A stretch of DNA of 64,000 nt from a bacterium. Its GTDB lineage: Bacteria; Bacteroidota; Bacteroidia; Bacteroidales; FEN-979. Below are positions 1-64,000 of the stretch, piece by piece. A program made the position numbers and the translations under genes. The stretch lies in assembly GCA_037141055.1 (NCBI GenBank), contig JBAXDH010000002.1:17057-81056 (forward strand), read 5' to 3'. Positions within the stretch are counted from its first letter, which is position 1; every line of letters starts with the position of its first letter. The notes under the pieces were generated by a model. It saw only the letters and a program-made list of their open reading frames with translations, did no database searches and was not told where the DNA came from.

Positions 1-133
1 CCCGGCCCTGGGGGCCTCCTGCTGAAACGGCAAGAGCTGCACCCCTGCAGGTTTTACATCCTGCGCAAAAATAAATGCAGGCAAAAAAAAGAACAGCATG
101 ACACCCGAAATCAGAATCCTGTCCACCAACTTA

Positions 134-161
134 TTTTTCATTTTTCACTGTTCATCTTTCA
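134..161. repeat. Heptamer tandem array TTTTTCA x4 (TGAAAAA-type on the minus strand)
   Basis: Units tttttca/tttttca/ctgttca/tctttca were read directly. The array contains the TGA stop (152-154) of the M20 gene. Confidence 0.85.
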
Positions 162-1366
162 CTGCTCGTTGCTGTCTCCCTCAATACCTCCACCGCAAAC
201 CACGCCATAAGCCCCATGCCGGTCTGCAGGCATTGCTCATCCACATCGAAGGTGGCGGTGTGAAGATTGGAACCTATCCCTTTTTCCTTGTTGGCAATAC
301 CAAGCCTGAACATGCACGACGGCACCTCGCGGGCAAAATAGGCAAAGTCTTCGGCCGTCATTCGTTTTTCCAGTTCTTTAACGTGACCGGCTCCCAGGTA
401 TTCCGATGCCAGCCGGAAGAGTGTGGCGGACAGATCCGGGTCATTGTACAGGAACGGGTATCCATGGGCAATTCTCACATCACAGGCAGCTCCCATTGCC
501 GAAGCGATGCCGCCGGCAATTGTCCCGATGCGCCTGTGAACCTCCTTTCGCCATGACTCATCGTAGGTGCGCACGGTTCCTTCGATTTTCACTTCATCCG
601 GGATGATGTTGGTGCGACCGTCGCCGGTAATCTTTCCGAACGACAGCACCGTCGGCATCACCGGGTCGGCATTGCGGCTCACGATCTGCTGCAGCGCAAC
701 AATGATATGTGAAGCAACCAGGATGGGGTCGATCACCTGGCTGGGCGTTGCGGCATGGCCGCCCTTTCCCTTCACGGTCAGAAATATTTCGTCGGTTGAA
801 GCCATGTAGGCCCCGGGCCGCAAACCTGCCTCCCCGGCATCCAGGGTGTTGATGACATGCTGGGCAATGACGAACTGCGGTTTCGGATTTTCAAGGACCC
901 CCTCCCCGATCATGCGGATGGCTCCACCCGGGTAAGTTTCTTCGGAGGGCTGGAAAATAAGCTTTACCGTACCTTCAAACTGATCTTTAACGGCATTCAG
1001 AATCTTTGCCGCTCCAAGCAGGCAGGCCATGTGCACGTCATGACCGCAGGCATGCATTTTCCCCGGTGCGGCGGATTTATATTCGACATCATTTTCCTCC
1101 CGGATGGGCAGAGCATCCATATCCGCCCGGAGCGCAATGCAGCAGGAAGCAGGGTTTCTGCCTTCAATGAGTCCGACAATGCCCGTTTCCGCCACCCCGC
1201 TTTTATAAGGGATCCCGTATTCGTCGAGTTTGCTGCAGATAAACTCGGCGGTACGAAATTCTTCACAGGATAATTCAGGATTCTGATGAAAGTGCCGGCG
1301 GATTGCCACAACCTCCTCAAAGCAGGAACGCGACAATGATTCGATCTCTTGTTTTAAATGTGCCAT
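152..1366 (-). CDS. M20 family amidohydrolase (N-acyl-L-amino-acid amidohydrolase / hippurate hydrolase-like)
   Basis: 404-aa ORF with peptidase M20D-type metal-binding blocks (HACGHDVH, FQPSEE, GKGGHAA). The stop codon at 152-154 lies inside heptamer array 134-161. Confidence 0.85.
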   Translation of the reverse strand: MAHLKQEIESLSRSCFEEVVAIRRHFHQNPELSCEEFRTAEFICSKLDEYGIPYKSGVAETGIVGLIEGRNPASCCIALRADMDALPIREENDVEYKSAAPGKMHACGHDVHMACLLGAAKILNAVKDQFEGTVKLIFQPSEETYPGGAIRMIGEGVLENPKPQFVIAQHVINTLDAGEAGLRPGAYMASTDEIFLTVKGKGGHAATPSQVIDPILVASHIIVALQQIVSRNADPVMPTVLSFGKITGDGRTNIIPDEVKIEGTVRTYDESWRKEVHRRIGTIAGGIASAMGAACDVRIAHGYPFLYNDPDLSATLFRLASEYLGAGHVKELEKRMTAEDFAYFAREVPSCMFRLGIANKEKGIGSNLHTATFDVDEQCLQTGMGLMAWFAVEVLRETATSSER

Positions 1367-1405
1367 TGTATCGGACTGTAAATAAAATACAAAAGTAGGG
1401 AATGT

Positions 1406-4400
1406 TTAATTGAGCATCAACTTCAGGGTTGAAACCGAGCTCCCGGCCTGTACCCTTACAAAATAAAGGCCTCCCCGGAAACCTGCCAGGTTTAACGTGA
1501 TCAGCTCATGAATTCCATCCGGTGAAGGGGTTTGTTCCATTAATGTTCTGCCGGTAAGATCGAAAATTGTAATCTTACAATGCCCGCTGAAGTTCCTGTT
1601 TATTTCGATGGTCACATGATCCGTTGCAGGATTCGGATAAATCCTGAATAATGCTGAGGAATTTGCCAGTTCCCCGGACCCCGAGCAGTAGTCAACATGC
1701 ATATACTTTTGTTTCAGGATCGTCCGTGTATGGATCCCGTTCGAAACGGTCAGGTTCACATCATATTTCCCGGGGATGTCATACCTCACCAATGGATTAA
1801 CCTCCGTACTTGTGGCCGGGATTCCTCCTGGAAATTCCCAGTTCCTCGTCGTGATATTATCGAAGGAATCGTCACTGAACATGACAGTCTGCCCCTGGCA
1901 TGAGGAGGTGCCTGCAGCATGGAACAATGGCCATGGCCCTGTAATGTTAAGATCAAAAAACTCGAGATAACGCTGCATCAGCACGGTATGGGTAGAAGGA
2001 GCCGATCCGCCACCCATCTGGCTGAAATCAAGCATCGTCCCGATGGTCTTATAATCACTGCCGTGATATGCGAACTCCAGGTTCCTTGCAGGAGTATCCG
2101 TATTGACCAGTGTCGGATACGCCGGGGCCTGGGGTTCAAGGCTGAATACAGAATAATTGATGGGAGCCAGGTAGGAATAGTTCATGAACTCTGTAAACGT
2201 TTGTGGCACTCCCTTCACTGTGGGATAAAAATAGACCGGCACCTTTTTACTTGTGTATTTAAACATCGGCAGCAACGCTGTCTTGTTAAAATAATACCAT
2301 GTATAATAGCTCTCCAGGTAGAGATTTCCCCCATGCTGCAGGTAGGTAACCAGGGCGGCAGTTTCCTGATCGGTAAGTACATGTGAACCGGAAGATGCAG
2401 TGCCGAGGATCAGGAAGATGCTGCTGTAACGATCTAAACTGAACAGCAGGTCACTGATGGTATCATGACCGATATTCAGGCTTTCGAGGGCATTCATCAT
2501 GGCCATCATGGAAGCGCGGGAGGCTGCCAGGTTGACAAGTGCGACCGGCCTGGTTCCGATCAGAAGGGTGGCGCTGAGTGTTTGAATAACTCCCGAGGAA
2601 TCTCTCAGTGTGACCTGGACCGGCACCTCCATCCCGGGCTGTGCATGGCGTGAAGCTTTGATCTGAAAAAAGTAATCTTCAACTGTAAACACGTTCAGCT
2701 CACCGATCTGGATTTGAGGGGCCGATAAAACTGTGACCACGGTATCCGATGAGATGACTTTCAACTGAAGGTTCCGGGCCATCAGTGAACCTGTATTCCT
2801 GACGCTCACCCTCAGTTCGGCTACCTCCCCGGGATCGAGGCGTTCGTTGTACCCATCTGCTACGACAGGGGTTTCAACCTCCAGTTCAGGCTCCGCAACA
2901 GGGAACACAAGCTCCTTTGACCAGGTCCGGGTGGCAGTTTGGGAGCGCAGGGTCATCATCACCGGGTAGTTGTTTGGCAGGGTCTGGCCCAGCCGGAAAG
3001 AAAATGCTGTCGGTATGGTCAGCGTTTGGCCGGGACTGATCATCGGAACCGTAAATGAACTATCAGACAGCAGGATGTAGCTCTCTGCAGTTCGGAGCTT
3101 TAAAATAAGGTTTTGTAACGGCTGGCTGCCATTATTTGTTAATACCAGTTTCAGGGAGGCCTGCATTGCCTTTTTCAACCGCTTGTCATTGCCGCATATC
3201 AGTTCATCAGCGACCGATAAACCATCTGATAAAAACAGCATTTTTGAACCGGAAATCTTCCTTGAATCCGCCACACGGATGTTGAGGCCATAGATTATGG
3301 ACGAATCTGCCTGGCTTACAGTTAAGAAACCTGACCTTGAGAGGTTTAGTCCCGGGGGTAAAACCGGAGGATAAAAGATGAAACTCTTTCCCGAAAGGTC
3401 GTTCGCATTCCATTGGGTCTGAATGTCATAATTGAGCCCGTCACCTTTCGAAACCCCCTTGTAAAACGTATGAACGAAGCCCTGGTTGTTCATCGTGCCG
3501 TAGCAGAATTCAAACCGCCCGTCGGGATACAGGATCACTGAAAAATCATCAGTCGACCCTGTTATATACCTTGAAACGGAGGTTTTCCACCGGATGACGG
3601 CCTGGCTGGCATCCGCCTGGTACCATATTCCGTCGTTTTTGTTGGCCTGGTAAACATACTGTTGCGAGAAGGAGGGCACGATCAGCGGGAACATCCGCAG
3701 CATGGCCGTTTCATCGGTGGTGTATGGGGCAGGCAGGCTTTGCGGTTCAAAGGCGATGAACCCGTCATAATTTACATAAATCGAATCGTATTTCTTTCCG
3801 AAGAAAGGAAAACTGAACGGCAGGGCCACCGATGCAAAATACCTGGTTTCATAATGCACCTGGATGGATGTTCCCCCGATGAGCGGTTCGGGGGTGGAAG
3901 AGGGCTTGTTGATATACTCCTCCGCAACCGACCAGTCATACGGAGGCGTCCCTCCCGAAGCCTGCAACTGTACCTGCAGGGGCTGTGTTCCGGTGAACGG
4001 GGGCAGGCTGTTCGTTGCAACCCGCACATCCGGTTTTTCAAAGGCAGCTACCGCCGAAACCAGCGTCATATTGTTTTCCCTGATAACCACATCCGTGTCC
4101 CTCACGGGGATTTCCTGTGCCGACCCGTCATAACGGATGAATGACGCACGTTTGATCATCCCCTGGCCGATCTGGTCAGGATCCCGTTCCTCCACCATCA
4201 TGAAAAAACGGGCAGGTTGTCCTGACGGGACATAATTGAGCAAGTCAGACACATCCAGTCCAAACTCAATTGATTCAGCCCCGGGTAAGGTATCATTTCC
4301 AGTCATGACATGTTCCCCGCCCTGGAAGTTGAAGATGGGAAAATCAATCACATGTTCGGGGAACTGAGCCAGCGTATCACTGCTGACACCCGCCAGTATC

Positions 4401-5491
4401 CTGATCTTGTTGCGGGCATTATAATTTACCGTTGCCCTGACGGTGAGAAGCGGCCGACAGGCGGTATCGGCATCCAGAACGTAAACACGGTTGTTCCAGA
4501 TACCGCCTTCTCCATAATTCAACGCGAAGGACCGGTACAATGCATAGACAAAACCGGTATCGGCCCACCATGTCCCGTATGAATTGGCAATCTTGAACCC
4601 GCCGATTTCCCAATCGCGGGCGTCGACGATTCCATCGCCGGTGATGTCGAGGTTGTTGGTGAACTTACCGTCATGGTTCACGTCATACCTGATGGAATCG
4701 TTGTACCCGACCACCGTCATTCCGTGATCCGGGTCAGACTGCCAGGCAAGCAATACCGTTTTCCCTGCCCCGGGCGTGCCAACAGGCAGAATCGGCATGT
4801 TGTAAAGTGTGCTGCTGCTGGTTGTGAAGCAGGCAATGCCACCTGCAGGGGAACCATCCAGGTGGTTGTAGAGGTAATTTTTAAGCGTGCCGATTCCCTC
4901 AATGCTGTTGACTTCTATTGCGGAAACCTGCTTCACGTGATTGAACATTCCACGGTAATACTTATCGTACCCGCTGATCCAACCCAGAACCGAATTGGAT
5001 GTGTCCAGCCCGTAATCATCCGACGTCATATGCCCCTGCTGCCTGATGGCCTCAAAACTCTGCAGGAAATTCACCCCGACGTACCGGTCGCCCTGGTTCA
5101 TAAAATTCCAGGTATAATGGGCCGGATAACTATTGTTCCAGAACCAGCCGGGTTGGTTCCGCAACCTGTTTATTTCATATGTAAACACATAGACCACACC
5201 TGCATACTGCTGGCACGTGTAAAACATATACTGGTCCCTGACCCCCGGCCAGTATTCATTTTTTGAATTATCAACGATGGCCGGGATCTGGCTTTTGCGG
5301 GTTACCTGCGAAAAACCGAGCAGGGGCACTCTCATCGCCATTACGGAATCACGGGCCCTCGCATCGCGGGAGTAAACAGGAACCATGGATCGCATGGCCG
5401 TTCCCTGGCCGTAGTTTGCACCATGCAGCATGATCGTCAAAATCATGGGGAGGAGGAAAAATCTGTACGGTCTCATCTGTTTAATAATCAT
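1406..5491 (-). CDS. Large secreted papain-like (C1-type) peptidase-domain protein with PKD domain and T9SS C-terminal sorting domain
   Basis: 1361-aa ORF with an N-terminal signal-like hydrophobic segment. His block DHGMTVVGYND and Asn/Trp block NSYGTWWADTGFVY resemble papain-family catalytic motifs. PKD-like segment (WEFPGG...YDVNLTVSNG). The last ~80 aa (RIYPNPATDHVTIE...GLYFVRV) look like a T9SS CTD. Confidence 0.65.
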   Translation of the reverse strand: MIIKQMRPYRFFLLPMILTIMLHGANYGQGTAMRSMVPVYSRDARARDSVMAMRVPLLGFSQVTRKSQIPAIVDNSKNEYWPGVRDQYMFYTCQQYAGVVYVFTYEINRLRNQPGWFWNNSYPAHYTWNFMNQGDRYVGVNFLQSFEAIRQQGHMTSDDYGLDTSNSVLGWISGYDKYYRGMFNHVKQVSAIEVNSIEGIGTLKNYLYNHLDGSPAGGIACFTTSSSTLYNMPILPVGTPGAGKTVLLAWQSDPDHGMTVVGYNDSIRYDVNHDGKFTNNLDITGDGIVDARDWEIGGFKIANSYGTWWADTGFVYALYRSFALNYGEGGIWNNRVYVLDADTACRPLLTVRATVNYNARNKIRILAGVSSDTLAQFPEHVIDFPIFNFQGGEHVMTGNDTLPGAESIEFGLDVSDLLNYVPSGQPARFFMMVEERDPDQIGQGMIKRASFIRYDGSAQEIPVRDTDVVIRENNMTLVSAVAAFEKPDVRVATNSLPPFTGTQPLQVQLQASGGTPPYDWSVAEEYINKPSSTPEPLIGGTSIQVHYETRYFASVALPFSFPFFGKKYDSIYVNYDGFIAFEPQSLPAPYTTDETAMLRMFPLIVPSFSQQYVYQANKNDGIWYQADASQAVIRWKTSVSRYITGSTDDFSVILYPDGRFEFCYGTMNNQGFVHTFYKGVSKGDGLNYDIQTQWNANDLSGKSFIFYPPVLPPGLNLSRSGFLTVSQADSSIIYGLNIRVADSRKISGSKMLFLSDGLSVADELICGNDKRLKKAMQASLKLVLTNNGSQPLQNLILKLRTAESYILLSDSSFTVPMISPGQTLTIPTAFSFRLGQTLPNNYPVMMTLRSQTATRTWSKELVFPVAEPELEVETPVVADGYNERLDPGEVAELRVSVRNTGSLMARNLQLKVISSDTVVTVLSAPQIQIGELNVFTVEDYFFQIKASRHAQPGMEVPVQVTLRDSSGVIQTLSATLLIGTRPVALVNLAASRASMMAMMNALESLNIGHDTISDLLFSLDRYSSIFLILGTASSGSHVLTDQETAALVTYLQHGGNLYLESYYTWYYFNKTALLPMFKYTSKKVPVYFYPTVKGVPQTFTEFMNYSYLAPINYSVFSLEPQAPAYPTLVNTDTPARNLEFAYHGSDYKTIGTMLDFSQMGGGSAPSTHTVLMQRYLEFFDLNITGPWPLFHAAGTSSCQGQTVMFSDDSFDNITTRNWEFPGGIPATSTEVNPLVRYDIPGKYDVNLTVSNGIHTRTILKQKYMHVDYCSGSGELANSSALFRIYPNPATDHVTIEINRNFSGHCKITIFDLTGRTLMEQTPSPDGIHELITLNLAGFRGGLYFVRVQAGSSVSTLKLMLN

Positions 5492-5635
5492 GGAATAACT
5501 TCCGGCATGTGATTTTCCGGAAAAATTATAAATATTCGGACAGAAGCAAAGTTACGAAGATTCAAATGATCCTTAATCCGGAATTAATATTTACTTTTAC
5601 GCCTTCAAATGCAATGCTGCGTTAACTTTATCTTC

Positions 5636-5980
5636 ATGAAAATCAAGGGCTTTTTTTTATTCTTAATACTTCTGGCCACGATCAGCAGTTGCAAACATGT
5701 GGTTCAGTACGATTGCACGGGGGCCACACCTACCTATACGGCAAATGTCAAGCCCATTCTCGATGCAACCTGTGCGCTTTCCAATTGTCATTCGGGACAT
5801 GGTGAAGTATTCGACCTTTCCACCTATGCAAGTGCCTCATCGGCAAGTAAGAAAAAAAGTTTCATGGGATCGATCCAGCACATGCCATTCTACGAGAAAA
5901 TGCCCAGGAATGCGGACCGGCTGACAGATTCACAGATTCACGTCCTATCTTGCTGGTGCCAGAACGGTTCGCCGGAATAG
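5636..5980 (+). CDS. Small lipoprotein with cytochrome-c-like (PSCyt1-like) motif, function unknown
   Basis: The ORF track starts at 5609. The lipoprotein signal MKIKGFFLFLILLATISSC starts at ATG 5636. KPILDATCALSNCH ... MP..ADRLT..QI..L..W resembles planctomycete-type cytochrome c domains, but the motif is C-x4-CH, not CxxCH. Confidence 0.5.
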   Translation: MKIKGFFLFLILLATISSCKHVVQYDCTGATPTYTANVKPILDATCALSNCHSGHGEVFDLSTYASASSASKKKSFMGSIQHMPFYEKMPRNADRLTDSQIHVLSCWCQNGSPE

Positions 5981-5985
5981 TCAGA

Positions 5986-6051
5986 GTGACAAGTGACAAA
6001 TGACAAATGATAAATAAGCCGGATTTTCATTTGTAATTTGTCACTTGTAAT
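5986..6051. terminator. 25-bp inverted repeat built from GTGACAA heptamers; bidirectional terminator-like hairpin
   Basis: The left arm gtgacaagtgacaaatgacaaatga (5986-6010) pairs with tcatttgtaatttgtcacttgtaat (6027-6051): 22 Watson-Crick pairs, 1 G-U and 2 mismatches. The loop is 16 nt. It lies between the convergent stops at 5980 and 6054. Confidence 0.8.
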
Positions 6052-6053
6052 TC

Positions 6054-7592
6054 TTACAATGGGATATTCCCATGTTTCTTCGGTGGGTTGGTTTTACTCT
6101 TGTTCTGTGTAAGTTCCAGCGCTTGGATGAGTTTGGTTCTGGTTTGGCGCGGAAGGATAATCTCATCCACATAACCCAGTTCGGCAGCTTTATAAGGGTT
6201 GGCAAACGTTTCGCGGTAATGATCGACAGCCTCGGCGCGATCGGCCTCATTCAGTTTCCCCTTGTGAATGATATTTACGGCGCCCTCTGGACCCATTACC
6301 GCAATTTCCGCGGTCGGATATGCATAATTTACATCCGCACCAATGTGTTTGCTCGACATCACATCATAGGCTCCGCCGTATGCCTTGCGGGTGATCAGGG
6401 TGATCTTTGGCACGGTAGCTTCAGAAAATGCATACAGTAATTTGGCTCCATGCTTGATGATCCCGCCAAATTCCTGGTTTGTACCCGGAAGGAAGCCTGG
6501 AACGTCGACCAGCGTAATGAGCGGAATGTTGAAGCAATCGCAGAACCTGACAAAGCGTGCGCCCTTGATGGACGAGTTGATATCCAGCACCCCGGCCAGG
6601 AAAGCAGGCTGGTTTGCGACGATTCCAACCGGTTTTCCGCCCAGGCGGGCAAACCCGGTAAGGATATTCTGCGCATAATGGGGCATCACCTCGAAAAAGT
6701 TATGATTGTCAACAACCGTGCTGATGAGTTCTTTCATGTCGTACGGTTTGTTGGGATCGGCCGGAACCAGCGTCTGGAGTTTCTCGTCCTGCCGCATTAC
6801 ATCGTCGGTACATGGCTGTGCAGGCGGATCTTCCATATTATTGGCAGGCAGGAAACTCATCAGTTCGCGGATCATCAGGATAACCTGTTCGTCGTTTTCA
6901 GCCGCGAAATGCGCCACACCGCTTTTCGAATTGTGCGACATGGCCCCGCCAAGTTCTTCCATGGTCACCTCTTCGTGGGTAACCGTTTTAATTACTTCGG
7001 GTCCTGTTACGAACATATAGCTCGATTCCTTGACCATGAAAATGAAATCGGTGATGGCCGGGGAATAGACGGCACCTCCTGCACAGGGGCCCATGATGGC
7101 TGAGATCTGCGGGATCACGCCCGAAGCCATCACATTCCTGTAAAAAATATCGGCATAACCGGCGAGGCTTTCAACGCCTTCCTGGATACGGGCTCCGCCC
7201 GAGTCGTTCAGCCCGATGAGCGGCGCACCCATTCGCATGGCCATGTCCATGATTTTAACCACCTTGTCGGCATTGGCCCGGCTCATGGTACCCCCGAAAA
7301 CAGTAAAATCCTGGGCAAAGACAAATGTGAGGCGCCCGTCGATTTTGCCGTAACCCGTCACCATGCCATCGCCCGGCACCTTGTTATGTCCCATCCCGAA
7401 ATCATGGCAACGGTGCATGACCAGTTTGTCCATTTCAACGAATGAGTTCACATCAAGCAGCGTGAGAATACGCTCGCGGGCAGTCATCCTCCCGTTTTTA
7501 TGGATCTTGGCAATTTTATCAACACCGCCACCCAACTCAGCCTTGCGATTTTTATCGTCAAAAAACTGAAAACGTTCTTCTATGGTTTGCAT
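6054..7592 (-). CDS. Acyl-CoA carboxylase carboxyltransferase subunit (propionyl-CoA carboxylase beta / methylmalonyl-CoA carboxyltransferase family)
   Basis: 512-aa ORF with blocks typical of this family ([36 protein letters not shown]). It is last in a three-gene minus-strand operon with biotin carboxylase and BCCP. Confidence 0.9.
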
Positions 7593-7620
7593 AATTTAGA
7601 GTTTGGTAAAAGGTTTAAAA

Positions 7621-7634
7621 GCGGACAGGCGGAC
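7621..7634. repeat. Short GGCGGACA-family array (about 1.75 units)
   Basis: gcggacaggcggac lies in the BCCP-carboxyltransferase spacer. The same unit occurs at 16680-16712 and 39955-39980. Confidence 0.6.
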
Positions 7635-7641
7635 CATTTCG

Positions 7642-8175
7642 CTATTCCGCTGGTTCGCTGGTGATATTTTCCAATTTTATCATCACCTGGTGCGAATCAA
7701 CGGTGTCGCCTTCTTTGACAAGAATTGCCTGTACAATTTTATCGCCGGTTGCTTTGAATTCACTTTGCATCTTCATGGCTTCCACCACGATGAGTGTATC
7801 GCCTGTTGCAACGACATCACCGACTTTGACAGGAATCTTGACGATCTTGCCGGGCATGGGGGACGCAACCTGGTTGGATCCTTCGACTTCCTGGCCTTTG
7901 TTGCGGTTGCTTATATACTTTGATTCTGCATCGATGACCTCAGCGTTGAAAGTTTTCGCAAAAGTGTTCACGATGAACTTTTTGCTCGACTCCCCCCTGA
8001 TCAGCTCAACATTGTACGAATGCCCGTTGTATAAAATGGAATAGACCCCGTTTTCAACTTCCACAATGTCGAGGTCATATTTATGGTCATCAACTTTGAT
8101 CAGGGCTTTGTTCCCAACCCGGTTGAGCAGTTCAATCTTTGCCGTGCGGTGTCCGATACTTATTTCGTATGCCAT
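7642..8175 (-). CDS. Biotin carboxyl carrier protein (biotin/lipoyl attachment domain)
   Basis: 177-aa ORF. The C-terminal biotinyl domain carries the EAMKM biotinylation motif (VVEAMKMQSEF). It sits between biotin carboxylase and carboxyltransferase. Confidence 0.85.
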   Translation of the reverse strand: MAYEISIGHRTAKIELLNRVGNKALIKVDDHKYDLDIVEVENGVYSILYNGHSYNVELIRGESSKKFIVNTFAKTFNAEVIDAESKYISNRNKGQEVEGSNQVASPMPGKIVKIPVKVGDVVATGDTLIVVEAMKMQSEFKATGDKIVQAILVKEGDTVDSHQVMIKLENITSEPAE

Positions 8176-8184
8176 GGTACAGGG

Positions 8185-9693
8185 TTATAAACGTAAAACA
8201 TTTCGTTTGCGGCCAAAATCCTTCCAGTTTGAGCCAAGCTCTTCACTGAATTTCTGGGGCTGAACTTCGGCCAGTTTGTCGAGGTAATCAATGAATGCAG
8301 TGATGATGGCCATATCCTCGCATTCGGTGCCGCATTTTTTAGTCGTGAACAACCGGTCATGATTGTCCTCGATGAAATGTGTGTTGTACTTTCCCTCGAT
8401 GAATTCAGGTGCATCCATGATTCGTTCCAGGAACTTGATGGAGGTTTTCACACCGGTGATCTTGTATTCATATAAAGCACGACGCATCCGCGCTATTGAT
8501 TCCTTGCGGGTTTCACCCCAGGTGATCAGTTTGCAGATCATCGGATCGTAATGCATCGGGATCTCATAGCCTTCGTAAACATAACCGTCATAGCGAACAC
8601 CCAGGCCGAGCGGAACTGTAATGTGCTTGATTACGCCGGGGTTCGGCATGAAATTGTTGTCGGGGTCTTCGGCATAAATCCTGCACTGGATGGCATGCCC
8701 GTACTGGTGAAGGTCCTCCTGCCTGAATGAAAGCGGCAGGCCGTTTGCAATGTTGATCTGCTCCTTAACGAGGTCAACTCCCACAACGCGTTCTGTTACA
8801 GGATGTTCAACCTGCAAACGGGTATTCATTTCGAGGAAATAATAATCCAGCTGATCGCTGACGATGAATTCGATGGTGCCGGCGCCTTCATAATTTACCG
8901 CTTTGGCTGCAGCAACCGCCTTTTCGCCCATCTCCTGCCTCAGCGCGGGATTCATCAGCGGCGACGGAGTCTCTTCGATAACCTTCTGATGACGGCGCTG
9001 GATGGAACATTCGCGTTCAAAGAGATGAACGACATTGCCATGCTGGTCGGCCAGTATCTGAAATTCAATATGATGGGGTGATTCAATATACTTTTCGATG
9101 TAAACGGCATCGTCGCCGAACGCATTCATGGCTTCCGATTTTGCCATACGGAGCGACGGGATCAGCTCCTCCATCTTTTTAACCAGGCGCATCCCCTTGC
9201 CGCCGCCACCTGCGGAGGCTTTGATCATGATGGGCAGGCCGATCTCGTTGACCACTTCAACCGCCTTTACTTCATCGGAAAGCTTTTCCTTGGTTCCCGG
9301 CACCACCGGGACCCCGGAGGCAATCATGGTTTGACGGGCAGTGATTTTATCACCCATGGTCCGGATAGCATAGGCATCGGGTCCGATAAATTTGATCCCT
9401 TCTGCTTTGCAACGTTCTGAAAATCCGGCATTTTCCGAAAGGAAACCGTATCCCGGGTGGATGGCATCGGCCCCCGACTGTTTAGCTGCACCGATGATGG
9501 CATCAACATTCAGATAGCTTTCCCGTGAAGGAGCCGGTCCGATGCAATAAGCTTCATCCGCATAGCGTACATGCATGGCCTGACGGTCGGCATCCGAAAA
9601 CACCGCAACAGTCACAATACCAAGCTCCCTGCATGATCGCATCACTCTTACCGCAATCTCCCCGCGGTTGGCCACCAATACTTTTTTAATCAT
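8185..9693 (-). CDS. accC: Biotin carboxylase (ATP-grasp) subunit of acetyl/acyl-CoA carboxylase
   Basis: 502-aa ORF with N-terminus MIKKVLVANRGEIAVRV, glycine-rich loop KASAGGGGKGMR and the EMNTRLQVEHPVTE block. Confidence 0.92.
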   Translation of the reverse strand: MIKKVLVANRGEIAVRVMRSCRELGIVTVAVFSDADRQAMHVRYADEAYCIGPAPSRESYLNVDAIIGAAKQSGADAIHPGYGFLSENAGFSERCKAEGIKFIGPDAYAIRTMGDKITARQTMIASGVPVVPGTKEKLSDEVKAVEVVNEIGLPIMIKASAGGGGKGMRLVKKMEELIPSLRMAKSEAMNAFGDDAVYIEKYIESPHHIEFQILADQHGNVVHLFERECSIQRRHQKVIEETPSPLMNPALRQEMGEKAVAAAKAVNYEGAGTIEFIVSDQLDYYFLEMNTRLQVEHPVTERVVGVDLVKEQINIANGLPLSFRQEDLHQYGHAIQCRIYAEDPDNNFMPNPGVIKHITVPLGLGVRYDGYVYEGYEIPMHYDPMICKLITWGETRKESIARMRRALYEYKITGVKTSIKFLERIMDAPEFIEGKYNTHFIEDNHDRLFTTKKCGTECEDMAIITAFIDYLDKLAEVQPQKFSEELGSNWKDFGRKRNVLRL

Positions 9694-9870
9694 GGGGTTG
9701 ACAATTAAAACTATTTATTCTGATTCTAAAAATCGGGCAAAACTATTAAAAAATAACCTTGCAGCCGTAATCACACATGCATATTTAAGGATATTTAACA
9801 TTTACCGGTTCAAAAAACAGGCAGATTTTATTGATATTTCTGTTGATTTTTAACGATATTTGGCGAATAT

Positions 9871-10734
9871 ATGCAACACCGTTCCATGCTCTCAAAACCT
9901 GTCCTGATTTCCCTGCTGATCCTGTTGCAATTGATGTTTTCCTGCCAGGGCGACAACGCGAAGTCCGACGCACACAAAGGACTTCCGGTAGCCGAAAAAA
10001 AGGGTACAAAACCGGGGTATGACACCATTATCCATGCGTTGCACCTGCTTCAGAAAGACCCGCTGCTCGAGAACGCATCACTCGGATATATGGTAATCGA
10101 TGTTACCAGCAAGGACCCTGTGGTCGTTGCCGACTACCATGCAAAACAACTCATGATCCCCGCTTCAACCCTGAAAATTTTCGTAACCGGCGCCGCGCTT
10201 GAGTACTTCGGGAAACCAATCATTCCTGAAGTTACGATTACAAACCAGATGAGCGTGAACTGGAGGTCGTCAAAACTGCTGAGGAAAATCGGCGGGAAAG
10301 TATACAACACACCCACAACCGCAGCCGGTGCAAAAGCCATCCTGGATTTCTGGACCACCAAGGGGGTTGATACCGAAGGCATGAATTTTTACGACGGGAA
10401 TGGCTTGTCGCGCAACAATGCGATTTCGCCAAAGCAGCTTGTGGACGCCTTGTATGCCATGAGAACTTCACCCTATTTTCAGGTGTTTTACGAATCTCTT
10501 CCGCTTGCCGGCCTAACCGGAACGCTGCATAAAGCCATGAAAGGCAGTGCCGCCGTCGGGAGGGTTCATGCAAAGACAGGAACAATCGGGAAAGTCAAAA
10601 GTTTTGCCGGCTATGTTGTCACGGTGACAGGCAGGAAACTCATTTTTTCGCTGATCGTCAACGATTATGATTGCCGCGTTAAATTAATGAAAAAGAAGAT
10701 GGAAGCGGTGATGATCAGTATGGCGGAGATTTAG
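9871..10734 (+). CDS. Compact S13 (PBP4/DacB-like) D-alanyl-D-alanine carboxypeptidase/endopeptidase lipoprotein
   Basis: 287-aa ORF with lipoprotein signal (LLQLMFSC). It has SxxK (ASTLK), SxN (GLSRNN) and KTG (HAKTGT) boxes in the order expected for PBP4. The spacing between SxxK and SxN is only ~81 aa. Confidence 0.7.
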   Translation: MQHRSMLSKPVLISLLILLQLMFSCQGDNAKSDAHKGLPVAEKKGTKPGYDTIIHALHLLQKDPLLENASLGYMVIDVTSKDPVVVADYHAKQLMIPASTLKIFVTGAALEYFGKPIIPEVTITNQMSVNWRSSKLLRKIGGKVYNTPTTAAGAKAILDFWTTKGVDTEGMNFYDGNGLSRNNAISPKQLVDALYAMRTSPYFQVFYESLPLAGLTGTLHKAMKGSAAVGRVHAKTGTIGKVKSFAGYVVTVTGRKLIFSLIVNDYDCRVKLMKKKMEAVMISMAEI

Positions 10735-11645
10735 CTTTTTTTTATCGGAAGCAACATGCTTACACGCTGCCGGTAGTTATCGTAATCTTTCCTGCGTTTG
10801 AGCATTCTTTTTTCGATCATCGGGATGCTGGCAAATATGAACATCAGTGTAATGGCCAGGGGCCCGGCGATAACCCACCAGAAGGAAGGGTTGGCGGCAA
10901 CGGCGAAAAGGTACAGCCCCCACCAGAACAGGATTTCCCCCAGGTAATTCGGATGGCGCGACAATGACCACAAACCCTTGTCCATTGTTTTCCCCGTCTC
11001 CCTGTTATGGGCGAGAAAATGCCTCATTTGCCTGTCGGCGGCCCCCTCCAGCAAAACAGCGCCGGCGGTAACAACGATCGCAAAAAGGTCGATGATGTTG
11101 AGTTCCCTGTACCCCTGCACAACTGCCACCCAAATTGACAGCGTTCCGCCGAAAACCATCAGTGCGGGAAACAGGTGAATCCCGCCGAGGCTGACAATCC
11201 AGTATGCTTTGCCGGTATTGGCGCGGAAATCGGCATAGCGCCAGTCTTCATGCTTCATCCCGGGCCAGCTGCGTAAAAAATTCCAGGTAAGCCGCACACT
11301 GTAGACCAGCGTGAGCAGGAACAGGATCAATATGCGCGTGGAGCCTGTAAAAAGATTATGGACCGCGAATCCCGGATCCTGCATCACCGGGGATGCCTGA
11401 ACGGTGGCTGCATAGTAAAACAACACCATCAGCGGCGGCGCAACACTCCAGTAAGGATCGAAAACGCTCGAGTTATTGAAAGCAAAACTGCCCGCATAGA
11501 TCAGGATCACACTCATTAACACCGCCACGGCCGATTCGAACAATATTCCTCCGCCTGAAGAGGCCCGCAACCAATAACCTGTGCCCATAGCCACAAGGTA
11601 CACACAAAATAATATTATCCTTCCTTTGGTCCTGTCATTCATCAT
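10731..11645 (-). CDS. DUF1295 / steroid 5-alpha-reductase-like polytopic membrane protein
   Basis: 304-aa hydrophobic ORF. The C-terminal block SLSRHPNYLGEILFWWGLYLF is typical of the DUF1295/ICMT-like fold. Confidence 0.75.
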   Translation of the reverse strand: MMNDRTKGRIILFCVYLVAMGTGYWLRASSGGGILFESAVAVLMSVILIYAGSFAFNNSSVFDPYWSVAPPLMVLFYYAATVQASPVMQDPGFAVHNLFTGSTRILILFLLTLVYSVRLTWNFLRSWPGMKHEDWRYADFRANTGKAYWIVSLGGIHLFPALMVFGGTLSIWVAVVQGYRELNIIDLFAIVVTAGAVLLEGAADRQMRHFLAHNRETGKTMDKGLWSLSRHPNYLGEILFWWGLYLFAVAANPSFWWVIAGPLAITLMFIFASIPMIEKRMLKRRKDYDNYRQRVSMLLPIKKS

Positions 11646-11682
11646 CTTTACGGGTATTAGTCAATTATCATATCGGATGGGG

Positions 11683-13503
11683 TTAAACAAATGATTGCAG
11701 TTCATACAATTTCCTGTACACCCCGTTTTTCTCAAGCAAATTATTGTGTGTTCCGCGCTCGACCAGCTCTCCCCGCTGCATAACGATGATTTCGTCGGCA
11801 AACTGGATGGTCGACAGGCGATGGGCAATAACGATCGAAGTACGGTTGCGCATCAGGTTTTCAAGCGCCTGCTGTACCAGCCTTTCCGATTCGGTATCCA
11901 GGGCCGATGTCGCCTCATCCAGGATGAGGATCGGCGGGTTTTTCAAAACAGCCCGGGCGATGCTGAGCCGCTGGCGCTGACCGCCGGAAAGTTTTGTGCC
12001 CCGGTCACCAATATTGGTATTGTATCCGTGCGGCATTTTTTCAATGAACTCATGGGCATTGGCAACCTTTGCAGCGGCAATGACCTCCGCCTCGCCTACG
12101 TTTTCCATGCCAAACGCGATGTTGTTGAATACCGTATCGTTAAACAGGATGGTTTCCTGGGAAACAATGCCCATCAGGCCGCGAAGATCATGAATGATCA
12201 GATCGCGAATATCCACACCATCAATAAAAATTCCTCCGCCTTTACAATCATAAAACCGCGGGAGCAAGTCAACCAGCGTGGATTTTCCCCCGCCTGAAGG
12301 CCCGACAACCGCAATGGTGCGCCCTTTGCGAATCACCAGGCTGACTTTATTCAACACCGGTTCCTCCGCATATGAAAAACTGACATCCCTGTATTCAATC
12401 TCTGTCTGAAACTCCTTCTTCCCCACAGCATCCTGTTTTTCCTCGATCACTTCAGGCTCTGCCAGTACCTGCTCGATCCGGTCGACCGATGCAGCCCCTT
12501 TCTGAATGTTGTAAAATGCCTGGGTAATGGCTTTGGCGGGGGGCATAAGCTGGGAAAAAATTCCAAGGTAGACCAGGAAAGCAGCCGCATCGAGAAAATT
12601 CCCGGGTGTAAACACAAGTTTTCCGCCGTACCACAGCACAATGGTGAGCACGCAGGCGCTCAGGAATTCACTTAACGGCGAAGCCAGGTCACGTTTCCGG
12701 TACAAACGGACCATCAACCGGTTATATTCATTGTTCGTGATGCGGAAACGGTTGTCGGCAAACCCGATGGCGTTGAATGCCTTGATAATGCGCAATCCTG
12801 AAATCGTCTCTTCGATCATTGAAAGAAGGATTCCCATTTTAAACTGTCCTTTGTCGGATGTACGTTTCAGGCTTTTACCGATCCTGCCGATGATCAATCC
12901 GCTGACAGGCAGCAAAACCAGTACAAAAACCGTCAGTGAAGGGCTGATCACGAATAGTGTAACGAGGTAGGTTATCATCGTGATCGGATCGCGGAACGCC
13001 ATTTCCAGCGAACTCATGATGGACCATTCAACCTCCTGAACGTCCGTGGTCATGCGCGCGATGATGTCGCCTTTCCGTTTTTCGTTGAAATACGACAGCG
13101 GCAGAATCAATATTTTAAGATAAAGGTCGTTACGCAGGTCTCTGACAACGCCGTTTCTCACGACTGCCAGGAAGTACATCGCCAGGTACCTGAACAAATT
13201 CTTCAGGAAATACAGCACGATAATGGTGATCCCGATGTAAACCAGCATTTTTTCTTTGCCGTACTGTTCAATCAGCTGTCCGCAGTAGTAGTAAAAATTA
13301 GCCTGGAGCACATCTATTTCGAGACGCAGCGGAGGAGCCGAATGAGGGATCACCATGCTGTGAAAAAGCATCTGCAGTACCGGGATGAACAAGGCAAATG
13401 AAACCAGGGAAAAGAGAACGGAAAGGATGTTGAAAATAACGTTAAGCATCGCATAAACCCAATAGGGGCCCGCGTAGCGCAGTATTTTGAAGAAGCTTTT
13501 CAT
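11683..13503 (-). CDS. ABC exporter, fused permease/ATPase (MsbA-like)
   Basis: 606-aa ORF with an N-terminal six-helix exporter domain. Walker A GPSGGGKST, ABC signature LSGGQRQR, Walker B ILILDEATSALD. Confidence 0.9.
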   Translation of the reverse strand: MKSFFKILRYAGPYWVYAMLNVIFNILSVLFSLVSFALFIPVLQMLFHSMVIPHSAPPLRLEIDVLQANFYYYCGQLIEQYGKEKMLVYIGITIIVLYFLKNLFRYLAMYFLAVVRNGVVRDLRNDLYLKILILPLSYFNEKRKGDIIARMTTDVQEVEWSIMSSLEMAFRDPITMITYLVTLFVISPSLTVFVLVLLPVSGLIIGRIGKSLKRTSDKGQFKMGILLSMIEETISGLRIIKAFNAIGFADNRFRITNNEYNRLMVRLYRKRDLASPLSEFLSACVLTIVLWYGGKLVFTPGNFLDAAAFLVYLGIFSQLMPPAKAITQAFYNIQKGAASVDRIEQVLAEPEVIEEKQDAVGKKEFQTEIEYRDVSFSYAEEPVLNKVSLVIRKGRTIAVVGPSGGGKSTLVDLLPRFYDCKGGGIFIDGVDIRDLIIHDLRGLMGIVSQETILFNDTVFNNIAFGMENVGEAEVIAAAKVANAHEFIEKMPHGYNTNIGDRGTKLSGGQRQRLSIARAVLKNPPILILDEATSALDTESERLVQQALENLMRNRTSIVIAHRLSTIQFADEIIVMQRGELVERGTHNNLLEKNGVYRKLYELQSFV

Positions 13504-13555
13504 TGCGGCAAAGATAGAATTTTAACATGAAATATTGCAGGTTTTCCAAAAAACG

Positions 13556-13587
13556 TTTAATCTCAAATAATTAACTACGTATATTTG
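13556..13587 (+). promoter_or_regulatory. Bacteroidota-type promoter (TTTA-N20-TATATTTG)
   Basis: The -7 box TATATTTG at 13580-13587 matches consensus TAnnTTTG. A -33-like TTTA lies at 13556-13559. It is 22 nt upstream of ATG 13610. Confidence 0.55.
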
Positions 13588-13609
13588 TATTCTGAAAAAT
13601 CTGTACAAA

Positions 13610-13957
13610 ATGAGAAATGTCATATCAATTCTTTGCCTGGTAACAATCGTGATCCTGGCGTCCTGTGCAAAAAGTTCAACAACCCCTGATCCCGGTACCG
13701 GGGGTAATTTCAAATTCAGCAACCTTGTTGCCGCCGATACGGTAATCAAGGTAAATGACATCACCACCATTTCCGCCACCGCCACCGGCGACGGGCTAAC
13801 GTATAAGTGGACTGCATCATACGGAACCTTTGTTGGCAGCGGTGCCACCGTTCAGTGGACGGTTTGCCACCAGGCCAAGTTCACCATTACCTGCCTGGTA
13901 ACGGATCAGTACAGCCACTCCGAAACAAAGTCCATCATTGTCAGGTCGCATAATTAA
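13610..13957 (+). CDS. Small lipoprotein with PKD/Ig-like domain
   Basis: 115-aa ORF with lipoprotein signal (LVTIVILASC). Ig-like repeat signature (ISATATGDGLTYKWTASYGTF...ITCLVTD). A TTTA-N20-TATATTTG promoter-like pair lies upstream. Confidence 0.5.
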   Translation: MRNVISILCLVTIVILASCAKSSTTPDPGTGGNFKFSNLVAADTVIKVNDITTISATATGDGLTYKWTASYGTFVGSGATVQWTVCHQAKFTITCLVTDQYSHSETKSIIVRSHN

Positions 13958-14957
13958 ACCGGCGCTGATCCTGCTTGTTTCAGCAGGTTTCCTGTTTTCC
14001 TCCACTTCCCTGAAATCACAATGCTGTTCGACCGGCAGTCCGGTTGGCGCTTCTGTATATGTAGGTGTTCTCGGCAAAAACTACCTGCGGGCGATCACGT
14101 ATTACAGGCACAGTTATTCCGATACCTATTACGAAGGGTCTCAAAAAACAACCGAAAATACCGATCTTGCCAATTCAAGTTACAATTTTGCCGGCATCGC
14201 CATTGCGTACGGGATTACCAAACGGCTGACCATCGAAACGGACGCAGGATATTACTTCGACAAAACACAGAACCATCATAATCCGCTTGTTCCGCAAACC
14301 AAGGGGTACGGCCTTTCCAACGGAAGTGTGACCCTGAAATACGGCATGTACATCAAGCCGGCCTCGCAGGTTGAAATCACGGCCGGTGCCGGGTTCAGGT
14401 ATCCCTTTACCACCAATCCGCAATACATCAACGGGAACCAGGTAAGCCGGGATCTGCAGCCGTCAACCAATGCCTTCGGCGCTTCAGCCATGCTCTTTTT
14501 CAACAAAGGATTCCCGTCAATTACCCTGAGGGTTTTTTCCATCAACCGGTATGACTATAATTTCCGCATGCAAAATGACTACATCCAGCATAGCGACTAT
14601 AAATACGGAAATATCCTGCTGAACTCGGTTTTTGTGTCAAAGAAAATCGCAAAGTATTTTTTCGGTATCCTGCAGGTTCGCAATGAATGGAAGACCAACG
14701 ACATGGATTTTGCCAACACCAACGATAACGGCGGACATGAAGTGATAAATTCCGGATTTGACCTTATCACCGTTTCCCCGCAGCTGAGTTACAGCTTCGT
14801 CGGAAAATGGAACCTGACGGTTCTGTGCGACATCCCGGTGTACAAATATTACAACGGGAAGCAAATGACTCCGAAATATTCATTTGCAATCAGTCTCACC
14901 CGCGATTTCAACCTCGGGAAAAAGCAGCCACAGATCAAGCCTGAGCCAGTTAAATAA
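13938..14957 (+). CDS. Putative outer-membrane beta-barrel protein, unknown function
   Basis: 339-aa ORF with a non-ATG (TTG) start at 13938 per the ORF track. It has a signal-like N-terminus, an alternating aromatic/polar pattern, and an aromatic-rich beta-strand-like C-terminal region (YSFAISLTRDF). It overlaps the preceding lipoprotein gene by 20 nt. Confidence 0.5.
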   Translation: MSGRIIKPALILLVSAGFLFSSTSLKSQCCSTGSPVGASVYVGVLGKNYLRAITYYRHSYSDTYYEGSQKTTENTDLANSSYNFAGIAIAYGITKRLTIETDAGYYFDKTQNHHNPLVPQTKGYGLSNGSVTLKYGMYIKPASQVEITAGAGFRYPFTTNPQYINGNQVSRDLQPSTNAFGASAMLFFNKGFPSITLRVFSINRYDYNFRMQNDYIQHSDYKYGNILLNSVFVSKKIAKYFFGILQVRNEWKTNDMDFANTNDNGGHEVINSGFDLITVSPQLSYSFVGKWNLTVLCDIPVYKYYNGKQMTPKYSFAISLTRDFNLGKKQPQIKPEPVK

Positions 14958-14963
14958 ATTTAA

Positions 14964-14996
14964 AGACCTTCCAGGGTTTGAAAATCTGGAAGGTCT
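14964..14996. terminator. REP-like palindrome AGACCTTCCAG-N11-CTGGAAGGTCT (copy 1); bidirectional terminator-like hairpin
   Basis: Perfect 11-bp stem with an 11-nt loop, between convergent stops at 14957 (+) and 15003 (-). A near-identical element lies at 16279-16310. Confidence 0.8.
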
Positions 14997-15002
14997 CTTC
15001 CG

Positions 15003-16175
15003 TTAGTTCTCAGCATCCAAAAATTCATCGGCATCATCGTAAGCCTCAAGTTTGCGGCCAAGCAGCGGGAGCACTTTCCCGGTGATCATGCCTGTTATGA
15101 CGGCAACCACAACCGTCACGAGTATACCCATGAGCTGGCTTTCCATGTGAAGGCCTTTGACGACAGGCAGGGCCACCAGTCCGCCCATTAACCCGGGAAG
15201 GCCATGGAGATTTGTAACTCCGCAGGTGTCGATGATCTTCATCAGTTTCTGCTGCCTCGACTGTATGACGGCAAATCCGAACGTGGAGAGGCCGCCTGCC
15301 ATGATGCCGATGATAACGGCCATGGTATGGCTTGCATCGGCGCAGGTTGAACCGATGGCAACACCACCGGCCAGGGCTGCATTGGCAATGTCGGCTATGC
15401 TGATCTTTTTCCGGATGGAAACGGAGACGAGATAGGTTGTGAGCGTGGACCCGCAGAGCGCGAGGATTACGTTAACAACAGTGTGTGGCATTTGTGCCGG
15501 TGGTACCAGTGCTGCGCAGAAACTCGGCCAGAATATCCAGAGCATCATGCTGCCAAGCATCGAGTACCTGTCGCTGGTTGAATCGGTTTCAATGGTCTTT
15601 TCAAACTCCTGTTTCGTAGTCATGGTAAGGGCAACGCCCAAACCGAAAATAGCACCAAATGCGTGGATCACGATCGACCCGCCGGTATCGACAACACCGC
15701 CGGCTTTAATCAGTCCAAGGCCTCCGTTGAGGACAATCCATTCATTCAGCATGTAGAATGGCACAAACAGCAATCCGAGCAACACATACTGCTGCATTTT
15801 AAGCCGGCCAAGAACCGCACCTGCCGCAATGAGCAAACTGGCCGCCCCGAATTCGGCAAGGATCAGCCTCCTGATTTCGCCGTCGGCATCCCCCAGGCCA
15901 ACCCTGTTGACCAGCATATAGAGCGGAAGGGATGTGCTTACCAGTAAAAAAGTTGCTGTCAGGGCCGAACGGCCATATTTCCTGACAAAAACCATTAAAA
16001 ATCCAAAACCGATCAGCAGCATCGCCATGATGTGAATGGCCCGGTTATACTGCTGGTCATCAATCACTCCTGAAGCGAGGGTATTTCCTGCTGCTTCAGC
16101 TGCGGATGCAATTACAGGAATCCCGGTGAGAATGAACAACATAACAATTAATTTAAAGTACCAGTGTTTTCGCAT
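15003..16175 (-). CDS. Rh-type (Rh50) ammonium/ammonia channel
   Basis: 390-aa polytopic ORF. Blocks IGFGFLMVFVRKYGRSA, DTGGSIVIHAFGAIFGLGV, LGSMMLWIFWPSF and NLHGLPGLMGG match Rhesus-family signatures rather than AmtB-type ones. Confidence 0.85.
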   Translation of the reverse strand: MRKHWYFKLIVMLFILTGIPVIASAAEAAGNTLASGVIDDQQYNRAIHIMAMLLIGFGFLMVFVRKYGRSALTATFLLVSTSLPLYMLVNRVGLGDADGEIRRLILAEFGAASLLIAAGAVLGRLKMQQYVLLGLLFVPFYMLNEWIVLNGGLGLIKAGGVVDTGGSIVIHAFGAIFGLGVALTMTTKQEFEKTIETDSTSDRYSMLGSMMLWIFWPSFCAALVPPAQMPHTVVNVILALCGSTLTTYLVSVSIRKKISIADIANAALAGGVAIGSTCADASHTMAVIIGIMAGGLSTFGFAVIQSRQQKLMKIIDTCGVTNLHGLPGLMGGLVALPVVKGLHMESQLMGILVTVVVAVITGMITGKVLPLLGRKLEAYDDADEFLDAEN

Positions 16176-16209
16176 ATCTTTTAGTTTTAAAGGAGTTGGA
16201 TAAGGGCGC

Positions 16210-16241
16210 CAAAATTATTGTTAATTTTTTCACCATACAAG
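16210..16241 (-). promoter_or_regulatory. Candidate promoter of the Rh50 gene (CTTG-N20-TAATTTTG on the minus strand)
   Basis: The reverse complement of 16210-16217 is TAATTTTG. The reverse complement of 16238-16241 is CTTG. It is ~34 nt upstream of ATG 16175. Confidence 0.45.
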
Positions 16242-16278
16242 AAATACTTATTTTTGTTACGTGGAATGCGTAACACAC

Positions 16279-16310
16279 AGACCTTCCAGGTTTTGATTCC
16301 TGGAAAGTCT
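16279..16310. repeat. REP-like palindrome AGACCTTCCAGG-N8-CCTGGAAAGTCT (copy 2)
   Basis: 12-bp stem with one mismatch. It shares the first 12 nt and the stem sequence with 14964-14996. It lies in the divergent Rh50/rbfA spacer, next to a second small hairpin gttacg-N7-cgtaac (16256-16274). Confidence 0.75.
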
Positions 16311-16328
16311 TGTCCACAAAATAATTGC

Positions 16329-16336
16329 TAACTTTG
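16329..16336 (+). promoter_or_regulatory. -7 box TAACTTTG 4 nt upstream of the rbfA ATG (possible leaderless transcript)
   Basis: The sequence reads TAACTTTG-tccc-ATG(16341). The upstream -33 is weak (CTTG with only 16-nt spacing). Confidence 0.4.
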
Positions 16337-16340
16337 TCCC

Positions 16341-16676
16341 ATGGAATCGACCCGTCAACAAAAAATATCACGCCTGATTCAAAAGGACCTGGGCGTCATT
16401 TTTCAGCAGGAGAGCAGGAACCTTTTCGATGGTTCACTGATCACCGTAACCAAGGTCCAGGTAAGCAAAGACCTGGCGATTGCAAAGGTGCACCTGAGCC
16501 TGTTCATTACCACGGACAAGCAAATACTGCTGGATAAAATCCGCCACCACGGGCGTGAAGTGCGTCACATGCTGGCACAACGCGTTCACAACCAGCTGCG
16601 GGTTATGCCGGATCTCCAGTTTTTCCTGGATGATTCGCTGGATTATATTGAGAATATTGACAGTTTGCTAAAATGA
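16341..16676 (+). CDS. rbfA: Ribosome-binding factor A
   Basis: 111-aa ORF. Its N-terminus (STRQQKISRLIQKDLGVIFQ) and size are typical of RbfA. Confidence 0.85.
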   Translation: MESTRQQKISRLIQKDLGVIFQQESRNLFDGSLITVTKVQVSKDLAIAKVHLSLFITTDKQILLDKIRHHGREVRHMLAQRVHNQLRVMPDLQFFLDDSLDYIENIDSLLK

Positions 16677-16679
16677 AAA

Positions 16680-16712
16680 GGCGGACAAGCGGACGGGCGG
16701 ACAGGCGGACGG
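16680..16712. repeat. Octamer tandem array GGCGGACA x4
   Basis: ggcggaca agcggacg ggcggaca ggcggacg g, starting 4 nt after the rbfA stop. Confidence 0.9.
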
Positions 16713-16752
16713 TTTTGCATTTTGAATTTGCATTTTAACTTTTGAATTTTTT
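16713..16752 (+). promoter_or_regulatory. AT-rich TTTGCATTTTGAA-family repeat abutting the methyltransferase start codon
   Basis: ttttgcattttgaatttgcattttaacttttgaatttttt ends 2 nt before ATG 16755. The 16-mer TTTGCATTTTGAATTT recurs, in gene orientation, just upstream of sufC (62851-62881). Confidence 0.5.
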
Positions 16753-16754
16753 CC

Positions 16755-17576
16755 ATGCAGTACGATCCTATTAAAAAAACCCTGGGAAAGGTCTTCAACA
16801 CAACACCATTTCTGCGGGTATTGTTTTACAAGCTGCTCGACCTGCTGCTGTTGCGCGCCTGGCATGTGCATGACGAAATCAGGTCATGGGCCGGATCCCG
16901 AAGCGGCAACCGTGCTTCGAAACTTTTCATCCTCGACGCAGGTTCGGGTTTCGGGCAATATACCTATTTTCTTTCCGGCCTCTCTCCAGCATGGTTTGTC
17001 GACGCCGTGGATGTAAAGGATGAACAGATTGACGATTGCAATGCATTTTTCACGCGGATCGGACGAAAAAATGTGCTTTTTGAAAAGGCCGATCTGACAC
17101 AATTCTCAAAGCCCGACCGGTTCGACTTCATCCTTTCCGTTGATGTGATGGAACACATCGGCGACGACGAAGCTGTGTTCCGTAATTTCTTTGATTCCCT
17201 TACCCAAAATGGCATGCTGCTGATATCGACTCCTTCCGACCAGGGCGGTTCTGATGTTCACGACCATGAAGAAGGAGAATCATTCATCGATGAACATGTA
17301 CGCGACGGGTATAACATCACCGAAATCCGGGAAAAGCTTGAACGTGCAGGGTTTACAAAAACTGAAGCGCGCTTTACATACGGAACTCCGGGAAAAATAG
17401 CCTGGAAGTTGTCCATGAAATACCCCATCCTGATGCTCAATGCCACGAAACTCTTTTTCATCCTGCTGCCTTTTTATTATATCCTCACCTACCCCATCGC
17501 TTTTTTCTGCAACTGGCTGGATACGAAAATGAAGCATGAGACCGGGACAGGGTTGGTGGTGAAGGCGTGGAAGTAG
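16755..17576 (+). CDS. Class I SAM-dependent methyltransferase
   Basis: 273-aa ORF with SAM-binding motif I ILDAGSGFGQYT and post-I/II acidic residues (DAVDV, SVDVMEHI). Confidence 0.75.
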   Translation: MQYDPIKKTLGKVFNTTPFLRVLFYKLLDLLLLRAWHVHDEIRSWAGSRSGNRASKLFILDAGSGFGQYTYFLSGLSPAWFVDAVDVKDEQIDDCNAFFTRIGRKNVLFEKADLTQFSKPDRFDFILSVDVMEHIGDDEAVFRNFFDSLTQNGMLLISTPSDQGGSDVHDHEEGESFIDEHVRDGYNITEIREKLERAGFTKTEARFTYGTPGKIAWKLSMKYPILMLNATKLFFILLPFYYILTYPIAFFCNWLDTKMKHETGTGLVVKAWK

Positions 17577-17590
17577 GTGGGTGGAAAGGC

Positions 17591-17622
17591 GTGAGTGGTG
17601 AGTCGTGAGTCGTGAGTGGTGA
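17591..17622. repeat. Heptamer tandem array GTGAGTS x4.5
   Basis: gtgagtg gtgagtc gtgagtc gtgagtg gtga, between the methyltransferase stop (17576) and the FtsX-like gene. The same family occurs at 38113-38136. Confidence 0.9.
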
Positions 17623-18874
17623 AAAAAATATATTTCTATTGAATTTTCCTTTCTACATAGCCCGCAGGTACCTGGTTTCCAGGAAATCGCATAATATCAT
17701 CAACATCATTTCCGGCATTTCGGTAATCGGGGTTGCCATCGGGGCCATGGCGCTCATCATCGTGCTTTCAGTTTTCAATGGCTTTGACAAGCTGGTGGTT
17801 TCCCTGTTCAGCTCCTTCAATTCCAGCATCCAGATCACGCCGGCCCATGGAAAAACATTCAACCTGGGCATGTTTCCCGTGGAGAAATTGAAAAGAATCC
17901 CGGGAGTATTGCACCTTACGGATGTTATCGAAGAGGATGCGCTAATGAAATACAAGGACAACCAGGCGATTGTGACCATCAAAGGGGTGGGTGAAGCTTT
18001 TACAAAGATGAGCGGACTGGATACCATGATGGCAGAGGGAAATTTCCTTTTACAGGAGGGGGAAAAAGACTATGCAATTTTAGGGTACGGGGTTGCCGGA
18101 ACGCTTAATGCAAACCTGCAGGATTATCTGAACCCGGTCACCATTTATGTTCCGCGGCGCGACGCTTCCTTTTCCGGCGGATTCGACAATGCCTTTAATT
18201 CCGACATTATTTTCCCGTCAGGCTTTTTTCAGATCCAGTATGAATACGATGTCAGGTATGCAATCCTTCCCCTGCGTTTCGTGAAAAAACTACTAGACTA
18301 CGGCGATGAACGGACATCCGTGGAGATCGACCTTGCAAAAAATACGGACCAGGCTGCCATCCAGAAGGAGATTGAAGCGGTTGCCGGCAGCGGCTTTGTT
18401 GTAAAAAACCGTTACCAGCAGCAGGAGATCCTTTACAAGATCATGGTCTCGGAAAAAAATTACATTTTCATGATCCTCACACTCATCCTGATTATCGCCA
18501 CCTTTAACGTGATCGGAACGTTATCGATGTTGATCCTCGACAAGAAAAAAGACATCGCCGTGCTCCAGAGCATGGGTGCCAGCCAGCGGCTGATCCGGCA
18601 CATTTTCCTCCTCGAAGGAATTTTAATCTCATTGATCGGTGCCATCCTCGGGTTGACGCTGGGTGCAATTGTTTGCTGGCTCCAGATCAGGTTCGGCCTC
18701 GTTCGGCTTGGTTCGGCAGACAGCAGCTTTGTAATCAGCGCCTATCCGGTCAACATGCAATTAGTTGATTTTATCGTTGTTTTCATGACCGTGCTTGCCA
18801 TCGGAATCCTTGCTGCATGGTATCCTGTTTACAACATCAAAAAAGTACACCTGGGAGAAATTAAACTTGACTAA
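17612..18874 (+). CDS. FtsX-like ABC transporter permease (LolC/E family)
   Basis: 420-aa ORF. It has the conserved N-terminus FPFYIARRYL, a large periplasmic loop, and a C-terminal FtsX 3-helix domain. The ORF-track GTG start at 17612 lies inside repeat 17591-17622, so the true start may be TTG 17639. Confidence 0.8.
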   Translation: MSGEKNIFLLNFPFYIARRYLVSRKSHNIINIISGISVIGVAIGAMALIIVLSVFNGFDKLVVSLFSSFNSSIQITPAHGKTFNLGMFPVEKLKRIPGVLHLTDVIEEDALMKYKDNQAIVTIKGVGEAFTKMSGLDTMMAEGNFLLQEGEKDYAILGYGVAGTLNANLQDYLNPVTIYVPRRDASFSGGFDNAFNSDIIFPSGFFQIQYEYDVRYAILPLRFVKKLLDYGDERTSVEIDLAKNTDQAAIQKEIEAVAGSGFVVKNRYQQQEILYKIMVSEKNYIFMILTLILIIATFNVIGTLSMLILDKKKDIAVLQSMGASQRLIRHIFLLEGILISLIGAILGLTLGAIVCWLQIRFGLVRLGSADSSFVISAYPVNMQLVDFIVVFMTVLAIGILAAWYPVYNIKKVHLGEIKLD

Positions 18875-18885
18875 GTATTGAATAT

Positions 18886-21429
18886 ATGTACAGAACTTTC
18901 GCACTCTTCGTATTGTCAGCCCTCACTGCAACCGGGTATTCAGGAAACTGGACCCCCATCGGCAACGCATTGCCCGCCCCTGCCAGGATCAGCCTTGTCA
19001 GTTCATCCGTTGACCGTTCAACCGTGCACTTCTCCCTGCAGGGGTTCAACATGCGCGAAGTGAACACCCCAAACGGCGCCGCTTTCATTGTTGAACTTGA
19101 AAATTCTACGCCGATGCTGGATGCCGGTGCGCCTGATTTGCCAAAGTTAACCGCTTCACTGGCAATTCCCGACCAGGCGGGCATGGGCGTTCGCGTTGCA
19201 GGTTCGAAATACAGGGACTTTCCGGGGATGACGATTGCCCCCTCGAAAGGGGTCATCATGCGGGATATTGATCCCTCCACCGTTCCGTATTCATTCGGAT
19301 CAGCCTATTCCGCTGATCAATTTTACCCGGGAACACTGGCTGCCGGCCGCGAGCCATTCATCATCCGTGATGTGCGCGGGCAAACCCTTGTCGTATACCC
19401 GTTCCAGTACAACCCGGTGACGAAAATCCTGCGTGTGTATTACGATCTTACCGTCGAGTTGTATAAAACCAGTGACACCGGCGAAAATCCCAGGCAACAG
19501 GTCAGCGGGATAAAAAAGACACCCGGTGATATTCAGCAGGTCATTCAGCACCAGTTCCTGAATTCAGATGCCATGAGCTATGCATCGTTGAGCGAATACG
19601 GAAACCTGCTGGTGATCTGTTACGGTCCGTTTATGAATGCAATGCAACCCTACGCCGACTGGAAACGGGCCGAGGGATATCAAACCGAACTGATAAACAG
19701 GGATTCGGCCGGAACCACCTCTGCCCAGATCAGGTCATTCATCGCAAACTATTATTCCACCAAAGGACTTACACACGTGCTCCTGGTGGGCGATGCGCAG
19801 CAGATACCAACCAACACGGGAACCGGGCTTGGAGGGCCATCCGACAATGCATACGGCTATATCTCCGGCAACGACCATTATTCCGATGTATTCATCGGGC
19901 GGTTTTCGGCGGAAAATGAAGCACAGGTTCAAACCCAGGTGCAACGCACCCTTGAGTATGAGCAGAACCCGCAATTTCTTACCGAAGACTGGTTCAGCAC
20001 GGTGATCGGCATTGCTTCCGACCAGGGCCCGGGCGACGACAACGAATATGATTACCAGCATGTCAGGAACCAGCAAACGCAATTGCTGGCGTATAAATAC
20101 ACCATGAACCCCGAGTTGTTCGACGGGTCGCAGGGCGGTAATGATGCTACCGGCAACCCCACGCCGCCCATGGTTGCGGCTGAAGTGAACAGCGGGGCCA
20201 GCCTCATCCTGTACACCGGGCATGGCAGCAACACCTCCTGGGGAACCTCCGGGTTCAGCAACAGCAATGTGAACCAGCTCACCAATGCCGGGAAACTGCC
20301 GTTCGTCTGGTCCGTTGCGTGTGTAAACGGCAATTTTACAACGGGAACCTGTTTCGCGGAGGCGTGGCTCAGGGCATCGCAGGGCGGGCAGCCTACAGGG
20401 GCAATCGCATTTTTAGGTTCAACAATCAATCAAAGCTGGAACTCCCCCATGGCAGGTCAGGATGAAATGACCAGCATCCTGGCAGAGGCAGACTCAAACA
20501 ACATCAAAAGGACATTTGCAGGCCTGTCGATCAACGGCTGCATGAAAATGATCGATTCCTACGGATCCGACGGCGCCGCCATGGCCGACACCTGGACTGT
20601 TTTCGGCGATCCTACCATCATGGTGCGCACTTCAACACCGCAAATCATGACGGTACAATACGACACAACAATTTTTGTTGGCGACACCTCGTTATCAGTT
20701 TTCTGCAATGCTCAGGGTGCCCGGGTGACCGCAACTGTATCCGACAGTATTCTTGCCACAGGACTTGTGATGAATAACACGGTAACCCTCACATTCCCGC
20801 CCTTATCCATGGCTTCTGACACCATTCACCTGGTCGTAACTGCATACAACACGATGCCTTACTTTGGAATCCTGATTGTGCAGGATGCACCCGGACCGGT
20901 TACAGCCGGTTTCACGGGTCAGCCAACACGGGTCATTCCCGGCCATACCGTGGCATTCGCCGATACAACCACCGGGCCCGCCACAACCCGGGAATGGCAT
21001 TTCCCCGGCGGGACGCCCTCCGTCTCCTCGGAAAAAAATCCGGTTATTACCTATTCCGACAAAGGCACCTACGAAGTGACGCTGATTGCAGGCAACGGAA
21101 CAAGCCATGATACTATTACCAAAACGGGTTATATCACCTGCGATTTCCCAACGGGAATCTCCCGCACGGATGAGCCTGTCACGGTTGAAGTATCGCCAAA
21201 CCCGAATCCGGGAAAATTCCTGCTGACCGTTCGGTCGCTGCCCGAGACGAAGGCAGCACTGACGGTATTGAACCTGGTGGGAGCTAAAGTATATGAAGAG
21301 ACGCTGGTTCCTGACGTGAACGGTTTGATTCAGCAAACGATCGTTTTGCCGGAAGTTGCGAAAGGCATTTATTTCCTGCAGCTAAAAGGGAATTCGCTGA
21401 ACCATTCCCGTAAAATCATCATCCGGTAA
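18886..21429 (+). CDS. Peptidase C25 (gingipain-like cysteine protease) with PKD domain and T9SS C-terminal domain
   Basis: 847-aa ORF. LLVGDAQQIPT, catalytic His context YTGHGS..W and Cys context WSVACVNGNF match the C25 family. PKD-like segment (WHFPGGTPS...YEVTLIAGNG). T9SS CTD (VSPNPNPGKFLL...GIYFLQL). Confidence 0.85.
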   Translation: MYRTFALFVLSALTATGYSGNWTPIGNALPAPARISLVSSSVDRSTVHFSLQGFNMREVNTPNGAAFIVELENSTPMLDAGAPDLPKLTASLAIPDQAGMGVRVAGSKYRDFPGMTIAPSKGVIMRDIDPSTVPYSFGSAYSADQFYPGTLAAGREPFIIRDVRGQTLVVYPFQYNPVTKILRVYYDLTVELYKTSDTGENPRQQVSGIKKTPGDIQQVIQHQFLNSDAMSYASLSEYGNLLVICYGPFMNAMQPYADWKRAEGYQTELINRDSAGTTSAQIRSFIANYYSTKGLTHVLLVGDAQQIPTNTGTGLGGPSDNAYGYISGNDHYSDVFIGRFSAENEAQVQTQVQRTLEYEQNPQFLTEDWFSTVIGIASDQGPGDDNEYDYQHVRNQQTQLLAYKYTMNPELFDGSQGGNDATGNPTPPMVAAEVNSGASLILYTGHGSNTSWGTSGFSNSNVNQLTNAGKLPFVWSVACVNGNFTTGTCFAEAWLRASQGGQPTGAIAFLGSTINQSWNSPMAGQDEMTSILAEADSNNIKRTFAGLSINGCMKMIDSYGSDGAAMADTWTVFGDPTIMVRTSTPQIMTVQYDTTIFVGDTSLSVFCNAQGARVTATVSDSILATGLVMNNTVTLTFPPLSMASDTIHLVVTAYNTMPYFGILIVQDAPGPVTAGFTGQPTRVIPGHTVAFADTTTGPATTREWHFPGGTPSVSSEKNPVITYSDKGTYEVTLIAGNGTSHDTITKTGYITCDFPTGISRTDEPVTVEVSPNPNPGKFLLTVRSLPETKAALTVLNLVGAKVYEETLVPDVNGLIQQTIVLPEVAKGIYFLQLKGNSLNHSRKIIIR

Positions 21430-21450
21430 CTGTTTTCCCCTGGCGGGACG

Positions 21451-22191
21451 TCAATGCTGAATGATGAGTTTTCGTGTGGATACAATCTTGCCGCCACATT
21501 CGATGGAATAGAAGTAAATGCCATTCGGGTACGAATCAACATTCCAGGCCAGGTCCCCGGATATGCCCTGCAACGGCAACCTGCAGATTTCCTTTCCGAC
21601 TATATTTTTTACCACGGCAAACGCTGCTTCACCGGTGAGTTTTGAGTAAACAAATTTAAGATTTGAAACTGCGGGATTCGGGCAGGCTCTTAAATCGGCA
21701 CCCTGGCTTACCAGTTCGTCATATCCTGTTACAGTGGCCTTAAACACTATATCAAACCCGATTGAATCGTTACGGTTGGAGCCATTGTAAACAACGAATT
21801 TCACCTTTGATTCGCCGGGTTTCCCTGCAGCATTGTAATGCGCATCGAATCCGTCGAACACATCGCCGGAGTTTATTTTGACCGGGCTTTTGCACACCAT
21901 GACATGCGGGAAATAGCATCCGTCCCAGCAAAACCAGTTTGTCGTGCCGGGCACTATATTGACATAATATTTCCTGACCCAGGAAACACATGGCACCGCT
22001 GAAACATTTTTGACGGTCAGCGGACACTGGTAATCCGTTTCGGATGCTTTCATCGAGCGGCTGAGAACCGCCCCGTTCAGAACCTTCACTGCCGATCCGG
22101 AACTGTTGTCATATACTTCATAGCTTGTCTGGGCAATGGCCTGGCCCAGGATGAGCATCAGCGCGATATAAAAAAAGATCAGCTTTTTCAT
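21451..22191 (-). CDS. Secreted hypothetical protein with T9SS C-terminal domain
   Basis: 246-aa ORF with a signal peptide (ALMLILGQAIAQ), several Cys, and a CTD-like end (CPNPAVSNLKF...GIYFYSI). It lies 2 nt downstream of the Omp28-like gene. Confidence 0.55.
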   Translation of the reverse strand: MKKLIFFYIALMLILGQAIAQTSYEVYDNSSGSAVKVLNGAVLSRSMKASETDYQCPLTVKNVSAVPCVSWVRKYYVNIVPGTTNWFCWDGCYFPHVMVCKSPVKINSGDVFDGFDAHYNAAGKPGESKVKFVVYNGSNRNDSIGFDIVFKATVTGYDELVSQGADLRACPNPAVSNLKFVYSKLTGEAAFAVVKNIVGKEICRLPLQGISGDLAWNVDSYPNGIYFYSIECGGKIVSTRKLIIQH

Positions 22192-22193
22192 GA

Positions 22194-23258
22194 TTACCTG
22201 ATTATCAGTTTGTAAATACTTTTTTCATTCCGTTCTTCCAGTACCAGGGAATAGAGGCCGGGCGGAAGTCCTGTGTTGTTCAACTGAATGTCATGGGAGC
22301 CGGAGCCAAAAACCTGGTCGGCCGGAACTGCAACCACTGCTCCCGATGCATTCACAAGGGAAACACGGATCCTCCCCGCATTTTTAACATTGATCCTCAG
22401 CGTAGCCAGCCCAGCCGAAGGGTTTGGGTAGACGGCCGTGACGGAGGCAACACTGTTTTCGTGCGTATCGATGCCGAGAGGGCGGGTTACCGACTGGCGA
22501 ACTGCCTGCTGAATTTCTGAACGAAAAAGGGAATCTGCCTTTTTATCGACATAGACCACCATGTCGCAATTTTCTGCCGCCCAGTCGGTGGAATCCAGTT
22601 TAAAGGAATACGATTTTGAGATGGTTTGATCTTTTGTCCAGGTTCCGCTGATGAATTCCTCGCCCAGGACCGGCAAAACCAGTTTCCGCAGTACGTTGTA
22701 ATGCGGAATGAATTTATCAGGATAGGGATCACCTCCCGGGCACCCGGGATCATGCTGCTGCGGTCCCATCAGGTTATTCTCGACAACGGCCAGGTTTATC
22801 CTGTAGGTACCGGGCATGTCGGCGACCACCGATGTCAGTTCCACCGACACATCAATCATGCGCGTTACGGCGTTATAGAATTTGGAAACGATCCTGATTT
22901 TGACGGGCGATTGACCGGCCGCGACATAGCGGGCATTTACCGAATCGACCATATCATCCACCGGGATCTCTTTCCCCTGGCGGTTTACGAGCGTTCCGGT
23001 ACTCTGGAAAGCCATTTCAGTGAAAAGTTGCTCAAACTGGGGTAAATAAAACATGGAACTCGGCCCCTGGATTCCCAGAACGACGGTATTCGGGTGCTGG
23101 TTCAGAACAATCCGGTTGATAACCGAATCCATGCAGGCACAATGTGAACAACCGGTTGCAGTGACATCATCGAGCAGGAGGTTCCTGGGATTTTGAGCGA
23201 TCAGTGAATTGAATGATGCCAGCAAGGCAAGGGCCAGTGACAGTAGCAGATTTTTCAT
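22194..23258 (-). CDS. Omp28-related thioredoxin-fold-like protein with T9SS C-terminal domain
   Basis: 354-aa ORF with a signal peptide. The N-terminal block DDVTATGCSHCACMD matches the (E/D)x(F/Y/V)TGxxCxxC pattern of Omp28-related proteins. CTD-like end (VYPNPSAGLATL...GLYSLVL). Confidence 0.6.
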   Translation of the reverse strand: MKNLLLSLALALLASFNSLIAQNPRNLLLDDVTATGCSHCACMDSVINRIVLNQHPNTVVLGIQGPSSMFYLPQFEQLFTEMAFQSTGTLVNRQGKEIPVDDMVDSVNARYVAAGQSPVKIRIVSKFYNAVTRMIDVSVELTSVVADMPGTYRINLAVVENNLMGPQQHDPGCPGGDPYPDKFIPHYNVLRKLVLPVLGEEFISGTWTKDQTISKSYSFKLDSTDWAAENCDMVVYVDKKADSLFRSEIQQAVRQSVTRPLGIDTHENSVASVTAVYPNPSAGLATLRINVKNAGRIRVSLVNASGAVVAVPADQVFGSGSHDIQLNNTGLPPGLYSLVLEERNEKSIYKLIIR

Positions 23259-23284
23259 GGGATGGCAATTAATTACATTACATC

Positions 23285-23292
23285 CAAATGTA
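23285..23292 (-). promoter_or_regulatory. Candidate internal promoter -7 box TACATTTG upstream of the Omp28-like/T9SS gene
   Basis: The reverse complement of 23285-23292 is TACATTTG, 26 nt upstream of ATG 23258. GTTG lies 20 nt further upstream. Confidence 0.4.
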
Positions 23293-23386
23293 AGAAATTA
23301 AAGCGGGGAAGTCAACCCTAAAATGAAAAAATACTACAAATAAAAGTAGAAATACGTATGGGACTGATTAAAGGTTCACTCAGCCT

Positions 23387-23416
23387 GATTTTCGATTGGG
23401 CGATTGACGATTGATA
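23387..23416. repeat. GATTGAC-family tandem array (4 imperfect units)
   Basis: gattttc gattgggc gattgac gattgatac, just downstream of the Omp28 gene stop (23422). The family recurs at 27630-27665. Confidence 0.8.
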
Positions 23417-23421
23417 CTGAA

Positions 23422-24282
23422 TCACGGCTTTATAACCGGCGATTTCATCACATGAAGCACTTCCTGCGTTTTCGAATTGGAGATGAAAGCGATAACACTG
23501 CAGTTGGCAGGAATCCAGGTTTCGGTACTGAAATTTTTGGAATAAGTTTTGGAGATATGATCCTGGGCTTTGGGATTAATTGCGACCTGTTCCCCAAAAC
23601 TTGTGTTCAGCGATCCACGCAAAATGTGCATGAACCGGAAAATTTTAATGATTGGGACGGAATCGGGCTTGATGATATTCAACTGCCCGCCGTAAATATT
23701 GTCCTCAAGGATGCAGACCGTAAGATTTACGGTGCCGGTATATCCGGCCAGGAATTTTATATCAACTTTTGAATTCATCATTTTGGTCGGGGCATCAAAC
23801 GTGTTATGGACCGTCATGACTGCAATTTTGGGCAACGTTGTGGCTACCTGAACAGCCTGGTTCCACTCCGAAGGGCCGAAGGAAATATTTCCCTTGTACG
23901 GCAGCCTGTTCACCATCCCCTTGGGATTTCCGTCGATGTTGAAGGCACTGTTTGCAAGCCAGTCATTTCCTGCAGTGCAGGTATAATCGGCCTCAAGGTA
24001 AGGCGGATACTGAACCGGGTTTGGCCTGGCAAACTGGCCTGCATGCACGGCGATCACAAATGCCTGCCCTGCATAAAGTTCCTGGATGGTGTTGGCGATT
24101 TTTGCGGCAGGGGCGCAGTTTACACACAGGTGGCCGGTATAATCCTCAATCAATACCGATCGTTTGGTGGTGTCAACATACACGGATTTTACAGTGTAAT
24201 ACGGATCACTGATCTTGGTGCACGACTGGAATAAAACAGCACCAAAGAGCAGAAGGATGGTTATCTGGAAAATCGTTTTCAT
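23422..24282 (-). CDS. Omp28-related outer-membrane lipoprotein (CxxC)
   Basis: 286-aa ORF with lipoprotein signal (LLFGAVLFQSC) and block VLIEDYTGHLCVNCAPAAK typical of the Omp28 family. Confidence 0.65.
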   Translation of the reverse strand: MKTIFQITILLLFGAVLFQSCTKISDPYYTVKSVYVDTTKRSVLIEDYTGHLCVNCAPAAKIANTIQELYAGQAFVIAVHAGQFARPNPVQYPPYLEADYTCTAGNDWLANSAFNIDGNPKGMVNRLPYKGNISFGPSEWNQAVQVATTLPKIAVMTVHNTFDAPTKMMNSKVDIKFLAGYTGTVNLTVCILEDNIYGGQLNIIKPDSVPIIKIFRFMHILRGSLNTSFGEQVAINPKAQDHISKTYSKNFSTETWIPANCSVIAFISNSKTQEVLHVMKSPVIKP

Positions 24283-24332
24283 GCTATGTTCAAATTTTCG
24301 TTCAAAATGTAAATATTAAACTGCCCCGGAGA

Positions 24333-26132
24333 TCAGAAACTGCTGGTTACCGTCAGGGTAAGTCCGTTCGTTGCAGGGACATACCTGCAGACCCCGCCCA
24401 CGCAGATGATTCCTTCGCGCTGCCTGCCGTATGAAACCGCGATTCTTGTGGAATGGTAGGTATACCCTCCGCTGAGCGTGTAATAATTCAAACGCTTCCC
24501 TGCATCGCTGTTCCCATAATTGTACTGGTCCATAACCGAGACAAACCATGCCGGTGAAATGGTGAGTTCAACCAGTCCTGCCACCCAGTTTCCCTTGTCC
24601 TGCTTCGTCCACAAACCCTGGACTTCCCATCGCAGCGTATGTTTTTTCGTGATATTCCAGGCGATGTCGGCAATTCCGATCTGCGAATAGATGGTGCCGT
24701 AATCGCCGGGGGCATGCGATTCAACCACATCCTTGTTATACGTCTGGTAGAGATAGGTGAAAATTCCCTTCCACTTCTTATTGAATTTCTTGGTCACCTC
24801 GATGTTGGCATCCTGGTAGTAGACGATATCGCCTGCACCATAGAATGAGGACTTGTATCCCAGGGTTCCGATCTGGCCGACAATGGTCGTGTCATTGACC
24901 TGCGTCCGTTTGAGGCCATTGACCTGTGAAAAGTTTGCCGCAATCGACAAGCCTGTCTTTCCGCCAAGTACCGAATTTTTCGCAAAATGCAGGGTAACTG
25001 TCCCAGAAACTCCTACTTCCCCATCGGGCTGGGTAGAGTAGGGATACATGCTTGCAAGCGCGTAGGAGTGCTCTTTCGTTATTGACGGGAGGTAGTTGAT
25101 GTTCACCATGTTGTTGGTCACAGTCCGGTCGGACTTGTAACTCATGTTATCGATCCATTTCGACATCAGGGAGATCCCCAGCCCTGGTTTTGAAAAGGAG
25201 AGATTGGTGAACAACCCGTCGCCGTTCTTATAGATATAGTTGTTCCTGGCCGACGGATCGTTGATCTTATGGGCATATTCGGTGAACCAGTTGAAGTCGC
25301 CGATGTTTAAATTGAAACGGCCGCCGTAATTCGAAACATTCTCCGGCATTTTCAGTGCCAGGATCTTGCCGTTGTTCGGGATATCCTTGGTGGTTCCCAA
25401 CTGGTAATCGCTTACAAAGGAGGCTCCCAGCGTCAGTTTGACTTTTGCGTCATTCAGTTTGGTAAAAATGTCATTCAGGTAGAAATCGGCATCGAAACCC
25501 TTAACGATTCCCCTGTTGTAATCTTTATATGGTTCCCAGTAGTAACGCTGAACGCCGTACACGCCTTTGAAGGTGATCCCCTTGGCGGGCATTACCTTGA
25601 CCCTGATTCCACGGAGGGAGTTGTCGAATCCGAGGGTCCATTCCTGGTAGGTTCGCAACATCATCCCATAGCCGAACTGCTCATAAAAATTCCCGGCGGT
25701 GATATCGATAAAATCGTTTTTGTAATTCACATACCAGTATGGAATCCCAACCCCGTTGTATTGCGCATCGTAACCGGTAAGCGGCGGAAGATATGCCTCG
25801 AAACGCAGTCCGGCGGTAAAATTACCAAGTGAATAATTAACCTCGGTGAAGGCATTCATTTTGATAAGTTTCCCGGCAAGGGTGGAATCCGTGATCCCGG
25901 TTTTGGGATCGGTCAGGTAGTACGTAGCATCCGCCTGCATGCTGCCATGAACTTCACTGCCCTTCAGAAAATCCTGTGAGCTGGCAACCACAGGAACAAG
26001 AAACAACAAACTGATTGCTCCCAGAAAAAAGTAGATTGGTCTATTCAAGGTGTCGGATTTATAAATTGAACAACTCGCAATTTCATCTCTATTTAACCTC
26101 TTCGCCCCGGTTGAGTTTTCGAACCATCTCAA
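24333..26132 (-). CDS. Large outer-membrane beta-barrel protein (DUF6029-like), unknown function
   Basis: 599-aa ORF, rich in aromatic/Gly beta-strand pattern, ending in LTLTVTSSF. ATG 26132 overlaps tlpA by 44 nt. A TTG at 26048 directly precedes a good signal peptide (NRPIYFFLGAISLLFLVPVVASSQ) and is the more likely start. Confidence 0.55.
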   Translation of the reverse strand: MRWFENSTGAKRLNRDEIASCSIYKSDTLNRPIYFFLGAISLLFLVPVVASSQDFLKGSEVHGSMQADATYYLTDPKTGITDSTLAGKLIKMNAFTEVNYSLGNFTAGLRFEAYLPPLTGYDAQYNGVGIPYWYVNYKNDFIDITAGNFYEQFGYGMMLRTYQEWTLGFDNSLRGIRVKVMPAKGITFKGVYGVQRYYWEPYKDYNRGIVKGFDADFYLNDIFTKLNDAKVKLTLGASFVSDYQLGTTKDIPNNGKILALKMPENVSNYGGRFNLNIGDFNWFTEYAHKINDPSARNNYIYKNGDGLFTNLSFSKPGLGISLMSKWIDNMSYKSDRTVTNNMVNINYLPSITKEHSYALASMYPYSTQPDGEVGVSGTVTLHFAKNSVLGGKTGLSIAANFSQVNGLKRTQVNDTTIVGQIGTLGYKSSFYGAGDIVYYQDANIEVTKKFNKKWKGIFTYLYQTYNKDVVESHAPGDYGTIYSQIGIADIAWNITKKHTLRWEVQGLWTKQDKGNWVAGLVELTISPAWFVSVMDQYNYGNSDAGKRLNYYTLSGGYTYHSTRIAVSYGRQREGIICVGGVCRYVPATNGLTLTVTSSF

Positions 26133-26613
26133 TCAGGCCAAGTTCATCCCCTTCCGAAAATGAAGTATGCTGAAAAACAACTTCTCCCTTGCCGTTCAGC
26201 AAAAAAGTGTGCGGTATGGGGCCAACGTTCATTGCGCGTTTAAAATCGCTGTTGGGGTCGAGCAAAACCGAAAAGTCCCAGCCTTTGCCATTTACCATCG
26301 GGGCAACCAGCGTCATCGAACGGGAATCATCCACGGAAATGGCATAGAGTTTTACCCCGGTTTCCTTTACCCAGTCATCATACACATCGGAAATGGTTGT
26401 GAGTTCACGCACGCACGGCTTGCACCACGTTGCCCAGAAACTGATGATGATCGGTTTGCCGCTGTTGGTAATGCTGTCGGAAGTAAAGGGCAGACCCTTA
26501 ACCGTTTTGAGTTTGACGGAAGGAAGTTTGTTGTAGGTGAAAACCCCCTCCTGTGCAACGGCGCAGGAAGAGATGAAAACAAAGAGCAGCAGGATTCTGA
26601 AACTTTTCATCAT
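26089..26613 (-). CDS. TlpA-family thiol:disulfide oxidoreductase (thioredoxin fold)
   Basis: 174-aa ORF with a signal peptide and active site FWATWCKPC. Confidence 0.85.
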   Translation of the reverse strand: MMKSFRILLLFVFISSCAVAQEGVFTYNKLPSVKLKTVKGLPFTSDSITNSGKPIIISFWATWCKPCVRELTTISDVYDDWVKETGVKLYAISVDDSRSMTLVAPMVNGKGWDFSVLLDPNSDFKRAMNVGPIPHTFLLNGKGEVVFQHTSFSEGDELGLIEMVRKLNRGEEVK

Positions 26614-26645
26614 GTATTGTTTTTGGTTTCACAAAGGTAAAAAAA

Positions 26646-27620
26646 TTACGGGATATAGACCTCCAGAATCTTAACAACCGGACCGGGAACCAGGGTAATA
26701 TCTTCTATGGTGGCAGGGAGGAGGATCACCTCCCCGGCTTTCAGGGATAGGCTTTCATCGCCGGTTTTGATGACCGCCTGACCTTCAGTGCAAAGATAAA
26801 TGACAAAAGAGTCAAGTGAACTGTAGTCCTTGCCCGTTTCCTTGTTGAGGTCCATCAGGTTTGTCCTGAAAAAGGGGCAATCGACGATGGTGGCAGGTTT
26901 ATTCGGGACGCTCCGGTAATTGGTCCGGTAACTTTCCACAGGGCTGAAATCGATGGCCTCGAGGGCGAGATCCGTGTGGAGGTCGCGCGGCCTTCCCTCA
27001 CCATCCACCCGGTCCCAGTCGTAGATCCGGTAGGTGGTATCGGAGGTTTGCTGGATTTCGGCAAGCAGGATTCCGGGCCCCAGCGCATGCACCCTTCCGG
27101 CCGGGATGAAAAAAGCATCGCCCTTGTTCACCTTCTCATTGTTGAGAACCTCCTTCAATTTTTTTTGCTGCAGGGATTCCAGGTAGGTTGCAGCACTCAT
27201 TTTCCGGTTAAACCCTGTGATCAGCTCTGCACCGGGTGCCGCATCGAGGATATACCACATCTCTGTTTTACCATGGCCGATGTCGCGCCTGGCAGCAAGC
27301 GCATCATCCGGGTGTACCTGGATGGAAAGCCAGTCGCTGGCATCAATTAGTTTGACAAGAAGCGGAAATTCATTTTCATACTTTTCGTACACCTTCTCCC
27401 CCACCAGTTCGTCCATGTAAATTTCCAGGATCTCATTCAGTTCGTTCCCGGCTAAAAAACCGTTGGCTATAACAGTTTGGCAATCAGAAACCCCGGACAG
27501 TACCCATGCCTCTCCGCAATTCGCCAACGGGGCAAAATCGAGGCCCAGGCTGGTTTTGATCTTTTGACCTCCCCAGATTTTATCCTTGAATACGGGTTTG
27601 AACTTTAACGGATATAACAT
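26646..27620 (-). CDS. manA: Type I mannose-6-phosphate isomerase
   Basis: 324-aa ORF. N-terminal KPVFKDKIWGG, metal-binding block LSIQVHPDD and cupin C-terminal half match the short bacterial PMI family. Confidence 0.85.
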   Translation of the reverse strand: MLYPLKFKPVFKDKIWGGQKIKTSLGLDFAPLANCGEAWVLSGVSDCQTVIANGFLAGNELNEILEIYMDELVGEKVYEKYENEFPLLVKLIDASDWLSIQVHPDDALAARRDIGHGKTEMWYILDAAPGAELITGFNRKMSAATYLESLQQKKLKEVLNNEKVNKGDAFFIPAGRVHALGPGILLAEIQQTSDTTYRIYDWDRVDGEGRPRDLHTDLALEAIDFSPVESYRTNYRSVPNKPATIVDCPFFRTNLMDLNKETGKDYSSLDSFVIYLCTEGQAVIKTGDESLSLKAGEVILLPATIEDITLVPGPVVKILEVYIP

Positions 27621-27629
27621 GAATAAAGG

Positions 27630-27665
27630 GATTGACGATTGGACGATTGACGGTTGACGATTTTC
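27630..27665. repeat. GATTGAC-family tandem array (5 units)
   Basis: gattgac gattggac gattgac ggttgac gattttc in the divergent manA/LOG spacer. Confidence 0.9.
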
Positions 27666-27745
27666 GGAAATTTAAATTTCAAAAATGTGTTGCAGGATTC
27701 TGCTTACCTTTGAATCCTTTTTCAAAAACAAAAATACAGATTTTA

Positions 27746-28339
27746 ATGATTAAAACCCTTTGTGTTTTCTGCGGTTCAAGTGTCGGACGACAGCCGCTGT
27801 ATTCGCATCATGCCGTTAAACTTGCCGAACACCTCCTTGCCGAAAAAATAACCCTGGTATACGGGGGAGCCAATGTCGGGCTGATGGGAATTCTTGCCGA
27901 TACGATGCTGGCCGGCGGCGGAAAAGTAATCGGGGTTATGCCCAAATCGCTTGTTGCACGCGAGGTTGCCCATGAGAACCTGACCGAAATGCACATCGTC
28001 GACGGGATGCAGGAACGCAAGGCACTGATGGCGAATCTGTCGGATGCTTTTGCCGCGCTTCCCGGTGCCTACGGAACACTCGACGAACTCTTCGAGGTAC
28101 TTACCTGGAACCAGCTCGGCATCATCAATAAACCCATCGGGTTGCTGAACATCGACAATTTTTTCAACCCCATGCTGCAGATGCTCGATCATATGGTGGC
28201 TGAAAAGTTCCTTCGCCCGGAACATCGCAGCATGCTGCTCTGCGGAAATGACTTTGCCGAATTGCTGAAGGAACTTGAGGAATACCGGCCTGTTGCTGCG
28301 GAGAAGTGGATTGAACGGTTGAAAGCCGGGGCAATTTAA
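27746..28339 (+). CDS. LOG-family (TIGR00730) nucleotide 5'-monophosphate nucleosidase
   Basis: The ORF-track start at 27632 is a TTG inside repeat 27630-27665. ATG 27746 gives MIKTLCVFCGSS. YGGANVGLMG and PGAYGTLDEL motifs are diagnostic of LOG proteins. Confidence 0.85.
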   Translation: MIKTLCVFCGSSVGRQPLYSHHAVKLAEHLLAEKITLVYGGANVGLMGILADTMLAGGGKVIGVMPKSLVAREVAHENLTEMHIVDGMQERKALMANLSDAFAALPGAYGTLDELFEVLTWNQLGIINKPIGLLNIDNFFNPMLQMLDHMVAEKFLRPEHRSMLLCGNDFAELLKELEEYRPVAAEKWIERLKAGAI

Positions 28340-28387
28340 TGCCAGCAATGCAAACAATGCAAGCAATGCAGACAATGCAGGAAATGG
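28340..28387. repeat. Nonamer tandem array TGCARNCAA x5
   Basis: tgccagcaa tgcaaacaa tgcaagcaa tgcagacaa tgcaggaaa tgg, starting immediately after the LOG stop codon (28337-28339). Confidence 0.9.
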
Positions 28388-28402
28388 TTTGGTTAGATTC
28401 TT

Positions 28403-28443
28403 TTTGATTTTTACAATTTGATTTTGCAATTTGATTTTTTGAT
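28403..28443 (+). promoter_or_regulatory. AT-rich TTTGATTTT(T)RCAA repeat abutting the kinase-like gene start
   Basis: tttgatttttacaa tttgattttgcaa tttgattttttgat is followed directly by ATG 28444. Its composition and position resemble 16713-16752. Confidence 0.45.
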
Positions 28444-29001
28444 ATGATTATCATCGGAATTACAGGAACGCTTGGCGCAGGAAAGGGGACGGTGGTTGAA
28501 TACCTTGTCGAAAAAAAAGGATTTAACCATTATTCGGTGCGATCCTACCTGCTTAAAGAAATCAACCGTCGCGGAATGCCGGAAAACCGCGACAGCATGG
28601 TGACGGTGGCGAATGAATTGCGCGCCCTTCACGGGCCGTCGTTTGTTACGGATCGGTTGTATGATGAGGCTGCACTTGTCGGGAAAGACTGCATTATTGA
28701 AAGCATCCGCACACCAGGGGAGATTGATTCGCTGCGGGGGAAAGGCGATTTTTTTCTTTTTGCCGTGGATGCTGACGCCCGCCTGAGATATGAACGTATT
28801 GTGGAACGGTCGTCGGAAACCGATAACGTTTCATTCAGCACCTTCATTGAAAATGAAACCCGGGAAATGAGCACCGCCGATCCGAATAAGCAGAATCTCC
28901 AGGCATGCATCAGGCAGGCCGATTTCGTCCTGAACAACGACGGCTCAAAGGCGGACCTCTTCCGTAACGTTGAAAAAGTCCTGGAAAAGATTACCGGGTA
29001 A
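28444..29001 (+). CDS. P-loop nucleoside/nucleotide kinase-like protein (dephospho-CoA kinase-like fold)
   Basis: 185-aa ORF with N-terminal P-loop IGITGTLGAGKGT. Its size and layout resemble small NMP/CoaE-like kinases. The substrate is unknown. Confidence 0.6.
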   Translation: MIIIGITGTLGAGKGTVVEYLVEKKGFNHYSVRSYLLKEINRRGMPENRDSMVTVANELRALHGPSFVTDRLYDEAALVGKDCIIESIRTPGEIDSLRGKGDFFLFAVDADARLRYERIVERSSETDNVSFSTFIENETREMSTADPNKQNLQACIRQADFVLNNDGSKADLFRNVEKVLEKITG

Positions 29002-31846
29002 TCGTCAGTTTTCTGACCGCCGTGCCGTCCTTACCTTTAATTTTGAACGTATAGGTTCCGGGAACAAGTTTTGAAAGATCGGCTCCGAATTCCGCCTCCC
29101 CGCCCACCTGCCTGGAAAAAACAACCCTTCCGGCCGGGTCAACCAGTGTTATTTCCTGCAAATGGTCGCTTCCCCGTTCGTCGATGATCCTGCAGAAATC
29201 CCTGGCCGGGTTTGGATAAATGCGGATTTTCCCCGCAGCATTTTCCTCAACCGAGATGTTGGAAGCATCCTGGATCAGGGTGACTGTCAGGGATTGTACG
29301 CCCGGGGCAGACACCCTGATGTTCGCAGTCCGTTTGCTGTATAGCTTGTTCTCCGTATACGTCCCGGTGATTATCCCGTCGCCGGGACCCGATGGCGTTA
29401 CGGTGCACCACGAAGGAGTATCACTGGTGGCAGTCCAGGCAGCCGGGCAGATTAGCGAAAACGTTGTTTCGCCGGCCGACATAGTTACATTCCTGGTTAC
29501 CGGCGAGATGGTCATGGTTTGCAGGGGAGTGCCGGAAACCTCGATATCATCGATGCAAACCCCGAGGGCCCACCTGGCATTTCCGCAGAATCCCAGCTGG
29601 ATTTCGCTTATGCCGATCGGAAGCGCGATCGTTTGCTCCTTCCAGGATGAGATTGACTGGGTGAAATTCTTTAACAGCACCCACGGGAGGCCGGGGTTGG
29701 TCCGGTAAAGCACTTTCAACTCATCCTGCCTCGATCCCCATTTTTGCATGAACATCCAGAATGTCAGCCGGATATCGGCATAGCCCGACAAATCCATCAT
29801 TGGTGTTATCAGGGTGTTATAGTCGGCGACCGTTGTGGCATCAACCAGGCAGGCATTCCGTTCGCCGGTATGGGCGGTTGCAGGATATCCGTATGGACTT
29901 CCCAGGCTGTTTCCGGCAACAAATTGCCAGGCCGGGTCCGGGTTGTCTTCATACCAGCAGCCGGGCCGATCAGCACTGTTTTCAAAACCTTCGGTATACG
30001 GAAGGCATACAATCACAGGGCAGAGTGTTACCGCTTCGCGAATCATCCCGGGAGAATATGAGTTCCCGGGCAGGACGGACCATGCTTTGTAGAAATACCG
30101 CTTATCTGACAACAGGCCTGAATGAACTGAACTTGTATCGGACCCGGAATAAATGATGTGGCCTCCTCCGGCGATTGAGCTTCCCGGGGAATAAATTGTG
30201 CCATTTGCCGGCACTCCGAATTGATTGATCGTGTCCCAGGCAATCATCACCTTGCTGCCTGCCTGGTTTTTCTGCCACCTTAACAGCACCTGTGAGATGC
30301 TTGTCGAAATAGCCGAAAACCTGGCCGGGTCGTTCAGGTTGATCACATTGACCGTGAACGAGATGGTGGAATCTGCCGCTGTTATGTTAAAAATTTCCAA
30401 TCCCCCCGCAGAACCATCCTGGAGAAACGGGGTCGGGTTGGTCTGACCGTTTATTTTCGTTCTGTGTATTCCTGCCGAAAAATAGGCGCTGCCGGGCGTT
30501 CCGTTGGTGGTGCGGGTTCCTCCGGGCCTGTATATATAAACTTCATCCGGAGGGCCGCTTGCATTCCCGCCAACCGATGGGTCAATGCGGTAAACAAGCA
30601 ATCCTGAACCCGGAACCGAGGACTCGTAATTCCCCGTTTTCCTGCGGTACTCCACTACGAAATACTGGCTGGAAGAGTACGGGGAAGCAATCGTATAACT
30701 GTTGTTTGTGGCGGAAGACAAAGGGTGCAGGGTGTAGGTGCCCGATGTCGTAATGGCAGGCATGGAAGCGATCCACGAATTCCCGGTGTACTTCCATTTC
30801 ATATAGGCACCCATGTGGCCGCTTCCGTTTTCCATCAGATCCCAGTCGCCGACCGGGGCGAACCCGTCGCTGGAATAATGGTACAAATCCGGAGATCCGA
30901 GGGCGTGAAACATTTCATGGCACAGTGTGGTGACGTCAACCTGGGTTTCAGGCTGAAAAGTGTAATCGTAGACCCGTTTCCCGTTGATGTACACATACTC
31001 GGTATAAAGCGACCACCGGTGTGCCCACAGCAATTCCGCCCATGCGTCGTTTCCTCCCCTGATAATGAAGCAGACATTGTCCACATTCCCGTCAGTATCC
31101 CCGTCAATGTTCAATCCGGCAGGCACAGGGGAATTGGCATTAATCCATGTGATTGCATCCTTCAGCAGGGTATGTTCCCTCTGGGTCCGCTGCGAATCGC
31201 CATAATACCCGGCAGGATTGGTCGTTGCGTTGTAGGGCTGGAAATAATTCCTGTCATGCGCATCTTTGTATGAATAATTCGTGGTCATCAGGCATTCGGG
31301 ATAATGCGTGCTGTTGAGCGTAAATGTTGTATACGATACCTCGGTGTAATACGATTTCAACGACTTTCCGGAAACCGCGTTAAATTTATTGTCATACAGC
31401 TGTCGGGTTGTGGTAAACTCGGGGTCGTTGTTGAACCGGATATAAACAACCAGGTTGTTCATGGTGCCGGTATGGGGAGCTTTGACGGACTGATCGGTAT
31501 TATTCGTATAGAATGCTTTTCGCTCATTGTAGCTGGCCAGGGAGATTTTTGCCCATTTTGCCAATCCTGCCCCGGCCGGATCAGCCTGATCTGCCCGCAG
31601 GGTAGTGGGAATAACCATGTCTCCGCTTGCCACACCCCAGTAAAAATAACCGTCATTCCCCTGGATGATGGTGTACCCCTCCCGGTTGTGCAACCAGTTG
31701 AAATACTCATCCCCCGAAACAAAGCAATTTATAACAGCACCATCAGGTTGACTGACGGTGTGGGGAAGAAAACTGAACCTGGCTGCCCCGGCAGGCAATG
31801 CATTCAGGAGCAGCAGGAAGAACAGGAAGGCAAATTTTAATTTCAT
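28991..31846 (-). CDS. M6-family (immune inhibitor A-like) zinc metalloprotease with BACON-like domain and T9SS C-terminal domain
   Basis: 951-aa ORF with a signal peptide and zinc motif LCHEMFHALGSPDLY (HExxH). One BACON-like module lies at ~29267-29524 (SWCTVTPSGPGDGIITGTYTEN). CTD (RIYPNPARDFCRI...GTYTFKI). Confidence 0.8.
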   Translation of the reverse strand: MKLKFAFLFFLLLLNALPAGAARFSFLPHTVSQPDGAVINCFVSGDEYFNWLHNREGYTIIQGNDGYFYWGVASGDMVIPTTLRADQADPAGAGLAKWAKISLASYNERKAFYTNNTDQSVKAPHTGTMNNLVVYIRFNNDPEFTTTRQLYDNKFNAVSGKSLKSYYTEVSYTTFTLNSTHYPECLMTTNYSYKDAHDRNYFQPYNATTNPAGYYGDSQRTQREHTLLKDAITWINANSPVPAGLNIDGDTDGNVDNVCFIIRGGNDAWAELLWAHRWSLYTEYVYINGKRVYDYTFQPETQVDVTTLCHEMFHALGSPDLYHYSSDGFAPVGDWDLMENGSGHMGAYMKWKYTGNSWIASMPAITTSGTYTLHPLSSATNNSYTIASPYSSSQYFVVEYRRKTGNYESSVPGSGLLVYRIDPSVGGNASGPPDEVYIYRPGGTRTTNGTPGSAYFSAGIHRTKINGQTNPTPFLQDGSAGGLEIFNITAADSTISFTVNVINLNDPARFSAISTSISQVLLRWQKNQAGSKVMIAWDTINQFGVPANGTIYSPGSSIAGGGHIIYSGSDTSSVHSGLLSDKRYFYKAWSVLPGNSYSPGMIREAVTLCPVIVCLPYTEGFENSADRPGCWYEDNPDPAWQFVAGNSLGSPYGYPATAHTGERNACLVDATTVADYNTLITPMMDLSGYADIRLTFWMFMQKWGSRQDELKVLYRTNPGLPWVLLKNFTQSISSWKEQTIALPIGISEIQLGFCGNARWALGVCIDDIEVSGTPLQTMTISPVTRNVTMSAGETTFSLICPAAWTATSDTPSWCTVTPSGPGDGIITGTYTENKLYSKRTANIRVSAPGVQSLTVTLIQDASNISVEENAAGKIRIYPNPARDFCRIIDERGSDHLQEITLVDPAGRVVFSRQVGGEAEFGADLSKLVPGTYTFKIKGKDGTAVRKLTITR

Positions 31847-31899
31847 AAAGCAGTATTTTCAGTGATTGGTGTGAATATCCGATGGGTTGATCATTTTAA

Positions 31900-34800
31900 T
31901 TACCTGATAACGCTGAGTTTCCTGCTCAGCGTCCCTCCTTCTGTACTGATCCTGACAAAGTAAAAACCAACGGGAAGTGCAGAAATATCAAAGATACAGT
32001 CATTGTTGAGCGTGCAGTTTTTTTCACTGACTGTTTTGCCTGTCAAATCCATCACCGTTACCTTCAGCAACCCGGAAACATTCCCGGATGCGATGATCCT
32101 GAACTTCCCTGCAGTGGGGTTCGGGTACAGCCTCATCGCGTCGTAATCCCGCTCAGCCACTGAAACCAGCGACTGTGTCTGCGATAAGGTCACAACCTGA
32201 GGCGCCAGCCCTGCGACGGCAACTGAAATTGCTGCCACCCGCGTGAAATAATATGGATTTTCCGGATAGCTGGCGAGGATCGTGCCATTGCCGCTGCCCG
32301 AGGGCGTTACAATACACCAGGCCGAGTCGGCGACGACAGTCCAATCGGTGTTGGAGGTTATCGTAAAGTCTGTCATCCCCGCAGCCGGTGAAACGATTCG
32401 ACTGGCAGGAGTTACCCCAAGTGTGGGCATGACTCCCGATTGAGTGACAGTTACCACAGACGACGGAGCACCGCTGGCCGACACTGTAATGCTGGCTATC
32501 CGCTGGTTTACCGACACGTTTTCGGTGTAGATTGCATTCAGGGTTCCTGGGCCAAAGCCCGAGGAGTTTACGGTACACCAGCCGGCATCGCTCAATGCCA
32601 GCCAGCTTGTGTTTGAGGTAACCGAAAAAGAGGTAAATCCTGAAGGTGCCGTGACATCCTGGTTTTGAGGAGACACGCCAAGTGATGGCAAGGCTCCATC
32701 CTGTGTTACAGTAACACTTACCGGCGGAAGGGTTGCCACGGTTACGGTAATTACTGCAACACGGCCTGCTATCCCTGTGTTTTGGGTATAATCTGAGAAG
32801 ATCGTTCCGGTGCCTGAGCCCGACGCTGTGACCGAACACCATGCTGCATTGCTAACGGCAGTCCACCCTGTGTTGGATGTTACTGAGAAATTTGTCGTCC
32901 CGGCTGAAAAGCCGACATTTTGATTTGGCGGCGTAACACTCAGCATGGCGGGTGCACCGGCCTGCGTAACAGTCACGACCTGGGGTGGCGGTCCGCCGGT
33001 GGGTGTTGCGGTAATGTTCGCAACGCGGGTGAAAATCCCGGGATTATCCGTGTAACTGGCCGTGATAGTCCCATTCCCCGAACCCGACGGGGTAACGGTA
33101 CACCAGGAAGCGTTGCTCGCGGCAGTCCATGAGATGGCTGCTGTTGCAGCAACACTGAAAGTTGTCAAACCAGCAGAATAAGCAACATTCTGATTGGCAG
33201 GCGTTACTGCAAAAGCAGAAAAGAGGTCCGACTGCCAGAGCCCCCGCCCGTAGGTGGCTGCCTTAATCCTGTTGTTTGACGGATTAGCCGCATCATAGAA
33301 TATTTCCAATTCCCTCACATCAATTAGCGGAAGACCCGTATTGAAGGCAATCCAGTCGCTCATGGTGGCATCTTTGTAAAACACATTGGTTTTATTACCG
33401 ATATACAGTCCTTCGTTGCTGTTTTTATCATAAACAACACAGTTGATATTTACAGATGGCAGTGTGCCGGAGATGTTTGTCCAGGTGGCACCTTTGTCGG
33501 TTGATTTGTACACCTTCGTGCCTGCCGTTGCGTAAACGATGTTCTGATCGGTGGGATGGGCCTCCAGGTCGGTGGGAGTGCCTCCGCCGGGCAAAGCGCA
33601 CGCCGTCCAGGTCGGGGTTGTAACGTTGGCATTGTCTGACCGCTTCAGGGAACCGCTCCTGACCACGTAAAGGATGTCGACGTTGGCCGGTGATTGCTCC
33701 AGCACGCTGCAGGTAGCCGTTTCTCCCGATGATAACTTAAGCCATGCAACCGAAGAAGCCGGGGAAGCTTTGACGTTGCTGCTTTTCCACACATTCAGAT
33801 ACCCGATGAACATGGTGGAAGGTATCGTTTCGTGAAGGATGAACGGCGTAACCCAGGCGCCGGCTTCGGTAATTCCGTTGCTTCCGTTTGCCGCAATGGT
33901 ACCGTAGCCTCCCCCGGCGGAACGGAAAATATTGCCATAATAGATTGACCCGTAGCGGTAAAGGGTATCGGAATAATCCACGATGCACTCCATACCGTCG
34001 CCACCGATCACCGTGGTAAAGTTCGCGCCCGTGTTTTTGGAGGTTCCGTTATCCTGGTAACCGTTCATGCACAGCGTTTGCTTGGTGGCACTCTGGCCGA
34101 TGCGGTAAACCTGGGCAATGGCAAGGCCCGAAGAAATGTCTGTCCAGTTTGTGCCCCCGTTGGATGTTTTGTAAACACCACCGTCGCAGCAGGTAAACAG
34201 GGATCCGCTGGCAGGCGACCATTCCAGGCAATGAATATCGGCATGAACCGAGGGAGCGCACGACGTTCCCCACGAACTGCCTACCCAGTGGGTGCTGATG
34301 GTCCAGGAAACACCGGCATTGACAGATTTCCATATGTTCACGCCTCCCACATACAGCGTATTCGCATTGGCAGGATCAACCGCAATGCAGAGGTCGTACC
34401 ATGCCTGACTTGCAGTTCCGCTGCCGTCGCAGGCATAATCCATGATGTTCGGCGAAGTGGACTGGGTTGTAAAATTCAATCCGCTGTCGGTAGAGCGCAA
34501 CAGCCCGGCGAACGGGCCGTTGGTAACGCAGGCGTAAACCGTGGCCGGCTGGTTTGGGCTCAAGCCGATCACAAGCCTGTTGCCGGTAATGATCCCCGCA
34601 GTAATCTGTGTCCAGGAATCCCCGGTGTTTGTGGAGCGGTAAAATTTCCCGCCTTCCGTTGCATAAACGATGGCGGGGTCGCCCGGTTTGAAACGGATGT
34701 CCTTGTAGCTGCTGGTATTGGATGATTTCCGCACCCAGGTTGCGCCTCCGTCTGTCGACTTGAAAATGCCCCCGCTGGTGGCTGCCAGAATAATGTTCGG

Positions 34801-35532
34801 ATCTGCCGGATGCATCATCATCATTCCAACCGTCAGGTTTCCCATTCCGGTGCTCGAAGCCGTCCATGTCAATCCCCCGTCGGTGCTTTTGTAAACGCCC
34901 ATGCCCGGAGAATCGCCGCCATCGCGGTCGCCGGTGCCGATCAGTATCAGGTTGGGGTTTGCCGGGTGAAGGAGTATGGAAGAAACCCCTGGCGTTGGCG
35001 CGCCCGTGGTGAGCACATTCCAGGTAGCAGCCCCATCGGTAGTCATCCAAAGACCGCCCGAAGGCGAACCGATATATATGGTATTCGGGTTGGTGGCATG
35101 AAAACAGATGCCGTTGATCCTGCCCAGCCCGTTCGGCTGGCCTGTCGCGTTTCCCGGTGAGTTTACAGGCCCCACCTGGTTCCAGTTCCCGGTGGCCGAC
35201 GTGGTGGCATCATGGGATGACAGATACTTTTCATATTCAATTATCGGTTGGCCCGGGGGAGGCAGTTTTCCATCGGGCTGAACGCAATCCTGGTTTATAT
35301 ATTCCCAGCGCCTGAAAACTTTCCATCCGTTATGGCGGAAATTTTCCCGCCCTTCCCAGTACTTTTCAAAAGCGCGCTGCGTATCCCTGAAACGCGCGCC
35401 GGGATCCTGCATCATCTGGATCCAGTATGGGTACCGGGCAGTATCGCCCGTTGCCGGATCAGGCAAAAACTGGGCTTGAATTGCAACGGAAAGTAAGAAC
35501 GAAAACAGGGCGGATAAGGTCAGTTTCAACAT
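31900..35532 (-). CDS. Secreted Asp-box (BNR/sortilin-like) beta-propeller protein with four tandem BACON-like domains and T9SS C-terminal domain
   Basis: 1210-aa ORF with at least 8 Asp-box motifs (STDGGLTW, STDGGATW, STNTGDSW, TSNGGTNW, STDKGATW ...), four 87-aa repeats and a CTD (RLYPNPTAGKFRI...GFYFVRI). Confidence 0.75.
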   Translation of the reverse strand: MLKLTLSALFSFLLSVAIQAQFLPDPATGDTARYPYWIQMMQDPGARFRDTQRAFEKYWEGRENFRHNGWKVFRRWEYINQDCVQPDGKLPPPGQPIIEYEKYLSSHDATTSATGNWNQVGPVNSPGNATGQPNGLGRINGICFHATNPNTIYIGSPSGGLWMTTDGAATWNVLTTGAPTPGVSSILLHPANPNLILIGTGDRDGGDSPGMGVYKSTDGGLTWTASSTGMGNLTVGMMMMHPADPNIILAATSGGIFKSTDGGATWVRKSSNTSSYKDIRFKPGDPAIVYATEGGKFYRSTNTGDSWTQITAGIITGNRLVIGLSPNQPATVYACVTNGPFAGLLRSTDSGLNFTTQSTSPNIMDYACDGSGTASQAWYDLCIAVDPANANTLYVGGVNIWKSVNAGVSWTISTHWVGSSWGTSCAPSVHADIHCLEWSPASGSLFTCCDGGVYKTSNGGTNWTDISSGLAIAQVYRIGQSATKQTLCMNGYQDNGTSKNTGANFTTVIGGDGMECIVDYSDTLYRYGSIYYGNIFRSAGGGYGTIAANGSNGITEAGAWVTPFILHETIPSTMFIGYLNVWKSSNVKASPASSVAWLKLSSGETATCSVLEQSPANVDILYVVRSGSLKRSDNANVTTPTWTACALPGGGTPTDLEAHPTDQNIVYATAGTKVYKSTDKGATWTNISGTLPSVNINCVVYDKNSNEGLYIGNKTNVFYKDATMSDWIAFNTGLPLIDVRELEIFYDAANPSNNRIKAATYGRGLWQSDLFSAFAVTPANQNVAYSAGLTTFSVAATAAISWTAASNASWCTVTPSGSGNGTITASYTDNPGIFTRVANITATPTGGPPPQVVTVTQAGAPAMLSVTPPNQNVGFSAGTTNFSVTSNTGWTAVSNAAWCSVTASGSGTGTIFSDYTQNTGIAGRVAVITVTVATLPPVSVTVTQDGALPSLGVSPQNQDVTAPSGFTSFSVTSNTSWLALSDAGWCTVNSSGFGPGTLNAIYTENVSVNQRIASITVSASGAPSSVVTVTQSGVMPTLGVTPASRIVSPAAGMTDFTITSNTDWTVVADSAWCIVTPSGSGNGTILASYPENPYYFTRVAAISVAVAGLAPQVVTLSQTQSLVSVAERDYDAMRLYPNPTAGKFRIIASGNVSGLLKVTVMDLTGKTVSEKNCTLNNDCIFDISALPVGFYFVRISTEGGTLSRKLSVIR
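32173..33216 (-). repeat. Four tandem 261-bp coding repeats (BACON-like Ig domains) inside the propeller protein gene
   Basis: Four consecutive 87-aa units share the frame V(T/S)P..Q.V....G.T.F.V.SNT.W.A.S...WC.VT.SG.G.GT....Y..N.....R.A.ITV......VVTVTQ.G. Boundaries were counted from the stop codon. Confidence 0.85.
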
Positions 35533-35692
35533 GGGCTGGTGCGATTTCGTATCAGGATTTCATGCTATAAAGATACACAAATGAATGTCAGGTTGCCTGT
35601 TGCACAGGGTAAAATGATTTCCGGGTTGACCTGCCGGAAAAATCAGATTGAAATGATTTGTACCTTTACGAAATTATCCCAAAAGCCCTCAC

Positions 35693-36184
35693 ATGGATTC
35701 AGAAAAATATAAGCGCCCGTCGTGGGACCAGTATTTCATGCAAATCGCCCAGACCGTTTCAGAACGAGCCACCTGCGACCGCGGCAGGAGCGGATGCGTT
35801 ATTGCACGCGACAAGCAGATCCTGGTTACGGGTTATGTTGGCTCGCCGCGCGGGCTGCCGCATTGCGACGAAGTAGGCCACCTGATGAAAAAAGTGCTGC
35901 ACGAAGACGATCGCGTCACCCAGCACTGCATGCGCACGGTTCATGCCGAGCAAAATGCCATCTGCCAGGCTGCACGGCTGGGAATTTCCCTGGCAAAATC
36001 AACCCTGTACTGCCGCATGACCCCCTGCCGGACCTGTGCCATGCTGATCATCAATTGCGGCATCGAGCGCGTTGTTTGCGAGCGGAAATACCATGATGCG
36101 AAAGAATCGGAAGAGATGTTCAGGCAGGCCGGAGTCCTGCTTGAATATGTGCACGATGAAGTTCAGCAATATGAGAAGCAGTAA
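35693..36184 (+). CDS. dCMP (deoxycytidylate) deaminase
   Basis: 163-aa ORF with zinc motifs HAEQNAI and PCRTCA and the N-terminal SWDQYFM block typical of ComEB/dCMP deaminases. Confidence 0.88.
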   Translation: MDSEKYKRPSWDQYFMQIAQTVSERATCDRGRSGCVIARDKQILVTGYVGSPRGLPHCDEVGHLMKKVLHEDDRVTQHCMRTVHAEQNAICQAARLGISLAKSTLYCRMTPCRTCAMLIINCGIERVVCERKYHDAKESEEMFRQAGVLLEYVHDEVQQYEKQ

Positions 36185-36204
36185 GGTTTCGTATAGAATC
36201 CTTC

Positions 36205-37290
36205 CTAGTAAATTGAAACTTCCTTTTCCCCCGTTGATTTCGCAAAACCCCTGAACATCGCATTGGTGTTGAACGGCATTGAGATGTTGCCTTCCTTGTC
36301 CACGGCAATGATGCCGCCCTCGGCTTTCAGGTTCTTTAATTTCTCCATGACGACTATCTTTGCTGCTTCTTCCAGCGGCATACCCCGGTATTCCATCATT
36401 GCGGATATGTCGAATGCAACAACGTTCCTGATGAAATACTCGCCGTGCCCGGTGGCCGAAACAGCGCAGGTATTGTTGTTTGCATAGGTTCCGGCACCGA
36501 TGATGGGAGAATCGCCAACGCGCCCGGCCAGTTTCCCTGTCATTCCCCCCGTTGATGTGGCGGCAGCCAGGTTGCCATTCTGGTCGAGAGCAACAGCGCC
36601 GACAGTGCCATGCTTTTCCTGTTCAGCCGGTTGCTTTTTGATCCCCGGTTGTGCGGCTGATTTCCATTTTTTCCATGCTTCCAGCCTTTCCGGGGTAATG
36701 AAATAAGACGGCTCCACCATTTGAAGGCCCGCTTTTTTTGCAAAATCATCGGCCCCTTTGCCAACCAGCATCACATGACTGGTCGTTTCCATCACTTTCC
36801 TGGCAGACGTTACCGGGTTTTTAACGACAGTGACCCCGGCTACGGCCCCGGCCATGCCTGTTTTTCCATCCATGATGGCCGCATCCAGTTCCGCCTTGCC
36901 GTTTTCGTTGAGCACGGCGCCAATTCCTGCGTTGAACATCGGGCAATCTTCCATGAATTTAACGGTTGCTTCAACCGCATCCAGGCTGCTGCCTCCGCCG
37001 GCCAGTATCCTGGATCCCAGCTGCAGGGCTTCATTCAGCTTTTCAAGATATGCTTTCTCCTTTTCTTCGGGCATGCTTCCTTTTGCGGGCCCTCCGGCGC
37101 CGCCATGAATCACAATCGTCCATTTCTGGCCGGAGCTGGCCACAGGGGCAGCCATGTCGGCCGATGTCGCAATCACCGGATTTACCTGTGCCATCACCGG
37201 CAAATACTGCAGTAAACCTGCCGCGAGAATGCCAAGCAGCATACAAAACCGGCGAACAATCAATTTTTGATACGTGTTGTGGTTTTTCAT
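36205..37290 (-). CDS. Isoaspartyl peptidase / L-asparaginase (Ntn hydrolase, asparaginase-2 family)
   Basis: The ORF runs to 37317, but ATG 37290 (MKNHNTYQK... followed by a signal-like segment) avoids overlap with the upstream gene. The autoprocessing site HGTVGAVALD and GDSPIIGAGTYA are family signatures. Confidence 0.85.
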   Translation of the reverse strand: MKNHNTYQKLIVRRFCMLLGILAAGLLQYLPVMAQVNPVIATSADMAAPVASSGQKWTIVIHGGAGGPAKGSMPEEKEKAYLEKLNEALQLGSRILAGGGSSLDAVEATVKFMEDCPMFNAGIGAVLNENGKAELDAAIMDGKTGMAGAVAGVTVVKNPVTSARKVMETTSHVMLVGKGADDFAKKAGLQMVEPSYFITPERLEAWKKWKSAAQPGIKKQPAEQEKHGTVGAVALDQNGNLAAATSTGGMTGKLAGRVGDSPIIGAGTYANNNTCAVSATGHGEYFIRNVVAFDISAMMEYRGMPLEEAAKIVVMEKLKNLKAEGGIIAVDKEGNISMPFNTNAMFRGFAKSTGEKEVSIY

Positions 37291-37313
37291 ACGAAAATTT
37301 AAAGGGTTCTGGA

Positions 37314-38096
37314 TCATAAAATATGCTTGAGCAAGGCCGTAAAATTAATCAATCCGCTGATTTGAAGGATGGTCATTACTACCGAAAACACGATGACTGC
37401 CCGGATAAATACCGATCCTTTTTTCACCGCAAGGTACGAAGCGATCAAAGCCCCGATCATGCTTCCGATCGAGAGGATGATCCCGTAAAGGTAATTGACT
37501 TTCCCGTCGATGATAAATACAAGCAGGGCAAAGATCGCATAAAAAAAGACGATCAGGTTTTTTACCGCGTTGGCCTTCACCAGGTCGTACCCGATGCCAA
37601 GAACAAGCGCCATCAGCAGGAAGTAGCCCACCCCGACCTGGATAAACCCGCCATAGAAGCCAACCACGAAAAAAATTGCAAACTGCCACCATTTCAGGGT
37701 ACCGCTGAGCAACCCCGGGTTCTCCTTCAGCCACTTGTCGGGCTTGTAGAACAGGAAAAACAGCATGACGACCATGGCCGCTGCCATCGCGATTTCGATT
37801 ACGCGGGTGTTCACATCCACAGCCAGGTAAGCGCCCAGGATGGCACCGATGGTTGCCGGTATCGCCAGCCACACAGGGCGAAGCTCGGTAAACATCTTTT
37901 GCCGGGTAAAACTGCTGACGGAAGACAGGGTTTGAAAAAAAATGCTGATCCTGTTGGTTCCGTTGGCAATATTGGCCGGCAAGCCAAGCAGGAGCAGCAA
38001 TGAAAGACTGATCACGGAACCGCCTCCCGACAGGGTGTTGATGAACCCGACGAAAATCCCGGCGATGATGATGACAATAACTTCTGTAACAGACAT
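37314..38096 (-). CDS. TauE/SafE-family sulfite/anion exporter membrane protein
   Basis: 260-aa ORF with ~8 hydrophobic helices and an internally duplicated pattern with GGG..ISLSLL / G.FIQVGVGYF blocks. Confidence 0.8.
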   Translation of the reverse strand: MSVTEVIVIIIAGIFVGFINTLSGGGSVISLSLLLLLGLPANIANGTNRISIFFQTLSSVSSFTRQKMFTELRPVWLAIPATIGAILGAYLAVDVNTRVIEIAMAAAMVVMLFFLFYKPDKWLKENPGLLSGTLKWWQFAIFFVVGFYGGFIQVGVGYFLLMALVLGIGYDLVKANAVKNLIVFFYAIFALLVFIIDGKVNYLYGIILSIGSMIGALIASYLAVKKGSVFIRAVIVFSVVMTILQISGLINFTALLKHIL

Positions 38097-38112
38097 ATTA
38101 AAAAATAAAATT

Positions 38113-38136
38113 GTGAGTCGTGAGTGGTAGAGTCGT
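38113..38136. repeat. GTGAGTS-family heptamer array (about 3 units)
   Basis: gtgagtc gtgagtg gtagagtc gt, in the 42-bp spacer between the permease stop (38139) and the TauE start (38096). Confidence 0.8.
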
Positions 38137-38138
38137 TC

Positions 38139-39893
<1,755 letters not shown>

Positions 39894-39954
39894 GTGGAAA
39901 TTTTCGCTAAAGGTAATTTTTTTTCCAATGGGGCTGGTGTTGAATGAGTAAACA

Positions 39955-39980
39955 GGCGGACAGGCGGGCGGGCGGACAGG
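39955..39980. repeat. Octamer tandem array GGCGGACA-family x3.25
   Basis: ggcggaca ggcgggcg ggcggaca gg in the divergent permease/NAD(P)H-binding gene spacer. Confidence 0.85.
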
Positions 39981-40015
39981 TCTGTTTTATTTGTAACTTC
40001 GTGCAAAATTTTCCT

Positions 40016-40633
40016 ATGAAAATTGCTGTATTTGGCGCCAGCGGAAGAACCGGTATTTTAATTGTTTACCAGGCGCTTAACCTGGGCCATAGCGTTACTG
40101 CTTTTGCCCGCCAGTCGTCGAAAGTCACGATTCAGCACAAAAACCTCCGGGTGATCGAGGGCGATGTATTGGATTTTGAGAATGTGAAAACGGCTGTTGA
40201 AGGACAGGACGCGGTTTTATGTGCACTCGGCGTGGATAAAAATAAACCAGGCACCCTTTTGTCCGAGGGAACCCGGAATATCCTGAGAGCGATGGAATCG
40301 ACGGGGGTAAAGCGGTTTATCTGCATGTCGTCGGCGGGCATCCTTGGAAATGACGCCGGTTTCTGGTTCGGAAAAGTATTCATGCCTTTGTTCCTGAAGC
40401 ATGTTTTTGAAGATAAAAAACGTCAGGCAGAGGTGGTCAGGGAAAGCAACGCCGAATGGGTGATCATTCGCCCGACCGGTCTTACCGATGCACCAAAAAC
40501 CAACACGTACAAAATAAACCTTGAAATTCCCACCTCAAGGAGCATCCCCCGGGCAGATGTGGCGGATTTCATGCTCAAACTGCTTGTCGACAAAAAATAT
40601 GACGGGAAAATGCCTGCACTTTCAAGTTCATGA
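40016..40633 (+). CDS. NAD(P)H-binding (atypical SDR / flavin reductase-like) protein
   Basis: The ORF track starts at 39944 and runs through repeat 39955-39980. ATG 40016 gives the Rossmann N-terminus MKIAVFGASGRTG. Confidence 0.75.
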   Translation: MKIAVFGASGRTGILIVYQALNLGHSVTAFARQSSKVTIQHKNLRVIEGDVLDFENVKTAVEGQDAVLCALGVDKNKPGTLLSEGTRNILRAMESTGVKRFICMSSAGILGNDAGFWFGKVFMPLFLKHVFEDKKRQAEVVRESNAEWVIIRPTGLTDAPKTNTYKINLEIPTSRSIPRADVADFMLKLLVDKKYDGKMPALSSS

Positions 40634-40655
40634 GGTGCAGAATGGATCGTACTCT

Positions 40656-41447
40656 CTAAAGCATTTTATCACACAGGTCGTACAACTGATCAATTGCCGC
40701 AGGTTCTTTACAGAAGCCGCATGCCACCGGTTTCAGGTGTTCGTAATAGTTCCCGGAAACATTTCTGACTTCATCTGAAAGTGCCAGGTAAAGCGGTGTT
40801 GCGGCTCCCTCCGCCGGGGATTCGGAGCCGCCGAATCCAAAGGCGTTGCTGAGTTTTGAATTCACATCGCCCGGATGGCAGGAATTTACGGTGATGCCGT
40901 ATGGTTTCAGCCGGGTGGCGAATGCAGCAGATAGCATCCTGTTCGCCTGCTTCGCCTGCCTGTATGCCACATCGTTGTCATACGGCCGGGTTTTAAATTC
41001 CGGATCGACAGTGTTCATCCCCCCTGCCCAGTAACTGGAAACATTCACAATTCTGGCATTCGCCTGGCCTCCCATGAATGGATGAAAATACCTCATCATC
41101 CAAAAATATCCCAGGACATTGGTAGCCCATTGTACTTCGATCCCTTCCGTGGTTTCGGCCCTCCGGCGGGGTGCCGTCGCAGCGTTGTTAACCAGCAGGT
41201 GCAGCGGCCCATCCCATCTCCGGCTGAATTCCCGGATTTGAGAATGAAGGCCAAGATCAACAACTTCATAAAAAATTTCCGGGTTGGATGTCCGGTGTAT
41301 CAGCGCGGCTTGCGTCTTTTCAAGCAGGGACCTGTCCCGGCCGGCCAGCGTAACCCGGTATCCTGCCGCTGCGACTCCCGCGGCAATGGCCTGTCCGATG
41401 GCTCCATATGCACCGGTAACGATTGCAGTTTTCCTGTTCATATTCAC
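40656..41447 (-). CDS. Short-chain dehydrogenase/reductase (classical SDR)
   Basis: 263-aa ORF with TGAYGAIG cofactor motif, NNAA, and a Y..AK catalytic pair (YRQAKQAN). Confidence 0.85.
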   Translation of the reverse strand: MNMNRKTAIVTGAYGAIGQAIAAGVAAAGYRVTLAGRDRSLLEKTQAALIHRTSNPEIFYEVVDLGLHSQIREFSRRWDGPLHLLVNNAATAPRRRAETTEGIEVQWATNVLGYFWMMRYFHPFMGGQANARIVNVSSYWAGGMNTVDPEFKTRPYDNDVAYRQAKQANRMLSAAFATRLKPYGITVNSCHPGDVNSKLSNAFGFGGSESPAEGAATPLYLALSDEVRNVSGNYYEHLKPVACGFCKEPAAIDQLYDLCDKML

Positions 41448-41629
41448 CGCTTTAGATATTCCCCAAAGTTACAGACAACTTTTTTGATTAAAAAAGTATC
41501 TTTACAATGAATCTTGGCAGGTTTGCAATCGCAAAGCTGCTTAGATTCAGTTATACTGAGCGTTTGAGTTTGCTTTTCTTTGCAAACTCAAGTAGCCGAA
41601 GTATATAATGGATTCTTAAATTTACGGCA

Positions 41630-44137
41630 ATGAAAAAAATACACCTGCTGATTATCTGTCTCGGTTGCTTTTGCCTGGCACAAGGCCAGCCGGCATCATT
41701 CGTTCCCCATGGTGCAGGAGGCGGAGGTGCCCTGTTTTTCCCTTCGATCAACCCGGCGAATGATGATGAATTCTACATCAGCTGCGACATGAGTGAACTG
41801 TTTCACTCCGTTGATTTCGGTAATTCCTACAGCCAGGTTCCGTTTTCAAAACTCCAGGTTTTCAACACCTCTACCTGGGAATTCACCATGAATCCTTCCA
41901 TTGCCTATTCCATTCACAACGACGGAAACCAGGGTTATCCCGTTAAAACCATCGACGGAGGCAATTCGTGGTCCATGCTTCCCGGGTATGATCCAAATCT
42001 TGGCCAGGTATACACGATCCGCGCCAATTACGACAATCCGGGCCAGTTCATCATGGGTTATTACGGCGACCTGGTGATTTCCGGTGACGGGGGAGTAACC
42101 TGCACGCTCATCAAACATGCCGCCAACATGGGTGCCGGCATCATCCTGGGCGGGGTGGTCTATGACGGCAGTAACATCTATATCGGGACAAATGAAGGAA
42201 TTTTTCACTCCGGGAACAGTGGCGGTTCATTCTCCCTGATTCCAATGACGGGGATTCCGGCCGGGCAGGTAATCTGGAACTTCACTGGCGCCAGGGTGGG
42301 CGGCACCCTGCGGTTTTACTGCATTTCGGGCAATATTGGCGACACCTACAACGGACTGATGCCCTGGGATTATTACAATTTTGCAAAAGGAGTGTATTCC
42401 ATGGATAATGCCTCCGGCGCATGGGTGCCCAAAATGGCCGGCATTGATTTTGCCAACGATTTTATCATGTATGCCGGCATGGCAAAAACCAGTATCAGTA
42501 CGATTTACCTGGCTGGCAATGATCATGCATTGAATGCGCCCCTCGTTTACAAATCAACCGATGCCGGGATTACCTGGGTGAAGGTATTCAAAAGCACCGG
42601 CAATCAGAATATTGCAACAGGCTGGTGCGGTTATGGTGGCGACAAAAACTGGAGCTGGGCGGAAACATGCTTCGGGATCACGGTTGCGCCGGCAAATCCG
42701 GAAAAAGTTGTGTTTGGTGATTTCGGCTTCGTACACAAAACAACCAACGGAGGTGATTCATGGCAGCAGGCTTATGTAAGCACAGCGGACCAGCACCCGG
42801 CCGGCCAGTCTACGCCGGTCAAACTGCCGTATCACAGCATCGGGCTTGAGAATACCACGTGCTGGCAGGTTTACTGGGTTTCGCCCGCCAATATATTCGC
42901 TGCATTTTCCGATATCGGCGGTATCCGCAGCGCCGACAGCGGCCTGACCTGGGGGTTCAATTACACCGGTTTCTCCGTCAATTCGCTTTACCGGATCGCG
43001 GGATTGCCCGACGGAACCATTTTTGCCGCAACTTCACGCATTCATGACCTCTACCAGAGCACCCGCCTGCGCGATGCGCTGCTCGACGTTTCCGATGCAT
43101 CCGGAAACATTTATTATTCCAAGGATGGCGGTTCCAGCTGGGCTTTACTGCATGCCTTCGGGCACCCGGTCTTCTGGATAAAACCCGATCCGGGCAACCC
43201 GGACAGGATGTATGCAAGTGTGGTTCATTATGGCGGCGGCGGCGCTTCCAGCCAGGGCGGAATCTGGATGACCGACAACCTGCAATCGCTGGGTTCCTCC
43301 TCCTGGACGCACCTGCCTGCTCCTCCGCGCACCGAAGGGCATCCTGCCTCCATCGAAGTTCTGGCCGACGGAAAAATGGTCTGTACATTCTCAGGGAGGA
43401 TCAACCCGGCCGGATCTTTCACCCCCAGCTCCGGCGTTTTCATGTACGATCCTGCCGCAGGATCATGGACGGATGTGAGTGACCCGAACATGTACTACTG
43501 GACCAAAGACATCATCATCGACCCCTCCGACCCGGTTCAGAATACCTGGTACGCCGGTGTTTTCAGCGGATGGGGTGGTGCGCCGAACGGGAAAGGCGGA
43601 CTTTATAAAACAACGAACCGCGGGGCGTCGTGGGTAAAATTAACCGGCAGCCAGTTCGACCGTGTCACTTCCCTGACATTCAATCCGCAAACACTTTCGC
43701 AGGGATATCTCACCACGGAAACACAGGGCCTTTGGGCAAGTATGAACATGAATGCCGCCATCCCGGCCTGGACCCTTGTCGAAAGCTACCCATTCAGGCA
43801 ACCCGAGCGGGTATTTTTCAACCCGTTCAATGCCAATGAAATGTGGGTCACAAGTTTTGGCAATGGAATGAAGTCGGGGTTAATGAATTCTACGTTCATC
43901 GACGAAAAGTCACCTGCCAATGCCGGATTTTCCGTTATTCCAAATCCGTTTTCAGAGGAATTCCTGGTAAAAGCAAAAACTTCGGGAAATTATTTCGAAG
44001 TGATAAACAGCCTCGGCATTCCGATGGAATCGGGAGTGATTGAAAACGGGTCAGCCATGGTTTCAACCTCCCGATGGCCGCATGGAGTATACCTGGTGCG
44101 AATTTCGGGGAAGACCGTGAAGGCAGTAAAATATTAG
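41630..44137 (+). CDS. Secreted Asp-box (BNR) beta-propeller protein with T9SS C-terminal domain
   Basis: 835-aa ORF with a signal peptide, at least 6 Asp-boxes (STDAGITW, TIDGGNSW, TTNGGDSW, SADSGLTW, SKDGGSSW, TTNRGASW) and a CTD (VIPNPFSEEFLV...GVYLVRI). Confidence 0.7.
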   Translation: MKKIHLLIICLGCFCLAQGQPASFVPHGAGGGGALFFPSINPANDDEFYISCDMSELFHSVDFGNSYSQVPFSKLQVFNTSTWEFTMNPSIAYSIHNDGNQGYPVKTIDGGNSWSMLPGYDPNLGQVYTIRANYDNPGQFIMGYYGDLVISGDGGVTCTLIKHAANMGAGIILGGVVYDGSNIYIGTNEGIFHSGNSGGSFSLIPMTGIPAGQVIWNFTGARVGGTLRFYCISGNIGDTYNGLMPWDYYNFAKGVYSMDNASGAWVPKMAGIDFANDFIMYAGMAKTSISTIYLAGNDHALNAPLVYKSTDAGITWVKVFKSTGNQNIATGWCGYGGDKNWSWAETCFGITVAPANPEKVVFGDFGFVHKTTNGGDSWQQAYVSTADQHPAGQSTPVKLPYHSIGLENTTCWQVYWVSPANIFAAFSDIGGIRSADSGLTWGFNYTGFSVNSLYRIAGLPDGTIFAATSRIHDLYQSTRLRDALLDVSDASGNIYYSKDGGSSWALLHAFGHPVFWIKPDPGNPDRMYASVVHYGGGGASSQGGIWMTDNLQSLGSSSWTHLPAPPRTEGHPASIEVLADGKMVCTFSGRINPAGSFTPSSGVFMYDPAAGSWTDVSDPNMYYWTKDIIIDPSDPVQNTWYAGVFSGWGGAPNGKGGLYKTTNRGASWVKLTGSQFDRVTSLTFNPQTLSQGYLTTETQGLWASMNMNAAIPAWTLVESYPFRQPERVFFNPFNANEMWVTSFGNGMKSGLMNSTFIDEKSPANAGFSVIPNPFSEEFLVKAKTSGNYFEVINSLGIPMESGVIENGSAMVSTSRWPHGVYLVRISGKTVKAVKY

Positions 44138-44214
44138 CCGATCCGGTTTATTTGAATTTTCCGGAGCCTGATAATTTCGTACCTTGCAGCATTAACCATT
44201 AAACCGGTTCTGCC

Positions 44215-44604
44215 ATGAAAACAAGCATCAAAATTTTCCATTGGATTCCCAGAATATTCTGCATCCTGGCTATTTTATTCGTCAGTTTGTTTGCCCTGGA
44301 TTCATTCGCCCCCGGAATACCGCTCTGGCAGCAGATCGGGGGATTTTTCATGCACCTCATCCCGACATTCGTACTCATCCTTTTCCTGATCGTGGCCTGG
44401 AAGTGGGAACTGATCGGAGGAATTATGTATGTGATCATCGGCCTGGGATTGCTGCCGTTTGTTTACATGATGAACTACCAGATGAATCATTCTATATGGA
44501 TGAGCCTGAGCGTGGTGCTCATGATCAATTTCCCGTTTGTCATGGCTGGAATCCTGTTCATTCTCAGTCACTTTCTTAAACGGAAAAACGCCAAAGTCTC
44601 CTGA
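44215..44604 (+). CDS. Small integral membrane protein, unknown function
   Basis: 129-aa ORF with four predicted hydrophobic helices and no recognisable motif. Confidence 0.5.
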   Translation: MKTSIKIFHWIPRIFCILAILFVSLFALDSFAPGIPLWQQIGGFFMHLIPTFVLILFLIVAWKWELIGGIMYVIIGLGLLPFVYMMNYQMNHSIWMSLSVVLMINFPFVMAGILFILSHFLKRKNAKVS

Positions 44605-44608
44605 AGTA

Positions 44609-46528
44609 TTATTCAGCGGTTTCTGCCCCGGCTGACAAGACTTTCAACACTGCGTCAACAATTCCCCCGGCATCGAACCCGCATTCATGATGCAGTTCTG
44701 CGACAGATCCCTGTTCGATAAAAAGATCAGGCACGCCGAGACGCTGTACCTGGGCAGAATACCCGTTATCGGACATGAATTCAAGAATTGCTGAACCCAT
44801 TCCTCCCATTACGGATCCATCTTCCACGGTGATGATCATGGTAAATTTTCTGAATACTTCATGGAGCATCGGCTGGTCCAAAGGTTTCAGAAAGCGCAGG
44901 TCAAAATGTGCGACGGAATGGCCCGCCTTTTCCAGGATGGCACATGCCTCGACCGCATAGTTTCCGACATGCCCGAGGCTGATGACCGCAATATCTTTGC
45001 CGTCGCATATCATTCTTCCCTTCCCGATTTCAAGGGGCATCATCGGCGTTTTCCATTGAGGCATGACGCCCCTCCCCTTCGGATACCTGATGGCAAACGG
45101 GCCCGCGTCTTTCAACTGCGCGGTGAACATCATGTTGCGAAGTTCTTCTTCGTTCATGGGAGAAGCCACAACGATGTTCGGAATGCAGCGAAGATAGGCA
45201 AGATCATAGGCCCCATGGTGCGTGGCTCCGTCTTCGCCCACCAGTCCCCCGCGATCGAGACAAAACACCACGTTAAGATTCTGCAGGACAACATCGTGAA
45301 TCAGCTGGTCATACCCGCGCTGCATGAATGTGGAGTAAATGTTGCAGAATGGCACAAACCCCGAAGCAGCCATCCCGGCGCTGAATGTAACTGCATGCTG
45401 CTCGGCGATTCCGACGTCAAAAGTCCTGTCGGGCATTTTCACCATCATCAGGTTAAGGGAACAGCCAGTTGACATGGCAGGGGTCACCCCGACAATCTTT
45501 GGATTAGCCTCGGCAAGTTCAATGATAGTGCGGCCAAAAACGGTCTGGTATTTCGGTGCCAGCCCGTGGCATTTATCCTCTTTGATCGTTCCTGTTGTTT
45601 TGTCGAACACACCGGGGGCGTGATAAACCGTCTGGTCCTTTTCGGCTTTTTCGAACCCCTTTCCCTTCACCGTGTGAATATGAAGCAGTTTAGGGCCTTT
45701 GATGACGTTCATATCCGTTAACAGCTTCACCAGCCTGATCACGTCATTCCCGTCCACGGGGCCGAAATACCGGAGGTTAAAGGCTTCGAAAAGATTGCCG
45801 CTTTTGAGCAGGGTGGTCTTTACGGCATTCCCCAGCTGTTTGACAATGGCCCTGGAATTTTTACCATATTTTGTACCACCTCCCATCAGCAGCCAGATCT
45901 TGTCGCGAAGCTTGTTATAGGTACGGGATGTTACGATATCAGCAAGGTAATCCTTGATGGCCCCCACATTTTTGTCGATGGCGATCTGGTTGTCATTGAG
46001 GATTACCATGAGGTTGGCATTCGAAACCCCGGCATTGTTGAGGGCTTCCATGGCCATGCCGCCGGTCATCGCACCATCGCCGATAATGGCAACGTGATGT
46101 CGGTTGGTTTGCCCGCTCAGTTTGGCGGCCACCGCCATTCCCAGGGCTGCAGAGATGGATGTGGAAGAATGACCTACTCCGAATGCATCGTATTCGCTTT
46201 CCGACATCTTCGGAAATCCGCTGATTCCCTTGTGGGTGCGGATGGTTGCAAACCGTTCTTTTCTCCCCGTAAGAATTTTATGCGCATATGCCTGGTGCCC
46301 GACGTCCCAGATAATTTTGTCGAAAGGTGCATCGTACACGTAATGCAGCGCAACGGCCAGTTCTACCGCGCCAAGGCTTGCCCCGAGATGGCCGGGGTTG
46401 ACCGACATCACCTCAATGATAAACTGCCTGATCTCCTCACAAAGGGCAGGAAGTTCATCCAGTTTGAGTTTTCTGAGGTCCGACGGGTAGTTGATGCCTG
46501 TTAACAATGGTCCAGTAAGCGGAGTCAT
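44609..46528 (-). CDS. dxs: 1-deoxy-D-xylulose-5-phosphate synthase
   Basis: 639-aa ORF with GHQAYAHKILTGR, the ThDP motif IGDGAMTGGMAMEALN and a transketolase-like C-terminal half. Confidence 0.93.
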   Translation of the reverse strand: MTPLTGPLLTGINYPSDLRKLKLDELPALCEEIRQFIIEVMSVNPGHLGASLGAVELAVALHYVYDAPFDKIIWDVGHQAYAHKILTGRKERFATIRTHKGISGFPKMSESEYDAFGVGHSSTSISAALGMAVAAKLSGQTNRHHVAIIGDGAMTGGMAMEALNNAGVSNANLMVILNDNQIAIDKNVGAIKDYLADIVTSRTYNKLRDKIWLLMGGGTKYGKNSRAIVKQLGNAVKTTLLKSGNLFEAFNLRYFGPVDGNDVIRLVKLLTDMNVIKGPKLLHIHTVKGKGFEKAEKDQTVYHAPGVFDKTTGTIKEDKCHGLAPKYQTVFGRTIIELAEANPKIVGVTPAMSTGCSLNLMMVKMPDRTFDVGIAEQHAVTFSAGMAASGFVPFCNIYSTFMQRGYDQLIHDVVLQNLNVVFCLDRGGLVGEDGATHHGAYDLAYLRCIPNIVVASPMNEEELRNMMFTAQLKDAGPFAIRYPKGRGVMPQWKTPMMPLEIGKGRMICDGKDIAVISLGHVGNYAVEACAILEKAGHSVAHFDLRFLKPLDQPMLHEVFRKFTMIITVEDGSVMGGMGSAILEFMSDNGYSAQVQRLGVPDLFIEQGSVAELHHECGFDAGGIVDAVLKVLSAGAETAE

Positions 46529-46537
46529 GTTGTGGTT

Positions 46538-46885
46538 TTATAGTAAGCCAAGTTCCAGGAGCGCGGATTCCGAAAGCATATCCTTGTCCCAGGGAGGTTC
46601 GAAGGTGAGTTCAACTTTCACCTCACCGACACCCTCCACCATCTTGACCGATTCGCGTACCTGCATGGGCATATCTTCAGCCACGGGGCAGTTGGGCGTG
46701 GTGAGGGTCATCAGGATATTCACATCATTGGTTTGCTCATCTATCTGCAGATTGTAGATCAATCCCATGTCATAAATGTTCACGGGGATTTCCGGGTCAA
46801 AAACCGACCTGAGTGCTGCGATGATTTTTGCCTCAAACGGGCTGTGATGAACTTGATTGCTGGATTCCACGATTTTTTTTTGCAA
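46538..46885 (-). CDS. DUF59 (SufT/MIP18-like) Fe-S cluster assembly protein
   Basis: 115-aa ORF with VFDPEIPVNIYDMGLIY and TLTTPNCPVAE blocks characteristic of DUF59. Confidence 0.8.
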   Translation of the reverse strand: MQKKIVESSNQVHHSPFEAKIIAALRSVFDPEIPVNIYDMGLIYNLQIDEQTNDVNILMTLTTPNCPVAEDMPMQVRESVKMVEGVGEVKVELTFEPPWDKDMLSESALLELGLL

Positions 46886-46933
46886 AGATAAAGCAATTAT
46901 GATTGACGAGCGGAGGATTCGCCAACAGACTTT

Positions 46934-47380
46934 CTATCTATTCAGTATAATCGGGCTGTTGACATCGCATACCGGCGGGCAAGGGCTCAGGCTCTGCGTA
47001 TCGGTGCTGTATATGGTGTTGCCGACTGCATCATTGCCGGCATTGTCGATCCCGACAACAATTCCGATCCTGTTCGAATTATTATCCTTTCCCATGTATA
47101 TCCTGAACCCGGTAAGACTTGCGTTTTCTGCCGCAATGCTGTTCATCGCACTCAGCTGGGCTTTGTCAATGGTAAACCCTTTGATCACCTGGTTGTACGC
47201 CGTCGCACCCGACAAATAATTGTTAAAGTAGCTGTGAGCCACGGCAGATGTAAGAGGGGTTATCCCCGGGGAAGGCATCGCCGGCGCACTTGTAAACGAC
47301 ATGAAACCGATGATCGAGATTCCGGAAACCATTCCCGTTAAAAACACCAGTGCCGTGAAAAAATATTTCTTTGTTTTCAT
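46934..47380 (-). CDS. Hypothetical membrane-anchored/secreted protein
   Basis: The ORF extends to 47428. ATG 47380 (MKTKKYFFTALVFLTG...) gives a signal/anchor. No recognisable domain. Confidence 0.45.
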   Translation of the reverse strand: MKTKKYFFTALVFLTGMVSGISIIGFMSFTSAPAMPSPGITPLTSAVAHSYFNNYLSGATAYNQVIKGFTIDKAQLSAMNSIAAENASLTGFRIYMGKDNNSNRIGIVVGIDNAGNDAVGNTIYSTDTQSLSPCPPVCDVNSPIILNR

Positions 47381-47508
47381 ATGATTTTTTATTTGGAATT
47401 GATTTAAATTAATATTAATTTTGCTCAAAGATAGTTGTTTATGATAAAATCACATAATTTTTTTTAGAAAAATTAACATAATTCATAATCATTAATTCCG
47501 GTGATCGG

Positions 47509-49335
47509 GTGGAAATTGTGAAAGAAAATTCAAAGGGCTTCCTTGCATTCCTGCTGCTGTTTATATTCCCGGTATCGGTACTCTACAGCCACGTCGATCA
47601 GGCCGGATATACCAGGATCTTGATTTCAGAGATCAGGGCCGCCGGGAACGACAGTGTGAAAATCAGCAAACTCGGCAGCCTTGCCTTCTTTTACCTCGAC
47701 TATGCCGGCAATGGCCGTTTAGCCGACAGTGTCAGCGAAACAGCCATCCGGCTTGCCGAGAAAAGTCACCGGCCCGAATTGCTGTTCCTTGCATATAACA
47801 TCTACGCCGAATCGAACGATCTGCACGAATTCAACCGGAAGGCGCTTGGCTATGCGTTGAAGGCGGAACAGATTCAGTTCAACGCAAAAAGTCCGGAACA
47901 GGTATTCCGTAATGATAAAAACCTGGTATCCGTTTTTCTGGCGGGCTACGGGTTCGACAAAGCCCTGGAGTACAGTTACAAGATGCTTTCGATAGCAGGA
48001 ACCTTGGAAAATGTTGAATTAAAGGCGGAAAGTTATCTCTCCATCGGGCAAAGCCTTGAAGGTAAAAGTCAGAAAGTTGAAGCCTTCCGAAACTACCTGA
48101 ACGCCGCAAGCCTTGCCGACAGGTCAGGCAACCTGGATTTAAGAATCATCTGCTGTTCCAGGCTGTCGGATTTCTACAACTTCAATAAGTTATACGACAA
48201 GGCTACCCGCTATAAATTGGTGCAGCGCGATCTGATTGTCAGGAACATGCCCGTAGATTCGGTTGCGCTGATGTGGGCGGAATATGAACTGCAGGTAATC
48301 GACCTCAATTCGAACTATAACGAGCTGTATGAAGGAAACATGAAGACCATTCTTGATTTCGCCGTGAGAAACAACCACAGGAGGATGCTGAACTATGAGA
48401 TTGCGCTGATTCGCACGCATTACATTGAAGCGAACAAAATAGTCCTACTGCATGATTTTTATTACAAAAAATTCCCGGGAGAACTTGCAAGGCTTTCTTC
48501 AGACAATCCCGCACTGTTTTTCCGGCTCAAGGCGTTTTTTTGCGAAGAGGAGCACATGCCTGATTCTGCGCTCTATTATTTCACCCTGGCCGAAACAAGA
48601 TTGCAATCCGATGCGAATCCGATCCTTCAATCGAAATTTTATTCCCGCTTCGGGCAGTTCCTCGTTCGGCACGGCTTCAGGGACAAAGCTATCGGGGCAT
48701 TTACAAAATCGATGGAGCTTGCCAGAACTGCATCCTATATTGAATACATGCTGGGCGCAGCCAAACAGCTTGAAGAATTGTACGCGGGCAAAGGAGATTA
48801 TAAAAATGCGTTCGCTTACTCCGTGTTAAACAAAGCGTTAAACGACAGCATCAGCAACATGTCGAAAAAGGATCAGTTGCTGATCATGGAAATCGACCAT
48901 GAAACCAGGCAGCGGGACCTTGCCTTTGAGCTGGAAAAACAGTCCACCGCAAGGAGGCACTATCTGCAATATACCGCCATGACCATCGGGATCCTGACCG
49001 TGTTTGTCATTCTGATCATGCTGGGCAGTTTAAAAGTTCCCGAATGGATCATCCGGATGCTGGGATTCTTCTCCTTTATCTTTCTGTTTGAATTCATTGT
49101 TTTGCTGGCTGACAAGATGATTGAAGAGATTACCCATGGCGAGCCCTGGAAAATACTGCTTATCAAGATATTCCTCATCGGAATCCTTCTTCCCCTTCAT
49201 CACAGCATTGAAAAGCGTGTCATCACGTACCTGCTTAACCACAAACTGATCAATATTCCCGGCTTTTCGATGGTAAAGAGGTTCAGGGCGCGGGGGAAGA
49301 AGAAGAAGTTAACGGGTGAAAAGGTGACAGGGTAA
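47509..49335 (+). CDS. TPR-like repeat protein with C-terminal transmembrane helices
   Basis: 608-aa ORF with a GTG start per the ORF track. It has N-terminal signal-like and helical repeat regions and three to four hydrophobic helices near the C-terminus. Its last codons and TAA stop (49333-49335) lie inside octamer array 49323-49410. Confidence 0.6.
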   Translation: MEIVKENSKGFLAFLLLFIFPVSVLYSHVDQAGYTRILISEIRAAGNDSVKISKLGSLAFFYLDYAGNGRLADSVSETAIRLAEKSHRPELLFLAYNIYAESNDLHEFNRKALGYALKAEQIQFNAKSPEQVFRNDKNLVSVFLAGYGFDKALEYSYKMLSIAGTLENVELKAESYLSIGQSLEGKSQKVEAFRNYLNAASLADRSGNLDLRIICCSRLSDFYNFNKLYDKATRYKLVQRDLIVRNMPVDSVALMWAEYELQVIDLNSNYNELYEGNMKTILDFAVRNNHRRMLNYEIALIRTHYIEANKIVLLHDFYYKKFPGELARLSSDNPALFFRLKAFFCEEEHMPDSALYYFTLAETRLQSDANPILQSKFYSRFGQFLVRHGFRDKAIGAFTKSMELARTASYIEYMLGAAKQLEELYAGKGDYKNAFAYSVLNKALNDSISNMSKKDQLLIMEIDHETRQRDLAFELEKQSTARRHYLQYTAMTIGILTVFVILIMLGSLKVPEWIIRMLGFFSFIFLFEFIVLLADKMIEEITHGEPWKILLIKIFLIGILLPLHHSIEKRVITYLLNHKLINIPGFSMVKRFRARGKKKKLTGEKVTG

Positions 49336-49410
49336 CAGGGGAACAGGGTAACAAGGTAACAGGGTAACAGGGTAACAGGGTAACAGGGTAACAGGGTAAC
49401 AGAGTGACGG
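49323..49410. repeat. Octamer tandem array GGTAACAG x11
   Basis: ggtgacag ggtaacag gggaacag ggtaacaa, then ggtaacag x6, then agtgacgg. The second unit provides the TAA stop of the TPR-like gene. Confidence 0.95.
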
Positions 49411-49460
49411 GGGAGCCGGCAAACTGATGACTATTGTATAATCCTGTGCCCTTGATCCCG

Positions 49461-49494
49461 TTCACTTGTCACTTGTCACTTGTCACGTTGTCAC
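49461..49494. repeat. Heptamer tandem array TTGTCAC x4 (reverse complement of the GTGACAA family)
   Basis: ttcac ttgtcac ttgtcac ttgtcac g ttgtcac. Same family as the hairpin arms at 5986-6051. Confidence 0.9.
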
Positions 49495-49530
49495 TAAATA
49501 TCAATCATTCACAAATAAACCATACTGCAT

Positions 49531-49653
49531 ATGAAAACAAAAATTGGAATCCTGGGATCGGGGGTGGTTGCGCAGGTGCTGGGCAGCGGATTCATGAAAC
49601 ACGGATATGACGTAATGCCTGGAACCCGCGATCTTTCAAAACTTGAAGGCTGA
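49531..49653 (+). pseudogene. Remnant (N-terminal 40 codons) of an NAD(P)-binding F420-dependent-NADP-reductase-like gene
   Basis: ATG 49531 to TGA 49651-49653 encodes MKTKIGILGSGVVAQVLGSGFMKHGYDVMPGTRDLSKLEG. This matches the Rossmann N-terminus of ~220-aa NADPH-dependent F420 reductase-family proteins. The rest of the gene is absent. Confidence 0.55.
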
Positions 49654-49665
49654 CAGGAAAGAGCC

Positions 49666-50088
49666 TCAGGCACCTTTCATTTTAAAGACTGTGGCGTAGA
49701 GTTTCATCTGTTTGATCATGGCCGACAAGCCGTTGCTGCGGGTGGGCGACAGGTGTTCCTGGAGCCCGATCCGGTTAATGAATTCCATCCTGGCTCCGAT
49801 AATGTCATCAGGGGTCTGGCCGGAAAGCACACTGATCAGGAGGTTTACTATACCTTTGGTGATAATTGCATCACTTTCGCCGGTAAATACCACCCGGCCC
49901 TCTTTCATTGCTGCATGAAGCCATACCTTTGACTGGCAGCCGGTAATCAGGTACTGATCGGTTCTATAACGGTCATCGATCTTTGGCAAAGTCTTTCCCA
50001 GGTCAATCAGGTAGTTATATTTATCCATCCAGTCGTCGAACATGTCGAACTCGGTGATAATCCTGGATTCTATTTCGGGGATGGTCAT
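49666..50088 (-). CDS. sufE: Cysteine desulfuration protein SufE
   Basis: 140-aa ORF with the conserved persulfide-acceptor context YLITGCQSKVWLHA. Confidence 0.85.
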   Translation of the reverse strand: MTIPEIESRIITEFDMFDDWMDKYNYLIDLGKTLPKIDDRYRTDQYLITGCQSKVWLHAAMKEGRVVFTGESDAIITKGIVNLLISVLSGQTPDDIIGARMEFINRIGLQEHLSPTRSNGLSAMIKQMKLYATVFKMKGA

Positions 50089-50206
50089 GGGGGTGTGGGT
50101 TTGGGGGGCAAAGGTAAGGAAAAGGAGGACAGGTCACTTGTCTGCTTTTTTTGTTAAAATATGTTAATTAATAGTACCATGTATTGCATAGTACTAAGTT
50201 TTGCAT

Positions 50207-50214
50207 TATATTTG
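50207..50214 (+). promoter_or_regulatory. -7 box TATATTTG 4 nt upstream of the padR ATG (possible leaderless transcript)
   Basis: The sequence reads TATATTTG-ccgc-ATG(50219). ATTG lies 20 nt upstream (50183-50186). Confidence 0.4.
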
Positions 50215-50218
50215 CCGC

Positions 50219-50569
50219 ATGAATACAGAAAATCAAAATGCCCAGATGCGAAAAGGAGTTCTCGAACTCTGTATCCTGGCGATCATCGCAGAACAGGACG
50301 CATACGCTTCCGACATCATCACCAGGTTGAAGGAAGCCAGACTCATTGTTGTGGAAGGAACCCTCTATCCTTTGCTCACACGATTAAAGAACGACGGACT
50401 GACGGTTTACCGGTGGGAGGAATCAAAGTCGGGACCGCCGCGCAAATATCACCAGGCAACTGAGCAGGGGCTGATAGCCCTGGCGGAACTGAAATCCGAC
50501 TGGCTGGACCTTGTCCTTTCGGTGGAGAAAATCGTCGGCATTCCACCAGGTAAGGCTGATGAAGCCTGA
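50219..50569 (+). CDS. PadR-family transcriptional regulator
   Basis: The ORF-track start is TTG 50201 and the first ATG is 50219. Winged-helix blocks KGVLELCILAII and EGTLYPLLTRLKNDGL..W......PRKYH are PadR signatures. Confidence 0.85.
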   Translation: MNTENQNAQMRKGVLELCILAIIAEQDAYASDIITRLKEARLIVVEGTLYPLLTRLKNDGLTVYRWEESKSGPPRKYHQATEQGLIALAELKSDWLDLVLSVEKIVGIPPGKADEA

Positions 50570-50613
50570 CGGGTTGGCAAATTTAGTTTACACAATTTCA
50601 ATTTATAATATCC

Positions 50614-52191
50614 ATGAAAAAAACATTGACAATAAACCTGGGTGGCATCGTTTTCCACATTGATGAAGACGCCTATACGCTTCTGAACCAGTACCTCGAG
50701 AAACTTAAAAACCATTTCAGCAGGGAGCAGGGATCGGATGAAATCCTCAACGACATAGAGGCGCGCATCGCTGAAATCCTGCAGGAAAAACAGTCGGAAA
50801 CGAAGCAGGTGATCACGATCGAAGATGTGAACGCTGTAATTGCCATCATGGGACAGCCGGTCGAGATTGACCAGGAAGAGGGTCCGAAAAAGCAGCAGGA
50901 TTCTCCCGGCAGCGAAAAAGGGGACAAACGGTTCTTCAGGAATCCCGACGAGAAAGTCATTGCAGGCGTGTGCTCGGGCATTGCCGCCTATTTTCACCTC
51001 GACCCGGTATGGGTGCGGCTGATTTTCCTCGTATTCATTGCAGCCGGAGGTTCCGGGATCCTGTTATACATTGTACTCTGGATTGTTATTCCTGAAGCAC
51101 AATCAACCACGGATAAACTTGAAATGAGGGGTAAAAAGATCAACATTTCCAACATTCAGCAATCCATGCGCGATGAGATATCCGACCTGGGCGGAAGGAT
51201 CGGCAGCATGGCCAGTGAATCCGCTTCAACCATCAGGCGGGCGGGTGCAGGATCGTCTTCGGTGTTCGAAGTGATCGGCAAAGGCGTTGCTGAAGTGCTG
51301 ACCTTTTTCTGGAAAGTACTGGTCATTTTAACCGGCATTATCCTGATCCTATTCGGCATCACCCTGCTCCTTGCGCTGGTTGCCTATACCCTCGGATGGA
51401 CCGGCGGCATTTATTCGGACAATGATTTTACAGTTCTGTCTTTCCCCTCCCTGGCAAAACTTCTGGTGGGATGCAACATGCCGGTGGTTTATCTCCAGCT
51501 GGTCATCCTGGTTGTTCTGGGGATTCCAGTCTTTATGATGTTTTACAACGGGCTGCGGATGGTATTTCGTTTCGACCGGATCAGGCATCTCGGGCTCACC
51601 ATGTTCAACATATGGCTTGTCGGACTATTCTTTCTCGCATGGTCGGCATTAAGGGTTTTCAACCTCTATAAATTTGAAGATGAAAAGCAGATTGAAATAG
51701 CACTCGTGCAACCAGCCTGCGACACCCTTTTTGTATCGCTGTTCCAGGATGATCCCGGGATGAAATATATTAAAGATGAACAGTACATGTTGCCCGGTGA
51801 ATGGAAAACCGTCATTACAGACGAACGGGAATTGTACGTGGTACCCAAAATAAGCATCGAAGAAGCCGGCGACAGCCTCTTCTCCATTTCGCAGGTCACA
51901 ATGGCACGCGGGAAATCGAGAATTGAAGCCCGTCAGCACCTTACCGGCGTCCGTTTTCAATCGGCAACTTCCGGGTCAACCCTGAGAATAAGCCCCTTTG
52001 CAAGGCTTCCCAGGGAAGAATGCTGGCGCGGACAGGTCGTCAACCTCACCCTCCGCGTTCCGAAAGGGAAATTCATTCATTTTGACAGGGAGTTTCAGTA
52101 CCTTCGGCCTTCCTGGCACTATATGCTGAGCGAATCGAAAGAATCGACCTTTCAGATGACCGACAGCGGTATTGAAGTCACTCCCAACTAA
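50614..52191 (+). CDS. PspC-domain membrane protein
   Basis: 525-aa ORF with PspC block FFRNPDEKVIAGVCSGIAAYFHLDPVWVRLIFLV followed by multiple TM helices. It lies immediately downstream of padR. Confidence 0.75.
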   Translation: MKKTLTINLGGIVFHIDEDAYTLLNQYLEKLKNHFSREQGSDEILNDIEARIAEILQEKQSETKQVITIEDVNAVIAIMGQPVEIDQEEGPKKQQDSPGSEKGDKRFFRNPDEKVIAGVCSGIAAYFHLDPVWVRLIFLVFIAAGGSGILLYIVLWIVIPEAQSTTDKLEMRGKKINISNIQQSMRDEISDLGGRIGSMASESASTIRRAGAGSSSVFEVIGKGVAEVLTFFWKVLVILTGIILILFGITLLLALVAYTLGWTGGIYSDNDFTVLSFPSLAKLLVGCNMPVVYLQLVILVVLGIPVFMMFYNGLRMVFRFDRIRHLGLTMFNIWLVGLFFLAWSALRVFNLYKFEDEKQIEIALVQPACDTLFVSLFQDDPGMKYIKDEQYMLPGEWKTVITDERELYVVPKISIEEAGDSLFSISQVTMARGKSRIEARQHLTGVRFQSATSGSTLRISPFARLPREECWRGQVVNLTLRVPKGKFIHFDREFQYLRPSWHYMLSESKESTFQMTDSGIEVTPN

Positions 52192-53408
52192 GTCAGCATC
52201 TCCTTCGCTTTGAGAATCGCCAAAACCAGCTGATCGATCTCTTCTGTTGTGTTGTAAAATGCAAACGAAGCCCTTACCGTTCCTGGGATTTTAAGGAAAT
52301 CCATCAGCGGCATGGCGCAATGGTGGCCGGTACGGACAGCTATTCCCATCTTGTCGATGATCATGCCCGCATCATAGGGATGTATGCCGCCGATAAGAAA
52401 TGAAACAAGGCTGGCTTTATTCGCAGACGTGCCATAGTATTTTATCCCGTCGACAACCGACAGTTTTTCAATGGCATATTGCAGCAGATGTTCTTCATAG
52501 GCAGCAATGTCGGCCATGCCAAGAGCCTGCAGGTAGGCAACGGCTGCCCTGAGCCCCGCAACGCCTTCCACATTCGGCGTTCCTGCCTCAAACTTAAACG
52601 GGAGTTCATTGAACGTGGTATGGTCAAGGTAAACATCTTTGATCATCTCCCCTCCCATCTGGTATGGGGGTAATTCTTCAAGGTACTTTTCCTTGCCGTA
52701 CAACACACCGGTGCCCATGGGTGCATACATTTTATGCCCCGAGAAACAATAGAAATCGCAGTCAAGATCCTGCATGTCGACCGGCAGGTGCGATACTCCC
52801 TGCGCCCCGTCGAGCAGCACCGGGATGTCATGCCGGTGTGCCAGTGCAATGATCTCCTTCACGGGATTGATGGTTCCCAGCACATTCGAAACATGCGTGA
52901 GGGCGACCAGCCTGGTTTTTTCGTTCAACAGGCCTTTCAATTCATCAGGATCAAGCTCTCCCTTTTCGTTGATCCCGAGCACACGCAATGTTGCCCCGCG
53001 TTCAAGGCACATCTGCTGCCATGGAACAAAATTGGAATGATGCTCCATGATGGTTGTGATCACTTCATCGCCTGTCTTGATATAACGTTTTCCAAAGGAG
53101 TAGGCTACAAGGTTCAGCGATTCGGTGGCGCCCTTGGTAAAAATGATCTCGCGGGTGTTTTTTGCATTGATGAACTGCCTGATCTCCTTGCGCGCCTCCT
53201 CGTATGCCTCCGTGGCCTTCACGCTCAGGTAATGCACGCCGCGGTGGATGTTGCAGTTGTCGTGTTCGTAGTAATGCCTGATCGCGTCAATGACCTGGCG
53301 GGGTTTCTGGGTCGAAGCCGCATTGTCGAAGTAAATGAGGGGGCGTTTATATACCTGCTGCTCCAAAATCGGAAAGTCAGCCCTTATCTTAGCAATATCA
53401 AAACTCAT
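52188..53408 (-). CDS. sufS: Cysteine desulfurase SufS (class V aminotransferase, group II)
   Basis: 406-aa ORF with FPILEQQVYKRPLIYFDNAAS, the PLP-lysine context FSGHKMYAPMG and the catalytic Cys context RTGHHCAMPL. Confidence 0.92.
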   Translation of the reverse strand: MSFDIAKIRADFPILEQQVYKRPLIYFDNAASTQKPRQVIDAIRHYYEHDNCNIHRGVHYLSVKATEAYEEARKEIRQFINAKNTREIIFTKGATESLNLVAYSFGKRYIKTGDEVITTIMEHHSNFVPWQQMCLERGATLRVLGINEKGELDPDELKGLLNEKTRLVALTHVSNVLGTINPVKEIIALAHRHDIPVLLDGAQGVSHLPVDMQDLDCDFYCFSGHKMYAPMGTGVLYGKEKYLEELPPYQMGGEMIKDVYLDHTTFNELPFKFEAGTPNVEGVAGLRAAVAYLQALGMADIAAYEEHLLQYAIEKLSVVDGIKYYGTSANKASLVSFLIGGIHPYDAGMIIDKMGIAVRTGHHCAMPLMDFLKIPGTVRASFAFYNTTEEIDQLVLAILKAKEMLT

Positions 53409-53614
53409 GATTCAGGTTTAATGTGCAAATTTAGCTGAATTTTTTCTCATACTCCTTAACTATCAGTCAAACCGACCGAACACGGCTCTGCGCCATTTTC
53501 ACAGTTCGGGCGATCGTACCAATACATTTCAGTACTTCAGTTCACTAAAGCGTACATCCGGAAATTTTTTGTAGTTTTATCTCCGAATAATCCACCTCTA
53601 AACCATCTGCCATC

Positions 53615-56419
53615 ATGAAAAAAATCATCATCCTGTTATTTGCACTTGCATTCCTTCTGCAGCCCTTGTTTGCCCAGCAGAAGACTGAATTAAAGATTGA
53701 ATTTGAAAAATACACCCTCTCCAACGGGCTTGATGTCATCCTGCATGTCGATCGTTCCGATCCGATTGTAGCACTCGCCATCCGCTTTCATGTCGGTTCA
53801 AACCGTGAAGTTGAAGGCCGCACCGGTTTCGCCCACCTTTTTGAGCACATGATGTTTCAGAAATCCGAAAATGTGCCCGAGGACCAGTTTTTCAAGATCA
53901 TCCAGAATGCAGGGGGAACGCTCAACGGCGGCACGAGCAACGATGCAACGACCTATTACGAAATCGTTCCGAAGAATGCACTTGAAAAGATCCTCTGGAT
54001 GGAATCCGACCGGATGGGGTATATGATCAATACAGTTACAGAAAATGCCTTCAACATCCAGCAGAACGTGGTGCAGAATGAAAAAAGGCAATCGTATGAC
54101 AACCAGCCATACGGATTCACCAGCTGGGTGATCGCCACCAACTTATATCCGAAGGGACATCCATACAGCTGGACGGTCATCGGGGAAATGGACGATCTGA
54201 AGAATGCCACCGTGAACGATGTGAAAGAATTTCACGACAGGTTTTATGTGCCAAACAATGCAACGCTGGTACTGGCAGGTGACTTTGATGTAGCAATTGC
54301 GAAAAAGCTGATCGGGAAATATTTTGGCGAAATCAAGCGCGGCAAGGATGTCTCGGACCCAAAACCGATCCCGGTAACGCTTGCGAAAACCAAAAAGGTT
54401 TACCATGAAGACAATTTTGCCAAAACATCGCAGATCCGGATGATATGGCCGACTGTTGAAGCTTACAATGATGATTCATACCCGCTGGAATACCTGGGTC
54501 AGCTGTTATCCCGCGGGAAAAAAGCGCCCCTTTATAAAGTACTTGAGAAAGAGAAGAAACAGTCGTCAAGCCAGAGTGCCCGCAATGGCTCGCAGGAAAT
54601 TGCCGGGACTTTTGTCATCAGCGCAACGGCGAATGACGGGGTGAGCCTGAACGATATCGAAAAAAGCGTTTTTGATGCTTTTACCATGTTCGAAAAAGAA
54701 AGTTTCACCGACGAAGATGTCGAGCGCATCAAGGCCAGCCAGGAAACGGATTTCTACAACGGCATCAGCAGCATCCTCGGAAAATCATATCAGCTCTCTT
54801 CTTACAATGAAGACAAGGGGGATCCGGGTTATTACAAAACCGACATCGCTAAAGTTAAATCTGTGACTAAGGCAGATATCCTGAGGGTTTACGGGAAATA
54901 CATTAAAAACAAACCTTACCTGGTCACGAGTTTTGTTCCCAAAGGCCAGCTGAACATGATAGTGGAGGGCTCGGAAAAAGCGGCAGTTAAGGAAGAAAGT
55001 ATTTCGGATGCAGCCCAGGTGGCGATCAAAGACAAGATCGACGAACCCGACGTTAAAACTCCAACACAGTTCGATCGCACGGTAATGCCTGCAGACGGTC
55101 CCGATCCTTCGCTCAGCCTCCCGGCAGTGTGGACATCCAAACTTTCAAACGGAATGCAGGTATTTGGCATTGAGCAGAATGAATTGCCCCTTGTCGAGTT
55201 CAGCGTGGAGATGAAAGGAGGCCATTTTCTTGACCCCATTCAAAAGCCGGGCGTTGCCAACCTTGTTTGCGAACTGATGATGGAGGGAACTAAAAACAAA
55301 ACCCCGCTGATGCTGGAGGAGGAAATCGACAAACTTGGAGCATCCATCAACCTGCGGGCTTCAAACAATTCAATTACACTTTCGGCCAACTCACTTGCCA
55401 GGAATTACGACCAGGTGCTTGCCCTGGCAAAGGAAATCCTGCTGGAACCCAGGTGGGACTCTGCAGAATTCGTCATGGCAAAAACACGATTGCTCAACAG
55501 TATCAAGCGCCAGAAGGCGAATCCGACAACCCTTGCCAGGAATGAGTTCAACCTTCTGGTCTACGGCAAAGACCACATCCTTGCCTCCCAGGTGATGGGA
55601 ACGGAGGAGTCGGTTGCTGCCATCACCCTTGATGACCTGAAATCTTTCTATGCAACTGAATTTTCACCGTCAATTGCCTCTTTCCTTGTTGCCGGCAGCA
55701 TCACCCGCGACAGGGCGATCGCTTCCCTTCAGGGGCTTGCCTCTGCCTGGAAGGCAAAGGAGGTGAAATTTCCTTCTTATCAGCTTCCCGCACCTTTGGA
55801 GCAGTCAAAGATTTACTTTGTCGATGTGCCCGGGGCCAAACAGTCGGTTATCAATATCGGATGTCTTGGACTGGCACGCCAGGACAAGGACTATTTTCCT
55901 GCCACGGTGATGAATTACAAGCTGGGCGGTTCATTCAACGGCAATGTGAACCTGGTGCTGCGGGAAGAAAAAGGGTTTACGTATGGAGCCCGCACGGGTT
56001 TCACTGCCCAGATCATCACAGGCACGTTTATGGCAAGTGCGAATGTCCGCTCATCGGCAACGGAAGAATCGGTTGATATTTTCAAAGACCTGATGGCAAA
56101 GTACGGAAAGGATGTGACTGCCGAGGACCTTGAATTTACACGCAATTCCCTTATTAAAAGCTATGCACGTCAATTTGAAACCCTGGGGGCAAAAATTGGC
56201 ATGCTGAGCGATATCAGTTTATATCAACTTCCGGTTGATTACGTCAAAGGAGAACAATCGATCATTCAGAACATGACCCTTGACCAGTTGAAATCATTGG
56301 CACAGAAATACATCAACCCGGATAAAATGTACTATGTGGTGGCCGGTGATGCAAAAACGCAATTGGATCTCCTGGAAAAAATCGGGTTCGGTAAACCGGA
56401 GGTGGTGAACAAAAAATAA
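53615..56419 (+). CDS. M16-family (pitrilysin/insulinase-like) zinc peptidase, fused two-half form
   Basis: 934-aa ORF with a signal peptide and inverted zinc motif HLFEHMMF (HxxEH). The length corresponds to four M16 half-domains. Confidence 0.88.
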   Translation: MKKIIILLFALAFLLQPLFAQQKTELKIEFEKYTLSNGLDVILHVDRSDPIVALAIRFHVGSNREVEGRTGFAHLFEHMMFQKSENVPEDQFFKIIQNAGGTLNGGTSNDATTYYEIVPKNALEKILWMESDRMGYMINTVTENAFNIQQNVVQNEKRQSYDNQPYGFTSWVIATNLYPKGHPYSWTVIGEMDDLKNATVNDVKEFHDRFYVPNNATLVLAGDFDVAIAKKLIGKYFGEIKRGKDVSDPKPIPVTLAKTKKVYHEDNFAKTSQIRMIWPTVEAYNDDSYPLEYLGQLLSRGKKAPLYKVLEKEKKQSSSQSARNGSQEIAGTFVISATANDGVSLNDIEKSVFDAFTMFEKESFTDEDVERIKASQETDFYNGISSILGKSYQLSSYNEDKGDPGYYKTDIAKVKSVTKADILRVYGKYIKNKPYLVTSFVPKGQLNMIVEGSEKAAVKEESISDAAQVAIKDKIDEPDVKTPTQFDRTVMPADGPDPSLSLPAVWTSKLSNGMQVFGIEQNELPLVEFSVEMKGGHFLDPIQKPGVANLVCELMMEGTKNKTPLMLEEEIDKLGASINLRASNNSITLSANSLARNYDQVLALAKEILLEPRWDSAEFVMAKTRLLNSIKRQKANPTTLARNEFNLLVYGKDHILASQVMGTEESVAAITLDDLKSFYATEFSPSIASFLVAGSITRDRAIASLQGLASAWKAKEVKFPSYQLPAPLEQSKIYFVDVPGAKQSVINIGCLGLARQDKDYFPATVMNYKLGGSFNGNVNLVLREEKGFTYGARTGFTAQIITGTFMASANVRSSATEESVDIFKDLMAKYGKDVTAEDLEFTRNSLIKSYARQFETLGAKIGMLSDISLYQLPVDYVKGEQSIIQNMTLDQLKSLAQKYINPDKMYYVVAGDAKTQLDLLEKIGFGKPEVVNKK

Positions 56420-56462
56420 CATTTCTACGGGGCTATACTTCGACTGTTTTCAAATGCAATCC

Positions 56463-56496
56463 TTCATTGCAGTCAGCATTAGCTGACTGCAATGGA
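56463..56496. terminator. Strong hairpin downstream of the M16 peptidase gene
   Basis: ttcattgcagtcagc-atta-gctgactgcaatgga forms a 15-bp stem (one G-U) with a 4-nt loop, 44 nt after the stop at 56419. Two more GC hairpins follow: ggcccc-atc-ggggcc at 56520-56534, and an 8-bp stem (two G-U pairs) at 56569-56587. Confidence 0.65.
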
Positions 56497-56657
56497 TTCT
56501 GTGCCAACCCTTGTACCCCGGCCCCATCGGGGCCTCATTCTGGTAGCCCGCAGTTAACCTGGACCTTCTGCGCGCCGTAGGTGCGCGATTATTGTTATTC
56601 AGAGCCCTTGGTTATTCAATCCATTATGATTTTCTCACGAAGAAAATTGTATTTTGT

Positions 56658-56689
56658 TTTGCATATAGAACAATATTATAGTATATTTG
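56658..56689 (+). promoter_or_regulatory. Bacteroidota-type promoter (TTTG-N20-TATATTTG)
   Basis: The -33 TTTG at 56658-56661 and the -7 TATATTTG at 56682-56689 both match consensus with 20-nt spacing. It is 21 nt upstream of ATG 56711. Confidence 0.65.
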
Positions 56690-56710
56690 TACCACAAATA
56701 GAACAAAATA

Positions 56711-57961
56711 ATGAACAAGGACATTGTCAAGAAAATAATCCTGGAGAACCAGCAGCGTATTCCCGCGTTGTCAATAATAAAAAGGGACTATACTGTTGAT
56801 TTGGAAGCCAACTACATTTTCACCGGTCAGCGCAGGGCCGGTAAGACGTATTTTCTCTTCAGCCTGATCCGGGACATGATTAAACTTGGCACTTCCATTC
56901 AAACGGTGCTTTATATCAATTTTGAAGACGAAAGGCTGATCGGGTTCGATGTTTCGGAGTTCGATGGCATCCTGGAGAGTTACCAGGAGATGTTCGCCCA
57001 CAAACCAATACTGTTTTTTGATGAAATACAGATTATCGGCGGGTGGCAGAAATTTGTCAGGCGCATGGCCGACAGCGGTTTTAAAATCCATATAACCGGA
57101 AGTAATTCGGAGATGCTCAGTAGTGAAATGGCTTCAACTTTGGGAGGAAGGTTTATGGTGATGGAGATTGAAACCTTATCATTTAAGGAATTCCTGTTGT
57201 TTCATGGAGTTGTCCCGGAAGCGAACCTTGAATTCTCACCCGGAAGGTTTGAGGTGATACGATTGTACGAACAGTATTTCTCGCAAGGCGGATTTCCCGA
57301 GCTCATTAAATTCAATGAAAAGAAAGAAAACCTGAGCAATCTCTTTCAGAAAGTTTTTCTCGGCGATATTATTGCACGTTACCAGGTAAGGAATCCTTAT
57401 GCATTGCGCCTGCTGATCAAAAAACTGGCTGAGAGTACGATGGATGAAGTTTCGTATACACGGATGCGGAATATTTTAATCTCAACAGGCTCACAGGTTG
57501 GCACAGCTACTTTGATTGAATATGTAAAGTATCTTGACGAAACTTTTCTGATCAGTCCGCTGCTCAATTTCAATGCAAAAATCAGCAGCCGGGAAGCGAA
57601 GAAAAAGTACTATTTCAGAGACAATGGGTTGTTATCGTTGTTTCTGATAGAACCCGCATCATTTCAGCTTGCAACTTTGGTTTTTAATACGTTGCGTAAA
57701 AGTTACGGGGCCAGCCTTTTCTATCTTCGCAATGGTTATGAAATTGACTTTTTTATTCCCGGTGAAGCCTTGATCCAGGTGTGCTACAGTCTGAGTGAAC
57801 CGGCTACACGGAAGCGTGAAACCTCTGCCCTGCTTCAGGCATTTGCTAAAAACCCGGTTAAAAACCTGTTCATTATTACTTATCAAACGGAAGAAGTCCT
57901 TGTTGAACACGGTGTCAATATCCATGTAATTCCTGCATGGAAGTGGCTGCTGCGGGAGTGA
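56711..57961 (+). CDS. AAA-type ATPase with DUF4143 C-terminal domain
   Basis: 416-aa ORF with Walker A GQRRAGKTYF and Walker B ILFFDEIQ. The layout matches AAA_14 + DUF4143 proteins. A consensus TTTG-N20-TATATTTG promoter lies upstream. GC looks lower than in flanking genes. Confidence 0.8.
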   Translation: MNKDIVKKIILENQQRIPALSIIKRDYTVDLEANYIFTGQRRAGKTYFLFSLIRDMIKLGTSIQTVLYINFEDERLIGFDVSEFDGILESYQEMFAHKPILFFDEIQIIGGWQKFVRRMADSGFKIHITGSNSEMLSSEMASTLGGRFMVMEIETLSFKEFLLFHGVVPEANLEFSPGRFEVIRLYEQYFSQGGFPELIKFNEKKENLSNLFQKVFLGDIIARYQVRNPYALRLLIKKLAESTMDEVSYTRMRNILISTGSQVGTATLIEYVKYLDETFLISPLLNFNAKISSREAKKKYYFRDNGLLSLFLIEPASFQLATLVFNTLRKSYGASLFYLRNGYEIDFFIPGEALIQVCYSLSEPATRKRETSALLQAFAKNPVKNLFIITYQTEEVLVEHGVNIHVIPAWKWLLRE

Positions 57962-58265
57962 TGCTTTCTCTTTTAACAGTCAGCCCGAATATGATGCCAT
58001 CAACAGGCGGTTGGCCGGGAAAATCTCCCTGGCTGATCATGCTCGCGACGATAAATTCTTTCATGTATCGGACCATCCAATTCGAAAGCGGGTATCCCGA
58101 ATTGCAAGACAATTGTAAATCAGTTTTAAGAAATTGTGAAGAAAATTTCCTGGTTTCTGGTATTACCTTTTAGCAAAAATCCGGATTAAGCAGAAAGTAC
58201 AATTTGGTTTCTACAGATGAAATTGAACAGTTACCTGTCTTATTTGCGACCTCAAACCGGAAAAT

Positions 58266-58781
58266 ATGCAAAATTCATTGATAAAGTCTGATTATCAGAC
58301 ATTAATATACGAATTTCGAGGATATAAAGTCATGCTTGACTTTGACTTAAGTACACTTTACAGCGTTGAAACCAAGCGGCTCAAAGAACGTGTGAGGCGC
58401 AATCTGTCAAGGTTTCCGGAAGATTTCATGTTCGAACTCAGCATCGATGAGTTTGAATCTTTGAGGACGCAAATTGCGTCCTCAAAGCGGGGAGGAAGCA
58501 GATATGTTCCAATGGCTTTTACAGAACAGGGTGTTGCGATGCTTTCAACAGTCCTGAATTCTGAAAAAGCGATTCAGGTAAACATTGAGATCATGAGAGC
58601 TTTCGCCAATTACAGGGCATTATTGGTCGACAGCAAAGATTTCAGGCGGGAGTTGAAAGGGCTTGACGATAAAATAACCCAGATTTTCAAGTTTCTTCTG
58701 GAAAAGATTGATGCACTCAGTCAGAAGCACATCAATACCCAACGCAAGAAAATGGGTTATAGAAGAAAAGATGAAGAATAG
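58266..58781 (+). CDS. ORF6N-domain (KilA-N-like) DNA-binding protein
   Basis: 171-aa ORF. YKVMLDFDLSTLYSVETKRLKERVRRNLSRFPEDFMFELS is the canonical ORF6N block. Confidence 0.75.
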   Translation: MQNSLIKSDYQTLIYEFRGYKVMLDFDLSTLYSVETKRLKERVRRNLSRFPEDFMFELSIDEFESLRTQIASSKRGGSRYVPMAFTEQGVAMLSTVLNSEKAIQVNIEIMRAFANYRALLVDSKDFRRELKGLDDKITQIFKFLLEKIDALSQKHINTQRKKMGYRRKDEE

Positions 58782-58782
58782 T

Positions 58783-60600
58783 CTATAACTTGTGCTCTTC
58801 CTCAAGGATAATCCCCATATTTTTCATCAGGAATGAGGCATTGAGGTTGCGGCAAACGCCCGGTGAAAGTTTGTAGTCGATTTCCATTTTGTCGCCGGTG
58901 ATCCGGATCTCAAAACAGAGGTTCCTGATGTTTTCAGGATAATGGTTGACCAGTTCACCCAGGGCAAGATCATGGGTGGCAAACAATCCGGCAAGTTTGT
59001 ATTTCATCAGTTGCCTGATCAGGGCGATCGATCCGGTTTGTTTATCGGAGGAGTTGGTTCCCTTTAGGATCTCATCCAGCAGTATAAGCTTTTCCCGGCC
59101 GGCTTCGAGGTCGGTGATGATCTCCTTCAGCCGCCTCAGTTCGGCATAGAAGTATGATTCCCGCTTTGCCAGCGAATCATTTGTGCGGATGCTGCTGTGA
59201 ATTTCAATGGGATAAAAAATGAGTTTTTCAGCAAAAACAGGGGCCCCGGTCATGGCCAGCAGCAAATTGGTACCGATGGTGCGCAGGAAGGTACTTTTCC
59301 CCGACATATTGGCCCCGGTGATGATGCGGAACTGGTTCCAGCCCGTGATGTCAATGTCGTTGGTGACGCATATTTCCGATGAGATAAGCGGATGCCCGAT
59401 CTTTTCCGCGATGAACTGAAACCTGTCGCTCACGGGCACCGGGTAAGCATAACCCGGATTATTGAATGCATAGGTTCCGAGGCTGGAAAGCGCGTCGAAT
59501 TCGGCCAGGATCGCAAACCATTCCGGCACCAGGTTGCGGTTAGCAACTCGCCATTTCTCCACTGCCATCAACACATGAATATTGAACATGAACAACCCGT
59601 TCATGATCACCGAAACCAGCAGGTTGAGGTTGGCATCCATCATGTTCAGCAGTTCCGACAGCCGTTTGATCAGTTTACCCGGTATCATCCCCGCCTTCGG
59701 GGAAAGACCATCCTGCAGTTTCCTGTTAAACTCCGCCGCGAATGTTGTTTCAGTTGCGAGTGTCAGTGCCATGGCATATTTTCTAAGGATATCAACCTGT
59801 GAAGTGACTGCCTGGTGAACGGCCATGGCTTTGCGGCCGTAAGCAAAAACGACCATCAATTGCAGCAATACCATGAAAACTGGAAACTGGACGGGTATGA
59901 TTCCGAAAGCCGACAACAGGATTGAGCCTGATGTAACAGCAGGAAGCAGGAATGACAATACTTTCACGTACCGGGCACCCGGCATGCCCGAAGGGTCATT
60001 CAGCCAGTCTTTGAGGGCGGCCAGATCCACCAGCGAGGTTTGCTCCTCCACGAAGATCAGCTGAAGTTTCTGCCGGAATTCAATATCAGCCGCAAGTTCT
60101 GCAACCGCCTGCTGACGGGCCCGAATTTCATCCCTGTATGAATATGCACGGCTGAAATAATCGGCCAGTTTTTCCTTCCCGAAAACGGTGGAAGTCCGGT
60201 TCAGATACTGGAACAACGAACCCGTTCCGAAGATATCGAGGTCGAACGTATACGGGTGCTCCTGGCTGACAAATTCATTCCCGGGATTAAACGCTGAAAA
60301 ATCATGTTGCAATGCAGGCAATTCCTGTTCATTGATTTTAATCATGCGTTGAAGCCGGAGAATTTTCCGTTTCAGGATGGTATCGTACCAGCCGGCAGCC
60401 AGGAAACCGCCGAAGAATGATACTGACGAAACAATAAAAAAAAGTCCCGGGAATTTAAATGCATAAAAGATGGAAAAGCCGGTAAGGATAAAAAGTGTCA
60501 ATCGGAGCCATGGTATCCAGCGGAGTGGTTTTCGCAACCGGTCGATCCCGGCGGAAAATCCAGCTATACGTTGCATATAAATGGATACAAGGGTGCTCAT
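58783..60600 (-). CDS. MutS-related ATPase (MutS domain III/V only) with N-terminal transmembrane helices
   Basis: The ORF extends to 60696 and overlaps sufD. ATG 60600 lies 22 nt downstream of the sufD stop. Walker A GANMSGKSTFLRTIG and Walker B LILLDEILKGTN. There is no mismatch-recognition domain. Two hydrophobic helices lie near the N-terminus (LTLFILTGFSIFYAF, LFFIVSSVSFFGGFLAAGW). Confidence 0.8.
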   Translation of the reverse strand: MSTLVSIYMQRIAGFSAGIDRLRKPLRWIPWLRLTLFILTGFSIFYAFKFPGLFFIVSSVSFFGGFLAAGWYDTILKRKILRLQRMIKINEQELPALQHDFSAFNPGNEFVSQEHPYTFDLDIFGTGSLFQYLNRTSTVFGKEKLADYFSRAYSYRDEIRARQQAVAELAADIEFRQKLQLIFVEEQTSLVDLAALKDWLNDPSGMPGARYVKVLSFLLPAVTSGSILLSAFGIIPVQFPVFMVLLQLMVVFAYGRKAMAVHQAVTSQVDILRKYAMALTLATETTFAAEFNRKLQDGLSPKAGMIPGKLIKRLSELLNMMDANLNLLVSVIMNGLFMFNIHVLMAVEKWRVANRNLVPEWFAILAEFDALSSLGTYAFNNPGYAYPVPVSDRFQFIAEKIGHPLISSEICVTNDIDITGWNQFRIITGANMSGKSTFLRTIGTNLLLAMTGAPVFAEKLIFYPIEIHSSIRTNDSLAKRESYFYAELRRLKEIITDLEAGREKLILLDEILKGTNSSDKQTGSIALIRQLMKYKLAGLFATHDLALGELVNHYPENIRNLCFEIRITGDKMEIDYKLSPGVCRNLNASFLMKNMGIILEEEHKL

Positions 60601-60622
60601 AGTGGCATTATTCGCAGCTCCT

Positions 60623-62032
60623 TTATATTCTGCTGAGGTCGATCTGAAACTCCACCGGGTGTTCCGGCGTACTGCAGTGAAGCACACATTGTTCACAAAT
60701 CTGGAGCTCCCCCTGCAGCCGTTTTTTCACCATATCTTCGATCCGCTGACGAAGTTGCGGGATGGCGATCTTCTTCACGATCTCATCGGCAAATGCGAAC
60801 ATCAGCAACATGCGGGCGGTTTCCTCGCCGATGCCTCGCTGGCGCAGGTAGAACATGGCATCCTGGTCGAGCTGGCCGGTTGTGGAACCATGCGAGCATT
60901 TTACATCGTCGTTGTATATCTCCAGGAACGGCTTCGAGTTCACCCTGGCAGTATCGGTGAGCAAAATATTCTTATTGCTCTGGCGGGCATCGGTCTTCAC
61001 GGCGTTGCGTCGAACCAGCACGTGACCGTTGAAGATTGCGTGCGCATGTTCATCCAGGATTCCCTTGAATGTTTCATTGCTGGTGCAACCGGGAAAAGCA
61101 TGATCAATAAAAACGTTGTTGTCGACATGTTGCCTGCCGTCCATGAGATAAATGCCAAAAATATTTGCATTCCCTTGCGGGCCGTTGAAATGCACCCTGA
61201 TGTTGTTCCGGATCAGTCTGCCATTGAGCGAGATATAATGCGACTCCAGGTTTGAAGATGCCCCGAGGCGGAAGTACACCGAGCTGATAAGCGTACTGTT
61301 GTTGTTGAGATTCTGAAGTTTGTAATGATCCATCACTCCATTTTCGCCAACATGGATTTCCGTCACAATGTTCGAAAAACTGGCCTGGTGATTATACGAA
61401 TCATCGCAGTGGACCAGTGAAAGCTTTGCATTGGCACCAACCACGATAAGGTTGCGCGACTGCAGGAAAAGGTTCTCATCATGGTGAATCACATTGATGA
61501 GCTGCACAGGTTTCGGGCTTTTCACATTGTCGGGAACGTAGATGAACACCCCGTCAAGTGCAAATGCCGTATTCAGTGCTGTGAAACCTTCAACGGCATC
61601 ATCGGCAATGGTTCCATAATACTTTTCAATCAGCTGAGGATATTTCTTTCTGGCTTCGGCCAGGCTTCCCATGATGATCCCGTTGCCAAGTTCCATCAGC
61701 GGGACATCTTTTGAAACATACCAGCCATTCAACAAGCCGATTACGGCCGTATCGAGGTGCGGGATGTTGCAGCGGAAAACCTTTTGGGCGTCAACCTCCT
61801 CAAAGGGATTCAGATGATAATCATATCCGTGCCTGAAGCTTTCTTCAAGATTGGTCAGACGCCAGGATTCAATACCGGTACCCGGGAAACCCAGTTTTGA
61901 AAACGAATCAAACGCCTTCTCACGGATTCCGGCAAGGGCCGCCGTATCATTTATTGCCAGGGACTTCCTGTTCTTTTCGAACAGGCCGATAAACCTTTCC
62001 GCAGTGATTGTTTCTTTGGTTTGGGGTTGCAT
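60623..62032 (-). CDS. sufD: Fe-S cluster assembly protein SufD
   Basis: 469-aa ORF. The C-terminal beta-helix block (KCSHGSTTGQLDQDAMFYLRQRGI) and its position after sufC support the call. Confidence 0.88.
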   Translation of the reverse strand: MQPQTKETITAERFIGLFEKNRKSLAINDTAALAGIREKAFDSFSKLGFPGTGIESWRLTNLEESFRHGYDYHLNPFEEVDAQKVFRCNIPHLDTAVIGLLNGWYVSKDVPLMELGNGIIMGSLAEARKKYPQLIEKYYGTIADDAVEGFTALNTAFALDGVFIYVPDNVKSPKPVQLINVIHHDENLFLQSRNLIVVGANAKLSLVHCDDSYNHQASFSNIVTEIHVGENGVMDHYKLQNLNNNSTLISSVYFRLGASSNLESHYISLNGRLIRNNIRVHFNGPQGNANIFGIYLMDGRQHVDNNVFIDHAFPGCTSNETFKGILDEHAHAIFNGHVLVRRNAVKTDARQSNKNILLTDTARVNSKPFLEIYNDDVKCSHGSTTGQLDQDAMFYLRQRGIGEETARMLLMFAFADEIVKKIAIPQLRQRIEDMVKKRLQGELQICEQCVLHCSTPEHPVEFQIDLSRI

Positions 62033-62049
62033 TGCTCACGTATTTACCT

Positions 62050-62089
62050 CACCCCCCGGCCCCCTCTCCCACGGGAGAGGGGGAGGGTG
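62050..62089. repeat. GC-rich palindromic element in the sufC-sufD spacer
   Basis: cccccTCTCC-cacg-GGAGAggggg forms a 10-bp stem (62060-62069 with 62074-62083). An outer caccc/gggtg pairing (62050-62054 with 62085-62089) flanks it. Confidence 0.8.
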
Positions 62090-62091
62090 TG

Positions 62092-62844
62092 CTACTTTTG
62101 TTCTTGTTTTATCCAGTCGTACCCTTTTTCCTCGAGTTCGAGCGCCAGTTCTTTTCCGCCTGATTTAACGATCTTCCCTTCGAAAAGCACATGAACAAAG
62201 TCAGGCACGATGTAATCGAGCAGGCGCTGGTAATGGGTGATGACCACGAAGGCATTGTCGCTGCGGCGGAGTTTGTTCACGCCATTGGCAACAATGCGAA
62301 GTGCATCAATATCAAGTCCTGAATCGGTTTCATCCAGGATGGCCAGCATGGGTTCGAGCATGGCCATCTGGAAAATTTCATTCTTTTTCTTTTCACCCCC
62401 TGAAAATCCCTCATTTACAGAGCGGTTGGTAAGGTTTGAAGTGATCTCAACGAGCCTTTTCTTTTCTTCCATCAGGCGGAGAAAATCACCGGCGGGCAAC
62501 GGATCAAGGCCTTTGAACTTACGCACCTCATTCACTGCCGTGCGCATAAAGTTGGTGATGCTGACGCCGGGAATTTCCACCGGGTACTGGAATCCCAGGA
62601 ATATCCCCTCCCGGGCGCGGTCTTCGATGGATAGCTTCTGCAGGTCTTTCCCCTGGTAGAGAATTTCCCCGGCCGTAACATCAAACACTTCCCGGCCGGC
62701 TATCACTGAAGCCAGTGTGCTTTTCCCGGTTCCGTTCGGGCCCATGATGGCGTGTACTTCGCCTTTGTTCACCTCCAGGTTGACTCCCCGGAGAATTTCT
62801 TTGCCGTTGATGCTGGCGTGAAGATTTTTAATTTGTAGTAGCAT
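62092..62844 (-). CDS. sufC: Fe-S cluster assembly ATPase SufC
   Basis: ATG 62844 gives MLLQIKNLHASING. Walker A GPNGTGKST, signature FSGGEKK, Walker B AILDETDSGLD. Confidence 0.93.
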   Translation of the reverse strand: MLLQIKNLHASINGKEILRGVNLEVNKGEVHAIMGPNGTGKSTLASVIAGREVFDVTAGEILYQGKDLQKLSIEDRAREGIFLGFQYPVEIPGVSITNFMRTAVNEVRKFKGLDPLPAGDFLRLMEEKKRLVEITSNLTNRSVNEGFSGGEKKKNEIFQMAMLEPMLAILDETDSGLDIDALRIVANGVNKLRRSDNAFVVITHYQRLLDYIVPDFVHVLFEGKIVKSGGKELALELEEKGYDWIKQEQK

Positions 62845-62850
62845 GTAAAT

Positions 62851-62881
62851 AAATTCAAAATGCAAAAATAAAAATGCAAAG
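62851..62881 (-). promoter_or_regulatory. AT-rich TTTGCATTTTGAA-family element immediately upstream of sufC
   Basis: The minus-strand reading is ctttgcatttttatttttgcattttgaatttatttac, followed by ATG 62844. It shares the 16-mer TTTGCATTTTGAATTT with 16713-16752. Confidence 0.5.
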
Positions 62882-62882
62882 A

Positions 62883-62903
62883 CCTCTCCCCCCGGGGGTG
62901 AGG
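62883..62903 (-). terminator. GC hairpin in the sufB-sufC spacer followed (on the minus strand) by a U-rich tract; attenuator/terminator-like
   Basis: cctcTcccccc/gggggTgagg is a palindrome with one T-T mismatch, directly after the sufB stop (62904). On the coding strand it is followed by TCTTTGCATTTTTATTTTTG. Confidence 0.5.
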
Positions 62904-64000
62904 TTAACCAACACTCCCTTCGAGCGAAATTGACAATAGTTTCTGTGCTTCCACCGCGAATTCCATGGGAAGCTGTTTCAACACTTCTTTCGCGTAGCCG
63001 TTAACGATCAGGCCGATGGCACTTTCGGCCGAAATTCCACGCTGCTGACAGTAAAAAAGCTGGTCTTCTGAAATTTTCGAAGTGGTTGCTTCATGCTCCA
63101 CGATCGATGATTTATTGTCTACCTGGATATAAGGAAAAGTATGTGCCCCGCAACTGGCGCCCAGCAGCAGGGAATCGCACTGACTGTAATTTCGCGAATT
63201 AACGGCGTTCTTCGAAATCCGGACCAGCCCGCGGTATGAATTGTTGCTCTTTCCTGCTGAAATTCCTTTGGAAATGATAGTGCTCCTGGTGTTCTTGCCA
63301 AGATGCATCATTTTCGTGCCGGTATCGGCCTGCTGGTGGTTGTTGGTAACTGCAACCGAATAAAACTCGCCCACCGAATGATCACCCAGCAGGATGCAGC
63401 TTGGGTATTTCCAGGTGATGGCCGATCCGGTTTCAACCTGTGTCCAGCTGATCTTGGAATTGCTTCCCTTGCAGATCCCACGTTTTGTTACGAAATTGTA
63501 TATCACCCCGACCCCGTTTTTATCACCGGGATACCAGTTCTGAACTGTCGAATATTTCACTTCGGCATCCTTCATCGCCACAATCTCGACGATGGCGGCA
63601 TGAAGCTGGTTTTCATCACGCTGCGGCGCGGTACAGCCTTCCATATAACTCACATACGCCCCTTCTTCGGCCACGATCAGCGTGCGCTCAAACTGCCCGG
63701 TATTGGCGGCATTGATGCGAAAATAGGTCGAAAGTTCCATGGGGCAGCGAACTCCTTTAGGAATAAAACAGAATGAGCCATCACTGAAAACCGCGGAGTT
63801 AAGGGCTGCAAAATAGTTGTCGGTATGCGGAACCACCGAACCCATGTATTGTTTTACCAGGTCGGGATGGTTTTGAACCGCCTCGCTGAAGGAACAAAAG
63901 ATGATTCCATGCTTTGAGAGTGTTTCGGAAAAGGTGGTTTTGACCGAAACGCTGTCGATCACAGCATCCACTGCCACACCGGCCACACCCGCCAGTTTTT
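62904..64000 (-). CDS. sufB: Fe-S cluster assembly scaffold SufB (partial; N-terminus lies beyond the window end)
   Basis: The ORF is open to the window edge. Conserved SufB C-terminal blocks are present ([36 protein letters not shown]). The ORF-track start at 63986 is internal. Confidence 0.93.

Follow-up and report, generated by a model that had tools for sequence, protein, structure and literature searches.

Tandemly repeated heptamers, the STRRs of cyanobacteria, were reportedly described by Mazel et al. in 1990. In enterobacteria, the extragenic palindromic elements known as REP/BIME are thought to stabilise the upstream mRNA, the REPs being single imperfect palindromes that are spread by RAYT transposases. 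Long simple sequence repeats are arrays with units of 5-11 nt (Mrazek, Guo and Shah 2007, summarised in PMC4679880). Heptameric direct repeats of the sequence TAACTGA have been found in Beggiatoaceae, cyanobacteria and five Bacteroidetes (MacGregor 2015, PMC4679880). Furthermore, Xanthomonas and Nostoc carry G-rich, G4-forming repeats (GGGNATC / GGGGA(C/T)T), which tend to lie on the sense strand, no more than 50 bp away from a stop codon (Rehm et al. 2015, PMC4692102). The closest known kinds to the arrays described here are the long simple sequence repeats, the cyanobacterial STRRs and the G-rich repeats of Xanthomonas and Nostoc. The literature searched yielded no account of Bacteroidales octamer arrays.

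We have analysed a stretch of 64 kb of Bacteroidales DNA, the whole of which is called the window in what follows, and in it a junction where an octamer array, a heptamer array and a short open reading frame lie one after the other between a TPR-like gene and sufE. The reading that we favour as the best explanation as a whole is that the arrays and the short reading frame are two unrelated things, and that the two arrays are probably one instance of a clade-wide Bacteroidales repeat module at gene ends. The features are as follows.

47509-49335, plus strand: gene of a TPR-like membrane protein of 608 aa, from the ORF list and homologues; its last codons and its stop lie inside the octamer array
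49307-49322, plus strand: degenerate octamer-like units GTTAACGG and GTGAAAAG in the coding tail, read from the sequence
49323-49410, plus strand: octamer tandem array of 11 units of the GGTAACAG type, from TRF and pattern search; G-rich on the sense strand
49411-49458, plus strand: non-repetitive spacer between the two arrays, the interior of a predicted long hairpin (RNA fold of 49300-49505)
49459-49495, plus strand: heptamer tandem array TTGTCAC, 4.7 copies, from TRF
49531-49653, plus strand: pseudogene of an F420_oxidored/NpdG-like NAD(P)-binding reductase, made of about 38 first codons, 2 unrelated codons and a stop
49643-49665, no strand: deletion junction with the residual sequence GAAGGCTGACAGGAAAGAGCC, from a codon-aligned comparison with 11 relatives
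49666-50088, minus strand: sufE (Pfam SufE, E 1.3e-46), convergent with the remnant

The TPR-like protein has 171 homologues in MAGs of Bacteroidales/Bacteroidota, many of them with Pfam TPR_12 (PF13424), and its C-terminus consists of a conserved transmembrane block followed by a variable basic tail. The reading frame ends in ...AAG GTG ACA GGG TAA, with the TAA (49333-49335) inside the second unit of the array; TRF, the ORF end and the pattern search thus bear out the preliminary description, which had the 11-unit array supply the stop codon of this gene. TRF reports the array at 49323-49402 (period 8, 10.0 copies, 93% matches, consensus GGTAACAG). The units come in the order GGTGACAG, GGTAACAG, GGGAACAG, GGTAACAA and then six times GGTAACAG, and the eleventh is a degenerate AGTGACGG (49403-49410). 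A three-unit pattern with up to three mismatches gave nine matches, all at the 49323-49410 site, and none in 100 dinucleotide shuffles; within the 64-kb window, the GGTAACAG array occurs at this one site only. Written as RNA, the octamer unit is GGUAACAG and the heptamer unit UUGUCAC. Because each GGTAACAG unit carries a TAA and three successive units stop all three frames, the copy number cannot alter the protein in the window species.

The window's protein differs by one residue from its database copies, and relatives were reached via sufE and the 40-aa ORF. Several of them likewise carry an octamer array at the TPR 3′ end: in L005, L006, L010, L011, L017 and L023 (the L numbers denote relatives), 4.5-19.5 units of GGYGGRCA lie before or after the TPR stop, and degenerate traces are present in L003 and L007. 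No array was found at the orthologous TPR 3′ end in L004, L009, L012-L016 and L019, such that the unit count at this site ranges from 0 to about 20. Its absence from many relatives indicates that the array is dispensable there. In the lineages that keep it, the TPR protein is just 61-72% identical to that of the window. The TPR tails of relatives are translated through the octamer arrays, for example as ...GGQADKRTGGQADKRT..., which corresponds to GGCGGACA three times per 8 aa, and units of the AACGGGTG type, as found in the coding tail of the window, make arrays in L018, L011 and L023. The suspicion that the TPR C-terminus is repeat-derived was therefore well founded. Among the relatives the tail varies in length, with a total protein length from about 583 to 662 aa. 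A practical consequence is that GGYGGACA arrays, which are without in-frame stops, show up in protein databases as artificial-looking tails of repeats and make predicted homologues too long.

The heptamer array, which the preliminary description had placed at 49461-49494, is real according to both TRF (49462-49495, 4.7 copies, 92%) and the shuffled sequences, in which the TTGTCAC pattern had no match; only the start coordinate was a few bases off, the array extending over 49459-49495. A degenerate unit leads, three contiguous copies follow at 49466-49486, and after an insertion of 1 nt there is a further copy at 49488-49494. The window has a second TTGTCAC array, at 5986-6013 on the minus strand. 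The heptamer unit is a near-reverse-complement of GGTGACA(A/G) and pairs with octamer units 1-3 in the predicted fold of 49300-49505, a hairpin with an MFE of -63.4 kcal/mol (z -3.3). Two other folds were predicted: in L005, complementary arrays give a near-perfect stem of about 40 bp (z -9.2), and at 5975-6060 of the window heptamer arrays form a 30-bp stem between convergent genes (z -7.4). As a general explanation of the arrays the hairpin was rejected, however, since just about 10% of the GGTAACAG arrays found in metagenomes have any signal of a downstream complementary arm, and at least two complementary units lie downstream in only 3 of 99.

The octamer array also holds a canonical G-quadruplex motif (49362-49396; at least four G3 tracts with loops of 1-7 nt, by regular expression), one of only two in the 64 kb, both inside arrays. 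A G4 energy model gives -15.6 kcal/mol with and -12.5 kcal/mol without the quadruplex for the array alone, but -63.6 versus -63.4 kcal/mol for the whole region, a gain of just 0.2 kcal/mol. Furthermore, a three-tetrad quadruplex is not conserved, because the orthologous GGCGGACA arrays have G2 tracts only. For want of G3 tracts in those arrays, and with a negligible energy gain in context, the quadruplex too was rejected as a general explanation.

An intrinsic (Rho-independent) terminator is not supported at this place: there is no compact G+C-rich stem-loop with a direct T-run, the predicted hairpin being long and imperfect and followed by AAATATC in place of a run of T. A scan of 49336-49530, whose sigma-70 promoter model is ill-suited to Bacteroidota, returned no terminator-like site, and no canonical terminator was predicted. 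Rfam 15 recognised no family in 49200-50300; the sole match, to sR52, was at chance level (22 bits against a gathering score of 50).

The arrays at this junction are far from isolated. Arrays with 6-10-nt units number 46 in 301 kb of the clade versus 1 in 146 kb of outgroups, and 41 of the 46 are not deep inside coding sequence. Of the 14 arrays of the window, 12 lie between genes or at their edges, even though about 95% of the sequence is taken up by maximal ORFs; two window loci carry GGCGGACA arrays. Inside coding sequence, arrays occur in a permease gene of the window (38369-38421) and, in L088, in the PolA linker and in Lnt. Three consecutive GGTAACAG units were found in more than 120 public metagenome stretches, five of them on one 109-kb Bacteroidales contig; the taxonomy of these loci is inferred from one HflX search, and tblastn of the window's proteins against them for orthologous segments gave remote matches only. 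With longest-ORF approximations as gene models, 60 of 93 distinct metagenome arrays follow the end of an ORF on the G-rich strand, as against 8 in antisense orientation; the stop codon is the array's own TAA in 22, and in 23 the array begins 0-10 nt past the stop. A second array is no more than 120 nt away on the downstream side in 31 of the 93 and on the upstream side in 5; of the 31 downstream arrays, 18 are heptamers. Units across loci have a common core, ACAGG, at a spacing of 8 nt. Thus, as in long simple sequence repeats, head-to-tail units within the 5-11-nt range recur beyond chance, with enrichment in non-coding DNA, at many unlinked loci.

From these comparisons we propose the following course of events. 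The octamer array at the TPR 3′ end would be ancestral, and would grow, shrink and homogenise by slipped-strand mispairing, by which its unit may have drifted from the GGYGGACA of the relatives to GGTAACAG. A G-to-A change would then have put a TAA into every unit and clipped the protein tail, such that array length presumably no longer affects the protein. In the RNA, the two arrays may pair with each other to give a long imperfect hairpin its outer stem, and the perfect GGGUAACA run is predicted to be G-quadruplex-capable. A second, different array, usually of heptamers, often comes after the octamer array and before the next gene. The module is most likely a putative structured 3′-end or intercistronic RNA element; by analogy with REP/BIME and with the G-rich repeats of Xanthomonas and Nostoc, it might act as a barrier to exonucleases or to read-through.

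Possible, if rather unlikely, is a neutral account, in which the arrays are a by-product of slippage that was seeded at tolerant sites such as 3′ flanks and disordered tails. They would then persist only because slippage on units of 7-8 nt is unusually frequent in these genomes, and the positional biases would mark where selection tolerates them. That many relatives have lost the array, that the unit sequence drifts, and that coding sequence has also been invaded where this is tolerated (in the permease, PolA linker and Lnt examples above) all fit such an account. So does the fact that, among the long simple sequence repeats of bacteria, heptamers are the commonest and have been ascribed to polymerase slippage (Mrazek 2007, summarised in PMC4679880). 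However, more than 90 unlinked sites have the same unit, with a strand polarity of 60 to 8 and an octamer-then-heptamer order of 31 to 5, and since independent random seeding predicts neither recurrence nor polarity nor order, such seeding is disfavoured. The 8-nt spacing of the ACAGG core across loci, and the retention of the array at the orthologous site despite the divergence of the TPR protein, likewise speak against it.

A more speculative thought, which we hold to be improbable, is that the arrays are candidate binding platforms for a clade-specific oligomeric protein that binds RNA or single-stranded DNA and sets mRNA 3′ ends or couples adjacent genes. The octamers would present it with one ACAGG core per 8 nt on the sense strand, starting from the stop codon, with the heptamers after them. 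If true, such platforms would amount to a post-transcriptional system that is based on repeats and does without canonical terminators, and to a counterpart of the unexplained STRRs of cyanobacteria.

The preliminary description had connected the arrays with the decayed gene beside them, and took them to mark or promote junctions of rearrangement and deletion. It was right that the 40-codon ORF is a truncated reductase. The 40-aa product matches Pfam F420_oxidored at positions 1-37 of 94 (E 1.8e-4, 22.5 bits against a cut-off of 21.6), while 11 relatives have, in the same place after the TPR gene, a complete 214-aa reductase gene, whose product matches PF03807 at positions 1-94 of 94; this is what the proposed synteny comparison was meant to reveal. 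Since its match covers only positions 1-37, the short ORF is a pseudogene and not a member gene, and 49531-49653 would be better annotated as such. It ends 12 nt, and not 13 nt as first given, before the sufE stop codon at 49666. Homology to the relatives stops after ...TCAAAACTTG and restarts at the region of the sufE stop, TCAGGCACC; missing are about 0.55 kb, namely reductase codons 39-214 and the 3′ flank. As the similarity to the intact genes extends through codon 38, the breakpoints are placed at about 49643-49665. A search of them for microhomology or arrays left a 21-nt junction residue with the motif GACAGG, assignable to neither. The ORF would thus be the leftover of the 214-aa reductase after a separate deletion of about 0.55 kb, from about codon 39 to just past the sufE stop, with neither breakpoint within an array.

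That the arrays had a hand in this deletion is quite improbable. The GACAGG of the residue resembles an array unit, an array follows the reductase stop in L005 and L010, and a role of such repeats in rearrangement has been the subject of speculation (MacGregor 2015, PMC4679880). The genes just downstream of the TPR gene do vary (the reductase alone, a MarR-like gene plus the reductase, sufE directly, or a helicase), though this is a weak point in favour. On the other hand, orthologous arrays flank an intact reductase in five relatives (L005, L010, L011, L017 and L023), and the 5′ breakpoint falls within the reductase gene, at codon 38-39, where there is no array. The junction is about 150 nt away from the nearest array, that of the heptamers, beside which the reductase start and its upstream region are intact. 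Moreover, since arrays occupy most intergenic spacers of these genomes, an array near a deletion is expected by chance.

Still less can be said for a contingency locus, at which phase variation in the number of octamers would switch either the C-terminus of the TPR protein or expression of the gene that follows, and we regard this as very unlikely. In L010, L017 and L023 the arrays are inside the ORF, where one 8-nt unit more or less shifts the frame in which the array is left. Furthermore, in a fourth assembly, ERZ1426841, the spacer from the TPR gene to the 40-codon ORF is 82 nt shorter (113 versus 195 nt). In the window, however, translation ends in unit 2 at any copy number, and the phase-variable type was rejected because copy number does not alter the frame of the expressed gene. 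The gene downstream is a pseudogene, and array-associated genes include the housekeeping genes Lnt and PolA (L088); Rehm et al. likewise saw no functional pattern among repeat-associated genes (PMC4692102). In addition, SNPs distinguish the window and two ENA assemblies, which come from different samples, and yet both arrays are base-for-base identical in these three strain-level assemblies. The proposed module thus does not look like a switch. That the array length is an assembly artefact, a worry of the preliminary description, is hardly credible: short-read assembly can collapse tandem repeats and the fourth assembly does have a shorter spacer, but the agreement of three SNP-differing assemblies across both arrays argues against an artefact, and an array of 88 nt would be below typical read length.

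At this locus, the outcome is chiefly a correction, in that the arrays are neither scars nor drivers of the deletion and their length is reproducible. Beyond it, the regularities of the arrays are sharper than those reported for comparable repeats: they adjoin or supply stop codons, they have a fixed polarity to the upstream gene and a fixed octamer-then-heptamer order, and an array is kept at one orthologous site despite unit drift. These regularities offer concrete handles on the function of STRRs and long simple sequence repeats, an open question since about 1990.

How, then, do the arrays compare with the known systems? With the long simple sequence repeats and the STRRs they share head-to-tail units of 7-8 nt, a strong non-coding enrichment, few unit types over many loci, restriction to a lineage and, it seems, copy numbers that differ between relatives. 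They differ in that the dominant unit is an octamer and not a heptamer, in that their host is an uncultured Bacteroidales clade, and in that they often adjoin or supply a stop codon and are often followed by a second array of another period. With REP/BIME they have in common an extragenic position at gene 3′ ends or between cistrons and a predicted capacity for hairpins, whereas the arms here are tandem arrays and most arrays are without a complementary arm.

The likeness to the TAACTGA repeats lies in intergenic heptamer arrays, some of them in Bacteroidetes, and in spacers with several different heptamer arrays; the start-proximal position of TAACTGA arrays resembles that of the heptamers that follow octamers here. 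However, the units here are TTGTCAC, ATTCGTC and ATTGGTC, and an octamer partner at the stop codon was not described by MacGregor 2015. Like the repeats of Rehm et al., finally, the arrays have G3 tracts, are found on the sense strand at most 50 bp from a stop or antisense upstream of an ORF, and could make stem-loops as inverted pairs. In position they agree with these repeats, with the stop in unit 2 here and 60 of 93 arrays sense and stop-proximal against 8 antisense. In contrast to the heptamers GGGNATC/GGGGAYT, the unit here is the octamer GGGTAACA, with 5-nt loops and a G4 that is predicted; the arrays have a median of 8 units, with no preference for four, and the orthologous GGCGGACA arrays of relatives are devoid of G3 tracts.

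The two repeat arrays at and beyond the 3' end of the TPR gene belong to a polar, stop-proximal family dispersed in a clade of uncultured Bacteroidales, and the truncated gene beside them owes its state to a separate deletion. All three elements of the preliminary description are present, with coordinates slightly corrected:

47509..49335, plus strand: TPR-like gene, 608 aa
49323-49402: octamer array (TRF: 8-nt period, 10.0 copies, 93% matches, consensus GGTAACAG)
49462-49495: heptamer array (TRF: 7-nt period, 4.7 copies)
49531..49653, plus strand: 40-codon ORF
49666..50088, minus strand: sufE, convergent with the 40-codon ORF (Pfam SufE, E 1.3e-46)

Read directly, the octamer units run GGTGACAG, GGTAACAG, GGGAACAG, GGTAACAA, six perfect copies of GGTAACAG and a degenerate AGTGACGG ending at 49410, while the heptamer array has three contiguous TTGTCAC and one more copy after a single inserted base. 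The 608-aa ORF closes with AAG GTG ACA GGG TAA, such that the stop codon of the TPR gene (49333-49335) is the TAA of octamer unit 2. Even when up to 3 mismatches were allowed, 100 dinucleotide-preserving shuffles of the window contained no three-unit pattern of the octamer or the heptamer array.

That the array length is an assembly artefact is contradicted by two ENA metagenome assemblies of separate samples, ERZ4223250 and ERZ4224321, which are set apart from the window and each other by SNPs (A/G in the TPR tail, T/G within the heptamer array) and match it in unit count and unit order for the two arrays. In a fourth assembly, ERZ1426841, the 608-aa protein is the L001/P0001 version, whose KKLAGEKVTG tail is one residue off the window's, and the 40-aa product is unchanged; the spacer between TPR gene and remnant is 113 nt as against 195 nt, a difference that may reflect true variation in array length or a collapse during assembly.

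Within the window there are 14 arrays with a period of 6-10 and at least 3 copies, 12 of them intergenic or at gene edges, even though maximal ORFs cover ~95% of the sequence. Units recur: TTGTCAC/GTGACAA arrays are found at 49459 and 5986, GGCGGACA arrays at 16679 and 39952, and GTGAGTC arrays at 17590 and 38113. By the same criteria the window and 23 clade loci contain 46 arrays in 301 kb, mostly octamers, and outgroup loci (Lentimicrobiaceae, Chitinophagaceae) one in 146 kb. An exact search of JGI metagenome contigs for (GGTAACAG)x3 returned at least 120 stretches, with up to 5 arrays per contig among the matches listed, the contig in question being Bacteroidales by its HflX protein. Among these listed matches, 93 distinct arrays had usable flanks; these have a median of 8 units and a maximum of 30. 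In 60 of the 93, the G-rich strand reads on from the end of an ORF of 80 aa or longer, and 8 are antisense; in 22 the array's own TAA is the stop codon, and 23 start 0-10 nt past a stop. A second, different array within 120 nt lies downstream in 31 of the 93 and upstream in 5, and hence the "two different arrays" of the preliminary description are a recurrent ordered pair rather than a coincidence. The downstream partners include heptamers such as ATTCGTC, ATTGGTC and GTAATTC (18/31) and complementary octamers (6/31).

At window 16679-16750, GGCGGACA x4 begins right past the stop of ORF 16341..16676 and is directly followed by a T-rich array of heptamers, TTTTGAA/TTTTGCA x5.6, that extends to the next start codon; the octamer-then-heptamer order is that of 49323-49495, but the arrays are non-complementary. 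A G-rich 7-nt array, GTGAGTC/GTGAGTG x4.7 (17562-17622), spans the TAG that closes ORF 16755..17576 and reaches the next gene, and its GTGAGTC unit is also present at 38113-38136. At 28338-28439, the 9-nt array AATGCAAAC x4.7 starts at the TAA stop of ORF 27632..28339 and is followed by a 13-14-nt T-rich, TTTG-rich array just 5' of the ATG at 28444. Within an amino-acid permease ORF (38139..39893, minus), GGGATAC/GGGATGC x7.4 lies on the antisense strand (38369-38421), with PHPVSRIPYPISRIPH as its in-frame translation. In the stretch 39944-40020, an NAD-binding gene is called from 39944, such that an ACAGGCGG array encodes MSKQADRRAGGQ...; since a start ~70 nt further on, at MKIAVFGASG, would be more typical, the annotation is probably wrong in its start codon, and the array probably precedes the gene on its 5' side. 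On L088, a Bacteroidales metagenome contig, repeat-derived peptides occur within housekeeping proteins (3583-3710 and 9247-12228): GDKVTGLQGDKVKSDKVTGLQ... and ...MANGDVSMANGDVSMANGQSLMA stand in the linker of DNA polymerase I, and apolipoprotein N-acyltransferase contains an insert and terminates in an GGTAACAG array.

Octamer arrays occupy one orthologous site in several relatives. GGYGGRCA-type arrays of 4.5 to 19.5 units lie at the TPR 3' end at the relatives' loci L005, L006, L010, L011, L017 and L023, and L003 and L007 have degenerate traces; we infer that the array at this site is ancestral. It follows the stop in L006 and L011 and lies within the ORF in L005, L010, L017 and L023, which gives homologue C-termini such as ...GGQADKRTGGQADKRT... 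and protein lengths of 583-662 aa. Any octamer array encodes one 8-aa peptide repeated, the same in all three frames; by direct reading, GGYGGACA is stop-free in every frame and so translated through, and the TAA within GGTAACAG means that any three consecutive units close all frames. The suggestion that the TPR C-terminus is repeat-derived is borne out, as the in-ORF arrays of relatives account for the tails. In the window species, however, the units bear TAA, and copy number cannot alter the protein. Part of the protein (residues 374-504) weakly matches the NCBIfam model of the FimS sensor kinase of Porphyromonas, at 43 bits where the cut-off is 600, but a kinase domain is lacking; conserved beside DXS and Fe-S assembly genes, the protein may be a membrane protein of sensor-like type.

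The 40-aa ORF matches Pfam F420_oxidored at profile positions 1-37 of 94 (E 1.8e-4, barely above the gathering score) and ends 12 nt from the sufE stop codon. Running a TPR-protein profile over species-representative genomes gave 36 loci, and nearly all close relatives keep the block of DXS, Fe-S assembly protein, hypothetical protein and TPR gene upstream. In 11 relatives a complete 214-aa ORF follows at the position of the remnant, its first 38 residues 82-92% identical to the window's ORF, which upholds the view that this is a truncated reductase gene. Both full-length proteins scanned cover all 94 positions of PF03807 (1-94), and the one scanned against NCBIfam shows a weak match to NpdG. 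In codon-aligned DNA, likeness to intact reductases extends through ...TCA AAA CTT G (codon 38) and is followed by 21 nt of unassignable sequence, similarity returning from the sufE stop region; about 0.55 kb was thus deleted, starting at codon 39 and reaching slightly beyond sufE. The ORF is a reductase pseudogene made by a separate deletion. The idea that the arrays mark or promoted this deletion does not hold, since the breakpoints lie ~150 nt from the nearest array, with the reductase start and its upstream region intact, and five of the six array-bearing relatives have an intact reductase immediately downstream. The arrays would predate the deletion and are unrelated to it. The gene content of the junction is variable in the clade, given that sufE directly follows the TPR gene in L003 and L007, a MarR-like gene sits between TPR gene and reductase in 4 relatives, and several further relatives have unrelated neighbours. 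The small MarR-like gene (L011 7960-8420, L013, L015, L016) is bordered by TTGTATATACAA palindromes and is found neither in the window nor in seven other relatives.

Our hypothesis is that the array module acts as a structured RNA element at 3' ends or between cistrons. The heptamer TTGTCAC reverse-complements GTGACAA, i.e., the GGTGACA(A/G) unit minus one G, and in the predicted fold of 49300-49505 octamer units 1-3 pair with the heptamer array, this pairing being the outermost stem of a long, imperfect hairpin (-63.4 kcal/mol, z -3.3; none of 200 shuffles reached this stability). For L005, perfectly complementary array arms are predicted to form a ~40-bp stem (z -9.2), and for window 5975-6060 the predicted heptamer-array stem has 30 bp (z -7.4). 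The latter region contains GTGACAA x4 and ATTTGTA/ATTTGTC arrays complementary to each other (5986-6052), exactly between the stops of convergent genes 5609..5980 (+) and 6054..7592 (-). A hairpin as a general property of the family was rejected, complementary downstream sequence accompanying only ~10% of the metagenomic GGTAACAG arrays listed. Neither a canonical terminator nor an Rfam family was found at the junction locus. The window has only two canonical G-quadruplex motifs, GGGTAACA (G3N5, the perfect part of the octamer array) and the GGGATAC array at 38374-38418; orthologous GGCGGACA arrays have no G3 tracts, and modelling in sequence context shows a negligible gain in energy.

Arrays would turn over by slipped-strand mispairing, because units are homogenised within an array and drift between species, and copy number is variable. 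Quasi-palindrome mutagenesis by template switching is established, and complementary arms may be mirrored in this way. A terminator-like hairpin with a T-run (GGACAGGTCACTTGTCT GCTTTTTTTG) at 50127-50152, in the divergent sufE/PadR spacer, has as arms single copies of octamer-like (GACAGG) and heptamer-like (CACTTGTC) units, and may show the origin of arrayed arms. The main rival to an RNA element is the view of the arrays as functionless products of slippage that are tolerated, which accounts for their frequent loss and for arrays within tolerant coding segments. However, one unit at many loci is hard to explain in this way, as are, among the arrays listed, a strand polarity of 60:8 and an array order of 31:5.

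The junction arrays belong to a known kind of bacterial repeat, and taken alone the locus does not stand out within its family; our literature search found no description of the octamer family, whose regularities deserve a dedicated census. The nearest counterparts already described include long simple sequence repeats (5-11-nt units), along with cyanobacterial STRRs. In Xanthomonas and Nostoc, G-rich repeats of GGGNATC type, which also occur as inverted pairs, share with the Bacteroidales family the preference for the sense strand near the stop, in their case within 50 bp (PMC4692102), and a few Bacteroidetes have TAACTGA heptamer repeats, in spacers with several heptamer arrays (PMC4679880). 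The Bacteroidales family differs from these kinds in its octamer unit, in the stop codon that the array often supplies, in the fixed octamer-then-heptamer order and in its host, an uncultured Bacteroidales clade.
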